64,000 bases of DNA from an uncultured Verrucomicrobiae bacterium (GCA_963836755.1 CAWIKF010000002.1:608001-672000); one strand, 5' to 3'. Counted from the stretch's first letter, positions 1-64,000 are shown. A program made the numbers and translations. Notes: generated by a model not told the origin, from the letters alone.

Positions 1-886
1 TGCGGCGCACGAGTGCGATGAGCGAAAGCACCGCGCCGATGAAGAGGAAGTGGCCGGCCTCAACGCCGATGCTGAAAAACAATAGCGCGGCGGGGAGGTG
101 TCCCTGCGGCAGACCGGCTTCGCTCAAGCCGCTGGCAAATCCGAGGCCGTGCATCAGTCCAAATGCGAACGCTACGACCCACGGCGCTCGCGCAGTGATG
201 CCCAGCCGTCCTTCGCGTTGATGCACGATTTCCGCCGCGACAAAGACGATGGAGAGTGCGATCACTGCCTCGACGGGCGCTTGCGGAATATGCACCCAGC
301 CGAGCGTCGCCGCCGTGAGCGTGAGGCTGTGCGAAAGGGTGAACGCCGTGACGGTCTTCACCAGCTTCCAGCCGCCGCGCGTGATGATGAGCAGCGCGAG
401 GATGAAGAGCAGGTGATCGATGCCGGTGAGGATGTGCTCGACCCCGAGCCGCAAATACACGCCCGCGACCTGCCACGCTGAGGTGCTGCGCGGCACCATC
501 GCGGCGGGTGCACTAGGCGTAAGGCGCTGCGTCCATTCCGTGCTGTCGGCGAATTCGATCCGCACCAGCGCGTCGGTCATCGTGCCCTCGAGACCGGCGA
601 TGCGCACCGTCTGCCCGCGCAGTTCCGGGTTGCGCAGCCGCCACGTCTGCACCGCCGCCGTGCCGGTGTTGCGCCCGTCCATGGGCGTCAGCTTTTCGCT
701 CTTCCCGGAAAACTCCGGCGTGAGCGCGAGCCGCATCTCGCCGCGCATCGGCGTCTTCCACAGCACGGAAAACTCGCCCGCTTTTTCCTCGTGTAACTCG
801 AGATACGCGGGACGGATTTCGTGCGCCTGCGCCGCCGCCGTCGCGAGGAAAAGCGCGCACGCAACGCGTTGAAGAATCCGCTTCAT
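1..886 (-). CDS. HupE/UreJ family membrane protein (C-terminus runs off the window)
   Basis: Not in ORF track. ATG at 886 overlaps the upstream TGA. Reads MKRILQRVACALFLATAAAQAHEIRPAYLELHEE...LGVEHILTGIDHLLF...AFTLSHSLTL...FAFGFVHGLGFA, which are HupE/UreJ His motifs. Confidence 0.85.
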   Translation of the reverse strand, partial: MKRILQRVACALFLATAAAQAHEIRPAYLELHEEKAGEFSVLWKTPMRGEMRLALTPEFSGKSEKLTPMDGRNTGTAAVQTWRLRNPELRGQTVRIAGLEGTMTDALVRIEFADSTEWTQRLTPSAPAAMVPRSTSAWQVAGVYLRLGVEHILTGIDHLLFILALLIITRGGWKLVKTVTAFTLSHSLTLTAATLGWVHIPQAPVEAVIALSIVFVAAEIVHQREGRLGITARAPWVVAFAFGLMHGLGFASGLSEAGLPQGHLPAALLFFSIGVEAGHFLFIGAVLSLIALVRR

Positions 887-1770
887 CGCACGGCGTCCTC
901 GCTCGCCTGCGGCACCGGCAACCGCCCATCGAGAGAACCAATCAGCGGCTTCACGCTCTCATCCACGGAGACGCCGTATTTTTTCAGCAAGCTCGCAAAG
1001 TAACCGGCGCTGCTCTCACGCTGCTGCTCGTCGCGCCAGCGTTCCTGCACTTGCGTCTGGACCTCGGCAAACTCCCGCAGCCGGCCCGGCGTCAGCTCCG
1101 ACACGCGCACGAGATGCACGCCATAGCCCGAAATGACCGGCCCGCTCCACACGTCCGGCTTGAGCTTCAACACAGCGCTGGCGAAATCCGGCCCGAACTG
1201 CGCCGCGACCGCCCGCTCGTCCGCATCGCGCATCTCCGCGTCGATCAGCAGTTGGTCGCCCATGGCCGCGGCATCCGCTCCCCGCGCAAGCTCCGGCAGC
1301 GCCTTCCGCGCGTCCGCCTCGGCATCCGCGCGTTTTTCACGGCTGAAGAAAACGTGGGTGAACGAGACGCGCGCCCCCATTTGAAAAAACTCCGGGTGCG
1401 CGTCGTAGAAGCGCCTCAAGTCCTGCTCCGTCGGCTCCCTGAGCCGTGCGGTATCGTCCACGAGAAAGGCGACCTTCTGCGCGAGACGGCGGCGGACGAT
1501 CGTGTCGTCTTCATCGAGCCGCATCGCGCGCGCCTCGCGGGCCAGCAACTCCTCTTTCAAGAAATCCGTGACCAGCCCGCGCAACTCCTCGCGCGACGGC
1601 TCCCGCCGCCACTGCCGCGACCAAGTCTCCTTCAGCCACGCCACCTCATTCGCCGTAATCCGCACCACCGGCACCGCCTCCACCTCGCCGCGCCGCAGCC
1701 ACGAGTAAGCCGCAAACAGCAGCCCACCGAGGACGACGAAATGAAGCAGCGGTTCGCGGAAGAGTTTCAT
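883..1770 (-). CDS. PpiC/rotamase-type peptidyl-prolyl isomerase family protein
   Basis: N-terminal anchor EPLLHFVVLG; WSGPVISGYGVHLV rotamase motif; translationally coupled to the HupE/UreJ gene. Confidence 0.85.
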   Translation of the reverse strand: MKLFREPLLHFVVLGGLLFAAYSWLRRGEVEAVPVVRITANEVAWLKETWSRQWRREPSREELRGLVTDFLKEELLAREARAMRLDEDDTIVRRRLAQKVAFLVDDTARLREPTEQDLRRFYDAHPEFFQMGARVSFTHVFFSREKRADAEADARKALPELARGADAAAMGDQLLIDAEMRDADERAVAAQFGPDFASAVLKLKPDVWSGPVISGYGVHLVRVSELTPGRLREFAEVQTQVQERWRDEQQRESSAGYFASLLKKYGVSVDESVKPLIGSLDGRLPVPQASEDAVR

Positions 1771-1788
1771 GATTTTGCAACGATGGAT

Positions 1789-2073
1789 TCAGGCGCCGCA
1801 GCGGAAATTCAGATTCGGCGGGAGCGCGAAGTTCACGACCAAACAAAGCGCCCGCAACCCACACGCCAGCACCCCGAGCCAGAGCCGACCGGTGCCGAAG
1901 TAAAAGTGCACGAAGCCCAAGATCGCTGCCATCCACGCCACGGCGAAACCCCCCAGCGCGAAAAACCTATGCACCCACGCCCCGCGCTGCCGGAGGCCGA
2001 CGATCAGATGCGGCAACGCCATCGTGAGACACGCCGCCGCGACCATCGACCAGATGACGGTAACCCAACTCAT
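1789..2073 (-). pseudogene. Truncated N-terminal membrane segment of a sensor histidine kinase-like protein
   Basis: MSWVTVIWSMVAAACLTMALPHL...GRLWL...PNLNFR resembles the membrane N-terminus of long PAS sensor kinases, but the ORF ends after ~94 aa. Confidence 0.5.
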
Positions 2074-2360
2074 CGGCGCGTGCGGATTGAGATTCGCAAT
2101 TTTACTCGCATCCATACCCAAACCTAATGACACAAACGGTCATTGCCAGCCAGAACGATCAAGAGCGTCTGGCAACTTACGAACCTGGCTGATGATTTTT
2201 TCGTCCACAAACAACTCATTGGCAGACATTTGGTCCAAAATGATTCCGAAAAACAAAAAGGGTTCCCTTGGACACTTGTTCGACTCGATGCAAATGTCAG
2301 CATCAGCGCGCGGATCGACGATAGTCAGGTTCGACCACATCAACCAGCCCCGAAGCCACT

Positions 2361-2390
2361 CGTGAAAATCCGTGACAACCCGTGACAACT
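2361..2390. repeat. Three tandem 10-bp direct repeats (CGTGAAAATC CGTGACAACC CGTGACAACT), integrase arm-site-like
   Basis: Repeats seen directly, ~100 bp from a tRNA 3'-end-like sequence. The arm-site role is inference. Confidence 0.55.
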
Positions 2391-2493
2391 TTTCGTGCGC
2401 AGATATGCAGATCGTTTTGAAAAAACGGAGCGAAACGGAACCGCGCCATATGCACGTATTACTCTTGCGATGCGCATATCTTCACGTTTTTGA

Positions 2494-2534
2494 TTGGCGG
2501 AAGGAGTGGGATTGAAACCCATTCCTTCCGCCAA
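2494..2534. mobile_element. att-like tRNA 3'-end fragment forming a 17-bp inverted repeat
   Basis: TTGGCGGAAGGAGTGGG-ATTGAAA-CCCATTCCTTCCGCCAA. Both strands read like a T-arm plus acceptor stem ending in CCGCCA (tRNA-Ser-like). No 5' tRNA half is visible. Confidence 0.5.
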
Positions 2535-2683
2535 ATTTTTCGGAACGGCTGGCTGCTGTTTCGCTCGGCACGTGAGCTTTTCTCTGCTCAAGCTGCATCC
2601 GTCGCTCGCGGTGAGGACGAAGAACCTTGCAATCGTCGAGGCCGACAGCCTTACTTCATTCCACCAGTAGCCGGAGAAAAAAT

Positions 2684-3838
2684 ATGAGCAGCATCAACGC
2701 CGAAACTGAGGTCAAACGCCGTTACTCCCACGCGGCAAAAGTGCAGGAGGCGCAACTTTGCTGCCCGGTCGACTACGACAAAAAATTCCTCGAGGCGATC
2801 CCGGCGGAGGTCGTCGAAAAAGATTACGGCTGCGGCGACCCGAGCAAATATTTGAGGCCCGGCGAGACAGTGCTCGATCTCGGCTCCGGAACGGGAAAGA
2901 TCTGTTTCATCGCCGCGCAAGTCGTCGGGCCGACCGGACGGATCATCGGCGTCGACATGACCGATGAGATGCTGGAAGTGGCGCGACGAAATGCGCCAAT
3001 CGTCGCGGAGCGGATCGGCTACTCAAACGTGGAGTTTCGCAAAGGCTACATCCAGGACCTTGCTCTCGACTTGGAACTGCTCGACCGCGAGCTGCAAAAA
3101 AATCCGATCAGCGACATCGCGTCCTTCGTCGCCGCAAATGAGCGCGCGGAGGATATCCGGATTAAAAATCCGTTGATTGCATCGGACTCTGTCGACGTGG
3201 TTGTTTCCAACTGCGTGCTCAACCTTGTGGATGCAAAGTGCAAGCGGCAGCTATTCGAGGAAATCTTTCGCGTCTTGAAAAAAGGAGGCCGCGCGGTGAT
3301 CTCAGACATCGTTTCCGACGAGCCGGTGCCGGAGGAGATGCAGCAGGATCCGGAGCTATGGTCAGGATGCATTTCTGGCGCCTTGACGGAAGAAGGTTTC
3401 CTCAAAGCGTTTTCAGACGCCGGTTTTTACGGGATTGAAGTGCTGAAGTTTGATTCCATTCCATGGCGGACGGTGCAGGGTATCGAGTTTCGTTCGGTGA
3501 CGGTGCAGGCTATCAAAGGAAAGCAAGGTCCGTGCTTTGAAAGGAACCAGGCAGTCATCTACAAAGGTCCTTTCAAGGAAGTGCTCGATGACGACGGTCA
3601 TCGTATGGAGCGCGGCCGACGCTACGCGGTTTGCGATAAGACCTACAACCTTTACCGGAAGCAGCCTTATAACTCTTACTTCGAATTTCTGGAGCCTTTG
3701 ACGGATATCCCACTCGAAGAGGCGAAGCCTTTTGATTGTTCGCGCACTGCACTGCGGCACCCGAAGGAAACGAAAGGCCAGGACTACTCCGTCACGACCG
3801 AAGCTTCGGCCTGCTGCGACGCCGGCGGCTGCTGCTAA
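2684..3838 (+). CDS. arsM: ArsM-like arsenite S-adenosylmethionine methyltransferase (long form with C-terminal extension)
   Basis: [38 protein letters not shown] and WSGCISGA conserved Cys motifs; C-terminal [16 protein letters not shown]. Confidence 0.85.
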
Positions 3839-3839
3839 T

Positions 3840-4754
3840 ATGGCTGAGACCCCACATTCGCGGGACGAGATGGAGAATCTCGTCGAGAATATCGTCGAGG
3901 CTTCGAAGTCCGTCTCGCCCGAGCGCACCAGTTCCCCGAACTGGATCGCGGGAGAATTTTTCGGCACGTTTCTTCTCGTCTTCTTCGGTTGCGGAAGCGT
4001 GGCCACTGCGGTGCTGACTGGTGCGCAGGTGGGAATTTTCCAGGTTGCCATCGTCTGGGGACTAGGCATCGCGACAGCGATCTATCTCACCGGTTCCTTG
4101 AGTGGTGCGCACCTAAATCCAGCCGTCACGACGGCGATGGCGGTCTGGTCGGATTTTCCGAAGAGAAAAGTCATTCCCTACATCTGCGTGCAGTTACTCG
4201 GCGCGCTTGTTGCCTCGTCAGTGCTCTTCGGCATTTACGGAGATCAGTTGAACGCTTACGAAAAGGAGCATCACATCACTCGCGGCGCGCAGGGGAGCGA
4301 GGCGTCTGCGATGATCTTCGGAGAATATTTCCCAAATCCCGGCGGCAAAGCTCTGGACGATGCCGCGCGTGAAAAGATTTCACACTTGGGCGCCTTTTGC
4401 ACGGAGGTGGTTGGAACTGCCATTTTGTTGCTGGTCATCTTTTGCGTGACTGATGCGAATAACGGCACGCGACCTCAGATCCTAACCGCGGCCACGATAG
4501 GTCTTACGGTTACTCTGCTAATTTCTCTTTTTGGGCCGCTGACGATGGCGTGCTTCAATCCCGCGCGCGATTTCGGCCCGAGACTATTTTCCTCAATCGC
4601 TGGATGGGGATCGATCCCTTTCACAACAAATGGCATCGGCTGGCTCTCAGTCTACCTCATCGCGCCGATCGTCGGAGGCTTGGTCGGTGGAGGAATCTAT
4701 CGTGCTTTCTTCGCGCCAAGCTATTGCACGACGGTGAACGATAGCGAACGCTAG
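3840..4754 (+). CDS. MIP family aquaglyceroporin (GlpF-like)
   Basis: SGAHLNPAVT and FNPARDFGPR motifs (NPARD is the glyceroporin type); starts 1 nt after the arsM stop. Confidence 0.92.
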   Translation: MAETPHSRDEMENLVENIVEASKSVSPERTSSPNWIAGEFFGTFLLVFFGCGSVATAVLTGAQVGIFQVAIVWGLGIATAIYLTGSLSGAHLNPAVTTAMAVWSDFPKRKVIPYICVQLLGALVASSVLFGIYGDQLNAYEKEHHITRGAQGSEASAMIFGEYFPNPGGKALDDAAREKISHLGAFCTEVVGTAILLLVIFCVTDANNGTRPQILTAATIGLTVTLLISLFGPLTMACFNPARDFGPRLFSSIAGWGSIPFTTNGIGWLSVYLIAPIVGGLVGGGIYRAFFAPSYCTTVNDSER

Positions 4755-4772
4755 TCGGCAGTAACTTTGAGG

Positions 4773-5615
4773 CTAAGTCTGCTCCGGCCACGAAGGCCGC
4801 TGCTCGACGAAAGGCATTTCAATAATCGCCGGCAAAGCAAGTTCCTGCGGATCTTGATAAGCAGGAATACCGATGACCACATCACGGTTCGTGGTTGGCA
4901 GACGCAACGTGCGATGAAGCCAATCCCACAGAGTCAAGCCGCTCGACCAATTGGAGTTGGTTTCTCCTTCCAGAACGGAGTGATGAATTTCATGAAGACG
5001 CGGGGTGACGACAAACTTTCCCAGCCTTCTTTCCAGCTCGATGGGAAGTTCCACGTTAGAATGATGAAACAAGATTTCCATTAGCAGCGCTGTCTGCCAG
5101 ATCGAGAGAGCGCGCGGGCAAACTCCGATCAAACAAATTTGCGCAGCGCGCCAAAGGACGGATATCGTAAGTTCGCCAAAGTGAAATCGCACCGCAGTGG
5201 AAGCATCCATGTCGAGATCGACGTGGTGGACTTGATGGAAGCGCCATAGAAAAGGAACCCGATGAGTAAGGACGTGCCAAAGGTAAAGCGTGTAGTCCAG
5301 CAGTAGGATCGCGAGACTTATCTCGAACCATGAAGCTAGAGAAAACTGCTTCAGCAGCCCGATTCTCCGGCGTTCCACCCAGTGGGAAAGCGGTCCGGTA
5401 ACAGGTCTTTCAGCCAGTTGCAGAACGCCGGCGCTGATCCCGGCGAAGGCAAGATTGCGCAAGTCGCGCCGCGTTTTTGATTCCACGGAACGTCGTAAAG
5501 GTCTGCGAAGCTCCAGCACGACCAAACCTGCAAAAGTAGCTCCAACGAGCAATCCGTTAAGCCAGCCAGGAACACGTTTTGCACGAACATTTTCTGCAGC
5601 TTCTTCGCGTCTCAT
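4773..5615 (-). CDS. Sterol desaturase / fatty acid hydroxylase family protein
   Basis: His boxes YLWHVLTH, FHQVHH, FHHSN, HEIHHS and WDWLHRT. Confidence 0.9.
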   Translation of the reverse strand: MRREEAAENVRAKRVPGWLNGLLVGATFAGLVVLELRRPLRRSVESKTRRDLRNLAFAGISAGVLQLAERPVTGPLSHWVERRRIGLLKQFSLASWFEISLAILLLDYTLYLWHVLTHRVPFLWRFHQVHHVDLDMDASTAVRFHFGELTISVLWRAAQICLIGVCPRALSIWQTALLMEILFHHSNVELPIELERRLGKFVVTPRLHEIHHSVLEGETNSNWSSGLTLWDWLHRTLRLPTTNRDVVIGIPAYQDPQELALPAIIEMPFVEQRPSWPEQT

Positions 5616-6136
5616 TTGGAAATAGCGGGGACATCTGCGCGGTATTTTTGATCCAGCAAAGCACCCCACGATGAATCGTAGGGATGAACCTTGTCAGTCA
5701 CGTGCCCATCCTTAAAGACCGGTCGGCCTTCATTCACCCATTGGAAGATCGAACCTTTGAGATCATAGGCATTTTTAAAACCTGCTTTTTTCAGCGCCTC
5801 AACGAAAGCGCTCGAGCGATAACCGACCGAGCAGTAGGCAACGATAGCGGTATCCTTCGACACCTCCAGCGCGGAAGCGGGCAATCCAGGATCGATGCGG
5901 CGAGCGCCTTGCAGATGACTCACTTCAAACTCCGCGGGAGTGCGGACATCGATCAAGAGCGGCGGCTTGCGGTGAGGATCATGAAGCCAGGCATCAAGCT
6001 CGGCGGGCTCGATCTGGGCGGCATCTGGAAATTTATGACGGATCGTATAATTGAGCAAACTCCACCGAATGCTTTGTGCCGAAGCCACACATCCGATTGC
6101 CAACAGTGCCAGAATCGTGCAGGAGAGCACTTTCAT
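5612..6136 (-). CDS. Rhodanese-like domain protein with signal peptide
   Basis: LIDVRTPAEFEVSHLQGA, YCSVGYRS, LKGSIFQW; hydrophobic N-terminus. Confidence 0.88.
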   Translation of the reverse strand: MKVLSCTILALLAIGCVASAQSIRWSLLNYTIRHKFPDAAQIEPAELDAWLHDPHRKPPLLIDVRTPAEFEVSHLQGARRIDPGLPASALEVSKDTAIVAYCSVGYRSSAFVEALKKAGFKNAYDLKGSIFQWVNEGRPVFKDGHVTDKVHPYDSSWGALLDQKYRADVPAISK

Positions 6137-6239
6137 TTCATAGGACTTCTGATCGATTTTTCATCCCTTCCCAGTATTCGAGTTCAACCACCTGTTCGGA
6201 TGAAATGGAGTTAATAAAGATGATGAAGCATCGCTGCTT

Positions 6240-6914
6240 ATGATTTCGGTGATCATCCCGGTTTACAACGAAGCTGCTCATCTTCCTGCTACTTTAGCAG
6301 CAGTAAAGGCCGCCCCAGAACCGCACGAGGTAATCGTGGTGGATGCGTCGAGCAACGATGACACTCCTTCACTGGCTGCTTCATGCGGAGCTCAGCTTCT
6401 TTCCTGCGTGCGCCGCCAACGGGCAAGCCAGATGAACATCGGCGCGCGGCATTCCACGGGCGATACTTTTCTGTTTCTGCACGCGGATACTCTCCTTCCG
6501 CCTTCGGCTTTGATGAAAGTAAATCAAGTCCTGCGAGATCCGCAGGTGGTCGGTGGGGCCTTTGCGCGGCGATTCCAATCCTCATCGATTTTTCTGCGAC
6601 TGACTTGCATGCTTGCGGAAATGCGGAGCCGTTGTGCGGGATGGTTTCTGGGGGACCAGGCGATGTTCGTCCGGCGGAAGGTGTTTGAAGAACTTGGCGG
6701 CTTTCGCGATCTCGATCTGTTCGAGGATTTGGACTTCGCTCGGAGGCTGCGCACGCGGGGACAGGTGGTGACGTTGCGCCCGCCTGTATTTTCTTCAGGC
6801 AGACGATTTGAGCGCTTGGGGCCGATCCCGACGACCTGCGCGGATTTTTTCCTGACTGTCGACTACATCTGCGGCATTGAGCCAAACCTACTCGCGAAAC
6901 GTCATCGCATTTAA
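6240..6914 (+). CDS. TIGR04283-like GT2 glycosyltransferase (arsenosugar/rSAM-associated)
   Basis: ISVIIPVYNEA, RASQMNIGA, FLHADT, GDQAMFV, GGF...FED. Confidence 0.85.
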   Translation: MISVIIPVYNEAAHLPATLAAVKAAPEPHEVIVVDASSNDDTPSLAASCGAQLLSCVRRQRASQMNIGARHSTGDTFLFLHADTLLPPSALMKVNQVLRDPQVVGGAFARRFQSSSIFLRLTCMLAEMRSRCAGWFLGDQAMFVRRKVFEELGGFRDLDLFEDLDFARRLRTRGQVVTLRPPVFSSGRRFERLGPIPTTCADFFLTVDYICGIEPNLLAKRHRI

Positions 6915-6947
6915 GACCGAGTTCCACAATAGTTCATAAAGCGAGTC

Positions 6948-7577
6948 ATGCACATCCTTGAGGTTCCGACTGTTTGTTTGATGCTGAAAGCTCCGATCCC
7001 AGGGCAGGTAAAAACTCGCTTGGCCGCATCAATAGGAGCTGAGCATGCGGCGCGGATTTATCGACGATTGGTGGAACATCAGCTCGCCAACATTCCTCAC
7101 CGCTGGCAGATTCACGTCTGCTTTTCGCCAGTTGACGCACTTTCGGAAATGAGGGAATGGCTCGGACCGAAGCTCCAATATTCGCCCCAAGCCAAAGGTG
7201 ATTTGGGCGAACGCCTTGTTCACGCCGTTGACTCGGTTTTTAGGTCGGGTTGCAAAAGATTGATTGTAATAGGGGGGGATTGTCCGTATCTCGACGAGTC
7301 TACTTTGGCGCAGGCAGCAAAGGAGCTCGCGAAGGCTGACGCGGTGCTCATCCCAGCTTTGGATGGAGGATACTGCTTAATCGGCGTAAAGGCTCCGCAT
7401 CCCGAAATTTTTCGCGACATCGACTGGAGCACTGGGGTCGTCTGCGCGCAAACCGAAGCAAAGATTGCGCAAGCTGGATTGACGCTGATTATTTTAAATC
7501 CGCCACTGGAGGATGTGGATGACGTGGAAAGCTGGCGACGTGCGGAGCGTGTCGTCCATTCTCAACTTCCCGAATGA
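6948..7577 (+). CDS. TIGR04282-like (DUF2064, CofC-like) glycosyltransferase
   Basis: KAPIPGQVKTRL, QAKGDLGERL, IGGDCP, PALDGGYCLIG, DIDWST, DVDD. Confidence 0.88.
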   Translation: MHILEVPTVCLMLKAPIPGQVKTRLAASIGAEHAARIYRRLVEHQLANIPHRWQIHVCFSPVDALSEMREWLGPKLQYSPQAKGDLGERLVHAVDSVFRSGCKRLIVIGGDCPYLDESTLAQAAKELAKADAVLIPALDGGYCLIGVKAPHPEIFRDIDWSTGVVCAQTEAKIAQAGLTLIILNPPLEDVDDVESWRRAERVVHSQLPE

Positions 7578-7643
7578 TCTTCTCAGCTGTGATGCATCCG
7601 TGACGGGGATAGAGAGCGAACCAACCCAACACACGCCGACCTT

Positions 7644-8460
7644 ATGAAGACGAGCATCCTCCTTGGCATAGCTTTAGTAACTTTCACGCAAAGCTCAGCG
7701 TTTGCGGGTGAGAAAAACGTGGAAGTTAGTGTGCCGGCCGGCATCAATCACGGCGACTACGACCGGCTGCTGAAAAAATACGTGAACGATAACGGCTTGG
7801 TCGCTTATCAAAGTTGGAAAAATAACGCCGCGGATCGTGCAGCTCTGGAACAGTATATTGCGCAGTTCCAGCAGAAGGGATCTCCCGCCATAGGCGACGA
7901 AAAGTTTGCTTCGCTAATCAACGCTTACAACGCCGGCGTGCTGGAGTGGATCTTGCAAAAGTATCGGACAGAAAGCATCCAGATCTACAAGGACTCCTTT
8001 AGTGGAAAGCGATACAAAATCGGGAGCCAAACGGTCTCCCTTAACGATATCGAGCACGGGACGCTGCGGCCGCAATACGGTTACCGCACTCACGCCGCGC
8101 TTGTAGCGCCGCGAGAGTTGCCCACCTCTCCAACGCTCCGCCTACACTGCTGCCGCACTCGAAGAGCGGGACGCGCATGCCTATGAGGTATGGCTTGCAC
8201 GGAAAGACATGAATGAATTCAAGCCGCCTGAAAATTCAGTTGATATCTCCAGCATCTTCAAATGGTTCAAAAGCGATTTCGATGACGCGGGTGGAGTCAC
8301 AAAGATTCTTGCTCGTTACGCTCCTGAGCAATACCGGCAGTTCATCCGCGGCGGTAAATACGAAACGACTTATAAGACCTACAACTGGGGTTTGAATGAT
8401 CAGGGCGAACACGGTCACCACTACGGGACCACCAATCTTATTTTTGACAAGATATTCTAG
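7644..8460 (+). CDS. DUF547 domain protein, frameshifted near 8106-8118
   Basis: INAYNA...LNDIEHGTLR...HAALV continues in another frame as CPPL...SSIFKWFKSDF...YNWGLN. About 2 nt are missing in the CAAxSCP motif; sequencing error or pseudogene. Confidence 0.82.
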
Positions 8461-8511
8461 CCTAACTACGCCTAAGGCATCGGGAATTTTGGTGGCGTGG
8501 ACCATTGAACT

Positions 8512-9210
8512 GTGTTTGTGAACATTTTAAAGGGCCACTGGAAGTGGATCGTAATAGGTTTCATACTTTCATTTCTCTCAGCGGCGGCGACCCTGCTTCC
8601 TCTCAAAGAATGGGCAAAGACCTTTGTCGACCTCGTGCAGAGATTTGGTGCTTGGGGAGTCGTTATCTTCATCGGCATTTACGCTTTGGCGACTGTTCTT
8701 TTCGTTCCTGGCTGGATCCTCACCGTGAGCGCCGGCTTGATCTACGGCATCTTCGGCGGCACGGCTGTTGCGCTGATCGGAGCTACTATGGGCGCGCCAC
8801 TTGCCTTTCTCGTTGCTCGTTATCTGCTGCCAGGAAGGATCGAAAGTGGAGCGAAGGAGAATGACCGGTTCAAGAGTATTGACGAAGCTATTGGCAAGGA
8901 TGGCTGGAAGATTGTGGGACTACTGCGACTCAGTCCGTTGATACCATTCAATCTTAGCAACTACCTTTATGGTGTGACGTCTATCCGGCTCGTTCCTTAC
9001 GTGTTGGCTTCAGCAGTGGGAATGCTGCCTGGCACGTTGCTCTATTCTTATCTTGGCGCTGTGGGGAAAGTGACTGTAATTGGTGAAAAATCTGGTCACA
9101 GTCCCTTGCAGTATTTGATGCTCGCAGTCGGCCTGCTCGCTACCATAGTTGTGGCAATTTATGTTAGCCGTCTTGGCCGCAAAGCACTAACAAAGTCCGG
9201 TTCGACCTAA
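8512..9210 (+). CDS. TVP38/TMEM64 (DedA/VTT) family membrane protein
   Basis: LLRLSPLIPFNLSNYLYG, GMLPGT; multiple TM segments. Confidence 0.9.
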   Translation: MFVNILKGHWKWIVIGFILSFLSAAATLLPLKEWAKTFVDLVQRFGAWGVVIFIGIYALATVLFVPGWILTVSAGLIYGIFGGTAVALIGATMGAPLAFLVARYLLPGRIESGAKENDRFKSIDEAIGKDGWKIVGLLRLSPLIPFNLSNYLYGVTSIRLVPYVLASAVGMLPGTLLYSYLGAVGKVTVIGEKSGHSPLQYLMLAVGLLATIVVAIYVSRLGRKALTKSGST

Positions 9211-9234
9211 GCATAAGTGTGGGTCAGCGAGAGC

Positions 9235-10203
9235 TTATGCGGCGCTTTCCGCAGCGATGACGGCGACTGGACTATCGACGCGTTGCGCCGTGGCATGGGT
9301 CTTCATCGATTCGACAGCTTGCGAACCGACGTTGGAGCAAAGTGCTCCGAATTTATAGCAGGTGGAGCAAGCCTGATGATCCAGGCGGAATCCAGTGAGT
9401 GAGTCTTGAAGCGTGATTCCCAATTGTGCTCGTGGTTGATCGACGAGGACCGGGCAAACGTGGACTCCGCGATCGCTCACGATGCGGCTGTTGTGGCAAA
9501 GAAGTTGTTTCACATCATAACCGACCATCATTTCCTCGGTCACCCAATCGAACTTCTCATAGCCGCGATCGCGCGAAGCTTCTTCGCCGATCTTCAATGA
9601 TGGTAAAAGCTTCATGCGCGGACGGTCATAACCGATGGCGCGAAGGTGCCTTTTAAACTCCATGAGAAACTCCTCGTCATTTTCGATAGGCCAGGAACGC
9701 ATCGAGGTGATAATCGGCAAAAAGCCGTGGGCTGCGAGGAGCTTTACTCCAGCCATTGCAGCGTCAAAGGTTCCTTCACCACGGATGGGATCGTTTGTGG
9801 CTGGGGAGAATCCATCGATGCTGACACGAATCTCCAAGGAATACTTTGACTCGCCGCGAATCTGAGCGAGCCGCGCGACTTTTTCCTGCGAAAGCCTCGT
9901 CGCGTTAGTAAGAACAGTCGCCGGACCCGCCCCGAGCGTAGCTTTCAGGATCTGCATGATGTCTGGATTGATGAATGGCTCTCCGCCCGTGAAGTAGTAT
10001 TCCTTTACTCCCAGCTTTACCGACTCATCGAGATACTCCTTGAACTGCGCGAACTTCATCGGCCCGAAGGTATGGTTGTCGGGAGCGCATGAGATAAAGC
10101 AATGATGACAGCGAAGGTTGCAAAGTGTGCCGGAAATTTGAAACCATACCGCGTCCAGCGAGGTCAGCGGGAGGTAGGGGAAGCGAAGAGGCTGCTTATC
10201 CAC
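9235..10203 (-). CDS. Radical SAM enzyme, ArsS-related but non-canonical clade
   Basis: CNLRCHHC (CxxxCxxC), FTGGEPF, LTNAT, RVSIDG; extra C-terminal Cys in LLCHNSR, VCP and ACSTCYKFGALC. Confidence 0.85.
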   Translation of the reverse strand: MDKQPLRFPYLPLTSLDAVWFQISGTLCNLRCHHCFISCAPDNHTFGPMKFAQFKEYLDESVKLGVKEYYFTGGEPFINPDIMQILKATLGAGPATVLTNATRLSQEKVARLAQIRGESKYSLEIRVSIDGFSPATNDPIRGEGTFDAAMAGVKLLAAHGFLPIITSMRSWPIENDEEFLMEFKRHLRAIGYDRPRMKLLPSLKIGEEASRDRGYEKFDWVTEEMMVGYDVKQLLCHNSRIVSDRGVHVCPVLVDQPRAQLGITLQDSLTGFRLDHQACSTCYKFGALCSNVGSQAVESMKTHATAQRVDSPVAVIAAESAA

Positions 10204-10310
10204 GCGGCGTCAAAGTCTCGTTCTGAGGATTTCCGCCGTTTGGCCAGAAATCGGATTTGCAAAAGCGTGCGAGCGCCTTCGCCAGATTTCGTTTTTGGGT
10301 AGATGCATGT

Positions 10311-11105
10311 TCATGAAGTCAGCTCATCGGCGCGTTGAATGGAAACTGCTGCCTCGCTTGGCGGCGGCACGATGTTTTCGCGCAAGTTCCCGGCGTAATA
10401 GCTGCGATGCAAGCGTCCGGGCGGAAGCCCGCAATGAAACAGCGCGAGGAAAAAAGCGTTTTGCAGCGTCACTTTCCACGCACCCTGATCCATGTGCCGG
10501 CGCGGCGAGGTCTTCATCGGCGGATCCAACATCACGATCGCTCCGCTCCGCCGGAGTCGCCGTGAAAATTCCACATCCTCCATCAGCGGGATCGACGCGA
10601 AACCGCCGAGCCGGGAAAACATTTCGCGCCGCACAAAAATGCTCTGATCGCCATACAACGTCCCAAAAAGACGGCAGTGCAGCCGCTCCCATTTTTCGAG
10701 CCAGAGCAGGTGAGGATGCCGTTCGTCGAACTTCCGATAAAACGCGCCGCCGACGAAATCGCGCCGGCTCATCGCTCGCGCCAGCGCGGAGGTTTGTGCG
10801 CGCGTGAGGAGCGAGTCCGCATGATGAAAAAGCAGAACGTCGCCGGTGGCCAGGCTCGCGCCGAGATTCATCTGCGGGCCTCGAGCCGGTTTCGCGACAG
10901 TGCAGAATCGAACATTCTCAATCTCCGCGAGATCCTCGAATGTCTCGTCTTCGTTGACGCCGACGAGGATCGTTTCAAGCACGCCAGGAAAAGTTGCCCA
11001 TTCCTTTGCCAGCTCCGCAACCGCTTTGCTTTCTTTCCAGCACGGCACGATCAGGCTAATGGTCGCCAAAGATTCGCGCGGGCGGCTGACTTGATCGTTC
11101 TCCAT
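10311..11105 (-). CDS. Second TIGR04283-like GT2 glycosyltransferase
   Basis: RGPQMNLGA, LFHHADS, YGDQSIFV, GGFASIPLMEDVEF, TSPRR. Confidence 0.85.
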   Translation of the reverse strand: MENDQVSRPRESLATISLIVPCWKESKAVAELAKEWATFPGVLETILVGVNEDETFEDLAEIENVRFCTVAKPARGPQMNLGASLATGDVLLFHHADSLLTRAQTSALARAMSRRDFVGGAFYRKFDERHPHLLWLEKWERLHCRLFGTLYGDQSIFVRREMFSRLGGFASIPLMEDVEFSRRLRRSGAIVMLDPPMKTSPRRHMDQGAWKVTLQNAFFLALFHCGLPPGRLHRSYYAGNLRENIVPPPSEAAVSIQRADELTS

Positions 11106-11117
11106 TAAACTTTGATT

Positions 11118-11951
11118 TCAAAAACGGCCGCGCGCTCGCTCCTTTGCCGGCAGCACTTCGAGACAAGTAGTCCACCATCCCGTCTCAATAGTCTCGACGA
11201 ATTCCTCCGGCAAACGCTCCTGCCGCATCTCGGCCGCGAGACTTTGATGGTCGTATCGCAGCGGCACGAAGTCGACCGCGAGCGAGTCGCCGGCAATGTT
11301 TAAAATCGCATACCAGACGTTTGTGCCGCCGTCATTTGCGGGCCGGCCAATCGCGCCGCAGTTGACTACATGTTTCCCGTCCGCGACTTCGCGGTGCCAG
11401 TGCAAACCGGTGTGTGTGACGACGATGATATCGGCATGAAATTCGTCGCAAAGCCGCGCCAGGAAAGCATCCGCAGCCGATGTCTCCCAAAGAAATTCGT
11501 TCGTTTGCCGGGGCGATCCATGGCAAAGCAGAATGTCAAAGCTGCCGACGTGCAGCCGTATTTCTGCCGGCAAAGCTTTGAGCCAATCCTTATTTTCCAC
11601 TGACGTGTTTTTGAAGGTGTAATCGTAGGAAAGTTTCGCGAAATAGTTGTCCAGCGCGTCGGTGTAGCCGCAATGGCAATCGACAAGTCCGTTACCGACG
11701 GAATGGTCGTAATTTCCCTGCACCACCGGAATCGCGCTCTCCCAAAGCAACGGAAACACCAAGTCCGGGTGCGGTCCAAACGCGCCCAGGTCGCCGAGGC
11801 AATACGCTTTGTGAATCCCGCGCTTTTTTAAATCGTCGATCACCGCTCGCAGCGCGAGATGATTGCTATAAACGCCGCCAAAAACCGCGATCTGTTCCGT
11901 CGACGGAGCGCCGCTCATTCTCAGATTTTCGCGAGCTCCAGCGGTTGCCAT
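11118..11951 (-). CDS. Calcineurin-like metallophosphoesterase
   Basis: GGVYSN, CLGDL, QGNYD, CHGSP, THTG, NCGAIGRP; extra Cys motifs DCHCGY and WWTTCLE. Confidence 0.85.
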   Translation of the reverse strand: MATAGARENLRMSGAPSTEQIAVFGGVYSNHLALRAVIDDLKKRGIHKAYCLGDLGAFGPHPDLVFPLLWESAIPVVQGNYDHSVGNGLVDCHCGYTDALDNYFAKLSYDYTFKNTSVENKDWLKALPAEIRLHVGSFDILLCHGSPRQTNEFLWETSAADAFLARLCDEFHADIIVVTHTGLHWHREVADGKHVVNCGAIGRPANDGGTNVWYAILNIAGDSLAVDFVPLRYDHQSLAAEMRQERLPEEFVETIETGWWTTCLEVLPAKERARGRF

Positions 11952-12069
11952 GCAATGACCATTAGCAAAGATACGAAACTTTGTCCGGCGTGGGATGCAG
12001 GCGCGATTATTTTGATGTGTCGATTACTTGCAAGCTTCGCGCAGCCGTGATCGGCTGAGGGACTTTTCG

Positions 12070-13212
12070 ATGAAAAAAAGAATCGCGATCATTGGCGCAG
12101 GCCCGATCGGTATCGAGGCGGCGCTCGCGGCCACCTCGACAGGATTCGACGTGGAAGTTTTCGAGCGCGGCGAGCTCGCCGATTCCGTGCGAAAATGGGG
12201 ACACGTCCGGATGTTCTCGCCATTCGGGATGAATTCTTCGCCCGAAGGACGCGCGCGGCTGGAACGATGCGGCTTCGCACTACCGCAAAATGAAGCGCTG
12301 CTGAGCGGCGCGGAATTCGTGCAGAGCTATCTGACGCCGCTCGCAGAATTGCTTGCGGCGTCCATTCATCTTCACACTGAAGTCCTCGCCATCGGCAGAA
12401 AAGGAATACGCAAAACGGAAATGATCGGCGATCCCGCGCGTGCGCAGCGGCCTTTCCGGCTCATGTTCCGCGAAAAAGATGCAGAGCATTTTTCCGAGCA
12501 TGATTTTGTTTTTGATTGCAGCGGCACATTTCTGAATCCGAACCCGCTCGGCGACGCTGGTCTCCCTGCATTGGGCGAAATGGCGATGCGTGATTCCATT
12601 TCATACGGGATTCCTGATGTTCGCTATTTTTCCGGCCGACGGATTTTGGTGGTTGGCGGCGGACATTCCGCGGCGACGCTGGTTCGCGGTCTTTCCGAGG
12701 TCGGCGCGGCGATGACGTGGTCGATCCGCAAGTCACTTGCAGTTCCATGCTCGCGCATTCCCGACGATCCTCTCACGGCGCGCGATGAACTTTCACGCGA
12801 AGCGAATGCGATCGCGGAGAAGATCGATTTTCGCCCCGGCACAACGGTTCAGGCCGTTCGAAAAAATGGATCAGGTGTGTCGGTCCTTTTGGAGCGCGAC
12901 GGCGCCGAGGAAAATCTGCACGTCGATCACATCCTCGCCGCGACCGGATTTCGACCGGATCCAAATCTCGCGCGCGAGCTACAAGTGCAGACCTGCTGGG
13001 CCACGGAAGGCGCTTACCATCTCGCTGCGCAGCTCCTCGGCGAAGAAGCCGGTGACTGCCTCGCGGCACCGATGAGCGGAGTGGAGACGCTGTTTCATCC
13101 CGAGCCGGGCTACTTCATTCTCGGCATGAAAAGTTACGGACGCAGTCCCGATTTTTTGATTCGCACCGGTCATCAGCAAATTGCCGCGGTGCTCGCTCAC
13201 TTGGAAAAATAG
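12070..13212 (+). CDS. FAD/NAD(P)-dependent oxidoreductase (flavoprotein monooxygenase-like)
   Basis: IIGAGPIG, WGHVRMFSP, VVGGGHSA, ATGFRPD, LGMKSYGR; resembles flavoproteins found in ars neighbourhoods. Confidence 0.8.
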   Translation: MKKRIAIIGAGPIGIEAALAATSTGFDVEVFERGELADSVRKWGHVRMFSPFGMNSSPEGRARLERCGFALPQNEALLSGAEFVQSYLTPLAELLAASIHLHTEVLAIGRKGIRKTEMIGDPARAQRPFRLMFREKDAEHFSEHDFVFDCSGTFLNPNPLGDAGLPALGEMAMRDSISYGIPDVRYFSGRRILVVGGGHSAATLVRGLSEVGAAMTWSIRKSLAVPCSRIPDDPLTARDELSREANAIAEKIDFRPGTTVQAVRKNGSGVSVLLERDGAEENLHVDHILAATGFRPDPNLARELQVQTCWATEGAYHLAAQLLGEEAGDCLAAPMSGVETLFHPEPGYFILGMKSYGRSPDFLIRTGHQQIAAVLAHLEK

Positions 13213-13265
13213 CAACGGCAGATTTTCTGTCGCAGCTTGATGGACCGCGATTTAAGGTTCAGCCG

Positions 13266-14645
13266 ATGTCACTGCTCATCAAAAACGGCGAGATCGTCAC
13301 GGCCGACGAGCGCTTTGTGGCGGATATTTTTTGCGAGGACGAAACGATCACGCGCATCGGTCGCAACCTCGAGACGCCGCCTGGCTGCGAAGTGATCGAT
13401 GCCGCGGGAATGTATGTCTTCCCCGGATTCATCGATCCGCACGTGCACATTTATTTGCCGTTTATGGGGACGTTTGCAAAGGACACGCATGAGACTGCAA
13501 GCCGCGCGGCGCTCATCGGCGGGACGACGACTTTCATTGAAATGATATGCCCCGCGCGCGGCGATCGGGCGCTGGAGGCATTCGAGCTTTGGCTCGGAAA
13601 GGCGCAGGGAACGAGCGCGTGCGACTTCACGTTTCACATGGGCGTCACGCGTTACGACGAGGAAACGGAGCGCGATCTCGAAGAAATCGTCCGGCGCGGA
13701 GTGGCGAGTTTCAAAGTTTTTCTCGCTTACAGAGGCGCCTTCGGAGTGACCGATGAGGAGCTATACAAAACGTTAACGCTCGCTCGCAAACTCGGCGTCA
13801 TCACCACCGCGCATTGCGAGAATGCGGACCTCGTTCTGGAGCTGCAGAAAAAACTCCTCGCCGAGGGAAAGACCGGTCCGGAATGGCACTACTGGAGCCG
13901 TCCGCCGGCAGTTGAGGCGGAAGGCGTGCATCATTTGACCACGTTTGCCGGCATCACTGGCGCGCACGTTTACATCGTTCATCTGAGCTGCGCGGAAGCA
14001 TTGCGCAACGCGATGCGAGCGTCGGAGCGCGGTGTCAATGTTTGGGTGGAAACTTTGATCCAATATCTGCTGCTCGATCGGACCGCGGCAGAGGCGAACT
14101 TCGACGGCGCGAAAAATGTGATGTCACCTCCGCTGCGCGATAAATCAAATCAGGCAGTGCTCTGGAACGCGCTTGCAAAAGGATTTGCGAGCACGCTGGC
14201 CACCGATCACGCGCCATTCGACTTTGCGACGCAGAAGCAAATGGGGCACGACGATTTCACAAAAATTCCGAATGGGATTCCTTCGCTGGAAGACCGTGTG
14301 AATTTGTATTTCACGCATGGCGTCAAAACTGGCCGCATCGATCTGCATCGTTTCGTGGAAACGGCGAGCACGAACGCGGCAAAGATTTTTGGCTTATTCC
14401 CGCGGAAAGGGACGATCCAACTTGGCAGCGATGCCGACCTCGTGGTTTACGATCCTGATTATCGCGGCACGATCTCCGCGAAAACGCATCACATGAACCT
14501 CGATTACAACTCGTTCGAGGGGATGGAAATATCCGGGCGGCCGCACGTGGTAACGGTTCGCGGCAAAGTCGCGGCGCGCGATGGAGAATTCGTCGGAGAC
14601 GCGAAACGCGGGCAGTTTTTAATGCGCCTGCCCACGCATTTTTAA
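13266..14645 (+). CDS. hydA: Dihydropyrimidinase
   Basis: PGFIDPHVH, SFKVFLAY, HCEN, SRPPAVEAE, MSPPLR, ATDHAPF, KIPNG. Confidence 0.92.
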   Translation: MSLLIKNGEIVTADERFVADIFCEDETITRIGRNLETPPGCEVIDAAGMYVFPGFIDPHVHIYLPFMGTFAKDTHETASRAALIGGTTTFIEMICPARGDRALEAFELWLGKAQGTSACDFTFHMGVTRYDEETERDLEEIVRRGVASFKVFLAYRGAFGVTDEELYKTLTLARKLGVITTAHCENADLVLELQKKLLAEGKTGPEWHYWSRPPAVEAEGVHHLTTFAGITGAHVYIVHLSCAEALRNAMRASERGVNVWVETLIQYLLLDRTAAEANFDGAKNVMSPPLRDKSNQAVLWNALAKGFASTLATDHAPFDFATQKQMGHDDFTKIPNGIPSLEDRVNLYFTHGVKTGRIDLHRFVETASTNAAKIFGLFPRKGTIQLGSDADLVVYDPDYRGTISAKTHHMNLDYNSFEGMEISGRPHVVTVRGKVAARDGEFVGDAKRGQFLMRLPTHF

Positions 14646-14677
14646 ACAAATGTGAGCGCGGGTTTGCGCTACTTTTT

Positions 14678-15169
14678 TTAGTCGTGTTTGCGGAGCGGAA
14701 CTGGTTTGTGCGGCAGGAACTTTTTCCCGATCAACCAGTCGAGCGAAAATATGCCCGGGCCGAAAACGAAAATCAGAACCGACGCCAACAGAAACAAAAA
14801 AGCGGCGTCGGAGACGAACGCATCGGGATCGTGAAAGATATTGAGCACCGTCTGTCGGCTCGCGGTGAGGTAGGCGACGCAAAAGTTGATGATCAGCGGG
14901 ATCGTGATCAAGCGCGATGCGAGACCCACCAGCAGCAAGAGCCCGCAAACGCATTCCGTGAGTCCGGATATATAAACATTCAGCACCGGAAACGGCACTC
15001 CCCATTCAGTGAAGCGCTGCGCCATCGCCGGCACGTCGGAAAGATGCGCATGGCCGGAGACGAACATCTGCCAGCCCCAATAAAGACGGATCAAAAGAAG
15101 AAGCGGCGATTGCAACTTGCTTGCAAGTGCAATCAACCAGCCATAAGCCGAAGCGAGCATTGGGATCAT
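14678..15169 (-). CDS. DoxX family membrane protein (bufferin BufD-like)
   Basis: LLIRLYWG...GLLLLVGLASR...GPGIFSLD; ATG overlaps the DUF2063 stop. Confidence 0.88.
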   Translation of the reverse strand: MIPMLASAYGWLIALASKLQSPLLLLIRLYWGWQMFVSGHAHLSDVPAMAQRFTEWGVPFPVLNVYISGLTECVCGLLLLVGLASRLITIPLIINFCVAYLTASRQTVLNIFHDPDAFVSDAAFLFLLASVLIFVFGPGIFSLDWLIGKKFLPHKPVPLRKHD

Positions 15170-16131
15170 TTTTGAAAGCGGCAAAACCAGCCGAGTGAAG
15201 TCCAGTTATCGAACCAATCTTTGATCTGCACCGTCCAGTCGACATCGACACGGGTGGATGCGGAAAGCGCATCAACACAGGCTTCCTCGACCGTTGCGCC
15301 GGCGCGAAGTGCGTTGAGAATTGCGAACGCTTCCGCGTCAAGGCGCTTGTAGTAAAGCATGTTGTCGTGACGGTGGACGGAGAGGTAAATGCACTCGCGC
15401 CGCGGGAGTCGGATGCGTTTTTTGCGCGAGAGATCGCGCGGCATTGCATCGACCACGTTGCTCGCCTCGCTTCGAAGAACGTCTATGTCGCGTTTTTTCA
15501 CCGCGAGCAAAAATTCGTCCACGGCAAAATTTACTTCCAAGAGTGAAAGGTAAGGCTGCAAGCCGAGCCGCAGCTTGTCCGGCGTCGTATCGAGCACATC
15601 GTCTGGCGTGATTGCGCGGCGTGCTTCGCCATCGAAAGCGACGACCTGTGCCCATTCGAAGCGCGCCATGTCGAGCGCGAGTTCTTCGCGCGGCGCGGTC
15701 CAGTGCGGTTCCTCGCGCAGGAATTGCTCGAGCCGGCTGCCGAGATTGCGCAGCGTGAAAGAGGCCGATTGATATTTCGCGAGATAAGCCGTCGCCAGCT
15801 TCATGAATCGGCGCTCGCCGAGCACCGCGCGGAGTCCGGGATAATCTTCGTAGAGACAATCAAGGATGCGAAACCAATAGCAGCGATTGTAAATTTCGAG
15901 CCGATCGAATGACGTGAGCCGGTCGTTCGGCTTGATGAATTGCGCCGCAAAATCGCGCATGTCGCTGCCGTCCGTCCAGCGCGGCTGCATGCGATCCTCG
16001 GCGGTAAGCGGGCGGAAAAGTGCGCCGGCCATCTGCTGCTGCAGATCCTTCAACCGCGCGCGCGAATGCGCATCAGGCAGCGGGCGAAGTGGCGAGCTGA
16101 TCGACGAACTTGTTGGCTTTGAGCGCTTCAT
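15166..16131 (-). CDS. DUF2063 putative RRE-containing partner of the MNIO
   Basis: RLEIYNRCYWFRILDCLYEDYP...LGERRF...DMARFEWA; directly downstream of DUF692. Start codon uncertain. Confidence 0.85.
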   Translation of the reverse strand: MKRSKPTSSSISSPLRPLPDAHSRARLKDLQQQMAGALFRPLTAEDRMQPRWTDGSDMRDFAAQFIKPNDRLTSFDRLEIYNRCYWFRILDCLYEDYPGLRAVLGERRFMKLATAYLAKYQSASFTLRNLGSRLEQFLREEPHWTAPREELALDMARFEWAQVVAFDGEARRAITPDDVLDTTPDKLRLGLQPYLSLLEVNFAVDEFLLAVKKRDIDVLRSEASNVVDAMPRDLSRKKRIRLPRRECIYLSVHRHDNMLYYKRLDAEAFAILNALRAGATVEEACVDALSASTRVDVDWTVQIKDWFDNWTSLGWFCRFQK

Positions 16132-16924
16132 TATGGACTTCGTCAAACGACGGGATGCGGTCATCCCATTCGAGCAGAGTGGCGGTGCGTCCGACGAGCT
16201 TGATCGCGTGCTGATACATTTTCCAGACGGGATCGAGCACCGGATGATCGTGCGTATCGAGGATGAATTTTTCGAATTTTGAATGCCCCGCAATGTGAAT
16301 CTGCCCGACGCGATGGTGCGGGACATTGTTTAAATAATCGTAAGGATCAAAATTGTGGTTCTGCGACGAGACATAGATGTTGTTCACATCGAGCAAAATT
16401 CCGCAGTCCGCGCGCTCGGCGACCTCGCTCAGAAATTCCCACTCGGTCATTTCCGATGCGTGAAATTCTGCGTAGCTGCTGACGTTTTCCACGCAAATCG
16501 GGACCTCGAGAAAATCGCGCGCTTCGCGGATGTTGTCCGCCGTCGCCTGCGCCGCGCCGAACGTGTAAGGCATCGGCAGCAGGTCGTGCGTGTAGCGTCC
16601 ATCGACGCTGCCCCAGCAAAGATGATCGCTGAGCCACGGCGTGTTTGTGCGCTTCACGAGTCGTTTTAATTTTTTTAAATGCTCGCGGTTCAGCCGATCC
16701 GCGGAGCCAAAATACATCGCGACGCCGTGCTGCACCACGCGGTATTGCTCGAGGATTTGGTCGAGCACTTCGAGCGGCCGTCCGCCATCGACCATGAAGT
16801 TTTCCGAGATGATTTCGAACCAATCGACGACCGGTTTTTCCGCCAGGATGTGCCGGTAATGCGGCACGCGCAGGCCGATGCCGATGCCGTATTCGGTAAA
16901 ATTATTGAAAGGATTTGCCGGCAT
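16073..16924 (-). CDS. DUF692 / multinuclear non-heme iron oxidase (MNIO)
   Basis: GIGLRVPHY, EIISENFM, HGV, SDHLCW, DLLP, ENVSSY, LLDVNNIYV, IHIAGH, DTH, LLEWD. Confidence 0.95.
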   Translation of the reverse strand: MPANPFNNFTEYGIGIGLRVPHYRHILAEKPVVDWFEIISENFMVDGGRPLEVLDQILEQYRVVQHGVAMYFGSADRLNREHLKKLKRLVKRTNTPWLSDHLCWGSVDGRYTHDLLPMPYTFGAAQATADNIREARDFLEVPICVENVSSYAEFHASEMTEWEFLSEVAERADCGILLDVNNIYVSSQNHNFDPYDYLNNVPHHRVGQIHIAGHSKFEKFILDTHDHPVLDPVWKMYQHAIKLVGRTATLLEWDDRIPSFDEVHNEALKANKFVDQLATSPAA

Positions 16925-16936
16925 TTTCTTTTGAAA

Positions 16937-17008
16937 GCGAGGGTCGGAGGATTAAACTCCGGCCCTCGCCAACAATGCTTCGGCCGCTCGCCGCTGGGCA
17001 AGCGGCCG
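16937..17008 (-). terminator. Two GC-rich hairpins between the precursor and MNIO genes
   Basis: GCGAGGGTCGGAG/CTCCGGCCCTCGC and CGGCCGCTCGCC/GGCAAGCGGCCG inverted repeats. Confidence 0.55.
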
Positions 17009-17019
17009 CAATGCTTTTG

Positions 17020-17295
17020 CTAGTGGTTTTTGCTGCCGTCGGTGGCGCAGCCGCCTTTTCCTTTGCAGGAATTTTTCCCTTTGCAGCCGTTGTCTCCGGA
17101 CTTGCAACCGCCCTGGCCTTTGCAGGCGTTCGCGCCTTTGCACGAATGTTTGTCGCTGCTGTCGGCCATCGTCTGGAGCGATGTGCCGGCTTTGACGATG
17201 GGACTGGATGTGGTGGATGCCTGCGCGCTCGTGGCGGCCGCTCCGCTCATCAAACCGGCGATTGCTGCGCCGGCGATTAGTGCTTTTGATTTCAT
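17020..17295 (-). CDS. Secreted Cys-rich RiPP precursor (bufferin BufA2-like)
   Basis: Signal peptide MKSKALIAGAAIAGLMSGAAATSAQA followed by the core HSCKGANACKGQGGCKSGDNGCKGKNSCKGKGGCATD (6 Cys). Confidence 0.88.
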   Translation of the reverse strand: MKSKALIAGAAIAGLMSGAAATSAQASTTSSPIVKAGTSLQTMADSSDKHSCKGANACKGQGGCKSGDNGCKGKNSCKGKGGCATDGSKNH

Positions 17296-17632
17296 GTTTT
17301 TGCTTCTTTCTTTTTGTTTCTGCTTTGTCGCTCCGATGCCGCTCCGACACACATCGAAGACAGATTGGAACGAATGTTTCCTATGCCGTTAAAGGCCGTT
17401 GGTCACTTCCATTATGCGCGAAGTGGTTGAATCCAGATGCGTATTTTCGCGGCTCCGCGGTTGTGCGATGGACGGGCGCCAGCGCGATGTTTGGGGAATG
17501 GCGTAAAAGTTTTCGCGCGAACGGCGTCAGCGAGCTCTGGCATCAAGGTTCTCGCGCTCGAACAAAATTCTCTGCGGCCGAGAACCTTGATTTTAGCTTG
17601 GCCGCAGGGCGCGGCCACTGTTTCATCGCGCG

Positions 17633-18721
17633 ATGTCGAGCCAATTCGGGCAGCTTTTTCGCATTGCCACCTGGGGTGAATCGCATGGCGGCGGTGTCGG
17701 CGTCGTGATCGATGGCTGCCCGCCGCAGATCGAGATTTCGCAGGAGGACATTCAGCGTGATCTCGACCGTCGCAGGCCCGGGCAAAGCGAAATCGTGACG
17801 CCGCGCGCGGAGGAAGATCGGTGTGAAATTTTGTCCGGCGTTTTTGAGGGACGCACGCTCGGGACGCCGATCGCGATGCTCGTGCGCAACAAAGATGCGC
17901 GGCCGGAGGCTTACACGGAGATGCAGACGATGTATCGGCCGTCGCACGCGGACTTCACCTATGACGCAAAATTCGGCATCCGCGATTGGCGTGGCGGCGG
18001 ACGCGCATCGGCGCGGGAAACGATCGGGCGCGTGGCGGCGGCAGCGGTGGCGAAGCAAGTGCTCAAGACGCTCGCGCCGAAGCTGGAAATCGTCGCGTTT
18101 GTAAAATCGATCCATGAGTTGACGGCCGAGGTGGACGTCGAGCGTGTCACTTTCGAGCAGGTGGAGAGCAACATCGTCCGCTGCCCGGACGAAAACATCG
18201 TCGGCCGGATGATTGACTTGATTAAAACGATGCGCAGCAGCGGCGATTCGGTGGGTGGCGTGATCGAGTGCGTGGTGCGTGGCGCACCGCCTGCTTTAGG
18301 AGAACCTGTGTTTGACAAACTCGAAGCTGATTTAGCGAAAGCGATGATGAGCCTGCCGGCGACGAAGGGCTTTGAAATCGGCAGCGGCTTTGCCGGGACG
18401 CGGCTGACCGGCTCGCAGCATAACGACCCGTTTGTCATGCGCGAAGGCGCGGTGCACACGGCGGCGAACCGCTCCGGCGGCGTGCAGGGCGGCATCAGCA
18501 ACGGCGAGCCGATTTTTTTCCGCATCGCATTTAAACCGACCGCGACGATCGCGCACAAGCAGCAGACCGTGACGACGGCGGGCGATGAAGTGGAACTTTC
18601 CGCGCGCGGGCGTCACGACCCGTGCGTGCTGCCGCGCGCCGTGCCGATGGTCGAGGCGATGGCTGCGCTGGTTTTGTGCGACCACGCGTTGCGCCAGCGC
18701 GCGCTATGTGGAAAAGTATGA
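17633..18721 (+). CDS. aroC: Chorismate synthase
   Basis: [38 protein letters not shown]. Confidence 0.97.
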
Positions 18722-18727
18722 GTCGGC

Positions 18728-19576
18728 ATGTCTGACGAAGCCGATAGCTGGCAGGCGATTTTTTTTGCTTCCGCGGCGATTTTCATCGCCTATCAAATGT
18801 TCCGCGGCTGGCGGCTCGGAGTCGTGCGGCAGCTCGTCAATCTTTTCGCCTTGATCCTCGCCTACGGCGTCGCGATTTTCGGCGGCACATCGGTCGTGCC
18901 GGTGCTCCGGCCGCTCGGGTATCCTGACTTCATCGTCTCGCTCGTCGCCGGCTCAATCATGGCGTCGCTCGTGTTTGCCTCGATTTCATTTTTGGGGCGC
19001 ATTTTGTTTCGCCGGACCAATCAGCAAGGGCTTGGCCTGCTGCGACTCGGCTACGGCGTCGGCGGTTCGTTCATCGGGATGGTCTTTGGATTTTTAACGG
19101 TCTGGTTGGTAGTCCTCGCGATCCGTTTGCTCGGGACGGTCGCCGCCACGGAAGCGAGCGCTGCGGAACCGGCCGTGCACAAGTTGCGCGCGCGCACACC
19201 CGCCGAGGCGTTCAGCGACAGCATCGTGCACATGAAAAGTTCGCTCGAGCAAGGAACCGCCGGCGAGATTGTGCAACGGATCGATCCGCTCCCCGCCAAG
19301 GTTTACAAGGTCGCGCAAAAAGTCGGCCTCGTGGCGTCAAACGCGGATAAGATGCAGCGTTTTCTCAGCTATCCGGGCGCGCGCGAGCTGGCACTGCATC
19401 CGCGCATCGTGGCGCTGCAACGCGACCCGGCAGTCACGCGCGAAGTCGCGTCGCGGAACTATCTCGGGCTGATGAAAAATGAAAGCGTCGTGCGCGCTTT
19501 AGACGATCCCGAAGTGACCAAGCTTGTGCGGAATTTCGAGCTGGAAAAGGCGCTCGATTACGCCTTGCAGCAGTAG
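18728..19576 (+). CDS. CvpA family membrane protein
   Basis: MFRGWRLGVVRQL N-terminal motif, four TM helices, soluble C-terminal tail. Confidence 0.7.
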   Translation: MSDEADSWQAIFFASAAIFIAYQMFRGWRLGVVRQLVNLFALILAYGVAIFGGTSVVPVLRPLGYPDFIVSLVAGSIMASLVFASISFLGRILFRRTNQQGLGLLRLGYGVGGSFIGMVFGFLTVWLVVLAIRLLGTVAATEASAAEPAVHKLRARTPAEAFSDSIVHMKSSLEQGTAGEIVQRIDPLPAKVYKVAQKVGLVASNADKMQRFLSYPGARELALHPRIVALQRDPAVTREVASRNYLGLMKNESVVRALDDPEVTKLVRNFELEKALDYALQQ

Positions 19577-19579
19577 CTG

Positions 19580-21166
19580 CTATTCTTTCTGCTCCTCAAA
19601 AGCGGGCGAGTCGGTGATGACAGCCTTGCGAACTTCACTCGTGATGCCGGCGGGAATTCCCGGCGACGACTGCGGGTGAAAATGATCGATATCCAGGCCG
19701 TCGATGTCGTTAAACATTGCCGCAGGCCGAAGATCAGGCGCCTTGAAATCGACGTGGATGTTTGACAGCTCCAGGTCGCGAACATGCCGCGCGAAAATGC
19801 CATAGGCAGGCAGCGTCCCGATGCTTCCGGGCTCCGGGTAACCGCCGCCAAGTTCCTTCGGGACGATGGCCGCGTCTTCCGCAGTGCCGCCTCCTTTGCT
19901 CGTGAGGCGGATGTTTTGCAGTGTGACGCCGACGATCGGCTGCCCCGGCAGACCCATGATCTGGATGCCGCTCATTTTACTGACGCCATCGGCGATGACG
20001 TTTGAGATCAAAATATTTCGCATCCGGCTGGGCTTTGTCGTGTCCGGCGAGCGGTTCCGTTTGCCGAGCGTCAGGTAAATCGCGTAGTCGCCCACGTTGG
20101 TCATCGTGAGATTGGTGACGGTGATATTTTCCAAAATGCCGCCATCCACTTCCTCGAGCGCGAAGCCTTTGCAATTGCGAAAACTGCAATTTGAAATCGC
20201 GCAATTGCGGAAGCCGCCGGTCGCCTCGGTGCCGAATTTGATGCGCCCGTAGCCGCTGCCTTTCATCGTCCCATCGAGCAGCGTTCCTTCCTTGAAACCG
20301 GAGACCTGGCAGTTTGCGATCAGCAAATTTTCGGTGAGACGGACTTCGCCGAGTGCATAAGTGCTTTTCGGGCAAATGCCATCGTCGCCGGGTGAATTCA
20401 CGCGGCAGTTGGAGACGGTCGTGTTGCGGCAGCAATCGAGATCCATGCCGTCGCGATTCGTGTCAATGGTGACATTTTCGATCGTCACATCGTCGCAGCC
20501 GGTGAAAAGAATCGCGAAGTGTCCGCCGTGAAAAATCGTGACGTCGCGCACGACTACGTTGCGGCAAAGTTTTAACGCGAGCGCCTTGTTGCCGAGCCGG
20601 ACGGGCGGGGCGGGCGTGGTCAGCGGCGGATTGATGTTGTTAAAGCTGACCATCGCATCGAGCGAGCCATCGGAGCTGACGAGACCGCCGCCGTTGATCA
20701 TGCCGTGGCCGGTGATGGAAACATTCGTCAAGTTTTCACCCCAGATGAGGCTGTTGTGGAAATAGCAATGGCCGCCGTCCTGAAAACCGCCGAAGCGATA
20801 CGGCTCGGTCTCATCGTAAGCGTTCATGCTCTGCGGCGCGCCGATGATGGTCGCGCCGGCATCGATGAGCAAATGGATGTTGCTCTGCAGATGAATCGAG
20901 CCGCACAAATAATTGCCGGCCGGAACGATCACCGTCCCGCCGCCGGCCTTTGCAGCCGCGTCGATCGCGCGGTCGATCGCAGCGTTGTCCAAAGTTTTTC
21001 CGTCACCGACTGCGCCGAATTTCCGGACGTTAAAAAACACGGCGGCATCCGTTTCGGCCGCGCAAACTTTTTCGGCGAAGCCGGAGAAAATAAACAGCGC
21101 CGCGAGCGGCAAAATGCATTTCGCGCGGAGCAAAATCTGGAGAGAAAACATGCTTGCCTTTCGCAA
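19580..21166 (-). CDS. GH28/pectin lyase-fold glycoside hydrolase, secreted
   Basis: FGAVGDGKTLD, AIDAA...GGGTVIVPAG, NRDGMDLD, DDGICPKS, GRIKFGTE. Confidence 0.88.
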   Translation of the reverse strand: MRKASMFSLQILLRAKCILPLAALFIFSGFAEKVCAAETDAAVFFNVRKFGAVGDGKTLDNAAIDRAIDAAAKAGGGTVIVPAGNYLCGSIHLQSNIHLLIDAGATIIGAPQSMNAYDETEPYRFGGFQDGGHCYFHNSLIWGENLTNVSITGHGMINGGGLVSSDGSLDAMVSFNNINPPLTTPAPPVRLGNKALALKLCRNVVVRDVTIFHGGHFAILFTGCDDVTIENVTIDTNRDGMDLDCCRNTTVSNCRVNSPGDDGICPKSTYALGEVRLTENLLIANCQVSGFKEGTLLDGTMKGSGYGRIKFGTEATGGFRNCAISNCSFRNCKGFALEEVDGGILENITVTNLTMTNVGDYAIYLTLGKRNRSPDTTKPSRMRNILISNVIADGVSKMSGIQIMGLPGQPIVGVTLQNIRLTSKGGGTAEDAAIVPKELGGGYPEPGSIGTLPAYGIFARHVRDLELSNIHVDFKAPDLRPAAMFNDIDGLDIDHFHPQSSPGIPAGITSEVRKAVITDSPAFEEQKE

Positions 21167-21898
21167 CTACTTTTTGCTTTCCGCCAAAAGTTTGTTGAGG
21201 AGCGGGTCCATCGCGTCGGCCCAAATTTTGTAACCGGCTGCGTCGGGATGGAGACGATCTTGGCTCAGCCCTTTCCAGTTCGTGTCGCTTTTGCCATCGG
21301 CGGTTGTCGTGTTGACGGCCGGCATCAACGGCACCAGATCGAGCCAGAAAACTTTTTTGTCATCGGCATATTTTTTAATGATTTCGTTCGTCGCCATCAT
21401 CGTATCCTGCGCGCGCTGGTTCGGCATGATGCTGACCAGAATGATCTTCGCCTCGGGAAAAATTTCCTCCGTCTTATCGAGCACCGCTTTGACGCCCGCG
21501 GCAATTTCCGGCGGCGTGTTCATGCGGTTGTTGGTGCCGATCATGATGACCGCGACCTTTGGCTTGAGGTCTTTGATGTCCTGATGGTCGAGCCGCCAGA
21601 GCACGTTTTGTGTTTTGTCGCCGCCGACTCCGAAATCGAGCGCATTGCGCGACGCGTAATCTTTTTCCCACAGCTCCTTGCCCGCGCGCACCCAGCCTTC
21701 GGTGATCGAGTCGCCGATGAAAATGATGTCACACGGCTTGCCTTTGATCGCAGCGACGCGAGCTTCGCACGCATCCATCGGACTCGGTTTTTTGACAAAG
21801 CGCGCATTGTCCGGCGTGGTGGTGCTGCCGGTCGTTTGCGCGTTTGCGGAGGCGAGAGAAAGAAGAACGGAGGCGAAAAGGGGAACGAGGAATTTCAT
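21167..21898 (-). CDS. SGNH/GDSL esterase (PAF-acetylhydrolase-like), secreted
   Basis: FIGDSITEGW, GVGGDKT, IGTNN, DRLHP. Confidence 0.9.
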   Translation of the reverse strand: MKFLVPLFASVLLSLASANAQTTGSTTTPDNARFVKKPSPMDACEARVAAIKGKPCDIIFIGDSITEGWVRAGKELWEKDYASRNALDFGVGGDKTQNVLWRLDHQDIKDLKPKVAVIMIGTNNRMNTPPEIAAGVKAVLDKTEEIFPEAKIILVSIMPNQRAQDTMMATNEIIKKYADDKKVFWLDLVPLMPAVNTTTADGKSDTNWKGLSQDRLHPDAAGYKIWADAMDPLLNKLLAESKK

Positions 21899-22034
21899 GC
21901 GCGACTTATCCGCCGGGATGCCGGATGTTGGCAACCAATATTCGTGTTTTTGAAAAGCGATCGTTGCTTGATTGAGAGCAAAGTTAAATCGTAAAAAAAC
22001 GCGCATCCCGCCATTCATCACCTTTGAAAATTCC

Positions 22035-22349
22035 ATGATCCGAAAAGCATTCATCATGTCCGTCAACGCCGGCAGCGAAGAAGAATATGAGCGCCGGCAC
22101 AACCCGATCTGGCCCGAGCTCGAGCAGACTTTGAAGGAGCACGGCGCGCACAATTACACGATCTTTCTCGACGCTGAAACGCGGCAGCTTTTTGGCGTCG
22201 TGGAAGTCGAAGACGAGCAGCGCTGGAACGCGATCGCGCAGACGCCGATCTGCCGGAAATGGTGGGCGCACATGCAGGAGATCATGCCGTCAAACCCTGA
22301 TCACAGCCCGATCGCGAGGGAATTGCGCGAAGTTTTTCATCTCGCCTGA
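22035..22349 (+). CDS. rhaM: L-rhamnose mutarotase
   Basis: MIRKAFIM...[13 protein letters not shown]...NYTIFL...KWWAHM...NPDHSP...EVFHL. Confidence 0.93.
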
Positions 22350-22397
22350 CGAATCGCGCGTGCGACTGCATGCGCCGCGCGCGGCGAGTTTTTCTTG

Positions 22398-23639
22398 ATG
22401 ACAAAGTTTGCATTGTTCGGCATCGGCGGCATCGGCGCGTATCATCTCGCTGCGATCGAGCGGCAGGAAAAAGCCGGGCGCGCGCAACTCGTTGCCGTGG
22501 CCGATCCGACGGCCGATCGATTGCCCGCGCAAAAGGCCGCGCTCGAATCGCGCGGAGTCCGCTGGCACATGGACTATCGCGATCTGCTGCGCGAGGAGTC
22601 GCAGCTCGATGCGGTGGTGATTGCGACGCCGATTCCGTTTCATTTTGAGATGGCGCAGGCATGTCTGGAGCGCGGCGTTTTTGTGAACCTGGAAAAGCCG
22701 CCGGTGCCATTGCTCGCGCAGCTTCGGACTTTGATCGCACACGATGGATCGGAGCGCGTGAGCGTCGGTTTTCAAATGATCGGCTCGCGCTGCGTGCAGG
22801 CTTTGAAGGATCTGATTTGCGCGGGAAAAATCGGCGAGGTGCGCGAGATTTTTGCCGGCGGTTGCTGGCCGCGGCTCGGCAATTATTACAGCCGCGCGCG
22901 GTGGGCCGGAAAGATGGCACTCGATGGCCGGCCGATCCTCGACGGGCCCGCGACGAATGCGCTCGCGCATTTGATCCACGACATCATGTTTCTCGCGGCG
23001 GAGGGTCGCGAAGATTTTGCCGTGCCGGTGGAAGTGGCAGGAGAATTGTATCGCGCGCGGCCGATCGAAAGTTACGACATCGCCTGCATGCGCGGGCGGT
23101 TTTCGTCGGGAACAAAGTTCAGCCTCGCGGTCACGCACGCGACGCAGCAAGCCCTTCCTTTTCAAATGGAAATCCGCGCGAGCAACGGCTGGGCACGGCT
23201 CTCAAACGACGGCGCCCTCCTCGAGACGAGCTGCGGAATCGAGATGAGCGAACCTGAGACGACGCAGCAACTTCTTCATCACGATTACGATCATCTGCTC
23301 GATGTGATTGAGGGACGCAGCGAACGTTTTCGCACTCGTTTGCGCGACACGGAAGGTTTTGTCAGCGCGACGAATGGGATGTTTGTTTCCTCCGGCGGAA
23401 TTCATGAAATCGATCCCGCAGCGATCCGGTGCTACGCCGGCGAAGAGGGCGAGGGATTTGACGTCGCGCACTTGCACGAGGCTGTGCTGGAGACGTTGCG
23501 AAGCGGGAAATTGTTTTCCGAGCAAGGCTTCGCCTGGGCTGTGGCCGCGCCGAAAAATGTCGCGCTCGATCCGGTGGAATTGACGCGGCAAATGGAAAAA
23601 TTCGACACGACAAATCGCGACGCGCAGAGTGTGCCCTAA
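22398..23639 (+). CDS. Gfo/Idh/MocA family oxidoreductase
   Basis: GIGGIG, IATPIPFH, LEKPP, VGFQ. Confidence 0.88.
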   Translation: MTKFALFGIGGIGAYHLAAIERQEKAGRAQLVAVADPTADRLPAQKAALESRGVRWHMDYRDLLREESQLDAVVIATPIPFHFEMAQACLERGVFVNLEKPPVPLLAQLRTLIAHDGSERVSVGFQMIGSRCVQALKDLICAGKIGEVREIFAGGCWPRLGNYYSRARWAGKMALDGRPILDGPATNALAHLIHDIMFLAAEGREDFAVPVEVAGELYRARPIESYDIACMRGRFSSGTKFSLAVTHATQQALPFQMEIRASNGWARLSNDGALLETSCGIEMSEPETTQQLLHHDYDHLLDVIEGRSERFRTRLRDTEGFVSATNGMFVSSGGIHEIDPAAIRCYAGEEGEGFDVAHLHEAVLETLRSGKLFSEQGFAWAVAAPKNVALDPVELTRQMEKFDTTNRDAQSVP

Positions 23640-23807
23640 AATTTGAAACGCGCTTTTTTGTGGCGGCCGTCGATTCAGGCTTGCCCGGGAGTCGTTCGCC
23701 GAATCTGCCGGGCACCGAAGCCGGAAACGTCAGTATTTCGCGACAGGCTAAATTTTCTTGGCTGCGAAAAATTTGACCCTTACCGCTGTTAAACTCCCCG
23801 TAAATAA

Positions 23808-24995
23808 GTGCAGAAAGTCATCGAAACCGCTTATACACGACCGAAAGGGTCGCGTGCCATCCACCGTCACGTGCTGCTGTTGCAAGCCTGGTGGGAGGAG
23901 CGGCTCCATCGCGGCGTCGGGATCTATGCGGCGCAACACGGCTGGGTCCTCGATAGCTCGATGCGCGCGCACCATCGGCTGCCGCCCGAGCCGTGGGTCG
24001 GCGACGGAATCATCGCGCATTGCGGCAAATCGCGGCTCGATTCGGACATCGTCGACTTTGCGCTTCGGAGCAGACTTCCAGTGGTCGAGACGCAGATCAC
24101 GGAATGGCTGCCGGGTGCCGGGCGGGTCACACTTTGTCATTCAAAAATCGGCCAGATGGGCGCCGAGCATTTGCTTTCGCTCAATTTCCGCGACCTCGGT
24201 TTCGTCAGCTTTGAGGATAACGCGCTCGAGCTTGCGCGCAGGAAAGCTTTCCGCGAAGCGGCCGAAGCGGCGGGCGCGCGGTTCCATTATTTGAACTACG
24301 CGAATCTGGTTTCGCAGCTTGCTTCACTGCCGCGGCCGATGGCGCTGATGGCCTCGAACGACGCCAATGCCGTCAATGTTCTCCTCGCGCTCAGCGACGC
24401 CGGACGGCGCGTGCCGGAGGAATATGCGATCCTCGGCGCTGACGATGCGGAGATTGTCTGCGACCTCGCGCTGGTTCCGCTGAGCAGCGTGAACTGCAAT
24501 TACGAGCAGCAGGGATACGAGGCGGCGGCGCTGCTCGACAAGATGATGAATGGCGAAGCGGCGCCGCGGGAAGCGATCATCATCAACCCGGCGGGCATCA
24601 CGGTGCGGCGGTCGACGGATGCGATTGCGTTGAGCGATGTCGACAGCGCGCGCTTCCTCCGTTACCTGCGCGACAATTATCTTGAGCACGAAACGTTGAG
24701 CTCGATGGCGCACAAAATCGGCGTGTCGCTGCGCAAGGTGCAAATGATTTTTCGCAAGGAACTTGGCCACGGTCTGCTGGACGAGCTGATCCGGCTGCGG
24801 GTGGAGCATTCAAAAAAATTGCTCACCGATTCCGAGATGAAGATCGAGACGGTGGCCACTGAAAGTGGATTCACCAGCAGGTTTCACTTCATTCGCGCGT
24901 TCAACCGCGTCACCGGCATGACGCCGAAGCGGTATCGGCTAAACGCGAAGGAAGCGGCTCAGGACAGCGTCCGGAGCCCTGCGATGAAGCTGTAA
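23808..24995 (+). CDS. XylR-type transcriptional regulator (periplasmic-binding-fold domain plus AraC HTH)
   Basis: GAEHLL, VPEEYAILGAD, LSSV; C-terminal SGFTSRFHFIRAFNRVTGMTPKRYR. Confidence 0.88.
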   Translation: MQKVIETAYTRPKGSRAIHRHVLLLQAWWEERLHRGVGIYAAQHGWVLDSSMRAHHRLPPEPWVGDGIIAHCGKSRLDSDIVDFALRSRLPVVETQITEWLPGAGRVTLCHSKIGQMGAEHLLSLNFRDLGFVSFEDNALELARRKAFREAAEAAGARFHYLNYANLVSQLASLPRPMALMASNDANAVNVLLALSDAGRRVPEEYAILGADDAEIVCDLALVPLSSVNCNYEQQGYEAAALLDKMMNGEAAPREAIIINPAGITVRRSTDAIALSDVDSARFLRYLRDNYLEHETLSSMAHKIGVSLRKVQMIFRKELGHGLLDELIRLRVEHSKKLLTDSEMKIETVATESGFTSRFHFIRAFNRVTGMTPKRYRLNAKEAAQDSVRSPAMKL

Positions 24996-27310
24996 CTTTG
25001 ACCCGCTTTCATGGGTAAAACACGGACCGTCTCGCCGAGGCGCACCTGACATTCGCCATCGCGATCCGCGCGGATCGTGGCTTTGGACAATTGTCCGCCT
25101 TCCCAGCTGATCGCGACTTCGTAGCCGCCGCGCGCGCGCAGGCCGCTGATTTCGCCCATCGGCCACGCGGCGGGCAGCGCGGGCAGCAGCTCGATCTCGC
25201 CGTTCTGCGACTGCAAAAGCATCTCGGCAATGCCGGCCACGCCGCCAAAGTTGCCGTCGATCTGAAACGGCGGACAGGTGTCGAAAAGGTTCGGCAGCGT
25301 GCTGCCCGCGAGCAATTCCGCGAGCATCTTGTGCGCATGGTCGCCGTCGCCGAGGCGCGCCCAAAAACAAATCTTCCACGCCTTGCTCCAGCCCGTGCCG
25401 CCGTCGCCGCGCAGCTCCAGCGTCCGCTTTGCCGCCGCCGCGAGTTCGGGTGTTCCGCGCCGCGAAATCTGCGCTGCCGGATGCAGCGCAAAGAGATGCG
25501 AGACATGCCGATGGTCTTCCTCCGTTTCCAGAAAATCGTGCTGCCATTCCTGCAACTGCCCGCGCGCGCCGATCTGAAACGGCGGCAACTTTGCCAGCGT
25601 GCTTTCCAGCGTTTCGCGAAAGTCGGCATCGGCTTCGAGAATTGCGGCTGCGCTGATCGTATGGCGAAAAAGTTCGCGGATGATGCTGATGTCCATCGTG
25701 CTGCCGGCGCTGATGCTGGCGATGACGCGCTTTCCGTCCGCGTGGTTGTAAAAAAATGTGTCTTCCGGCGAAGTGCCAATGGGCGTCGTCAGCCGGCCTT
25801 CATCCTCCACCAGCCAGTCGAGGTAAAAAAGCACCGCCTCCTTCACGAGCGGATACGCCGTTTCCAGAAAAGTCCGATCGACGGAAAAGCGGTAGTGCTC
25901 AAAAAGATCGATGCAGAGCCAGCCCGCGCCATTGGGCCAATAAGCGGCCACCGCAGTGTTATCGACGGGCTGCGCCTCCCGCCAAAGCGTCGTGTTGTGA
26001 TGCGCGACCCAGCCGCGGCAGCCATACATCTCCCGCGCGACGCGCCGGCCATCGACCGCCAGCTCGTGCGGCATGCGCAGGTAAGGCTCGGCGCATTCGG
26101 CGAGATTTCCCACCTGCGCCGGCCAGTAATTCATCTCGGCGTTAATGTTCAGCGTGTATTGGCACGCCCACGGCGGAATGATTTCCTCGTTCCAAATCCC
26201 TTGCAGGTTCAGCGGCTGGCCGCCCGCGCGCGACCCGGCGATCATCAGGTAGCGGCCGAATTGGAAATAGAGCGCCGCGAGCGACGGATCGGGAACTTTG
26301 ATCCGCTCGTCCGTCGGCAGATTCGAGCTCTCGCCAAGCGCGATGGTCATTCTGCTGAACAACGGGAGGTAATCCGCTTCGTGCCGCTTCCGGAGTTCGG
26401 CAAAATCAAAGCGTGACGCCGCTTCAAGCGTCGCGAGCGACTTTGCCGCGGAATCTGCTCCTTCGGTCACCGGGTCTTTGTCGAAGCCGTTGAAACTCGA
26501 CGCGGCGGTGTAGATGAGCACCGCCTCATCCGCGCCGGAAATTTCCAGCGCATCGCCGACGGCGGAAATGTTCCCGCCGCTGATTTTCACCTCCACCCGC
26601 GCGTCGAAAAAAACCCCGCGCCCGTTGTAAAGAACCTGCGCGGCGTTTGGCAGCCGCCGCCCATCCTTGTCCCAAACCTCCGGGTATTTCCACGTATCGC
26701 CCTTTTCCTCCACCCAATCGAGAGGGCGGCGCAGCACGAAGCCGGGCACCTGGCCACGCATCGACAGCCGCTCGCCCTCCGCGCGCGTTTCCACCGGATG
26801 CGGCGATGCGAGGCGCACGCGGAAGTTCAGGTTGCCGGGCCCGTTGGCGGAGAGGCGAATCGCGATCAGCTCATCGGGATGGCTGGCAAAAATTTCACGC
26901 GTGAAGGCAACTCCGCCAGCGGTGTAGCGGATGCGGCAGAGGGCGTTGGCGAGATCGAGTTCGCGCTCGTAATTTTCCGCGGCATCCATGGCGTCAAAGT
27001 CGAGGAATAGATCGCCGAGCGGCTGGTAACAGGCCCAGCAGGCGCCCAGCCATTTTTCCTCGACCAGCCGCGACGCCTCGGCGAAATCGCCGCGCGCGAG
27101 CGCCGAGCTGATCGCGGCGCGATCGACGCGGGCATCGAGCGGCAAATCGCGGTAGCCGGGATGGCCGGAGACGAGCGTCGATTCGTTCAATTGCAGGCGC
27201 TCCTGGCTGACGCCGCCAAAGATCATCGCGCCGAGCCGTCCGTTGCCGATCGGGAGCGCCTCGTCCCAGATCGCCGCCGGCTTTTTGAACCAAAGTTTTA
27301 AATCGCTCAT
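24959..27310 (-). CDS. GH95 alpha-L-fucosidase family
   Basis: ALPIGNGRLGAM, FQFGRYLMI, NINAEMNYW, HRHVSHL, PPFQIDGNFG. The real start is MSDLKLW at 27310. Confidence 0.93.
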   Translation of the reverse strand: MSDLKLWFKKPAAIWDEALPIGNGRLGAMIFGGVSQERLQLNESTLVSGHPGYRDLPLDARVDRAAISSALARGDFAEASRLVEEKWLGACWACYQPLGDLFLDFDAMDAAENYERELDLANALCRIRYTAGGVAFTREIFASHPDELIAIRLSANGPGNLNFRVRLASPHPVETRAEGERLSMRGQVPGFVLRRPLDWVEEKGDTWKYPEVWDKDGRRLPNAAQVLYNGRGVFFDARVEVKISGGNISAVGDALEISGADEAVLIYTAASSFNGFDKDPVTEGADSAAKSLATLEAASRFDFAELRKRHEADYLPLFSRMTIALGESSNLPTDERIKVPDPSLAALYFQFGRYLMIAGSRAGGQPLNLQGIWNEEIIPPWACQYTLNINAEMNYWPAQVGNLAECAEPYLRMPHELAVDGRRVAREMYGCRGWVAHHNTTLWREAQPVDNTAVAAYWPNGAGWLCIDLFEHYRFSVDRTFLETAYPLVKEAVLFYLDWLVEDEGRLTTPIGTSPEDTFFYNHADGKRVIASISAGSTMDISIIRELFRHTISAAAILEADADFRETLESTLAKLPPFQIGARGQLQEWQHDFLETEEDHRHVSHLFALHPAAQISRRGTPELAAAAKRTLELRGDGGTGWSKAWKICFWARLGDGDHAHKMLAELLAGSTLPNLFDTCPPFQIDGNFGGVAGIAEMLLQSQNGEIELLPALPAAWPMGEISGLRARGGYEVAISWEGGQLSKATIRADRDGECQVRLGETVRVLPMKAGQSYSFIAGLRTLS

Positions 27311-27402
27311 GGGAGGAATTCTGCTGCAAGTCGTCTCATTTCGCCGGCTTTTGCGCAACATTTCGATTGGAGTTTGGGAGGCGAACGCCAACCTGCATGC
27401 AT

Positions 27403-27548
27403 GCGGAATGGTTCTGGAAGGATGCGGAACGGTTCTGGAAGCACGCGGAACCGTTCCGTATTCATGGGGAGACTCTCCGGAGCGATGCGGAGTTCTCTGG
27501 ACCGGTGCGGCGCCACTCTGGAAAGATACGGAGCCATGCGGGGGGAAT
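27403..27548. repeat. Degenerate ~21-bp tandem array (~7 units, GCGGAANNNTTCTGGAAG-like)
   Basis: Units begin at 27403, 27424, 27445, 27466, 27487, 27507 and 27528. Confidence 0.8.
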
Positions 27549-27648
27549 GCTTCGCATACTTTCACGCAGGCTACGGAAGGAGGCTTTTTCCACGCGGCGC
27601 GCTCTTTAAACGTTGACAGCCGCGTGAACATTCCTGACTTATCTTTTC

Positions 27649-30270
27649 ATGAAATGTTCCCCTCGCTTTTTGCTGCTTGTTTCGATTTTCACCGGGCTTT
27701 TCGCCACAATTTGTGGAGCGGCGCCGCGGGCTGGCGCGCCGATGAAGATTTTGCGCGACGGGCAGGCAAGATACAAAGAGATCGACCAATCGAAACTCCC
27801 CGCAGGCACGGCGCCGAAGCTTTTCGCCGGGGAAATCAGCGGGATGACGTTCGATCTTTTTGTCCGGCAAGTCGCGGCGCAGACGGTGACGATCGAGATG
27901 GGGTTTGTCGATACGCAAGGGAAGGGGCCGTCGCAGAATGCGTTTTCGCTGGCGGCGAATGGTTTCCCGCTCGATGCAAATCTCGATGTCTGGGCGAAGG
28001 CCGGCGGCGGGTTTAAGCCGTGGGTGACGAAGATGCCGTTCGTGCACGGGGGCGGCGCGCTTTCGCTTTTGTTCACAGGTCTCGGGAAGCCGGCGTTTGT
28101 CAGCTATGTGCGGATCACCGGTGCGGACGGCCAGGAAATCGCGTTCGGGACGGCGTCCGACTGGCAAAAGCCGGAGCGGTTGACGCTGCTCGATTCGCGC
28201 TCGCGTCCGTTTCACCATGTGAAGGTGGGCGACGTGGCGTTTTTCGACGTGGATCACAGCCCGGTCGGTTCGTGGTCGACTTTCATCTACGGGATGGAAA
28301 ACAGCGGCGGCGTGCAGTCGTGCAAACAGCCGGGCGGGGAAGGGACACTGATTCCAGACCAAGGCGTGATCATCGCGGTGAAAAATGGAGACTCGATGCG
28401 GCTGATGCCTTTTGCCTCGAAGCAGCCGGGAATGCCGAAGACGGCGCTGATCGGCGAGAAGGAGGTCACGCGGACGCTTGGTCCCTGCACCGACACCTGG
28501 AAAATCCCGGGCGGCGTGAGCTGGACGCATTACACGCCGGTCTGGAAAATGGACGATTGGGAGAAGGCGACGCCGGAGGAAAAGCGGCGGTTCGTTTTGC
28601 CGGTGACATGGATGCAATACAAAATCGACAACCGCTCGGGAAAAGAGGAGACGCAGTTGCTTTTCAGCCTGGAGCAGCCGGCCGCGCCGGCGCAGGAGTG
28701 GAAGGGCTTTGATGGTTACGTGGTTGAGGAGAACACTTCCATCGCGGTAAAGAAGGGTGACGCGAATTTGCTGACCAGCGAACAGGTGAAGAAGGAGTTT
28801 AACCTTGATGGGGCGACGTCGGCCTTTTGCGTCCATGTGCCCGCGGGACAGGAGAAGGTGGTCACTTTTTACATCGCGCAATATAAGCCGGGCGTCGTCG
28901 CGGAGTTGAACGAAAAGCCACTCCGGCTGATGTGCGATGCTTTATACAAAGACATCGACGACATCCTGACGACCGCGCAGGCGAGCCTGCCGGCAGTCAT
29001 CAGCCGGTGCGAGGAAGTGGACAAAAAGCTGGCCGCTTGCAAGGAGGACGATGAGCGGAAGTTCCTCGCCGCGGACACGGTCCATTCCTACCAATTCAAC
29101 ACCGTCCTCGAGGCGACGGAAAAGATGGAGCCAGTCTGGTCAGTCATCGAGGGCGAATGCTCGTGCATCAATACCTTCGACCTGACGGTGGACCACGTCT
29201 TCTACGAACTTTCGATGCATCCATGGACGGTTCGTAATGAGTTGGACAACTTCACAAATACCTTTTCCTACACCGACGAGCTCTCGCTGCCGGGGCAGAC
29301 GCAGCGCTTTCCCGGCGGTATTAGTTTTTGCCACGACATGGGCAGCCGGCTGAGCTTTTCCTCAAAGGCCAAAGGAGCGCGCTACTCGAATTTGATGACG
29401 CAGGAGGAGCTGCAAAACTGGATCATCTGCGGCGCACTTTACTGGAAGAAGACCGGCGACAATGGCTGGCTGGAGAAGAACAAGGAGGTTTTCAATGACG
29501 CGCTGAAATCGATGCAGCTGCGCGATGATCTCGATCCCAAGAAGCGGGACGGCATTACTACCTACGTCTCGAATCGCGGCGAAAAGAGCGGCGAGATTAC
29601 GACCTATGACGCGATGGACGCGAGCCTGCAGCACCCGATCGACAGCCTTTACATCGCCGGCAAATCCTTTGCGAGCTACGCGATGATGGTCCCAGTTTTT
29701 CAACAACTGGGCGAAGAGCAGCAGGCGAACGAGGCGAAGGAGGCGGTGACTTACACTGCGAAGGGGATCCTATCGCATTGGGATGAAAGTCGGAAGTCAT
29801 TCCCGGCGCTGTTCAACGGGTCGACCACCGCGACTTCATCCATCATCCCCGCGGTCGAGGGCCTTGCCTATCCGTATGCGATGGGCCTTACAAAAGAGCT
29901 CGCGATGGATGGCCCGAATGGCGACCTGATCCGGCATCTCAAGACCCACATCGAGACGATCCTCGTGCCCGGCGTCTGCATCGATTCCGAGACTGGCGGA
30001 TGGAACCTTTCCTCCTCCAGCTCGACCACATGGGTCAGCAAGGTCTATCTCAATCAGTTCGTCGTCGAAAATGTGCTCGGCATCAAAAACGCCGCGACTG
30101 GAGCGACCGCCGATTCCGCGCACTACGCCTACGAAGTCCTCGGCGCGCCGGCCGTCGGCTGGACCGATCAGTTTTTCACCAGTTCGCACACCGCTTATGG
30201 CTGCCGCCATTATCCGCGCGGCGTGACGAGCGCCTTGTGGTGGCTGTGGCCGGAAAATTCGGAAAAGTAA
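27649..30270 (+). CDS. GH52 beta-xylosidase-like protein with signal peptide and extra N-terminal (malectin-like) domain
   Basis: HSPVGSWSTF, IEGEC..INTFDLTVDH, FCHDMG, MTQEELQNW, EITTYD, IIPAVEGL, YPRGVT. Confidence 0.85.
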   Translation: MKCSPRFLLLVSIFTGLFATICGAAPRAGAPMKILRDGQARYKEIDQSKLPAGTAPKLFAGEISGMTFDLFVRQVAAQTVTIEMGFVDTQGKGPSQNAFSLAANGFPLDANLDVWAKAGGGFKPWVTKMPFVHGGGALSLLFTGLGKPAFVSYVRITGADGQEIAFGTASDWQKPERLTLLDSRSRPFHHVKVGDVAFFDVDHSPVGSWSTFIYGMENSGGVQSCKQPGGEGTLIPDQGVIIAVKNGDSMRLMPFASKQPGMPKTALIGEKEVTRTLGPCTDTWKIPGGVSWTHYTPVWKMDDWEKATPEEKRRFVLPVTWMQYKIDNRSGKEETQLLFSLEQPAAPAQEWKGFDGYVVEENTSIAVKKGDANLLTSEQVKKEFNLDGATSAFCVHVPAGQEKVVTFYIAQYKPGVVAELNEKPLRLMCDALYKDIDDILTTAQASLPAVISRCEEVDKKLAACKEDDERKFLAADTVHSYQFNTVLEATEKMEPVWSVIEGECSCINTFDLTVDHVFYELSMHPWTVRNELDNFTNTFSYTDELSLPGQTQRFPGGISFCHDMGSRLSFSSKAKGARYSNLMTQEELQNWIICGALYWKKTGDNGWLEKNKEVFNDALKSMQLRDDLDPKKRDGITTYVSNRGEKSGEITTYDAMDASLQHPIDSLYIAGKSFASYAMMVPVFQQLGEEQQANEAKEAVTYTAKGILSHWDESRKSFPALFNGSTTATSSIIPAVEGLAYPYAMGLTKELAMDGPNGDLIRHLKTHIETILVPGVCIDSETGGWNLSSSSSTTWVSKVYLNQFVVENVLGIKNAATGATADSAHYAYEVLGAPAVGWTDQFFTSSHTAYGCRHYPRGVTSALWWLWPENSEK

Positions 30271-30294
30271 AATCGTCCTGCCGTGGGGCATCGT

Positions 30295-33012
30295 ATGAAA
30301 ACAGCTGCTCTCATCCGCCGAGCGCTGGGAGTTGTTGCGCTCATCCTGCTCCCTGCTGTTGGTTCCAACGCTGCGGATAAAATTCCCGCACGTGAGCTGC
30401 ACTGGCTCGAAAGTGAAACCGATGCGAGCGCGCAGCCCGGCACGACGTTCGGCGTCCCGTGGCCGCGCGGAGCCGTCCCCGCAGATACTTCATTCGCCTT
30501 GCATGGCGCGGATGGAAAAGCCGTGCCGATGGAGTCGTGGCCGCTGGCTTATTGGCCGGATGGTTCGCTGAAATGGACGGCAAACGCCGTTCCCGCCGGC
30601 AGCGGCCTTTCGGGATCACTGCGGCTCGAAATGGGCGAACCGACGCAGCCGGCCGCGCCGCTCTCGCTCATTGAAGAGCCGGATGTCATCGCCGTGGACA
30701 CCGGCGTCATCCAATGCCGCATCCGCAAGACCGGCCCGTCGTTTATCGAATCGATCACGCGCGGCGGCAAACTTTTGCTGACGGACGGCCGGCTCGTCTG
30801 CCGGCTTCGCAGTTCGCCTGACCTCGACGCCGACGGCACGGTGAAACAGGAAAGCTTCATCGGCGAAATTTCCTCAGTGACCGTCGAGTACAAAGGCCCC
30901 GTTCGCGCCGTTATTAAAATCGAAGGCCGGCATCATACGCAGAATGGACGCGACTGGCTTCCATTCGTCGTGCGTCTTTATTTTTACGCCGGCGGAGACT
31001 CCGTTCGAATCATGCACACGATCACCTTCGACGGCGACCAAACGCATGACTTCATCAGCGGCCTCGGCCTGCGCTTTTCAGTGCCGTTGAAGGAAGAACT
31101 TTACGACCGTCACATCCGCTTTGCCGCCGATGGCGACGGCGTCTGGGGAGAAGCGGTGCGCGGCCTGACCGGCCTGCAGACAGATCCGGGTGCGGCCGTG
31201 CGCACTGCGCAGGCTGCCGGTTTGAAAACGCCGCCACAGGAATCATGGAACCCGGTCGTCAGCAAAGACCTGAAGTATATCCCGGCGTTCGGCGATTTCA
31301 CCCTCGCGCAACTTTCCTCCGATGCGTTTGAAATCCGCAAGCGCACCGAGCCGGGGTTCACCTGGCTCAACAGCCTCACGGGTCATCGGTCCGCTGGGCT
31401 CGGTTACATCGGAGGTCCAAGCGGCGGCGTCGCCTTCGGCATCCGCAACTTCTGGCAAAGCTACCCGAGCCAGCTCGACATCCGCGACGCCGCGACCGAC
31501 AAGGCCGAAGTCACCGCATGGCTTTGGTCGCCCGAGGCGCGGCCGATGGACATGCGTTTTTACCACGGCGACAATGGGATGAACACCTACGAGCTACAAA
31601 ACGAGGGCGCGCGGATGAACTACGAGGACTTCGAGCCGGGATTCTCCACTGCGACCGGCATCGCCCGCACCAGCGAACTCATGCTCTGGGCGCTGCCCGC
31701 CACGCCGAGCCATGACGCCTTTGCGTCGCTCGCGCGGAGTTTGCAAAACCCGCCGCAACTCGTCTGCCGCCCGCAGGATTACCACGATGCCGGCGTGTTT
31801 GGCGGCTCGATCTGGAGCGTGCAGGATCGCTCCACGCCCGCACGCGCGCGCATCGAGGACCAGCTCGATCTCCTCGTCGATTACTACGAAGAGCAGGTCG
31901 ATCAGCGCCATTGGTATGGCTACTGGTATTTCGGGAATGTCATGCACCGCTACGATCCCGACCGCCACGTCTGGCGCTACGACATCGGCGGCTACGCGTG
32001 GGATAACTCCGAGCAATCCACCGACATCTGGCTTTGGTATAGCTTCCTCCGCAGCGGGCGCGCGGACATTTTCCGTTTTGCGGAAGCAATGACGCGCCAC
32101 ACCGGCGAAGTCGATGTCTATCACCTCGGGCGCTTCGCCGGCCTCGGCACTCGGCACGGCGTGGTGCCATGGGGCGACAGCTCAAAACAATTGCGCGTCA
32201 GCACCGCGGAGAATCGCCGCTTTTTCTACTACCTCACCGCCGACGAACGCGTCGGCGACTTGATGCGCGACGAACTCCATGCCGACGTCAAAGCAGGCGA
32301 AGTCCCCGTGGAAAGAAAAGTCGAGAAGGAGATGTCCGTCGTCAACGGCAAGCCATATCCGATGAACTTCCTCATCGGCATCGAGTGGACCTCCATTGCC
32401 TCCGCGTGGCTCACCGAATGGGAGCGCACCGGCGACCTCACCTACCGCGACAGACTCGTCACCGGCATGAAAAGCATCGCCGCCCTCCCGCACGCGCTCT
32501 TCTCCGGCGGCGGCGGCTACGACCCGGCCACCGGCCGGTTCTACACGCGCGACGACAAATTTTACGCCTCGCCGCTGAGCACCTCCTTCGGCGCGTTTGA
32601 GGTCAACGCCGAGCTCCTCCAGCTCCTCGACGTCCCCGCCTACGCGAAAGCGTGGATCGATTATTGCAAATACTACAACGCCACGGGCGAGGAACAGCTC
32701 CAGGCCATCGGCAAAAAGCTTGCGCCCCTTTACCTCACACAGGCGCACGCTCGGCTGACCGCCTACGCCGCGTGGAAGACCCACGACAAAGCTCTCGCCC
32801 AGCGCGCGTGGGACGAATTCTTCTCTGGCGCCGGCGGAGGCATGAAACTTTTCACACAGCCGTATCCGTTGCATCATCTGACCGGCCCCGCCGTCGCGGA
32901 ACCGATCGATGAGCTCGACGTCTCCACGAACATGACCGTCGGCTTCGGCCTCAGCGCCATCGACTGCCTCGGCCTCATCGGCGACGATCTGCCCGAAAAA
33001 CTTTCCCCCTGA
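30295..33012 (+). CDS. YetA/PcRGLX-like exo-rhamnogalacturonan lyase family protein
   Basis: FGVPWPRG, WPDGSLKW, WYGYWYFGNVMH, WRYDIGGYAWDNSE, AMTRHTGEVD, GTRHGV..WG. Confidence 0.8.
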   Translation: MKTAALIRRALGVVALILLPAVGSNAADKIPARELHWLESETDASAQPGTTFGVPWPRGAVPADTSFALHGADGKAVPMESWPLAYWPDGSLKWTANAVPAGSGLSGSLRLEMGEPTQPAAPLSLIEEPDVIAVDTGVIQCRIRKTGPSFIESITRGGKLLLTDGRLVCRLRSSPDLDADGTVKQESFIGEISSVTVEYKGPVRAVIKIEGRHHTQNGRDWLPFVVRLYFYAGGDSVRIMHTITFDGDQTHDFISGLGLRFSVPLKEELYDRHIRFAADGDGVWGEAVRGLTGLQTDPGAAVRTAQAAGLKTPPQESWNPVVSKDLKYIPAFGDFTLAQLSSDAFEIRKRTEPGFTWLNSLTGHRSAGLGYIGGPSGGVAFGIRNFWQSYPSQLDIRDAATDKAEVTAWLWSPEARPMDMRFYHGDNGMNTYELQNEGARMNYEDFEPGFSTATGIARTSELMLWALPATPSHDAFASLARSLQNPPQLVCRPQDYHDAGVFGGSIWSVQDRSTPARARIEDQLDLLVDYYEEQVDQRHWYGYWYFGNVMHRYDPDRHVWRYDIGGYAWDNSEQSTDIWLWYSFLRSGRADIFRFAEAMTRHTGEVDVYHLGRFAGLGTRHGVVPWGDSSKQLRVSTAENRRFFYYLTADERVGDLMRDELHADVKAGEVPVERKVEKEMSVVNGKPYPMNFLIGIEWTSIASAWLTEWERTGDLTYRDRLVTGMKSIAALPHALFSGGGGYDPATGRFYTRDDKFYASPLSTSFGAFEVNAELLQLLDVPAYAKAWIDYCKYYNATGEEQLQAIGKKLAPLYLTQAHARLTAYAAWKTHDKALAQRAWDEFFSGAGGGMKLFTQPYPLHHLTGPAVAEPIDELDVSTNMTVGFGLSAIDCLGLIGDDLPEKLSP

Positions 33013-33032
33013 CGGCAGGTCTCCGCCCGGTT

Positions 33033-33261
33033 GCGGAACCATTCTGCAAGCGTGTGACGCGCTCCGCGAGCTCGCCGAATCATTCTGCCGATGCGCGGAG
33101 CCATTCCGCAGCGGCGCCGAAGCATTCTGCGCGTGCGGAACCATCCCGGCCGGAGCGCAGAACCATTCTGGAAGCCTGCAGAACCATTCTGGAGCAATGC
33201 GGAATCACTCTGGAAGCGTGCAGAACGCTTCGGCGCGAACGCGGAATCATTCTGGGTTAAG
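33033..33261. repeat. Degenerate ~21-bp tandem array (~11 units, consensus GCGGAACCATTCTGGAAGCNN)
   Basis: Examples: GCAGAACCATTCTGGAAGCCT, GCAGAACCATTCTGGAGCAAT, GCGGAATCACTCTGGAAGCGT. Same family and orientation as 27403-27548. Confidence 0.85.
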
Positions 33262-33464
33262 CCGGCGCTGGAGCCTTTCCAATGATTTCTCGACGACGCC
33301 TCATCTCAAATCTCCAGGACGCCCACGAAAAGCTCAAGCGGCAAAACATCACATTTTCAACGTAAAATAACACACGAAAAGGGATGAAAAAACTGCGAAG
33401 CCTACTAATTTCCCTGCTGCCAAACGGAACTTATCTAGGAACCAATTCATTTTATCCTCCAGCT

Positions 33465-36400
33465 ATGAAAATCCCTCGTCGCGTCCCTCTCATCCTCGCC
33501 GGCTCTATCGCCGCTTTGCTTTCTGTCCAGTCCGCGAAAGCGTTCATGCCGCAGAACACGGAGGATGATGTCCAAAACGGCAGCACCGATCTCACTGCCG
33601 CCGCCTCCTACAACAATGGAGCGCCGACCTCCACCAGCGATGTCACTTTTACTAGCGTCAACTACTCGCCCGCGGCGTTCACGGTCGGTTCTGACCTGAC
33701 CATTGGCACTCTCGACGACCTTTCTTCGACGGCACTCACCATTACCCAAGGCTTCGGCGGCACCAGCACGCTCACACTCAGTGGTGGGACGAACGCAGTG
33801 GCCCCCGCTCAATTGAATCCTCCCGGCAACGCGGGCGATCTGATTTATGTAAAAACTGGAGGCAGCCTCACCATCGGCGGTGGCTCGGGAACGTTGAATC
33901 TTGCTTTGGCCAGCGATGGCAATTTCGACATCGCGGGCACGGCGACCATCAGCGCGCCCATCACCGGCACGGGGAACTTTACGAGGACGGGATTTGGAAG
34001 TCTCACGCTTTCCGGTGGAATCAACAATACTGGAACCTTCACCAACTCGGGGACCGCGCCAGCCCTCTATCCGATTTCGGGGACGGGGTTCGGTGCTGCG
34101 CCCGCCGGGACTACCTATATCAATGGCACGGTCGGCGCCAACGTGACCGGGATCGTTCAGAACGGCACCTCAGACTTGGTTCTCGGTAACCTTGGCACGA
34201 CTTACAACGCAGGCGTCACGATTCAAAACGGCGTCGTGCTATTCGGCGCCGCCGGCAATGCGCTGGGTGCCGCTGCCAACACCATTTACCTGGGCAACGC
34301 TTCGACGACTTCCAACGCGACGATGGACTTCGCGGGCAACATCGCCGGTGGCGGCAACAACAAGTCGTTCGCCAATTCCATCACGGTCGGCTCCAAGACC
34401 GGTGAAGGCGTGAATGTCATCAGTGCTTCTGACTATGGCCTGACTCTGACTGGCGCGATTACGCTGACCGGCGGCGACCTTACCCTCGCCCCCTTTAATA
34501 CCGGCAGCAGCACCATCACGGTCACCGGCGGCATCACCGGCACAGGCAATCTCTTTGTTTCCGACGTTGCCAACAAGAACTCCAACGTCGTTACCCTCAG
34601 CGGCACCGCGATCAATAACACCGGCAAGATCACCTTTAACAACGCGCCCATCAACGGGGTGCTCGGCACCGCGGCCAACACCGGCACGAACACCGTCAGC
34701 GCCAACATCGGCGCCAACGTCACGGAAGTCATCGAGGACAGCACCAACCCGCTGACCCTCTCGGGCACGAATGCCTACACCGGGCCAACCACGATCCTGC
34801 GCGGCACGATCAATGAGACCGGAGGATCGCTCAGTTCCACGACCCTGAACGTCGGCGCGGGCACGTTCAACTACTCGAAGACGGGCGGCACGCAGAACTT
34901 CACGACCACGAACCTCACTTCCGGCGCGACCATCAACAACACGATCGCTTCGACAACGCTTAACCTCGGAACGGTGAGCCGCCCGGTCGGAACCGCCGTC
35001 GATTTCGGCATCACCGGCACGGTCAACATCGTCAACGCCAACACCGGCAACACCATCCTCGGCGGCTGGGCCACGACCGGCGGCGGCGCGAACTGGGCCG
35101 TCAGTGGTGGCAACGGGGCCACGGCCGGGCCGATTACCGCCCTGACCACCTACACCCCATCCGTGGCCGGCACCACGTCACCCGGGGCGAGCGCGGATGT
35201 CGATTTCCAGGAAAGCAACACCACTGCATATACTGATCAGACCATCAACAGCCTGAGGTTTAACACGGGGGCCAACACCGCCCTTACACTCTCGGGCGCG
35301 AACGTCATCACGACGGGCGGCATCCTCGTTACGAACCTCGGCAATTTCGCCTCGACGATCACCGGCGGGACGCTCGAAGGCTCGTCAGGCGGGGATCTGA
35401 TCGCTAATGTGTGGAACACGAGCAATTCGCTGACCATCTCGTCGGTCATTGCCAACAACACCACCGCCACCACGTTCACCAAGGCGGGTCCGGGGTTGGT
35501 GACTCTGAGCGGGCCCAACACTTACACTGGCGGCACCTACATCAGCGGCGGCACGCTCGCGGTGACCGCGGACAATAATCTCGGCGGGGCAGGCACCATC
35601 ACGCTCAACGGCGGCACCCTCCAGGATAATGCCACGAGTTTTACGCTGGCGTCCAACCATACCTTGAGCATCGGCAGCAGTGGCGGCGGCATCTCTTCCA
35701 CTAATAACGGCTTTAACAAAGCCATAATCCTCGGGACCACAAATCAATTGACCGGGAGCGGCACGCTCACTTTAAACAACACGACAAAGGCTGATAGCAG
35801 CTCACTCGTCGTGAGCGCTTCGCAGAGCGGCTTCACTGGTAACATCGTAATCAATAAGGGCCGGCTCGAATTAAACACCAACGGCGTCACCTCACCTCTG
35901 GGTAGTGGCACAATCACCATTGTCTCTGGCGCCACGCTCGGTGTTTCCATTATCTCCAACTCGAATTCCGGCAACACCATCACGAACACGATCTACGTGG
36001 CTGGGACCGGCGACAACGGCGCAATTCATAGCAAGGCGGCGGGTGGAACGACCAATACTTTTAGCGGCCCGATCATTCTCACAGGGAACGCGAGCGTCTA
36101 TGACGACGTGAATAGCACCAGTATCACGGCTTTCAGTGGTGGCATCTCCGGCCCTTACACGCTGACGCTCAGCGGGAGTGGCAGTTATCTCCTGAGTGGT
36201 GTCAATACGCAATCCGCGCTCACCCTGAACAACAACGGCGGCACGACCCAGCTCAGCGGCGGCTGGCACCCTGGGGGCGCCGAACGTCACCCTTAACTTT
36301 AGCCAGAACAGCGCCAAGCTCGACCTCAACGGCACCAATCAGACGATTGGGACGATCAACAACAACACCGCCACGATCCTCAATAACGGTAGCTCCGACA

Positions 36401-37419
36401 GCGTCATGACGATTAACGGCGGTGCCACGACCGCGACCGTCTTCAAAGATGGAACCACCAACAAGCTTGGACTCACCGTCGGAGGCGGCACGCTCGCCCT
36501 ATCCGGGGCCAGCACCTACACCGGTTCGACAACCGTCCTCGCAGGCACCCTGCAGGCCGGTGTGGCCACGGTCGGCGGAGCCACCCCGACATCGGGTGCC
36601 TTTGGCAAGAATTCAGCCGTCACCCTCAACGGCGGCGCGACGCTGGACTTGAAAGGTTTCGACGAGACCATCGGCTCGCTTTCTGACAACAGCGGTTCCG
36701 GCGGCACGGTTACCAGTTCCGTCGCCGGCACGCCCACCTTGACTGTCGGTGGCCTGAACACCGACACTTCGTTTGCCGGCATCATCCAGAACGGCTCGGC
36801 CACGTCGGTCGCCTTAACCAAGATTGGCAGCGGCACGCAGACCCTCTCCGGCGTGAACACCTACACCGGCGACACGAACATCAACGGCGGCAACCTGATC
36901 GTCTCCGGCTCGATCGCAGGCGCGGTGAATGTAAACAGCGGCGGCACCCTCGGAGCGGGGAGCGGCACCATCGGTGGCGTCACCACCGTTGAGACAAACG
37001 GCACGCTCTACCCCGGCGTAACCACCAGCACCACGCACCCATTGACCTTGAACAACAACGTCGCCTTTCAGGATGGCAGCACTTACAAGATCAACCTCGA
37101 CGGCAGCGGCAACTCAGACCTGCTCTCCATCACTGGTGGCCTCACCCTCGGCAGCAACGACACGCTGACCTTGAACTTGATTAGCGGTTCCCTCTCGGGC
37201 ACCTACACAATCGCGACTTTCACCGCCGGAGAGACCGGGACCTTTGCCAACGTCGATCCGCAAATCGCCGCCAACAGCTACCACGTTGTCTATGGACCGA
37301 CTTCCATTCAACTGGAAGCCGTGCCCGAGCCGGGCACGTGGGCGATGATGCTTGGCGGGTTTGGCACGCTGATTGTCTTCCAGCGCGGACGCCGCCGGAA
37401 GATGGCCCGCGTGAGCTAA
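33465..37419 (+). CDS. PEP-CTERM protein with autotransporter-associated beta-strand repeats; +1 frameshift near 36261
   Basis: Signal peptide, G/T/N-rich LTKxGxGTxTLSGxNTYTG repeats, C-terminal VPEPGTWAMM-TM-RRR. The frame switches at AGCGGCG|GCTGGCACC. Confidence 0.88.
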
Positions 37420-37427
37420 AGCGAAAT
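37339..37427 (+). repeat. 89-bp direct repeat (PEP-CTERM tail), copy 1; copy 2 at 40079-40167
   Basis: TGGGCGATGATG...GTGAGCTAAAGCGAAAT, 2 mismatches between copies by eye. Confidence 0.9.
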
Positions 37428-37737
37428 CACCAGCACTTAAAAAAAGTTTCGCCGCAGTGTTCTAGGACGCCACAGTCATTGATGTCATTCACAAGTTGGT
37501 AAAAATACCGGTCTTGATAAAGGAGTTCCAGTCGCTTTTCTTTGAGACTATTAGACCAAAATATAGGGGAAAAGCTGTTTCCTTTTTGAATGAAAACAAA
37601 ACTCACAAGCGCAAAAAATCACAGCCGCAAGCGTCAAATGGCACATGAAAAAAGATGAAATGGACCATTTGGCTCTCTAATTTCCATACACCGAACGCAA
37701 CCTTTTGCGCAGAGGCTTTCGTCTCTCCCTCAAAATA

Positions 37738-40159
37738 ATGAAAAGCACCCGTCGTCGCACCTCCTTAATTCTCGCAGGCTCGATCGCAGCTTTGTTCGCT
37801 GTCCACTCCGCGCAAGCCAACACCGAGGATGATGTCATCAATGGCCAGTCTGACCTGACGCTATCCACCACTTATACAGGCGGATTGCCCGGCACCACCA
37901 GCGACGTCACCTTTACATCGCAGTCATACGCCCCTGCGATGTTTACCGTTCCTTCAAATCTCAGCATCGGCACCTTGGATGATCTGGCCACAAACGCTCT
38001 GACCATTACCGGGGGCGGGAACTCCACCACCCTGACTCTCAATGGCGGTGCAAACTCCGTGTCCGGGGCCAACGCAGCGGATTTGATCTACGTCCAAACC
38101 TCCGATTTCACGATCGGGGATGCTGTTGCACCCACCATGGGCCTGGCCTTGGCTGCCTCTGGAAATTTCGACATCGCGGCGGGCACCACCACGATCAACT
38201 CGGTGATCTCCGATAGCGGCGGCGGCTTCACCAAGACGGGTGCGGGCGCGCTTGTGCTCACTGCCGCTGATACCTACACCGGCACCACGAAAATCGCCGC
38301 CGGCACTCTCACGCTCAGCGGTGGGAATGACCGTCTGCTCAACACCGGCACCGTCAACTTCACGGGCAGCAGCACGCTAAACCTCAACGGGCCCATCAGT
38401 CAGACGCTGGCAAACCTCACGGTCGCCAATGGTGTCACCGGCACCGTCACTGGGGCCACCGGCACGCTCACAGTCACCGGCGCGTCGATGAGCATCGGCG
38501 GCACCGCCACCAATACCACGCAGACGCTGGATTTATCCGGGCTGGGAACCTTTAACTACAACAACTCTGCCGGAAACTTCTATGTGGGCGGGACACTTAC
38601 CACTGGCAATGCCACCCAAACGGGCACCGTCAAGTTGGCCCCAACCAGCACGATCACCGCCTCGACCGTTGGAGTGGGCAGCATCGGCGGCGGTAACGGG
38701 AACGGGTTCTCGAGTCAGGGAACACTCACCTTGGGCACCACTGCCACGATTAACGCCGATACCATCACGCTCGGCGCCAACCTAGCCAAAGGCACGATCA
38801 ATTACGCCAGTGGCACCACCAACCCGATGCTCACGCTTCGCGGAAGCACCGGCGGCAGCAGCCGCGTCACCAACCTAGTGATCGGCCAGAGTGCGGGATT
38901 TACGAATACGGAAAGCTCTACGGTCGATCTCACCACCAACGTGACCCGGCACGAGCACCCTCGACGCGAAGATCATGACCTTGACCATCGGCAACTTTAC
39001 GCGCACAACCAACCCTTCAGCTTCTCCCACTACGAATGGCACGCTTCTGATGGGCGGCGGGACGCTCGACGCCACCACGATCATTCTTGGTCAGAACGCG
39101 GCCGGCCCCACCAGCGGCACCGCTACGACGAACGGCACCCTGACGATAGGCGCCACCTCGGCCGGCGCCGGCACCGTCAAGGTGCAGACTTTGTCTCTGG
39201 GCAATCAGAACCTCAGTGTAGCCACCAACAAGGTCACCGGGACTTTTAACCTCAATGGCGGAGCAAATCTCTACGCGGGAAGCATTGATAAAGGCACCGG
39301 CACCGGAACCGGAGCGGCCACCCGCACCTTCAACTGGAACGACGGCACGATACACAACTATGACGCCAGCACGGACCTGACGATCAACGACCTCGGCTCT
39401 ACCGGTGCCACCAGCACCTTCGCCCTGCTGGGCGCGGGGGCGCATACCTTCAATATCGACGCCAGCCGGCAGGGAACCGTCGCCCAGATCATCAGCAACG
39501 CCGGCGGCCTCACGAAAGCGGGGCTGGGTGTCCTTGCGCTTTCCGGCGCGAACACCTACGCCGGCGGCACGATGGTCATGGCCGGCACGCTGCAGGCTGG
39601 CAATGCGGGCGCGCTCGGCACAGGTGTTGTAAACATCGGCGATGCGAGTCCCAGCGGCAGTGGCAAACTTCAGGGCACTGTGGCCGCCGTCAACATCGGT
39701 GGCGACTTGAACCTCTACAGCGGCACCTTGGACATCCGGGATGTCGGGGCGGGCCAGTTCACGCTGGCTTCCAACAAGTCCTTCTTAATGAACACGGGCA
39801 CCACGTGGAACCTCAACCTCACTGACACCGCCACCTACGATCGCATCCTCGGTTCCGGCGGGAGCAGCATCTTCGACATCGAAGGAGGCACCCTCGACCT
39901 CACCGGCAGCACGCTCGCCGCAGGCAACTACACCATCCTTTCCGGTTTTGGCTTCGGCACTGGCAACTTCAGTGCGATCACCGGCTACGATATGTCCGCC
40001 TACACTGTCAGCTTTGACGATAACACCACTCCAGGTGCTGGCATCCTCACAGTCATGGCCGTTCCCGAGGCGAACACATGGGCGATGATGCTCGGCGGGT
40101 TTGGCACGCTGATTGTCTTCCAGCGCGGACGCCGCCGGAAGATGGTCCGCGTGAGCTAA
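37738..40159 (+). CDS. Second PEP-CTERM autotransporter-repeat protein; +1 frameshift near 38945
   Basis: N-terminus homologous to the first (LILAGSIAAL...NTEDDV..G..DLT); extra C in GTGACCCGGC; VPEANTWAMM tail. Confidence 0.88.
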
Positions 40160-40188
40160 AGCGAAATTAACACTAAAAACAAAGTTCG

Positions 40189-40229
40189 TTCGCCGCAGTG
40201 TTTCAAGGACGCTGCGGCGAATTTTGTTT
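40189..40229. terminator. Rho-independent terminator between convergent genes
   Basis: TTCGCCGCAGTGT-TTCAAGG-ACGCTGCGGCGAA followed by TTTTGTTT. Confidence 0.75.
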
Positions 40230-40243
40230 GATTCGAGCGATGC

Positions 40244-41254
40244 TTATGCCATGCGACCGTGCCCGTCGCGATAGGCCGGGTGCGCGTAATCCACGGAATG
40301 CGCGAACGCGGTCGCCCCGGAGAAACGTCCCTCCAGCTCGCTGATGCGGTCTTTGTTCATCTTGGTGAAAGTCGCGGCGATCTTCGCGTTTTCCTGCACG
40401 TCGCTGACTTTCGTGATGCCGCTGACCACTGCAGTCACGGGTGAAGAAAGGGCGTAGCCGAGCGCTTCCGCGGCGGTGATTTTACCTTCATTGACCAGCG
40501 GGCCCTTGCCGCCGCCCATTGTTTTCATCGCGAGCGGAGCGATCCCCCGCTTCACCGCCTCGGGAAGAACTTTGTCGTGGAAACCTTTGCCGTGCAGAGC
40601 GTCGAGCGGATTGATCGGCATCTGCACGGAATCGAATGGAAAACCGCGGGTGATCATGGCGAGATGCACGTCGGGATCGGAATGGCCGGTGAAGCCGATG
40701 AAGCGGACTTTGCCCTGCTTTTGCGCCTCGGTCAGCGCCTCGAGCGTTCCGCCGGGCGAGTAGGCGAGATCGACCTGCGCCATCGATTCGAGCGCGTGGA
40801 GTTGCCACAGATCGAGGTGGTCGGTGCGAAGGCGCCGCAGCGAATCCTCCAGCATCTGCATGGCGCGCGCTTTGCCGAGGTTCATGTGGTTGCTGCAAAC
40901 TTTCGTCATCAGGAAAATTTTGTCGCGCTTGCCTTCGATGAGTTTTCCCATCAGCTCCTCGGCCTTGCCGTCAAAGTATTCCCAGCAGTTGTCGAAAAAG
41001 TTGACGCCGTGCGCGAGCGCGGCATCGACGATCTTTGGCGCTTCTTCATCGCTCGCCATGCGCAACGCGTGACCGCCGAGTGCGAGCGAGGAGACGGTGA
41101 AATCATGACGACCAAACTTTCGGCGCGGCACTTGGAAATTCTCGGGATTTTTGGCGGTTTCATCCGCGCGGAGGCGGCCCGACATTAGCACTCCGGCGCT
41201 TGCGACGCCGAGTTTCTTCAGAAATTGCCTGCGGTCGTGCTCGGAGTTTTCCAT
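40244..41254 (-). CDS. Aldo/keto reductase with Tat signal
   Basis: DRRQFLKK; FFDNCWEY, FLMTKV, SLRRLRTDHLDLWQLH, GKVRFIGFTGH. Confidence 0.9.
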   Translation of the reverse strand: MENSEHDRRQFLKKLGVASAGVLMSGRLRADETAKNPENFQVPRRKFGRHDFTVSSLALGGHALRMASDEEAPKIVDAALAHGVNFFDNCWEYFDGKAEELMGKLIEGKRDKIFLMTKVCSNHMNLGKARAMQMLEDSLRRLRTDHLDLWQLHALESMAQVDLAYSPGGTLEALTEAQKQGKVRFIGFTGHSDPDVHLAMITRGFPFDSVQMPINPLDALHGKGFHDKVLPEAVKRGIAPLAMKTMGGGKGPLVNEGKITAAEALGYALSSPVTAVVSGITKVSDVQENAKIAATFTKMNKDRISELEGRFSGATAFAHSVDYAHPAYRDGHGRMA

Positions 41255-41308
41255 GGTAAAAGGAGGTTCGTAGCCGGTGCGCTTCGCGGGCGCATTGGCA
41301 GAAATCAG

Positions 41309-43435
41309 CTAGTCGGCAGAAACTTTGACGCCATCGCTCGAGGCAGTGAGCGTGTGCAATTTTCCGCCGAAGCTGACTTTGGAAAGCGTGCCGTGGAAGG
41401 GCCGCGAAGTCTGTGGGTCGACGAGCATTTGCTTGCTGTCGATGGACGGTTCGAAGCCGAAGAAAGTGTTGATGACGACGTCGGCGAAGGCGGCGCCGCT
41501 GATGCATTCTTTCATGCAGCCGCCGCGCAATGCGACGCGGACGGGCGCGTTGTAGTCCTTGATGTCGGGGCCGTAAAATTCACGCGCTTGCGCGAAAGGA
41601 CCTTCCTTTGTGACGACGGCGGTGCGGCAGTAAAAATCGAATGCATCCTTCGGGTCGCCGAGCCGCCACATCGCGCCGATCGTCAGCGGGATCCAGCCAT
41701 CGTATGCGCCCATCGGGCTGTGGTCGGGCCGATTCGAATGCTGCGCAGAGGCGTCCTGCCAGCTCATCGCGCGCATCCAATCCCGCGTAAAGAGTTCGCG
41801 TTTGACGAAGGCATTCATCTCCGACTTTTGCGTGGCATTGAGATCGTGGTCGAGCGCGTTGCCGACGTAGATGAAATCGACGCAATGCCGCAGATCGACG
41901 AGCGTGCCGTCGAGGTGGTAGGCATTCCAGACGCCGTCGCCTTTTTTATAAAGACCGAGGACTGCCGGCAAAAGGGCCGCGGCCTTCGCCTGCAGTTCTT
42001 GCGCGCGCGCCGCTTCGCCGTGAAGCGCGTGCCATTGCGCCATCTGCCGCATCATCCACACATCCTGCGCGTGGAGCGAGGCGACGCAGTTGATATATTC
42101 GGGAGCGCATTCGAGGAGGTTGCCGTTTCCGCCGTAATCGACGAGGCCGTGCGGGCCTTTCGGCAGCGTCTCCCAATCAGTCGCAAAGGCGTCCATGCGC
42201 TCGAGCACAGTCTGGTCATCCTCGAGTTTTTCGTCAAGAAACGCACGGTCGCCGGTGATGCGGAGATAGGTGTCGGCGGTTTTGAAAATCGTGCACGCGT
42301 TAAAGGAGTAGCCCATCTCCTTGTCGTAATGCTTCGCGTCAAAACCGCTCGCAGAGCCGGTGGAAGTGTGCGCGCCGCTGCGCGGATTTTGCACCAGCCA
42401 ACGGCGGAGCGTCGCCTTTAGGCCCTTCGGCTCGAGCAAAGTCCACGCGCTCGCCTGCATCGACGCATCCCAATAATATTGAATGCCGTCGCCGCGCTCG
42501 CCGCTGGTTATGAAGTCGCGCGGCGTCACGGGAAATTGCGTCCGCTCAAGGATCAGCATGGTCAGTGCGCCCATGTAGTAGTTCCGATCGAGCGCCGGGT
42601 GGTCGCTCTTGAGCACCGGCAGGTTGCCGGAAAAATGCGTGTTGCCCGGCGTGAAAGCGTCGGCCCATCGCTGCTCCCAGACATGCTGGCAAGCGTTCAT
42701 CGTCGCGTCAAAGTTCGCAGCCCATCCGGCGACTCGCTCGTCCGTCTGTGCGGCCAGCGGCGATTTTTCATCGCCAGCGACGTAACCGATCGCCGCCTTT
42801 CCGCCCGCGGGTAAATCGAGTGTCCAATTCCAGCAGACCACATCCTGCTCCGTCGTCACCGAGTCAGGTTTGCGCGACGGCCGCAGGACGGAGACGATGT
42901 TCCGCCGCTGAGTCGAATTTGCCACGCCGACGCCGTCGGGCTGCAGCACGCCCGGCACGCGCAAGGTGACAGTGACCTTTGCCGCCTTCGCGGCGGGATT
43001 GGAAACATTGACGCGGCACAGCACGCCGCGTTGCTCATTGACCATCCGCGTGTCGGATTCGATCGTAAGCCCGGCCGCATCGCGATTCCGGCGCATCGCC
43101 TTGTAGGCACACCAGCGAAACTCCGCCGCCGGATACGCCACGCCATCGACCGTCATCGTCACCAGCGGATAGCCCGGGAGCCACGGGAATGGCGCGCCCT
43201 TCACGCGCCCAAACACTCCGCCCGGATTGCAGTAAAACGAAGTCAAGTCGGGCCCGACGAGGACCATTTGATGGAAATTATGAACGTCCGGCAGATTGGC
43301 GACATCCTTCGCGGGGAGCCAGTCGCCAGCCATTTCGTCGAGCGACGGAATCGCGGGCGCATCCTTCGCCGCCGAAAGTCCAGCAGCCGTCGAAAGAGCA
43401 AGAACGAAAAGAGAAATGAAGAGGCGTTTACTCAT
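41309..43435 (-). CDS. Secreted hypothetical protein, probable (alpha/alpha)6 glycoside hydrolase
   Basis: Signal peptide; YYWDAS motif, YLRITGDRAFL helix motif; CAZyme context. Confidence 0.55.
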   Translation of the reverse strand: MSKRLFISLFVLALSTAAGLSAAKDAPAIPSLDEMAGDWLPAKDVANLPDVHNFHQMVLVGPDLTSFYCNPGGVFGRVKGAPFPWLPGYPLVTMTVDGVAYPAAEFRWCAYKAMRRNRDAAGLTIESDTRMVNEQRGVLCRVNVSNPAAKAAKVTVTLRVPGVLQPDGVGVANSTQRRNIVSVLRPSRKPDSVTTEQDVVCWNWTLDLPAGGKAAIGYVAGDEKSPLAAQTDERVAGWAANFDATMNACQHVWEQRWADAFTPGNTHFSGNLPVLKSDHPALDRNYYMGALTMLILERTQFPVTPRDFITSGERGDGIQYYWDASMQASAWTLLEPKGLKATLRRWLVQNPRSGAHTSTGSASGFDAKHYDKEMGYSFNACTIFKTADTYLRITGDRAFLDEKLEDDQTVLERMDAFATDWETLPKGPHGLVDYGGNGNLLECAPEYINCVASLHAQDVWMMRQMAQWHALHGEAARAQELQAKAAALLPAVLGLYKKGDGVWNAYHLDGTLVDLRHCVDFIYVGNALDHDLNATQKSEMNAFVKRELFTRDWMRAMSWQDASAQHSNRPDHSPMGAYDGWIPLTIGAMWRLGDPKDAFDFYCRTAVVTKEGPFAQAREFYGPDIKDYNAPVRVALRGGCMKECISGAAFADVVINTFFGFEPSIDSKQMLVDPQTSRPFHGTLSKVSFGGKLHTLTASSDGVKVSAD

Positions 43436-43915
43436 TGGGGTTGGAGAGAAAGTTACTCCGCTCGACGCGTTGTCTCCAGCGGAAAAAATGGGACAACTTC
43501 TGTCTTCCTACGTCCGGTATTCACTCGTTCCCTTTGTATTCTTGCCGCATTTAGAAGAACAAAGAGCAAAGGGCGCAGCTGCTAGTATCCCGAAATGATT
43601 GCAGGAACGCGTCCCATCGTCAGACGATCGCAGGTCGCAGCCGCAGTATCACGCTGGCCCGAAATCCGGACATGACGAAGCTGCGGACGGCGGTGCGCTC
43701 CGTATAGGGATCTGGAATGTGTGTAAAGCCGGATCGGTTTTGAAAAATGATCGCAAAGAGTGAGCGAGCTAGCATCAATCCGGTCCGGGCAAATGTCCGT
43801 CGATTGCTTTGTCTCGACATTCCGCGAAACAAACTCTTAATCAAGATACTGAACGTCCCTCACGCAGATACCACCATGCTAAATACGCGCGTTTCCTAAC
43901 CGACACCTTCTTTCA

Positions 43916-45124
43916 TTGCTTGCAGCTACGCTCTGCTTTTCCTGTCTTTCGGCGAATGGCGCTGCCAACACAGTGGAATTGGCTTCGCCGAAAAATGAGG
44001 ACCATTTTGAGGTAACCAAGCCGTTATTCTTTTGGCAGACTGACCCCCAAGCCAAAAGCTACAGCTTGGTAATCGATGGCACGCCGGTAGCCGAAATTCC
44101 GGCTCAATCCATCCCCGTCATGCACTTCGGACTGACGAAGGAACTCCCTCCCGGCCCTCATCATTGGTTGGTAAAAGAAACAACGACGACTGGTTCTGAA
44201 AACAGTTCCAGCAGCTCCGCCTTCACCATTGATCCTCCTGAAACTTGGCCCCATTGGGCGATTGGCCCCTTTGAACGATATGGAAAAAATCCGGTCCTCT
44301 CGCCGCAGGGAACGACTTGGGAGTCGGTCAACACGCTCAATCCCGGCATGCTTTTCGACCAGGGAAAATTCCGCATGCTCTATCGCGCGCAAGGCAAGGC
44401 TTGGGCTTCCCGCGTGGGCTATGCGGAAAGTCCCGACGGCGTCAGCTTTGTCCCGAATCCCAACCCGGTCATCGACATTACCGATCCTGCCGAAAAGAGG
44501 TTCGGCTGTGAAGACGCTCGATTCCTAAAGTATCAAGGAACCTATTATTCCTTTTATGCCGGCCCGGGCGGTGAGGCGGAGGCTACTTCGCCTGATGGGC
44601 TTCATTGGACAAAGCTCGGACCGATCGGCGCCAAAACAAAGAACGCCGCGGTTGTCTGCAACCCCAATGGCGTCCCGGTCAAGATCAACGGTAAGTTCGC
44701 CATGTTCATTGGCGACAGTCGGTTCAACGTCTGTTATTCGGACGACTTTATCCATTGGGGCCCGCTGACTAAAATCGACATGAAGTTTCCGCATGGCTGG
44801 GGAGCTCCTTATGAGCCGTGTATTGCGATCACTGATTATTCGGCGGCGCAGCCCGATAACGTCGTGCTGTTCATTGCCGGCACCCTCAACGGTAAAGGCA
44901 AATGGTTCTATGCCATATCCGAAGTCCTCTTTTCGAAAAAAGATCTTACCACAAAAGTCGCGCAGCTCGACGACTGCATTATGAAGCCTAGTGAGCCTTA
45001 TGAAAGTGGTCAGAACAAAAACTGTCTCTGGATGCACAGCATCATCCAGCACGACCGGCAATGGTGGATGTATTATGGAGCCGGAGATCGATTTGTGGCC
45101 TTAGCGACAGCTCCTTTGAAATAG
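43916..45124 (+). CDS. GH130-like five-bladed beta-propeller glycosidase with N-terminal Ig-like segment
   Basis: NPVLSP, NPG, MLYRAQ, SRVGYAESPDG, GCEDAR, YYGAGD. True start may be the ATG at 43876 via a 1-nt frameshift. Confidence 0.75.
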   Translation: MLAATLCFSCLSANGAANTVELASPKNEDHFEVTKPLFFWQTDPQAKSYSLVIDGTPVAEIPAQSIPVMHFGLTKELPPGPHHWLVKETTTTGSENSSSSSAFTIDPPETWPHWAIGPFERYGKNPVLSPQGTTWESVNTLNPGMLFDQGKFRMLYRAQGKAWASRVGYAESPDGVSFVPNPNPVIDITDPAEKRFGCEDARFLKYQGTYYSFYAGPGGEAEATSPDGLHWTKLGPIGAKTKNAAVVCNPNGVPVKINGKFAMFIGDSRFNVCYSDDFIHWGPLTKIDMKFPHGWGAPYEPCIAITDYSAAQPDNVVLFIAGTLNGKGKWFYAISEVLFSKKDLTTKVAQLDDCIMKPSEPYESGQNKNCLWMHSIIQHDRQWWMYYGAGDRFVALATAPLK

Positions 45125-45177
45125 CACTGGTTGTAGATGACCCAGAATGGCTTGTCGAACCTCTGGCTCTCAGTAGA

Positions 45178-48100
45178 ATGCCTGCTGTGAAAACAATTTC
45201 CCCCGTGTGGCCGGAGTTTCGAAACGCTAAAAGGTTTCTAGGCCGATTTTACCTTCCTTTTGTATTTCTGCTTTTGAGTATCTGGACTGCCTCAGGGCAG
45301 GATACTTCCGTCTCCTTACTCAGCGGTGGATCGTGGAAACTGGCGCCTCAGAGCGACGTTCCCGAGTCCGGCGAACAAATTTCAGCGAGCGGCTTCTCGA
45401 CAGCAAGTTGGTTGGCAGCTCAGGTCCCTGGAACCGTATTCGGCTCGTATGTTCTGGCGGGTAAGGAGAAGGATCCCAATTTCGGGGATAACATCTATCA
45501 GGTCGATGTGCTTAAGTATGATCGTAATTTTTGGTATCGCACCGACTTCTCCGTTCCCGAGGCCTATCAAGGCCGCCGAATCTGGTTGAACCTGGACGCC
45601 GTAAACCGGGATGCCGATGTATATGTAAATGGGAATAAAGTCGGCTCTATGCACGGATTCCTGCAACGTGGCCGCTTCGATGTCACCAGCGTGGTCAAGG
45701 TAGGCGGGAAGAATTGCCTGGCGGTGCTTGATTATGTCCCGGTCCTGTTTGGTAAGGACGATGCCGAGATGCGAACGGAGATCGCGGCGGAACAGAAGGC
45801 CAAGCCTGGTCCAGTATTCGTCAGCAAGGAGAACTATAGCAGCCCCGCCTTTATCTGCACGCGAGGATGGGATTGGATGCCGCCGGTCCCGGGGCTCGAT
45901 ATGGGTATCTACAAGGACGTCTATTTGAGCAGCACCCAAGATGTCACCCTCAACGACCCATGGATCCGAACGGAAGAACTTGGTTCCGATAGTGCGGATC
46001 TTTTTGTTCAGACGGACTTGCAGAATCTTTCTTCGGCCGATGTGCAGGGAACCTTGGACGGCGAGATCAACCCAGGAAAAATCACCTTTTCCCAACCGGT
46101 GACAGTCAAATCAGGAACGACGCAGACCGTGACCCTCACGAGCGCCACCGTCGCTGCGCTTCATATCGCCAATCCGAAGCTCTGGTGGCCGAATGGCTAC
46201 GGAGATCCCAGCCTATATGCGATTAAGCTCGCCTTCAAAACGAGCGGGGTGATTTCTGACCAGAAGACGATCAACTTCGGGATTCGAAAATACACGTATG
46301 ATACTGAGGACAAGACGCTCCACTTTTACATCAATGGTGTGCGTGTTTATCCCAAGGGCGGCAGTTGGGGAATGGCCGAATATCTCCTGCGCTGCACCGC
46401 CAAGGACTACGACACCAAGGTTCGTTTTCATCGGGAACTAAACTTCAATATCATTCGCAATTGGATGGGCATGACTCCGGACGACGCTTTCTATGCGGCG
46501 TGCGATAAGTATGGAATCATGGTCTGGGACGAGTTTTGGCTAAACTCCTTGGGGGGAAAGCCACGGGATGTCTCCGTGTTTCACGACAATTTAATCGAGA
46601 AAATAAAACAGTTCCGAAATCACGCCTGCATCCTCCTTTGGTGCGGCGACAACGAGGGCACGCCTCCCGAACCCTTGAATGGTTGGTTGCGCGACGCCGT
46701 GCAGACCTATGATGGGGGGGATCGCTATTATCAACCTCAATCCAACCGAGGAAACCTGAGCGGCAGCGGGCCATGGGGCAACCTCGATCTGAAAAACTAC
46801 TTCACCGGCGTTGGCTTGGAACGGATTAAGGGCATCCCTTACGGGAACCGAAGTGAAGTCGGCATGGCCACGGTTACGAACCTTGATAGCCTCAAAAAGT
46901 TCATGCCGGAAGCGAGTCTGTGGCCAACCAACGAAATGTGGAACAAGCATTTCTTTGGTCGCTTTGCCGGACACGCAAGTCCATCCACCTATTTCGCCGA
47001 CGTAAACCACCGCTACGGCAGAGCGAAGGGAATCGAGGATTTCTGCCGAAATGCGCAGTTGCTCAATATCGAAACGATGAAGGCAATGTTCGAGGGCTTT
47101 TTGGATCACAGTGATAAGGACTCTGCAGGTGTGATCATCTGGATGAGCATGTCCGCATATCCCTCCCTGGTTTGGCAGACCTTTGACTATTACTACGATT
47201 TAAACGGCGCTTATTGGGGCGCTAAGTCGGCCTGCGAACCTCTCCATATCTATTGGAACGAAAACGATGATCGGATTCGGGTAGTCAACACCACGGGTAA
47301 GCCGGCCGATGGATTGACGGCAGAGGCATGGATTTATAATCTGGATGGCTCCCAGAAGTATGAGCGAAAGTCCGGCCTACTTGAATCCAAGCCCAATGCA
47401 GTAGCTGATTGCTTTACACTCACCTATCCCGAGGATCTAACGCCGGTCCATTTCATTCGGCTGCGGCTCACGAATCGTTCAGGAGCGCTGGTCTCCGAGA
47501 ACTTTTATTGGCGCGGCACCCAGGATCTCAATTTCAAGGCTCTCAACTCGCTTAAAAAAGTTGCGTTGGGGTTAACCTCCCAAAGCTCACAAGAGCAGGG
47601 CGAATCGGTTGTCACGGCAACGGTCACTAATCCAGCAAACTCGCAGACAGTTGCCTTTGCCATTCGCCCGCTTCTTGTCAAACCGAGCACGGGCGGCCAA
47701 ATCCTGCCGGTGATCATCAGCGACGGCTATTTCTCGTTGTTGCCGGGGGAAAGCAAACAGATCACCTTTCGATACGATCCTGCACTGGCTGGCGGCGAAA
47801 CTCCGCAGGTGCGATTGGAGTGTTACAACAATTTCACGACCGAAAAAGTAGCTCCTATTTTGCCGGGCGACCTCGCGCAGAATAAAAAGGTGACTGCTTC
47901 CTCTGACAACCGTCAGGCAGACGGTCCGGACGCGGTGGTCGATGGTGATTTGACGACACGGTGGCTTTCCGATGGTAATACGGATCCGCAGTGGATCAGG
48001 ATTGACCTTGGATCCAGTCAGAAAATCAATCGCGTCAAACTCCTTTGGGAAAAGTCTTATGCCAAGAGCTATGCAATGCAGGTGTCCGACGATGGGCTGA

Positions 48101-48270
48101 CATGGACGGACATCTACCAGACGAGCACTGGCAAGGGGGGCACTGAAGACCTTACGAACCTCAGTGGACGCGGGCGCTACATTCGGCTCAACGCAACGGA
48201 ACGGGCCAATCGCTACGGATACTCGCTTTATGAGTTCGAAGTTTTTGGGCCGGATCAGCCACAGCATTAA
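45178..48270 (+). CDS. GH2 (beta-mannosidase/exo-glucosaminidase type) with C-terminal F5/8 type C (CBM32-like) domain
   Basis: AQVPGTV, GWDWMP, LWWPNGYG, CDKYGIMVWDEF, WCGDNE; C-terminal DGDLTTRW...WIRIDLG...YSLYEFEV. Confidence 0.88.
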   Translation: MPAVKTISPVWPEFRNAKRFLGRFYLPFVFLLLSIWTASGQDTSVSLLSGGSWKLAPQSDVPESGEQISASGFSTASWLAAQVPGTVFGSYVLAGKEKDPNFGDNIYQVDVLKYDRNFWYRTDFSVPEAYQGRRIWLNLDAVNRDADVYVNGNKVGSMHGFLQRGRFDVTSVVKVGGKNCLAVLDYVPVLFGKDDAEMRTEIAAEQKAKPGPVFVSKENYSSPAFICTRGWDWMPPVPGLDMGIYKDVYLSSTQDVTLNDPWIRTEELGSDSADLFVQTDLQNLSSADVQGTLDGEINPGKITFSQPVTVKSGTTQTVTLTSATVAALHIANPKLWWPNGYGDPSLYAIKLAFKTSGVISDQKTINFGIRKYTYDTEDKTLHFYINGVRVYPKGGSWGMAEYLLRCTAKDYDTKVRFHRELNFNIIRNWMGMTPDDAFYAACDKYGIMVWDEFWLNSLGGKPRDVSVFHDNLIEKIKQFRNHACILLWCGDNEGTPPEPLNGWLRDAVQTYDGGDRYYQPQSNRGNLSGSGPWGNLDLKNYFTGVGLERIKGIPYGNRSEVGMATVTNLDSLKKFMPEASLWPTNEMWNKHFFGRFAGHASPSTYFADVNHRYGRAKGIEDFCRNAQLLNIETMKAMFEGFLDHSDKDSAGVIIWMSMSAYPSLVWQTFDYYYDLNGAYWGAKSACEPLHIYWNENDDRIRVVNTTGKPADGLTAEAWIYNLDGSQKYERKSGLLESKPNAVADCFTLTYPEDLTPVHFIRLRLTNRSGALVSENFYWRGTQDLNFKALNSLKKVALGLTSQSSQEQGESVVTATVTNPANSQTVAFAIRPLLVKPSTGGQILPVIISDGYFSLLPGESKQITFRYDPALAGGETPQVRLECYNNFTTEKVAPILPGDLAQNKKVTASSDNRQADGPDAVVDGDLTTRWLSDGNTDPQWIRIDLGSSQKINRVKLLWEKSYAKSYAMQVSDDGLTWTDIYQTSTGKGGTEDLTNLSGRGRYIRLNATERANRYGYSLYEFEVFGPDQPQH

Positions 48271-48352
48271 CCGTATAGTTCTCGGGTGTGTTAAAAAGCA
48301 TCGGCATCCGGCGCTATGCCTGGTTCTTGTTAAGCCCGAAGAGATTTCCCTT

Positions 48353-50767
48353 ATGAAATTCCACAACACCTCGTCTCTCCTCCGCCCGTTGGCATTGAGC
48401 CTCCTGCTCGGCGGTCTTTGCTTACCCTCAACGCTTGGCGCCAAGGAGGCTGTCGATTATGTCGATCCCTTCATCGGCACCGGCCACATGGGCAAGGATT
48501 TTCCCGGCGCTACCGTCCCGTTCAGCATGGTGAAGCTCAGCCCTGATAATGGCGGGAGCATCAGTTATCGCTACGGTGGCAAGTTCATCCAAGGCTTCAG
48601 CTTCACCCACTTGGGCGGCGCGGACGGCGGTGAGCTGGGCAACGTCCTCGTGACCCCGACGACGGGTCCGCTGAACACCTTCTGGGGCGGAGGCAAACCC
48701 GGCGAGCGCTACGGTTCGAATTTTTCAAAATCGACCGAGCAAGCGAGCGCAGGATATTACGCCGTCACACTCGACGAGTATCAGGCGCGTGCCGAAATGA
48801 CCGTCGCGCCGCACAGCGGCATCCTGCGATTCACGTTCCCTGAGAACGCGCAGTCGCGCATCCAGATCGACCTCTCACACCGCAACGGCGGCACGTCGTT
48901 CCACCAGACCTGCAAAGTGGTGGATGACCACACGATCGAAGGCCAGATTGACTGCACACCGGCCGGTGGAGGCTGGCACTGCACCTACACAGCTTATTAC
49001 CACCTGGAGTTCAGCAAGCCCTTCATCAAGTCCGGCATGTGGAGCGCCACGCTGCCGCCGGATTGGATGGCCCCTGGTTTCAAAATGAGCCGGACCACCA
49101 ACACGAGCAGTGCTTCCTTTGTTGCTGCCTGCAAGGCCGCGAAGGTGACGCCGGAAGCGAAGGAAATGGAAGGCACACATATCGGTTTCTATACGGAGTT
49201 TCCGACAAAGGCCAACGACACCGTGCTCGTCAAGGGCGGCATCTCCTTCGTCAGCCTTGCAGGCGCCCGTGCGAATCTCGCCGCGGAAATTTCCGACTGG
49301 AACTTTGACAACGTCCATCAGCAGGCACGCGACGCCTGGTCAAAAGAACTGGGTCGGCTCGCAGTGGAGGGCGGCACCGAGGACAACAAGACTATTTACT
49401 ATAGTGCTCTCTACCGCGCCTTGCAGTTCCCGCAAATCGATCAGGACGTGGATGGGAATTATCGCGGCGGCGACTTCAAGCCGCATCACGCCGATGGCTT
49501 CACCAACCGGACGATCTTCAGCGGATGGGACGTTTACCGCAGTGAATTTCCTTTGCTGACATTGATCGATCCCACCGTAGTCAACGACCAGATCAACAGC
49601 ATGCTCAGCCTGGCCGAGACTAACGGCACCCACTATTACGACCGCTGGGAAATCATGGGTTACTACAGCGGGGTCATGATCGGCAATCCGGAGGTCGCGA
49701 TCATCAACGACGCCTACCAAAAGGGGATCCGCAATTTCGATATCGCCAAGGCCTATGAGGATTCGGTCAACTCGGTGCAGAAATTTGGCTACGCGCCCAC
49801 CGGCTACAATCCAGGCAACATCTCGGAGACGACCGAGTATGGGCTGGATGACTGGAACCTCGCGCAACTCGCCGCGTCACTGGGCAAGAAGGACGACGCG
49901 GCGAAATATCACCAGCTCTCCAGCTCCTATAAGCAGATCTTTGATCCCGACGTGCCTTGGACCTACGACCCCGCTGGCAAGGACGCCAAGCCGGAATGGA
50001 AAGGCTGGTTCCGCGCCAAAGACGCCAAGGGCAACTTCGTGAAGTGGACCGGCCTGCTCGAGGAGGGAACGACGCGCGAAGCGACCGTCTACCAAGCCGG
50101 CTGGACGGTCTATTACGACGTTCCCGGCATGATCGAGCTCGACGGCGGCAAGGATCTTTTCGTTGCCAAGCTGCGCGACTTCTTCGAGCGCACGCCGGAC
50201 TTCAGCACTTGGAGTCCCTACAGCGGCATCCCGCATCCATACCACGCAAGGGGCCAGGAGCCATGGTGGAACCCTTATAACAATCCGGTCAATGAACCGA
50301 CCGAGCTGATCTCCCTCTTGTTCAATCGCGCCGGCGCGCCGTGGCTGACGCAGAAATGGGTGCGCGAATCGATGAAAGTCTACCTCACCGGCCCCGAGGG
50401 CTTGCCGGGCGACGACGATTGTGGGCAGATGTCCGCTTGGTATGTCTTCGCCGCTATCGGGCTGCACCAGATCTGCGCAGGCGATCCCCGCTTTGAGATT
50501 TTCACGCCACTGTTTGACAAGGTCACGCTCACGCTCGACCCGAAATATACGAAGGGCGGCACCTTCACGATCACGACGAAGAACAACTCATCCAAAAATA
50601 TCTACATCCAGTCGGCGACCTTCAACGGCAAGCCATTCAACCGGTGCTGGCTGAACTACTCCGAGATCGCCGCAGGTGGGCAGCTCGACTTGGTGCTGGG
50701 TCCGCAGCCGAACAAAAGCTGGGGCTTGACCGCCGGTGCGCCTGGGCCTGGAAACGGCCCCATGTAA
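48353..50767 (+). CDS. GH92 alpha-mannosidase
   Basis: YVDPFIGT, PGATVPFSMVKLSPD, GFSFTH, FSGWDVYRS, NEP, PGDDDCGQMSAWYVF. Confidence 0.93.
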   Translation: MKFHNTSSLLRPLALSLLLGGLCLPSTLGAKEAVDYVDPFIGTGHMGKDFPGATVPFSMVKLSPDNGGSISYRYGGKFIQGFSFTHLGGADGGELGNVLVTPTTGPLNTFWGGGKPGERYGSNFSKSTEQASAGYYAVTLDEYQARAEMTVAPHSGILRFTFPENAQSRIQIDLSHRNGGTSFHQTCKVVDDHTIEGQIDCTPAGGGWHCTYTAYYHLEFSKPFIKSGMWSATLPPDWMAPGFKMSRTTNTSSASFVAACKAAKVTPEAKEMEGTHIGFYTEFPTKANDTVLVKGGISFVSLAGARANLAAEISDWNFDNVHQQARDAWSKELGRLAVEGGTEDNKTIYYSALYRALQFPQIDQDVDGNYRGGDFKPHHADGFTNRTIFSGWDVYRSEFPLLTLIDPTVVNDQINSMLSLAETNGTHYYDRWEIMGYYSGVMIGNPEVAIINDAYQKGIRNFDIAKAYEDSVNSVQKFGYAPTGYNPGNISETTEYGLDDWNLAQLAASLGKKDDAAKYHQLSSSYKQIFDPDVPWTYDPAGKDAKPEWKGWFRAKDAKGNFVKWTGLLEEGTTREATVYQAGWTVYYDVPGMIELDGGKDLFVAKLRDFFERTPDFSTWSPYSGIPHPYHARGQEPWWNPYNNPVNEPTELISLLFNRAGAPWLTQKWVRESMKVYLTGPEGLPGDDDCGQMSAWYVFAAIGLHQICAGDPRFEIFTPLFDKVTLTLDPKYTKGGTFTITTKNNSSKNIYIQSATFNGKPFNRCWLNYSEIAAGGQLDLVLGPQPNKSWGLTAGAPGPGNGPM

Positions 50768-50872
50768 CCTTTAGAGTCGGTTCTATGACCGAAGGAAGGA
50801 TGCTGCAAAGATGCTGCCGATCGTCCAAAAGAAAAGCTGCGCGTGAAGCTATTCGCTTGCATAGGTAGATGG

Positions 50873-51274
50873 TTAGACTCTTTTCGAGAAGTGTGATCCA
50901 TACTTGGCTCGGCTGCGCCTCAAGTAATCGAGATGATGAGGGATGGCCATGATCTCCTCGTCGAAAATGAAACCGAGGTTGGGTATGTCCCGCTCCTTAA
51001 TGCGAAGAACCTTCCGCAGATCGAATCCGCGCCATTCGCTGAGTATCGCTTCGTATTCGTCGGGATCGATCTGAAAAGGCTGCCAGATCAATCCAGAACC
51101 CATGCCGCCGCCAGCCTTACCTGCGACCAAAACTTCGTTCAACGCTTCCCTCGACGGGACGACGGAAAAATAGAGCGCGTAGGGAATATCCAGGACGAAT
51201 CGATACAATGGATTCTTCTTCGGCCATTTCCACGGCATCAAAAACTCACTTCTCTTGTATTTGATGATTCTCAT
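50873..51274 (-). CDS. Hypothetical protein
   Basis: Plausible protein composition from MRIIKYKRSEF, includes GGGMGSG; no family recognised. Confidence 0.55.
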   Translation of the reverse strand: MRIIKYKRSEFLMPWKWPKKNPLYRFVLDIPYALYFSVVPSREALNEVLVAGKAGGGMGSGLIWQPFQIDPDEYEAILSEWRGFDLRKVLRIKERDIPNLGFIFDEEIMAIPHHLDYLRRSRAKYGSHFSKRV

Positions 51275-51601
51275 CGTCGGCGCATGGTCAGGCGTGGCGA
51301 CTGGAAGCTCATCGGCGTGGACTAATACTTTCTGGAAGCGTCTCTTGTAAGGAAAACGGCTTCGGGGCAAATAGATCAGGCAGAGTAGTCTCGAGTTCCA
51401 GCGTGTTAATAACGAGCGGCTCGGGCGAACGATCCCGAGTTGTCGAAATGTCGCCTCGATAACGCTGCGTCGCGTCGCGAATCGCGTTGCCGTAATCTGG
51501 GACTTGCGCAAAGGCGCCAGCCGAAACAAGGAACAGTAACGCAACGGGTCCTTTCACGGAGTGATGTAGTAACGCGACGTTTTGTCTAAGCGGACGACTT
51601 G

Positions 51602-52090
51602 TTAGCTGCTTTGCAATGTCGGGCTCGATTGTTTGAACACGATGCGTAGATATCCAAGTAGAGTAATCAACGCGACGGCAGCGTAGATGATTACGATCGC
51701 GAAAACGACGTAGGCGCCATACAACCATTGGTAGAACACGGTCATCGCCCACAGCCAATAGCTCGTGCCTGCGCAAAGAATAAGCTCTCCAATCGGTAGA
51801 AGCCATGCCAGACGCTTCCCCTCCGCGCGCCTGCCCACGAGCACAAACAGGAGAGGCCATCCAAATGCGACGATGGTTAGCAGACCCCGCAAGCTGAAGC
51901 TGACATCGGCGATTCCATAGTGGTATTCCGTCTGATCGTCGCTCTGTGGAAAGACGCGCTGCGAAAATCTCTTTGGATGGCTAGGTATGGTCGAAGTGCC
52001 GCTTTGCCGCGAGCACTGGCCGAGTGGCAGGAACAACGCGCACAACAGCGAGATAGCGAGAGCTAGTTTGACCCGGCGGAACGCTTGCAT
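51602..52090 (-). CDS. Hypothetical membrane protein
   Basis: About four hydrophobic segments. Confidence 0.6.
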   Translation of the reverse strand: MQAFRRVKLALAISLLCALFLPLGQCSRQSGTSTIPSHPKRFSQRVFPQSDDQTEYHYGIADVSFSLRGLLTIVAFGWPLLFVLVGRRAEGKRLAWLLPIGELILCAGTSYWLWAMTVFYQWLYGAYVVFAIVIIYAAVALITLLGYLRIVFKQSSPTLQSS

Positions 52091-52147
52091 GGCAGACTAA
52101 GGAACAAAGATCGCCTCCTTTGCAAGCTTGTTCGCTGCGTCGCATGC

Positions 52148-52627
52148 TCAACTACCTCGCTCGATAGGTGGAAAGATTTGTATGGCCATACGCTTAGCCA
52201 TAAAGGCGTCCTGGACCGAGACAGAAACTCCGCGGCGCGCGAGCATTGCGCATAGTTCCCTGACCACGGTGATGGGCAGGACTTTTACGTTCAAACGCTG
52301 CTTGCTCGCATCGTGACCTTGCAGGTAGAAGCGCGGGATTCCTTGTGGAGACCTGGAAGTGCGCTCCACCACGATTGCGATGCCGCCGACATCGGAAGTA
52401 GCCATGGAGAAACGGCTGAACAAGCTGCGATAAGCAATCTCCGACTCGTCGAAGCGGAACCTGACGGAGAGCGCACCGACCCAGAAGAACGATAACAGAA
52501 CTATGGCTGCCGCCAGCAGCTCCCAGCCATCGGGCTGCTTGAAGGTGCATAGGAGACCTAATCCTATGAAGAAGGCCGAGAAGATGCCGAGGATGATGAA
52601 GATCCGCGGGTCGGCTTTGCTGCTCAT
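52148..52627 (-). CDS. Hypothetical membrane protein (two TM segments plus a small soluble domain)
   Basis: Two N-terminal TM helices followed by a beta-rich segment. Confidence 0.6.
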   Translation of the reverse strand: MSSKADPRIFIILGIFSAFFIGLGLLCTFKQPDGWELLAAAIVLLSFFWVGALSVRFRFDESEIAYRSLFSRFSMATSDVGGIAIVVERTSRSPQGIPRFYLQGHDASKQRLNVKVLPITVVRELCAMLARRGVSVSVQDAFMAKRMAIQIFPPIERGS

Positions 52628-52720
52628 GTTGGTAAAGTTGGCGGACTTCCGAGGAGTCCTGCGAGCAGTAGGTCAGTCAGAAAAACCTTAAGTAGCAGGT
52701 GCGTGTGTCGTTTAGCCGGG

Positions 52721-53473
52721 TCATGTATTGAGCGAGCGGTCGGGTTGAAGGCCGAAGGCTTTGCGTTGGGCGGCGTTGGTGGGGTCGCGGTGGGTGAAGG
52801 CTTGGTCGGCGGCGCCTTGGAGGTCGCGGCGGAGGGGGTTGAGGGTGATGTCAACTTCCTGATGGAGCTGGGAGAGGAGTTTGGCGGAGTCCTTCTGCGC
52901 GTCGCTTTGCGCGAAGTTCGCGGTTTTGTAGGTCTCCGCGAGCTGGGCGATGACGGTGATCTCGGTGGCGCGGACGCCGGGGAGGATGTCTTTGGGCGGG
53001 GTGTTGCCGGTGCCGGGGCTTAGCTGGGCGGCGGAGTAAACGGCGGCGGTGTAGAGATCGGCGGTGCTGGCGCTGCTAAGGTTGGCGCCGACGCCGTAGG
53101 CGGCGCGTTCGGGGGCGCCGGAGGGATATTTGCGTCGCGCGCCTTTGACGATGGGATCGAGGCCGATGAGGAGGGCCAGGCGGGCTTTGGCTTCGTCGTC
53201 GGTGCTGTCCTCCGAGGCGACACGGAGGGCGCGAAGGTTATTGATGTAGCCGTCGCAGCGGCCGAGCGAAGCGGTGAGGTTGGTCTGCTTCTCGAGGGTC
53301 CATTCGCGCAGTTCGACAAGAGGCGCAACGTCGACTTTGGCGGCTTCCTGCTGGCACTTGCCGGCGAGGGTGATGTTGTCTTCGACTGCCTGATCGATAA
53401 AGCCGCGTTTGGCTCGTTTTGATGCGGGCGTCGGGGTTGGCGTGGGGTCTGGTGCTGGTGTTGAATTGCTCAT
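52721..53473 (-). CDS. Hypothetical helical protein
   Basis: 250 aa, strong C-ending codon bias, Pro/Thr-rich N-terminus; no family recognised. Confidence 0.75.
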   Translation of the reverse strand: MSNSTPAPDPTPTPTPASKRAKRGFIDQAVEDNITLAGKCQQEAAKVDVAPLVELREWTLEKQTNLTASLGRCDGYINNLRALRVASEDSTDDEAKARLALLIGLDPIVKGARRKYPSGAPERAAYGVGANLSSASTADLYTAAVYSAAQLSPGTGNTPPKDILPGVRATEITVIAQLAETYKTANFAQSDAQKDSAKLLSQLHQEVDITLNPLRRDLQGAADQAFTHRDPTNAAQRKAFGLQPDRSLNT

Positions 53474-53539
53474 TTTGTTGGTTTTTTTAGTGGTTTGCGG
53501 GAGATTTTGCCGAATGGAGGCTTGAGTGATCTTTAAAGT

Positions 53540-53770
53540 GTCCGATTTCTGCTGGAATCGACCCCGGATTGGATTAAATGGATGTCCGATATCGTTTCCT
53601 GGACGTCCGATAGCCCTAAAAGGGTGCCTTTTCCCGTTTCCTCGATGTCCGTTCCGGTTTCAGCGACGCCTGTTCTGGCTTCATCGACGGCCGTTGCGGC
53701 ATAGGCGATCCCGGTTCCGGTCTCCACGATGTCGGTTCCGGCCCCATCGGCGGCCGATCCGGGGTGCGAG
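53540..53770. repeat. Degenerate 21-bp tandem array (~11 units, ATGTCCGTTCCGGTTTCNNCG-like)
   Basis: Units at exact 21-nt steps: 53582, 53603, 53624, 53645, 53666, 53687, 53708, 53729, 53750, with weaker units at 53540 and 53561. Confidence 0.75.
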
Positions 53771-53950
53771 ACGGGTCGGCGAATCGCTCGCGCCGCGTGG
53801 CTGTGTCCGCTCGGGTCCGTTGGGTTGGGTGTCATCTTCGCCGCCTGCCTCGGGATGATGTGCTCTGTTTTTTCGCGGCTTGGCAAGGCTTATTTGGAGA
53901 ACTTTGACCTCGAAGAGTGGGCGCCGCTTTTGGCCGCCGCGCCTGGACGT

Positions 53951-53989
53951 AAAAAAGGCGACGCTGGTTTCCCGACGTCGCCCTTTTTT
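53951..53989 (-). terminator. rpsA rho-independent terminator
   Basis: AAAAAAGGCGACG...CGTCGCCCTTTTTT hairpin with A/T tracts on both sides. Confidence 0.8.
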
Positions 53990-54007
53990 AATGGATGGAA
54001 GGTCCGC

Positions 54008-55690
54008 TTACTTCTGACGGCCTTCGCCGGGGCGATATTCTTCCTGCGCGACCTGGAAGGCTTGTTCGAGGCCGACCATGTCTTCGCCGGGTTTGAGGGT
54101 GTCGAACGCGGCGGCTTCGGCTTTGATGTCTTCTTCGCTGTAGTTGGCAGCTTTGATGGAGAGGCCGATGCGCCGCTCGGTCTTGTCGACTTTGATGACG
54201 CGCGCCTGGACTTCCTGGCCGACTTTGATGATGTCTTTGACTTTGGCGACGTGGTCTTCGCTGAGTTGCGAGATGTGGACGAGGCCGTCAATGTCGTCGC
54301 CCAGCTGCAGGAATGCGCCGAAGGTGGCGAGTTTGGTGACTTTGCCGGTGACGAGGTCGCCGATTTTGTAGCGCTGGTCGATGGCTTTCCACGGGTCGTC
54401 CTCGAGTTGTTTGAGGCCGAGGCTGATGCGCTGGTTCTGTTTGTCGATGTCGATGACGACGGCTTCGATTTCGTCGCCTTTTTTCAAGACTTCGTTCGGG
54501 TGGTTGATCTTGCGGGTCCAGCTGATGTCGCTGACGTGGACCATGCCGTCGATGCCTTCCTCGAGTTCGACGAAGGCGCCGTAGGCGGTCATGTTCCGGA
54601 CTTTGCCTTTGACTTGCTTGCCGATCATGTAGCGGTGCTCGATCTCGTCCCAAGGGTTGGTGTCGAGCTGACGGACGCCGAGGGAGATTTTTTGCTCTTC
54701 TTTGTTGACGCCGAGGACGACTGCTTCGACTTCCTGGCCGACGGTGAGGACGTCGGACGGGCGGGTGATGCGTTTGGTCCAGGAGAGTTCGGAGACGTGG
54801 ATAAGGCCTTCGACGCCTTCCTCGACTTCTACGAATGCGCCGTAGGGAACAAGGTTGGTGATTTTGCCTTTGATGTGGGTGCCAGTGGGGAAGCGCTCTT
54901 CGATTTTGTCCCACGGGTTTTTTTGGGTTTGCTTGAGGCCGAGGGAGACGCGCTCTTTCTCCTTGTTGATGTCGAGGACCTGCACTTCGACAACCTGTCC
55001 GACTTTGAGGAGCTCGCTGGGATGGCCGAGGCGGCCCCATGTCATGTCGGTGATGTGAAGGAGGCCGTCCATGCCATCGAGATCGACGAATGCGCCGAAG
55101 TCGGTGAGGTTTTTGACCGCGCCTGTGACGGTGCTGCCGATTTTGACGGTTTCGAGGAATTTCTGGCGCTTCTCGGAGCGTTCCTGCTCGATGAGTTCGC
55201 GGCGGGAAAGGACGACGTTTTTGCGATCGTCGTTGATTTTGACGATTTTAAAGTCGTAGGTGTTGCCGACGAATTGCTGGAGGTCTTTTGGCGGGATGAC
55301 GTCGATCTGCGAGCCGGGGAGGAAGGCCTCGACGCCAATGTTTACGGTGAGGCCGCCTTTGACGACGGCTTTGACTTTGCCTTTGATGAGGCCGTCGCCT
55401 TGGAAAACTTTTGCGATCTTTTCCCAGTTCTGTTTGTGAGCGGCGCGTTCTTTTGAGAGGCGCACCATGCCGTGATCGTCCTCGAGACGCTCGAGGAGCA
55501 CTTCTACTTCGTCGCCGACCTGGAGGTCGTCGATGTCATCAAATTCTGAGCGGGGGATGACGCCTTCGGATTTATAGCCGATGTCCACGAGGACTTCGCG
55601 CGGGCGAATCTCGAGGATATGTCCTTTTACAATGCTGCCTTCTTTGAAGTCGCGAAGACTTTTCGCGATCAACTTTTCCATTTCAATCAT
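54008..55690 (-). CDS. rpsA: 30S ribosomal protein S1
   Basis: Repeated S1 domains (DIGYKSEG, FLPGSQID, DFGAFVDL, YGAFVE...GLIHVSE). Confidence 0.98.
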   Translation of the reverse strand: MIEMEKLIAKSLRDFKEGSIVKGHILEIRPREVLVDIGYKSEGVIPRSEFDDIDDLQVGDEVEVLLERLEDDHGMVRLSKERAAHKQNWEKIAKVFQGDGLIKGKVKAVVKGGLTVNIGVEAFLPGSQIDVIPPKDLQQFVGNTYDFKIVKINDDRKNVVLSRRELIEQERSEKRQKFLETVKIGSTVTGAVKNLTDFGAFVDLDGMDGLLHITDMTWGRLGHPSELLKVGQVVEVQVLDINKEKERVSLGLKQTQKNPWDKIEERFPTGTHIKGKITNLVPYGAFVEVEEGVEGLIHVSELSWTKRITRPSDVLTVGQEVEAVVLGVNKEEQKISLGVRQLDTNPWDEIEHRYMIGKQVKGKVRNMTAYGAFVELEEGIDGMVHVSDISWTRKINHPNEVLKKGDEIEAVVIDIDKQNQRISLGLKQLEDDPWKAIDQRYKIGDLVTGKVTKLATFGAFLQLGDDIDGLVHISQLSEDHVAKVKDIIKVGQEVQARVIKVDKTERRIGLSIKAANYSEEDIKAEAAAFDTLKPGEDMVGLEQAFQVAQEEYRPGEGRQK

Positions 55691-55831
55691 ATTGAATCAA
55701 TGTTCTGCCAAGCCACGGTTGCCGTTTTGCTTTCGCCCGGGCGCGGTCGTTTGATCGCGCCTAACGCGGGAGAAAGGGGTCGCACAATAGCGCAAAACTT
55801 TCGTGACACAAGTGTTTTGCTGCATTCGTGC

Positions 55832-55872
55832 AAAAAAAACGCCCGGGCCGGTTTGGCAGCCAGGGCGTTTTT
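55832..55872 (-). terminator. Terminator after rpsR
   Basis: AAAAAAAACGCCC...GGGCGTTTTT hairpin. Confidence 0.65.
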
Positions 55873-55898
55873 AAAAAAGGTGAAAGGAGCCTCGCGGC

Positions 55899-56138
55899 TT
55901 ACTTCATTAACAAGACCGACCGCGCGCGCTTGATCTCGCGGGTGATTTTGCGGTGCATGTGCGCGGGCATGCCGGTGACGCGCCGCGGGAGGATCTTTCC
56001 GCTCTCGGTGACGAAGCGGCGAAGGATGTCGGGGTTCTTGTAGTCGATCGCTTCGACGGTGATGTCGATGCGGCGGCGCGGCATCGAGCGGTTGGCGCGG
56101 CGGAACGCCGAGCGGCGCTTGGGTGTTTTCGGTTCCAT
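55899..56138 (-). CDS. rpsR: 30S ribosomal protein S18 (Cys-free form)
   Basis: [26 protein letters not shown]...IKRAR. Confidence 0.95.
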
Positions 56139-56140
56139 GA

Positions 56141-56314
56141 TTACTTGGTTTCGCGGTGCAATGTGTGCCGGCGCAGGAACGGGTTGTATTTCTTTTTCTC
56201 AAGCCGGCCGGGCGTGTTGAGGCTCTTTTTGTTGCGCGTCGTGATGTAACGCGACGCGGGTTTGCCCTCGGCTTTCGCTTCGGTGCATTCGATGGTGATG
56301 ATGTCTCTGGCCAT
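56141..56314 (-). CDS. rpmG: 50S ribosomal protein L33 (57 aa, not in ORF track)
   Basis: [57 protein letters not shown]. Confidence 0.95.
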
Positions 56315-56967
56315 TATTCTTTTGCTTCCGCTGGAGTTTCTTCTTCCTCGCCCTCAGTCGCATTGCCTTCCTCATCGGTCAATCCAAAAAGTGAGGTGAC
56401 CGGCTGGCGCGAGCGGGTGAGCTTGCGTTGTTTTTCAAGCTGCGACTGGCAATCGACGGTGTAGCGCGTGAAAGGAATCGCCTCGAGGCGTGCGTGTGGG
56501 ATCGATTTTCCTGACATCTCGCAGACGCCGTAGGTGCCGAGCTCGAGTCGCTTGAGGGCTTCGTCGATTTCGTAAAGCGCGTCCTGTTCCTGCGAAAGCA
56601 GGCTCAGCGCAAAATCGCGGTCATACGCATCGCTGCCGGCATCGGCTTGGTGCATCCCAAATGCGGATGCTTCGCTCCCCTCAGCTCGTGACCGCAATGT
56701 GTCACGCGCGACGCCGGTCATCGAATCGAGCATGCCGTCGCGCAAGGCGAGCAGGCGCTCTTGCTGCCGCTTGAAAAACGGATCTTTCAGCACGACCGGC
56801 TTTTTCGGCGTGACGACTGTGTTGTGATTATTGTGCGTATTCGTGCGCACAGGTTCCGCCTTTTTCTTTGCTGCGGGCTTCGCAGGTTTCGTCACAGCTT
56901 TCACGGGCTTGGCCGCCGCTTTCGCCGTCTTGGCCGGAGCTTTTTTGTGATTCGTCGTTTTCGCCAT
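56314..56967 (-). CDS. dksA: TraR/DksA family transcription factor
   Basis: Lys/Ala-rich N-terminus, HQADAGSD coiled-coil tip, [22 protein letters not shown]. Confidence 0.88.
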
Positions 56968-57091
56968 AAATGTAAACTGGGGGAGCAAATGATACGCCCG
57001 GGAAAAATTGAGCGCGCATACTTAGCGGCTTTACCAAAGGCGCGCAAGGGGGAATTCCGAAATATTCTTTTCCCGTGATCCGCGCCGGATT

Positions 57092-57886
57092 TCAAGAACT
57101 GGCGCTGGAATAATGGCGTAGCGCAAAATGCCAGAACGCGCGTCCCATTCCGACGCACAACGCAGCGGCGACGCCCATTTGCAGCAGCAGCGGCACGGGC
57201 TGCTCGAATGACCGCATCAACAGCCGCGCCGGAATATTCGCAACGATGATGACCGGGATGAACCAGCTGAAGACAAATTTGAAAACGCCGCGAAACACCG
57301 CGTCCGGATAGCGAGCGATGTTAAACAAGCTGTAGTAACCGTAAATCAAACCTTGCGCTCGGACGATCCAAAACGAAACCGTCGCGAGCGCGAACATGAT
57401 CGAATAGTGAATCGCGACGCCGAGGGAGACGGCGCACAGATAGAGCAGCACCTGCAGCGCGGACGGAACAACATTGAGTTTAACGAGTGAAAACACGACG
57501 ATCGCGATGCCGACGAGGGCATTGACGACGTTGTCCAAACCAAATTGCCGCGTGGAAACCGCGAACTGCGCATCGACCGGCAGCAGCAGCATGAAATCAA
57601 GCCGACCGGTCCGCACCAACTCGGGAAGATTCGCGACATTCACATAAAAAAAAGCCTGGAAAATCTGCCCGATAAGCTGGTGCGTTCCGACGAGCAGCAC
57701 GACCTCCCATTTGGACCAGCCGCCGATTTGGTTCACATACATGAACATCACCTCGATGAAAACAATTTGTCCCACAAACCATAACAGCTCGGTGAACATC
57801 CAAAGAATGAAGTTTGCCTTGAAACTCATCTCTCGAATCACGGAATTCCGCAGCATGATCCAGTAGATTTCGAGGTAGCGTTTCAT
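57092..57886 (-). CDS. ABC-2 family (DUF990-like) transporter permease
   Basis: IGGWSKWEV, VRTGRLDFMLLLP, ARYP, YSSASS C-terminus. Confidence 0.88.
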   Translation of the reverse strand: MKRYLEIYWIMLRNSVIREMSFKANFILWMFTELLWFVGQIVFIEVMFMYVNQIGGWSKWEVVLLVGTHQLIGQIFQAFFYVNVANLPELVRTGRLDFMLLLPVDAQFAVSTRQFGLDNVVNALVGIAIVVFSLVKLNVVPSALQVLLYLCAVSLGVAIHYSIMFALATVSFWIVRAQGLIYGYYSLFNIARYPDAVFRGVFKFVFSWFIPVIIVANIPARLLMRSFEQPVPLLLQMGVAAALCVGMGRAFWHFALRHYSSASS

Positions 57887-57893
57887 CGCGCGA

Positions 57894-58712
57894 TCACCCG
57901 CCGACCGCCTGATAGCGCCGCACGCCGCGGCTCCACATCAAGCGCGCGAGACTCCACGTCAGCAGCAGCCACCCTGTTTGGATCGCAAGTCCGCTCCACA
58001 ACGAACCTGCGCGAACTTTTTCCAAAAACACCGCGATTGGGAAAAAAAGTTCGTAGGTGAAAGGCAGCCAATGCATGGCGCCTTGCATCCACGCCGGCAT
58101 GATATCGAGAGGAAAAATGTGGCCGCTCAGGAAATATTCGAACGAGTAAAGAATGAAAACAATCGTCGAGATTTCCAGGATCCAAAACGCGAGCATCGCC
58201 AGCGCGTAAGCGACAAAAAATTGAATGAAGCCCGCCATCACGAGCGAGATCGCCGCGAGCGGCCACGTGAGCGGATCGCGCGGGAGCGTGATGTAGCTGC
58301 GGAACCACCAAAAGATCAGCCCGACCGGCACGATCGTCACTAAAGTGTATAACAACCGATAGCTCAAAAAAAGACTGATCCGGTAGTGCAGATAGTTCAG
58401 CGGCTTTGTCAGAAACGCGTTCATCTGCCCGTCGCGAATATCCGCCGCGATCTGCCACTCGTCCTCGGTCGGCGTGACGAGGTTGTCGACGAGGATCGTC
58501 AGCATAAAATAAAAAATCATCGCGTTGAAATCATAGCCGGCGACGCTCGTGCTCCGTTCCTGAAAAATCGCGCGCCAGATGAAAACCGTTCCCGCGAGCG
58601 GCACGAATCCGAAGAGCGCGCGCAGCAGAAAATTCCAGCGGTAGACGAAAGTATTCTGCAGGCCGATGTCGAAAACCTTGAGATATTTTGCGAGAGCCAT
58701 TGCGTGCGGCAT
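57894..58712 (-). CDS. ABC-2 family (DUF990-like) transporter permease
   Basis: IRDGQMNAFLTKP, FLSGHIFPLD..P, LPF, YQAVGG C-terminus. Confidence 0.88.
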   Translation of the reverse strand: MPHAMALAKYLKVFDIGLQNTFVYRWNFLLRALFGFVPLAGTVFIWRAIFQERSTSVAGYDFNAMIFYFMLTILVDNLVTPTEDEWQIAADIRDGQMNAFLTKPLNYLHYRISLFLSYRLLYTLVTIVPVGLIFWWFRSYITLPRDPLTWPLAAISLVMAGFIQFFVAYALAMLAFWILEISTIVFILYSFEYFLSGHIFPLDIMPAWMQGAMHWLPFTYELFFPIAVFLEKVRAGSLWSGLAIQTGWLLLTWSLARLMWSRGVRRYQAVGG

Positions 58713-58814
58713 GACTTCCTAGCAGCCCCTAGCGAAAAGCGAAAGCGGCACGTCAGCGCGAAAGGCGGACGTCTTTTTTAACTGCGGCTCATCGAGCCGG
58801 AATCGGCGCTGTGT

Positions 58815-59036
58815 CTACGCCAGTCTGCTTTCGCCGTCGGCCGCGGGCATCCATTTCCACGTCTGCTCGCCGAGCCAGACGCAGGCGATGTCGAGCGCGT
58901 CGGGATGCTGGTTGCTCCAGATCGTGTAGTGAAATCCTGTCTCGTCCTCATATCCTTCAGGCGCGCGCTCCAGCATCACGATGAGCGCGACCATTGAAAG
59001 CGATGAAGCGAAGAAAAATCCGGCGAGTATCAACAT
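58815..59036 (-). CDS. Small membrane-anchored hypothetical protein
   Basis: One TM helix followed by APEGYEDETGFH. Confidence 0.55.
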   Translation of the reverse strand: MLILAGFFFASSLSMVALIVMLERAPEGYEDETGFHYTIWSNQHPDALDIACVWLGEQTWKWMPAADGESRLA

Positions 59037-59114
59037 AATCGCGGAAAAAGGAGCAAAGTGCGTGCCCGAAGTGCGAAAAAAGTTTCGCTTTTTAAACAAA
59101 AGGTTGGCGCGCGC

Positions 59115-60026
59115 TCACCTTGGAATTTTCGGCTCCTCATCCCGCTCTTTCCAGCGCGCCAGCGATTGCTCGTGCAGATGACGGCGATGAAAAAACCGCG
59201 GCAGCACGCCATATTTTGGGCTGAAGAGAAATGCGAGGCAGAAAATTCCGCCGAGCACCAGCACGATGCACGCGCCGGACGGAAGATTGAGCCAGTAGGA
59301 AAGAAACAGCCCAAGCGTGGAGCCGGCCATGCCGAGAATTCCGCCGCCCCAAAACATCGCGCTGAAGGAATTGGAAAAAAGATAGATCGTCGCCGCGGGC
59401 GCAGTCAGCAGGCCGAGCGCGAGAATCACTCCGACCGCTTGCAGCGACGAAATCATCGAGAGCACGAGCAATGAAAGAATGAGGTAATTGAGCTTCGTGA
59501 CCGGCACGCCCTGCGTCGCCGCGATTGCCGGCTCGAACAGCATGACCAGCAGCGGCCTTTGCAAAGCGACCAGCGTCCCGAGCGTGAGAAAACTGATCCA
59601 GTAGATCGTCCACAAATCGGAATCCGCGAGGCCGAGAATGTTGCCAAACAAGTAATGATGCAGCTCCACGTGCACGCGCGAAAAACTCAGCAGCACGATG
59701 CCGAGCGAAAATGCGACGGTGTAAAGAATGCCGAGCGACGTGTCTTCCTTCACGCGAGAGCTGCGCGAAATCAGCTCCGAGCCGAGCGCGACGAGCAGCG
59801 CCGCGATGAGTGCGCCGATGAAAAGTCCTGTCGGCGCGAGGCCGAAAAGCATCACGCCGATCGCGAGGCCTGGCAGCAGCGAATGCGAGAGCGCATCAGC
59901 CATCAGCGCGAGCCGGCGCAGCACGATGAACGCGCTCAGGAAACCATTAGTGAAGCCGATCAGCGCGCAGCCAAAAAGCGCGCGCTGCATGAATTCGTGG
60001 CGAAAAGGTTCAAGCAGCCACGTCAT
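59115..60026 (-). CDS. Zn/Mn ABC transporter permease (ZnuB/MntB-like)
   Basis: DALSHSLLPG, YLFGNIL, VGVIL...APAAT, PSGACIVL. Confidence 0.93.
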   Translation of the reverse strand: MTWLLEPFRHEFMQRALFGCALIGFTNGFLSAFIVLRRLALMADALSHSLLPGLAIGVMLFGLAPTGLFIGALIAALLVALGSELISRSSRVKEDTSLGILYTVAFSLGIVLLSFSRVHVELHHYLFGNILGLADSDLWTIYWISFLTLGTLVALQRPLLVMLFEPAIAATQGVPVTKLNYLILSLLVLSMISSLQAVGVILALGLLTAPAATIYLFSNSFSAMFWGGGILGMAGSTLGLFLSYWLNLPSGACIVLVLGGIFCLAFLFSPKYGVLPRFFHRRHLHEQSLARWKERDEEPKIPR

Positions 60027-60756
60027 GAGAAATGCCGGAAAATGCGTCGGTATCGTAAGTGCGCCTGATGTTTTCCTCGGTAAAAATTTCCTGCGTCGGG
60101 CCGAACGCGATGAGCTCGCCGTTGAGCAAAATCACTTCGTCAAAAAGATCGGGCACTGTTTTCAAATCGTGATGCGAGGCGATGACGAGATTGCCGCGCC
60201 GCGCGATGGCGCGCAACGTCTCGCGCATCATTTCCTGCCCGCCCTTGTCGAGCCCGGTGAACGGTTCATCGAGGAGAAAAACATGCGCCTCCTGCGCGAG
60301 CGCGCGCCCGAGAAAAGCGCGCTGCTGCTGCCCGCCGCTCAACGCGCTGATCTGGCGATCCGCGAGGTCGGTGAGGTGGAGCGACGCGAGCACATCGGCG
60401 ACAATGCGTTCATCATTTTCGCCAAAACGCTTCCACCATCCGAGCCGCATGAAACGCCCGAGCTCGACCACGGCGCGCACTGTGATCGGGAAATCCGAAT
60501 CCTGCGTGCTGCGTTGCGGCAGATACGCAAGATCGGTCGCCGAGCCGCCGGAATTGTGGCCGTGAAATCTGATCGAGCCGCTCTCAGCCGGCAGCAGGCC
60601 GACCATTGTTTTAAATAAAGTTGTCTTGCCCGCGCCGTTCGGGCCGAGCAGCGCGACGCAGGTGCCGCATTTCATTTCCATCGTGAGATGATGCAACGCG
60701 GGAACTCGGTTGTAGGAGACGGTCAGGTCGCGAATTTCCAGTCGATGTGCGGACAT
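60010..60756 (-). CDS. Zn/Mn ABC transporter ATPase
   Basis: GPNGAGKT, AYLPQR, LSGGQQQR, LLDEPFTGLD, HHDL. Confidence 0.93.
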   Translation of the reverse strand: MSAHRLEIRDLTVSYNRVPALHHLTMEMKCGTCVALLGPNGAGKTTLFKTMVGLLPAESGSIRFHGHNSGGSATDLAYLPQRSTQDSDFPITVRAVVELGRFMRLGWWKRFGENDERIVADVLASLHLTDLADRQISALSGGQQQRAFLGRALAQEAHVFLLDEPFTGLDKGGQEMMRETLRAIARRGNLVIASHHDLKTVPDLFDEVILLNGELIAFGPTQEIFTEENIRRTYDTDAFSGISHDVAA

Positions 60757-60762
60757 ATTTTT

Positions 60763-61179
60763 TCAGGGTTGAAACGTCAGCACTTCGTCCACCGGCCCGC
60801 TCGCCCAGACGACTCGCTCCAGCTTCGAGCCGTTCTCCGGCGTCACCGCGAGCTTCACTGCGCCGGGCTCGGAAGGATCTTTGAATTTTCCCTGGAGCAC
60901 GAGATCCACGCCTTCCGGTGGGAAGTCCATTTTTACATTTTCGCTCACTGGCGCGGTGCCGGCGTCGCCTTTCCAAATGACGTTGCCGAGATGCTTGACG
61001 ACAAATTGAAACGGTCCGCTTGTCGCCGTGATTTCGAGATGCAGCGAACTCTCGGCAGCGGCAGGCGCGGCCACGACTGCGGCCGCGGCGCGTCTGCTCG
61101 TGAGCTTCCGCAGCGGCACGAACATCAATGCCATGAGCGCCACGATCACCAGCAATCTGAGAAAGGGCGACCCTTGCAC
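60763..61179 (-). CDS. Hypothetical protein with N-terminal membrane anchor, within the metal ABC operon
   Basis: Short gaps to both neighbours; TM helix followed by a beta-rich domain. Confidence 0.7.
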   Translation of the reverse strand: MQGSPFLRLLVIVALMALMFVPLRKLTSRRAAAAVVAAPAAAESSLHLEITATSGPFQFVVKHLGNVIWKGDAGTAPVSENVKMDFPPEGVDLVLQGKFKDPSEPGAVKLAVTPENGSKLERVVWASGPVDEVLTFQP

Positions 61180-61185
61180 AAGCCT

Positions 61186-62082
61186 CTATTTCAGCGCGTC
61201 CACGATCGTCGTCACGTTGTGCTTCATCATTCCCTCATAAGTCGACGCATCGCCGGTGCCAAGCCCATCCGCGTAAAGTGTGCCGCCGATTTTTGCGCCC
61301 GATTCCCGCGTGATTTCCTTCGTCACTTTCGGATTTTCAATGTTCTCGAAAAAGATCGCCTTCACGCCTTGTTTTCTAATCGTGTCGATGATGTCGGAAA
61401 CTTTTTTGTTCGATGGCTCATCCTCCGTGCTCACGCCTTCGATGGAGTAAATCGTAAAGCCATTTTCCCTCGCGAAATATTGGAATGCATCGTGCGAAGT
61501 CACCAGCTTCCGGCTGTCGCGCGGCAGCTCCGCCACCTTGTGTTTCACCCAGCTTCGCAACGCTTCGAGCTTCGCAATGTAGGCCGCCGCATTTTTGTCG
61601 TATTCCGCCTTGCCGGCCGGATCGAGCTTGATCAATTCATCGCGCACGACCTGCGTTGCCTTTTCCATGTTTGCGATGCTGTGCCACCAATGCGGATCCT
61701 CGATCATCCCGCCGACAACCGTAGCCTTTTCACCCTCCTCAACCTTCATTTTCAGCGACGGAAATTTGTCACCCACCTGGACGAGATCGCCTTTCGTGCC
61801 CGCGCTTTCCTTCAGTTTTGTGAGATAACCTTCCATGTGTTTGCCCGACGCGAGCACGAGCTGCGAATCGCCGACTTGTTTAAGATCCGCGGGCGTCGGC
61901 TCGTATTCATGCGGATCGACTCCGGCCCGCACGAGTCCTGTCACCTCGATCTGGTCACCGCCGACCGCCTGCGCAAGTGCCGTCAGGATTGTCGAAAAAG
62001 TCGTCACCTTGATTTTGTCCGCGGCTGAAGCCTGGCCGAGCGCGGACGCCAGAAACAAAAGCGGCAGCAGGATTTTTCTCAC
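61186..62082 (-). CDS. Zn/Mn ABC substrate-binding protein (TroA/ZnuA family)
   Basis: DPHEYEPTP, DPHWW, TSHDAFQYF, LYAD. Confidence 0.93.
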   Translation of the reverse strand: MRKILLPLLFLASALGQASAADKIKVTTFSTILTALAQAVGGDQIEVTGLVRAGVDPHEYEPTPADLKQVGDSQLVLASGKHMEGYLTKLKESAGTKGDLVQVGDKFPSLKMKVEEGEKATVVGGMIEDPHWWHSIANMEKATQVVRDELIKLDPAGKAEYDKNAAAYIAKLEALRSWVKHKVAELPRDSRKLVTSHDAFQYFARENGFTIYSIEGVSTEDEPSNKKVSDIIDTIRKQGVKAIFFENIENPKVTKEITRESGAKIGGTLYADGLGTGDASTYEGMMKHNVTTIVDALK

Positions 62083-62112
62083 GAATCAAACGTAGAACCG
62101 TGTCGAACTAAC

Positions 62113-62125
62113 GCAAGCAAATTGC
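62113..62125. promoter_or_regulatory. Possible Fur-family (Zur-like) operator
   Basis: GCAA-GCAAA-TTGC inverted repeat ~30 bp upstream of the metal-binding protein start; assignment is inference. Confidence 0.3.
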
Positions 62126-62161
62126 AAAAGGAAATCAACTTTCGATAAAAGTTCCGTGCCT

Positions 62162-62743
62162 TCAATGCGCTCCCTGCAAGACAACCTCCGAAAGCGCCAC
62201 GGGACTGCCTTTTGCGCCGGGATAAATCTCCACAATCTCCAGCGTCATCCGGTCGCCAGAATGCACCATGATGTCGTCAAAACTGAAGTGCTGCCAACGG
62301 CGCGTGTCGGCAAACTGCACGTAATAAAGCGGCTTGCCGTTGTAATAAAACCTCGCCTTTTTCACGCGTGCAAAATTCTTCCATGTCTCCTGCGTGTCCC
62401 AATTGCCGTCGATGACATCCAGTCCATAAAACGGCACATTGTCCTCCATTTCCGCCGGAAGTTTTTTCGGAAAAAAGAAAGTCAACTTTGCACCGATGCC
62501 GGTGGGATCCGTCCACGGCGGCGACGGTTTATCATCGTTTAACACAGTAACTTTGACAGGAGTTGTGCCTTTCGCCGGAACTGCCTGCACAGTCCATGGA
62601 AAGGCGCATTTCATCGAGCATCCGCCCATCAATTCCGGGATGACCGGAGTGCCGATCGTTGGTTTCAAAGTCGGCAGATCATCGGCGAAAACCGCCGTCG
62701 CGGTGAGCCAGATCGCGAAAAGAAAAATGTTCTGACGTTTCAT
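62162..62743 (-). CDS. Secreted hypothetical protein with discoidin/NADase-type glycan-binding-like domain
   Basis: Signal peptide; RVKK...LEIVEIYPG...ALSEV pattern. Confidence 0.55.
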   Translation of the reverse strand: MKRQNIFLFAIWLTATAVFADDLPTLKPTIGTPVIPELMGGCSMKCAFPWTVQAVPAKGTTPVKVTVLNDDKPSPPWTDPTGIGAKLTFFFPKKLPAEMEDNVPFYGLDVIDGNWDTQETWKNFARVKKARFYYNGKPLYYVQFADTRRWQHFSFDDIMVHSGDRMTLEIVEIYPGAKGSPVALSEVVLQGAH

Positions 62744-64000
62744 TTTATTCCCTCGAAGCGCAGAAGACGCGCGCTGTTAAAGATCACGAAGAACGCGCCG
62801 AATTCATGCAAAAAAGCCGCAATGATTGGCGTGATGATGCCGATGCTCGACAGGACGATCGCGGCGATGATGAACAGAAATCCGTAGAGCATATTTTGGT
62901 TGATGATTCGCAGCGCCTTCTCGGAAAGCGCGAGAAAATCCGGGATCCGGCTGAGGTCGCTGGCCATGAGCGCGATGTCGGCGGTCTGGATCGCGACGTC
63001 GCTGCCGAGCGCGCCCATCGCGACACTCAAATGCCCGGCCGCCAGCGCTGGCGCGTCGTTCACGCCGTCGCCGACGACCATGACTTTGTGCCCTTCGTTC
63101 TTGAGTCGATGCACGGTTGCGAGTTTTTGCTCCGGCAAACATTCGGCGGCGAATTCACTGAAGCCGATATTTTTCGCGATGGATTCGGCGACGCTGCGGC
63201 GATCTCCCGTGAGCATGACGAACCGCGCGATGCCTTGGTTGCGCAGCGTCGCGCCGAGGTTTCGTGATTCCTCGCGAAGCGTGTCGCTGAGATAAATGAC
63301 GCCCGCAAATTCGCCGTCCACCGCGATGTGCAGCGCGCTCAGGTCGCCTGCATTTTGATTTTCGTTTTCCATTTTGACCGCGTGTTCCCGCAACCACGCG
63401 GCGCGGCCGACTAGCACTTCGCGGCGGCCAACTTTTCCCGAAACGCCGTGCCCGTGTTTTTCCTGCACGTCCGCGGCTTCGTGAAATTCCAGCGCGCGTG
63501 TGTGCGCGGCCGCGAGCACCGCGCGCGCGACGGGGTGCGTCGAATGCTGCTCGACCGCGGCAGCCAGCGAGAGGATTTCCCGGTCGGGCATTCCGTTGTG
63601 AGCGTGAATTTCCGCGACGCGCAATTCGCCCGTGGTCAGCGTGCCGGTTTTGTCAAAAACGACGGTGTCAATTTCGTTTGCCGCTTCAAAAAAGCGGACG
63701 CTTTTGACGAGGATGCCGAGTCGTGACGCGGAGGCGAGCGCGGCGACCATCGCGGACGGACCTGCCAGCACGAAGGCGCACGGGATGCTGACCACGATCA
63801 CCGAAATCGCTCGCTGCACATCGTGTGTAAAAAAAAGAACGAAGCCCGCGATGAGCAAAATGAGTGGCGAATAATAACGCGCATATTCCTCAGTCAGCCG
63901 GACGATTGGCGCGCGCGTTTGCTGTGCTTCCTCGACGATGTCTTTGACCCGTCCCAACACAGTGTTAGCACCTGTTTTCGTCACCTCCATTTCGATCAAG
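62740..64000 (-). CDS. Heavy-metal P1B-type ATPase (N-terminus outside the window)
   Basis: SIPCAF, FDKTGTLT, HSTHP, MLTGD, VGDGVNDAPALA, HEFG. Confidence 0.92.
   Translation of the reverse strand, partial: LIEMEVTKTGANTVLGRVKDIVEEAQQTRAPIVRLTEEYARYYSPLILLIAGFVLFFTHDVQRAISVIVVSIPCAFVLAGPSAMVAALASASRLGILVKSVRFFEAANEIDTVVFDKTGTLTTGELRVAEIHAHNGMPDREILSLAAAVEQHSTHPVARAVLAAAHTRALEFHEAADVQEKHGHGVSGKVGRREVLVGRAAWLREHAVKMENENQNAGDLSALHIAVDGEFAGVIYLSDTLREESRNLGATLRNQGIARFVMLTGDRRSVAESIAKNIGFSEFAAECLPEQKLATVHRLKNEGHKVMVVGDGVNDAPALAAGHLSVAMGALGSDVAIQTADIALMASDLSRIPDFLALSEKALRIINQNMLYGFLFIIAAIVLSSIGIITPIIAAFLHEFGAFFVIFNSARLLRFEGIK

Follow-up and report, generated by a model that had tools for sequence, protein, structure and literature searches.

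A three-gene radical SAM core in the place of ArsS in an arsenosugar-type gene cluster of a verrucomicrobium

In the 64,000-nucleotide stretch of DNA analysed here (the window), 12 genes at positions 2684-13212 form an arsenosugar-type set in which a core of three genes stands in place of ArsS. The core, which encodes a radical SAM enzyme (termed rSAM-X), a phosphoesterase-fold protein and a flavoprotein, is the new element, while the surrounding gene set is known. The chance that this core adenosylates trivalent methylarsenic, as ArsS does, is about even, and the core likely marks a second, widespread bacterial way to organic arsenic compounds. To our knowledge, only a few enzymes make carbon-arsenic bonds, and the arsenosugar steps after DDMAA have no assigned enzymes. 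Literature searches returned no description of this rSAM-X system, although supplementary lists might name the family.

The locus and its companion genes

Gene calling and HMM searches of the window confirmed the positions of all 12 contiguous genes of the original prediction. However, one of them, the DUF547 gene, is frameshifted, and the genes fall into five strand blocks, i.e., they are not one operon. The nearest homologues carry the labels Verrucomicrobiae/Chthoniobacterales, in agreement with the proposed Verrucomicrobiota host; the host is a soil bacterium. As also anticipated, arsR, arsC, arsB and acr3 are absent, and the window holds no ars resistance operon (ArsR with Acr3/ArsB and ArsC). 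The three LMWPc and seven ArsR-type HTH matches in the genome all lie outside the window, and a search of the whole genome, which is 96% complete, found neither Acr3 nor ArsB nor a glutaredoxin-type ArsC. A promoter and terminator scan of the locus gave a signal no better than chance, and the search for a tRNA attachment site upstream of arsM yielded just a weak 17-base match to tRNA-Ser.

The ArsM-like methyltransferase (2684-3838, + strand) has catalytic-type cysteines, with Cys26/27, 50, 177 and 229 aligning with cysteine positions of solved ArsM. It scores under the cut-offs of all three main ArsM models; its top NCBIfam model is that of arsinothricin ArsM (NF040538, 349.5 bits, cut-off 500). 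The protein is 64-79% identical to ArsM at ArsS loci and belongs to the subfamily that stands beside ArsS in relatives. In a quick tree, ArsM proteins group by partner (three changes), with mostly weak support and the window ArsM not firmly placed. An aquaglyceroporin of the MIP family with two NPA motifs, likely a channel for As(III) or methylarsenic, starts 1 base past the arsM stop (3840-4754, +; TIGR00861, 189 bits, above cut-off); MIP also follows ArsM in L033, L038 and the ArsS locus L125. On the opposite strand lie a fatty-acid hydroxylase/sterol desaturase family gene (4773-5669, -; PF04116) and the gene for a rhodanese-domain protein with a hydrophobic N-terminus (5612-6136, -; NF045521, 102.7 bits, below the cut-off of 145). 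The hydroxylase is an occasional accessory, present at just 2/80 rSAM-X loci and 1/20 ArsS loci, which argues against the lipid tailoring once envisaged. Two TIGR04283 GT2 glycosyltransferases (6240-6914, +, 225.9 bits; 10311-11105, -, 182.6 bits; cut-off 182) and a TIGR04282/DUF2064 CofC-like transferase (6948-7577, +, 192.5 bits; cut-off 134) exceed their curated cut-offs, so both arsenosugar transferase families are represented. The functions of these two families are assigned by context only. Judged by sequence, the transferases and the ArsM cysteines support the original assignment to an organoarsenic, arsenosugar-type cluster. The remaining companions are the DUF547 gene (7644-8460, +) and a DedA/VTT membrane protein (8512-9210, +; PF09335).

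All nine non-core genes or families of the window recur near true ArsS in relatives. Within ~10 kb of ArsS (n = 20 loci), ArsM was found at 17, TIGR04283-like genes at 10, and DUF547 and TIGR04282-like genes at 9 each; rhodanese (5), DedA (4), hydroxylase (1) and MIP (1) are rarer. The ArsS loci L130/L131 contain rhodanese, TIGR04282, DUF547, DedA, reductase, two TIGR04283, a second radical SAM and ArsM. Clusters of the ArsM-ArsS pathway (Synechocystis type; TIGR04167 with TIGR04282 and TIGR04283) hence share the DUF547, DedA, rhodanese and reductase companions, and the three-gene core occupies the slot of ArsS amid an otherwise common gene set. The expected co-occurrence of the genes in other genomes is borne out by these neighbourhoods, with the same companions at rSAM-X and ArsS loci. 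An expanded pathway, as first proposed, is not, because the non-core genes recur beside ArsS and two of the usual members are missing from the window.

The missing genes encode a second radical SAM enzyme and a MerA/lipoamide-dehydrogenase-like reductase. The reductase gene, about 1.5 kb in a second copy of the cluster in the same genome and in the closest relative (L019, L025), is absent at 8460-8576. The second radical SAM gene has suffered an internal deletion, of which a scar is left at 10203-10311 (-); about 1.3 kb of L019 is missing there, at 10219-10228. The second copy is decayed and retains genes missing from the window, including an intact second radical SAM gene of about 480 aa; dN/dS between the copies is 0.04-0.19. 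Compared with its intact DUF547 paralogue, the window DUF547 gene has a single-base gap near 8104 and another near 8116; dN/dS against this paralogue is 0.12 in one half and 0.04 in the other. Among the matches listed for this region in public contigs, the longest piece ends at 8027. The break may be an assembly error, as about 3/103 tested genes of the assembly look frameshifted. The losses are complementary: whatever one copy lacks or carries broken, the other retains intact, and the full gene set is divided between the two loci of the genome.

The three-gene core

The first core gene (9235-10203, -) encodes rSAM-X, a protein of 322 aa. The original prediction of a non-canonical radical SAM enzyme is correct in that the protein is not ArsS (51.8 bits against TIGR04167, curated cut-off 300); the motif, however, is canonical CX3CX2C (C28, C32, C35) and invariant in 29 close homologues. 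No protein anywhere in the genome exceeds the ArsS cut-off (best 52 bits). At ~21-30% identity, rSAM-X and ArsS share CX3CX2C and matching C-terminal cysteines: their profiles align over 272 columns (probability 99.5) with five C-terminal cysteines in register, whereas the alignment with a SPASM control is confined to the first 137 columns. The C-terminal region alone matches ArsS with an hhalign probability of 86.5, compared with 0.1 for the SPASM control. A C-terminal rSAM-X profile picks up 28/30 ArsS entries, duplicates included and with weak scores (0.8-10.9 bits), and 3/22 other radical SAM entries. These alignments suggest that the C-terminal cysteine domain is common to rSAM-X and ArsS. 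In ArsS this cysteine-rich domain is presumably DUF3641, of which Pfam gave no match in any of 84 aligned rSAM-X family members. Over the whole protein, ArsS (52 bits) is outranked by several SPASM families and by the Rv1681 family (84). In the profile comparison, the N-terminal part scores higher against the SPASM control (173) than the full length does against ArsS (160). The predicted model (pLDDT 92.7) has BlsE, SkfB and anSME as nearest solved structures (TM about 0.55-0.6); no ArsS structure was among the fold-search matches and the fold gave no functional clue, and an ESM Atlas search returned just unnamed radical SAM clusters. Elsewhere, rSAM-X is fused to ArsM (two proteins), to TIGR04282 (one protein, 163.6 bits, above cut-off) or to the flavoprotein (three), and an ArsR-family gene lies directly upstream of rSAM-X at two loci. 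The ArsL-ArsM arsinothricin pathway likewise combines radical SAM carbon-arsenic chemistry with a neighbouring ArsM, of the kind whose model the window ArsM matches best. The ArsL family is not among the HMM matches listed for rSAM-X, and ArsL, as described in the accessible part of its source, has its motif at about residue 209 and a CCxxC tail, whereas the rSAM-X motif begins at residue 28 and the tail is lacking.

The second core gene (11118-11951, -) encodes the phosphoesterase-fold protein. Active binuclear metallophosphoesterases have the ligands DxH, GDxxD, GNH, H and HxH. Here DxH is replaced by GxY (G14/Y16) and the last His by Gly (G170), changes that are fixed, like F46 and Y69, in 61/61 sequences; D42, N68, H132 and H168 are retained. 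The full ligand set is thus absent and one of the two metal sites lost. Three cysteines are invariant in the same 61 sequences, namely a CxC (Cys92/94) and Cys263 in an extra WWTTC tail, and a housekeeping paralogue has no CxC. In alignment, the CxC coincides with Cys74/Cys76 of the ars-operon phosphoesterases from Adhaeribacter and Paraclostridium. A CxC at Cys74/Cys76 is reported as essential in Car1, the arsenate reductase with metallophosphoesterase fold from Rufibacter tibetensis, in the accessible text of PMC12124457 (citing Shen et al. 2024). The window protein shares this fold but differs from Car1, so far as the source describes it, in GxY for DxH, Gly for the last His, the third-cysteine tail and the predicted docking on a radical SAM enzyme; its identity to the ars-operon homologues is about 30%, Car1 itself being compared by description. 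With one metal site lost and a Car1-type CxC present, a redox role appears likelier than dephosphorylation, and the dephosphorylation step of the original scheme is not supported. The protein is predicted to form a complex with rSAM-X, with a score of 0.91 (best control 0.00), at least 95% of contacts shared between runs and a partner pLDDT of at least 93; the mark used for this score is reached by 116/157 solved pairs and 2/215 mismatched pairs. Of four plasmid homologues inspected, three lie in ars operons and one beside rSAM-X.

The third core gene (12070-13212, +) encodes an FAD/NAD(P) flavoprotein, 35-38% identical over about 93% of its length to FAD proteins of ars operons; for both partners together, identity of the core proteins to their ars-operon counterparts is about 28-38%. 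All four plasmid flavoprotein homologues inspected lie in ars operons, and the contexts include arsR-FAD-arsK in Ensifer and Rhizobium, comparable to what we take to be an arsZ-arsK linkage. This ars-operon context likens the flavoprotein to the methylarsenite oxidases ArsV/ArsZ/ArsU and to ArsO, whose model gives 27 bits (cut-off 425). The window protein lacks the cysteine-rich C-terminal tail of ars-operon flavoproteins and has cysteines of its own.

Distribution of the core

In GTDB genomes, the rSAM-X family has 589 matches or more, spread over several phyla. Among 122 genomes of the taxonomic family, ArsM occurs in 45, ArsS in 40 and rSAM-X in 6; the 45 ArsM genomes contain ArsS in 37 cases, rSAM-X in 5 and both in none. 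In the 82 family genomes without ArsS, ArsM is present in 5/6 with rSAM-X versus 3/76 lacking it (Fisher's test, p about 1e-5, with related genomes not being independent). The flavoprotein is found in 6/6 rSAM-X genomes versus 0/40 ArsS genomes of the family, and the phosphoesterase in 5/6 versus 1/40; at 20 ArsS loci, neither the flavoprotein nor a close phosphoesterase was found. In this tie to two partners the window family differs from the ArsM-ArsS pathway. The absence of ArsS from the 6 rSAM-X genomes is not significant over all 122 genomes (p = 0.18), and a phylum-wide sample, with rSAM-X in 0/300 other genomes, is uninformative on co-occurrence. Strict exclusion of the two enzymes is ruled out, as both are present in 3/50 rSAM-X genomes.

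ArsM lies within 10 kb at 16/80 rSAM-X loci; 39/80 have any of ArsM, transferase, DUF547 or ArsR, and 41/80 none of these markers. Among 50 rSAM-X genomes, hand-picked from the 80 mostly for long flanks and again including kin, 10 have no ArsM match. At 21/80 loci there is a dedicated importer of the ABC or sodium-solute type, in many cases accompanied by a porin; the binding protein is similar to 2-aminoethylphosphonate binders, with a score below cut-off. The closest relative has this importer in place of ArsM and the aquaglyceroporin, on a closed chromosome without an ArsM match. The same importer also accompanies ArsS at one locus and occurs in a further ArsS genome. The long ArsM type is found in 2/14 importer genomes versus 25/36 others (p = 0.001). 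A strict replacement of ArsM by the importer is weakened when any ArsM type is counted (8/14 versus 31-32/36, p = 0.02-0.05).

Proposed function and alternatives

According to the accessible part of PMC13598754, ArsS adenosylates DMAs(III) to DDMAA. A comparable route can be proposed for the core. As(III) would enter via the aquaglyceroporin and be methylated by ArsM to MAs(III)/DMAs(III). In relatives that lack the window-type ArsM, methylarsenate may instead be imported via the porin and the ABC or sodium-solute transporter. While docked on rSAM-X, the Car1-like protein would use its cysteines to bring the pentavalent methylarsenical to the trivalent form and hand this over; the disulfide reductase encoded in the second copy would recycle the protein. 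rSAM-X would then add a 5'-deoxyadenosyl radical, giving DDMAA or a close analogue. The TIGR04282 and two TIGR04283 proteins and the second radical SAM enzyme could turn the adenosyl-arsenical into an arsenoriboside, the conversion also presumed in ArsS clusters, and oxidation by the flavoprotein may bring trivalent organoarsenic, product or overflow alike, to the As(V) state, which is less toxic.

Given that ArsS works without both partners, rSAM-X may do something different. It is rather doubtful, but the most probable of the alternatives, that the core makes another organoarsenical, using another arsenic acceptor or, like ArsL, another SAM-derived radical, to yield a new metabolite; the acceptor would be MAs(III) or As(III) bound by the partner's three cysteines, and the shared transferases would finish the product. 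The absence of the partners from ArsS loci (0/20) and their near absence from ArsS genomes, the low identity between the two enzymes and the retention of both in three genomes fit distinct products, and the invariant partner cysteines recall ArsL, in which three cysteines bind As(III) according to the accessible part of its description (bioRxiv 10.64898/2026.04.29.721666). The near-exclusive distribution, the same downstream genes and the same cysteine pattern, however, fit a like-for-like replacement of ArsS. The importers, the likeness of their binding protein to phosphonate binders and the closest relative's chromosome would also suit a salvage or breakdown module that imports, remodels or cleaves environmental arsenosugars or methylarsenates, with ArsM an optional neighbour. 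Such a module is unlikely, given the direct fusion of rSAM-X to ArsM and the presence of ArsM in five of the six rSAM-X genomes of the family; since the same importer occurs with ArsS, it could just as well supply substrate for synthesis.

It is distinctly improbable that the substrate of the core is a phosphorus, sulfur or selenium analogue, with the arsenic link confined to ArsM. Phosphonate-type ABC transporters do adjoin the core in Roseomonas, about half of the loci lack the arsenic-related markers, and the transferases are known from context, but each core gene has an arsenic link of its own (ArsM fusions, Car1-type CxC, ars-operon flavoproteins) and ArsR-family genes directly precede rSAM-X at two loci. 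Least probable by far is a decaying locus that no longer works in its host: the DUF547 frameshift, the two gene deletions, upstream fragments and a broken second copy suggest decay, but the complementary losses, the low dN/dS and the possible assembly error argue against it.

Adenosylation of trivalent methylarsenic remains the preferred reading. We know of only ArsS, ArsL and the bisenarsan route as microbial ways to carbon-arsenic compounds beyond simple methylation. Somewhat more speculatively, the core could be a fourth, in which a reductase-radical SAM complex captures methylarsenate, made in-house or imported, and builds an undescribed metabolite in hundreds of species; this is a tentative and somewhat doubtful proposal. 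The species concerned come from soil, freshwater and marine habitats.

The two proteins predicted to bind, with their named cysteines, make rSAM-X and the phosphoesterase a small testable unit. The complementary losses point to the accessory genes that are needed, and the second radical SAM enzyme, as yet unstudied, is a candidate for a downstream step. Because the ArsS model misses rSAM-X, surveys of organoarsenic producers would undercount this family. The exchange of ArsM for an importer suggests deliberate uptake of methylated arsenic and is relevant to what becomes of dimethylarsenate in soils and waters; if the fourth route were real, many bacteria would scavenge methylated arsenic as a building block.

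Cluster genes and their companions

The twelve genes originally predicted between positions 2684 and 13212 are all recovered by gene calls and profile searches. The forward strand encodes the arsenic methyltransferase ArsM (2684-3838, by profile searches), an aquaglyceroporin (MIP, 3840-4754), a first TIGR04283 protein (6240-6914), a TIGR04282 protein (6948-7577), a frameshifted DUF547 protein (7644-8460), a DedA/VTT protein (8512-9210) and a flavoprotein (12070-13212). The reverse strand encodes a hydroxylase (4773-5669), a rhodanese (5612-6136), an unnamed radical SAM enzyme (rSAM-X, 9235-10203), a second TIGR04283 protein (10311-11105) and a protein with a metallophosphoesterase fold (11118-11951). 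The TIGR04282 and both TIGR04283 proteins exceed the curated cut-offs. By alignment, ArsM retains cysteines where solved ArsM structures have them, and DUF547 has two single-base gaps relative to its paralogue (near 8104 and 8116), which shift the frame. The stated absence of arsR, arsC, arsB and acr3 from the window holds, all ArsR-type and LMWPc matches lying outside it; Acr3, ArsB and glutaredoxin-type ArsC were not found in the host genome (96% complete). The Verrucomicrobiota host is borne out by nearest homologues labelled Verrucomicrobiae or Chthoniobacterales. The G+C content of the cluster is 52-57% vs 58% for the genome.

Upstream, short ORF fragments (1789-2388) resemble membrane protein gene remnants and coincide with a G+C step from 66% to 54%. 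A 17-pair hairpin upstream of arsM (2494-2534) resembles a tRNA-Ser 3' end, shares a stretch of 17 identical bases with the tRNA-Ser(CGA) gene (C2:585402-585491, C2 being a contig of the host genome), and could be either a terminator or an old attachment site. Neither a dihydropyrimidinase gene immediately 3' of the flavoprotein (13266-14645; TIGR02033, above cut-off) nor a chorismate-synthase-like gene recognised by eye (17633-18721) shows any sign of cluster membership. The reverse strand also carries a Bufferin-type RiPP cluster of known kind (14678-17352), with a BufA2-like precursor, an MNIO maturase (NF050167, 346.6 bits, cut-off 310), and HvfC-like and DoxX proteins.

The companions recur in other genomes, as the original prediction had anticipated, at loci of both rSAM-X and ArsS, the known C-As radical SAM enzyme. 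The 20 ArsS loci of relatives contain ArsM (17), TIGR04283 (10), DUF547 (9), TIGR04282 (9), a second radical SAM gene (8), rhodanese (5), DedA (4), a reductase (4), hydroxylase (1) and MIP (1); the flavoprotein and the close phosphoesterase occur in 0/20. ArsS-adjacent ArsM is 64-79% identical to that of the window. Going by these counts and this identity, nine of the twelve genes belong to the usual company of ArsS, and what sets the cluster apart is a core of rSAM-X, phosphoesterase and flavoprotein. Relatives of rSAM-X form at least 589 stretches in a GTDB scan, and the best 80 of these loci, on which the neighbourhood counts are based, belong to Verrucomicrobiota, Planctomycetota, Bacteroidota, Gemmatimonadota, Calditrichota and others. 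Among these best 80, a close phosphoesterase accompanies rSAM-X in 66 (5 of the remaining 14 loci stop within 500 bases of rSAM-X) and the flavoprotein in 48, followed by TIGR04282-like (30), ArsM (16), DUF547 (6), reductase (6), DedA (5), TIGR04283 (5), ArsR (3), hydroxylase (2), rhodanese (2) and MIP (2). In two loci, L029 (7776-12937) and L030, an ArsR-family gene with a second CxC phosphoesterase lies upstream of the core, which is also preceded by an opposite-strand Cys-rich unnamed protein.

The core proteins

The original prediction described rSAM-X as non-canonical. Its motif is the canonical CX3CX2C; the description stands in that the protein is not ArsS, scoring 51.8 bits against TIGR04167 (cut-off 300), and the same profile finds no ArsS in the host genome. 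Among rSAM-X representatives at 50% identity, fusions link it to ArsM (P0134, P0227), TIGR04282 (P0264) and the flavoprotein (P0122, P0124; also locus L091). When a profile of 84 rSAM-X sequences is compared with one of 7 ArsS sequences, the alignment runs the full length over 272 columns (probability 99.5) and pairs C236, C250, C279, C282 and C289 with ArsS cysteines; a SPASM control aligns over columns 1-137 only, yet scores higher. The C-terminal part alone gives a probability of 86.5 against ArsS vs 0.1 against the SPASM control, and its HMM picks up 28/30 ArsS entries, at weak scores and counting duplicates, and 3/22 other radical SAM entries. Pointing away from ArsS, other families outrank it in whole-protein HMM scores, and Pfam gives no match to DUF3641. 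The structure model, a confident one (pLDDT 92.7), has BlsE, SkfB and anSME as its nearest folds (TM ~0.55-0.6). On these sequence comparisons, we place rSAM-X outside ArsS, probably as its distant sister.

The phosphoesterase-fold protein shares its fold with SapH and 3RQZ. All 61 sequences aligned have GxY for DxH, Tyr for the general-acid His and Gly for the last His, and keep D42, N68, H132 and H168; C80, C82 and C251 are invariant (265-aa-form numbering; Cys92, Cys94 and Cys263 in the window's protein). The CxC, missing from a housekeeping paralogue in the host genome, pairs in alignment with Cys74/Cys76 of ars-operon phosphoesterases. Car1 is a phosphoesterase-fold As(V) reductase in which Cys74 and Cys76 are reported to be essential (PMC12124457). 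The predicted complex with rSAM-X scores 0.91 vs 0.00 for the best control, a mark attained by 116/157 solved and 2/215 mismatched pairs; runs share at least 95% of contacts, with partner pLDDT of at least 93. Its interface comprises invariant or nearly invariant residues on both sides, including the phosphoesterase C-terminal tail adjoining C251; on that protein the interface lies around Phe151 and 253-261. This modelling supports binding of the two proteins.

The flavoprotein has 155 homologues on plasmids; each of the four examined in context (35-38% identity class) sits in an ars operon, and in two of them the order is arsR-FAD-arsK. Among ars-operon flavin enzymes, ArsV is reported to oxidise MAs(III) (bioRxiv 10.1101/2021.08.12.456183), as is ArsZ. 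A stand-alone paralogue (47% identical) occupies C2:1589458-1590648 of the host genome, G000; the membrane-protein gene after it is of the type that also comes after the core in genome G001.

Distribution and the second copy

Among 122 Chthoniobacteraceae genomes (each at least 80% complete), ArsM occurs in 45, ArsS in 40, rSAM-X in 6, the phosphoesterase in 7 and the flavoprotein in 9. The 45 ArsM genomes have ArsS in 37, rSAM-X in 5 and both in none; the three with neither include a fragmented assembly, G395, with phosphoesterase and flavoprotein. In ArsS-less genomes, ArsM accompanies rSAM-X in 5/6 cases vs 3/76 without it (p ~1e-5); non-overlap of rSAM-X and ArsS over all 122 genomes has p = 0.18, and in both comparisons kin are not independent. 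Among 50 genomes from the best 80 of at least 589 rSAM-X matches, ArsS coexists in 3, long ArsM occurs in 27 and any ArsM match in 40. Several ArsM-family matches with one in-frame TGA (genomes G477, G470, G461 and G480) are possible selenocysteine forms.

The host genome holds a second cluster copy at C2:369-376 kb. Three genes that are broken or missing in the window are intact there: DUF547, one for a MerA/lipoamide-dehydrogenase-like reductase, and one for a second radical SAM protein (~480 aa; L019:8750-10192, C2 ~369.7-371.2 kb). ArsM, MIP, hydroxylase, rhodanese and phosphoesterase are absent, both TIGR04283 genes and the flavoprotein are fragments, and TIGR04282 is frameshifted; both copies keep an intact rSAM-X and an intact DedA gene. 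The second radical SAM, without an NCBIfam match, adjoins TIGR04283 in 8/20 ArsS loci, is in frame with it in L025, the closest relative, and is found in Roseomonas also; it is a candidate for a downstream arsenosugar step. Since about 3/103 host genes checked look frameshifted and public contigs neither confirm nor dismiss the DUF547 break, any one frameshift could be an assembly error, a less likely explanation for the kilobase deletions. Decay of the locus, to which these lesions are relevant, is very improbable: dN/dS between the copies is 0.04-0.19, and every cluster gene has an intact copy somewhere in the genome, consistent with selection acting on the complete set.

Putative substrate and reaction

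On the closed chromosome of L025, the same cluster has, at the place taken in the window by ArsM and the aquaglyceroporin, a porin along with an ABC importer and a further DUF2064 protein; the genome has no ArsM match. Importers stand at 21 of the best 80 of at least 589 rSAM-X loci. Cultured carriers include Roseomonas haemaphysalidis 546, Adhaeretor mobilis HG15A2, Thalassoglobus neptunius KOR42 and Marinobacter adhaerens HP15. Among the 50 genomes from that set, long ArsM is present in 2/14 importer genomes vs 25/36 others (p = 0.001), and any ArsM in 8/14 vs 31-32/36 (p = 0.02-0.05). Locus L146 (genome G015) combines porin, ABC importer and close phosphoesterase without rSAM-X, ArsS and ArsM lying elsewhere in the genome. 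We infer that the core acts on a methylated arsenical, either made or imported. The importer binding protein is aminoethylphosphonate-binder-like (below cut-off), and in Roseomonas a phosphonate-type ABC set takes the importer's position; a non-arsenic substrate is nevertheless improbable, and salvage or breakdown by the core somewhat less so, albeit unlikely.

The bacterial C-As routes named in one account are methyltransferases, ArsS, ArsL and the bisenarsan route (PMC12159101), and a literature search, largely of open-access main texts, returned no published description of the rSAM-X family or of an ArsS swap. That the core forms a C-As product other than that of ArsS is a lesser but real possibility. 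ArsS is reported to convert DMAs(III) to DDMAA by adenosylation (PMC13598754; bioRxiv 10.64898/2026.04.29.721666), and rSAM-X is likened to it because of position, partners and cysteine pattern. By this analogy, the leading reading at about even odds, rSAM-X would likewise adenosylate DMAs(III) to DDMAA, supplied by a Car1-like reductase predicted to dock on it, and the flavoprotein would oxidise the trivalent product or overflow.
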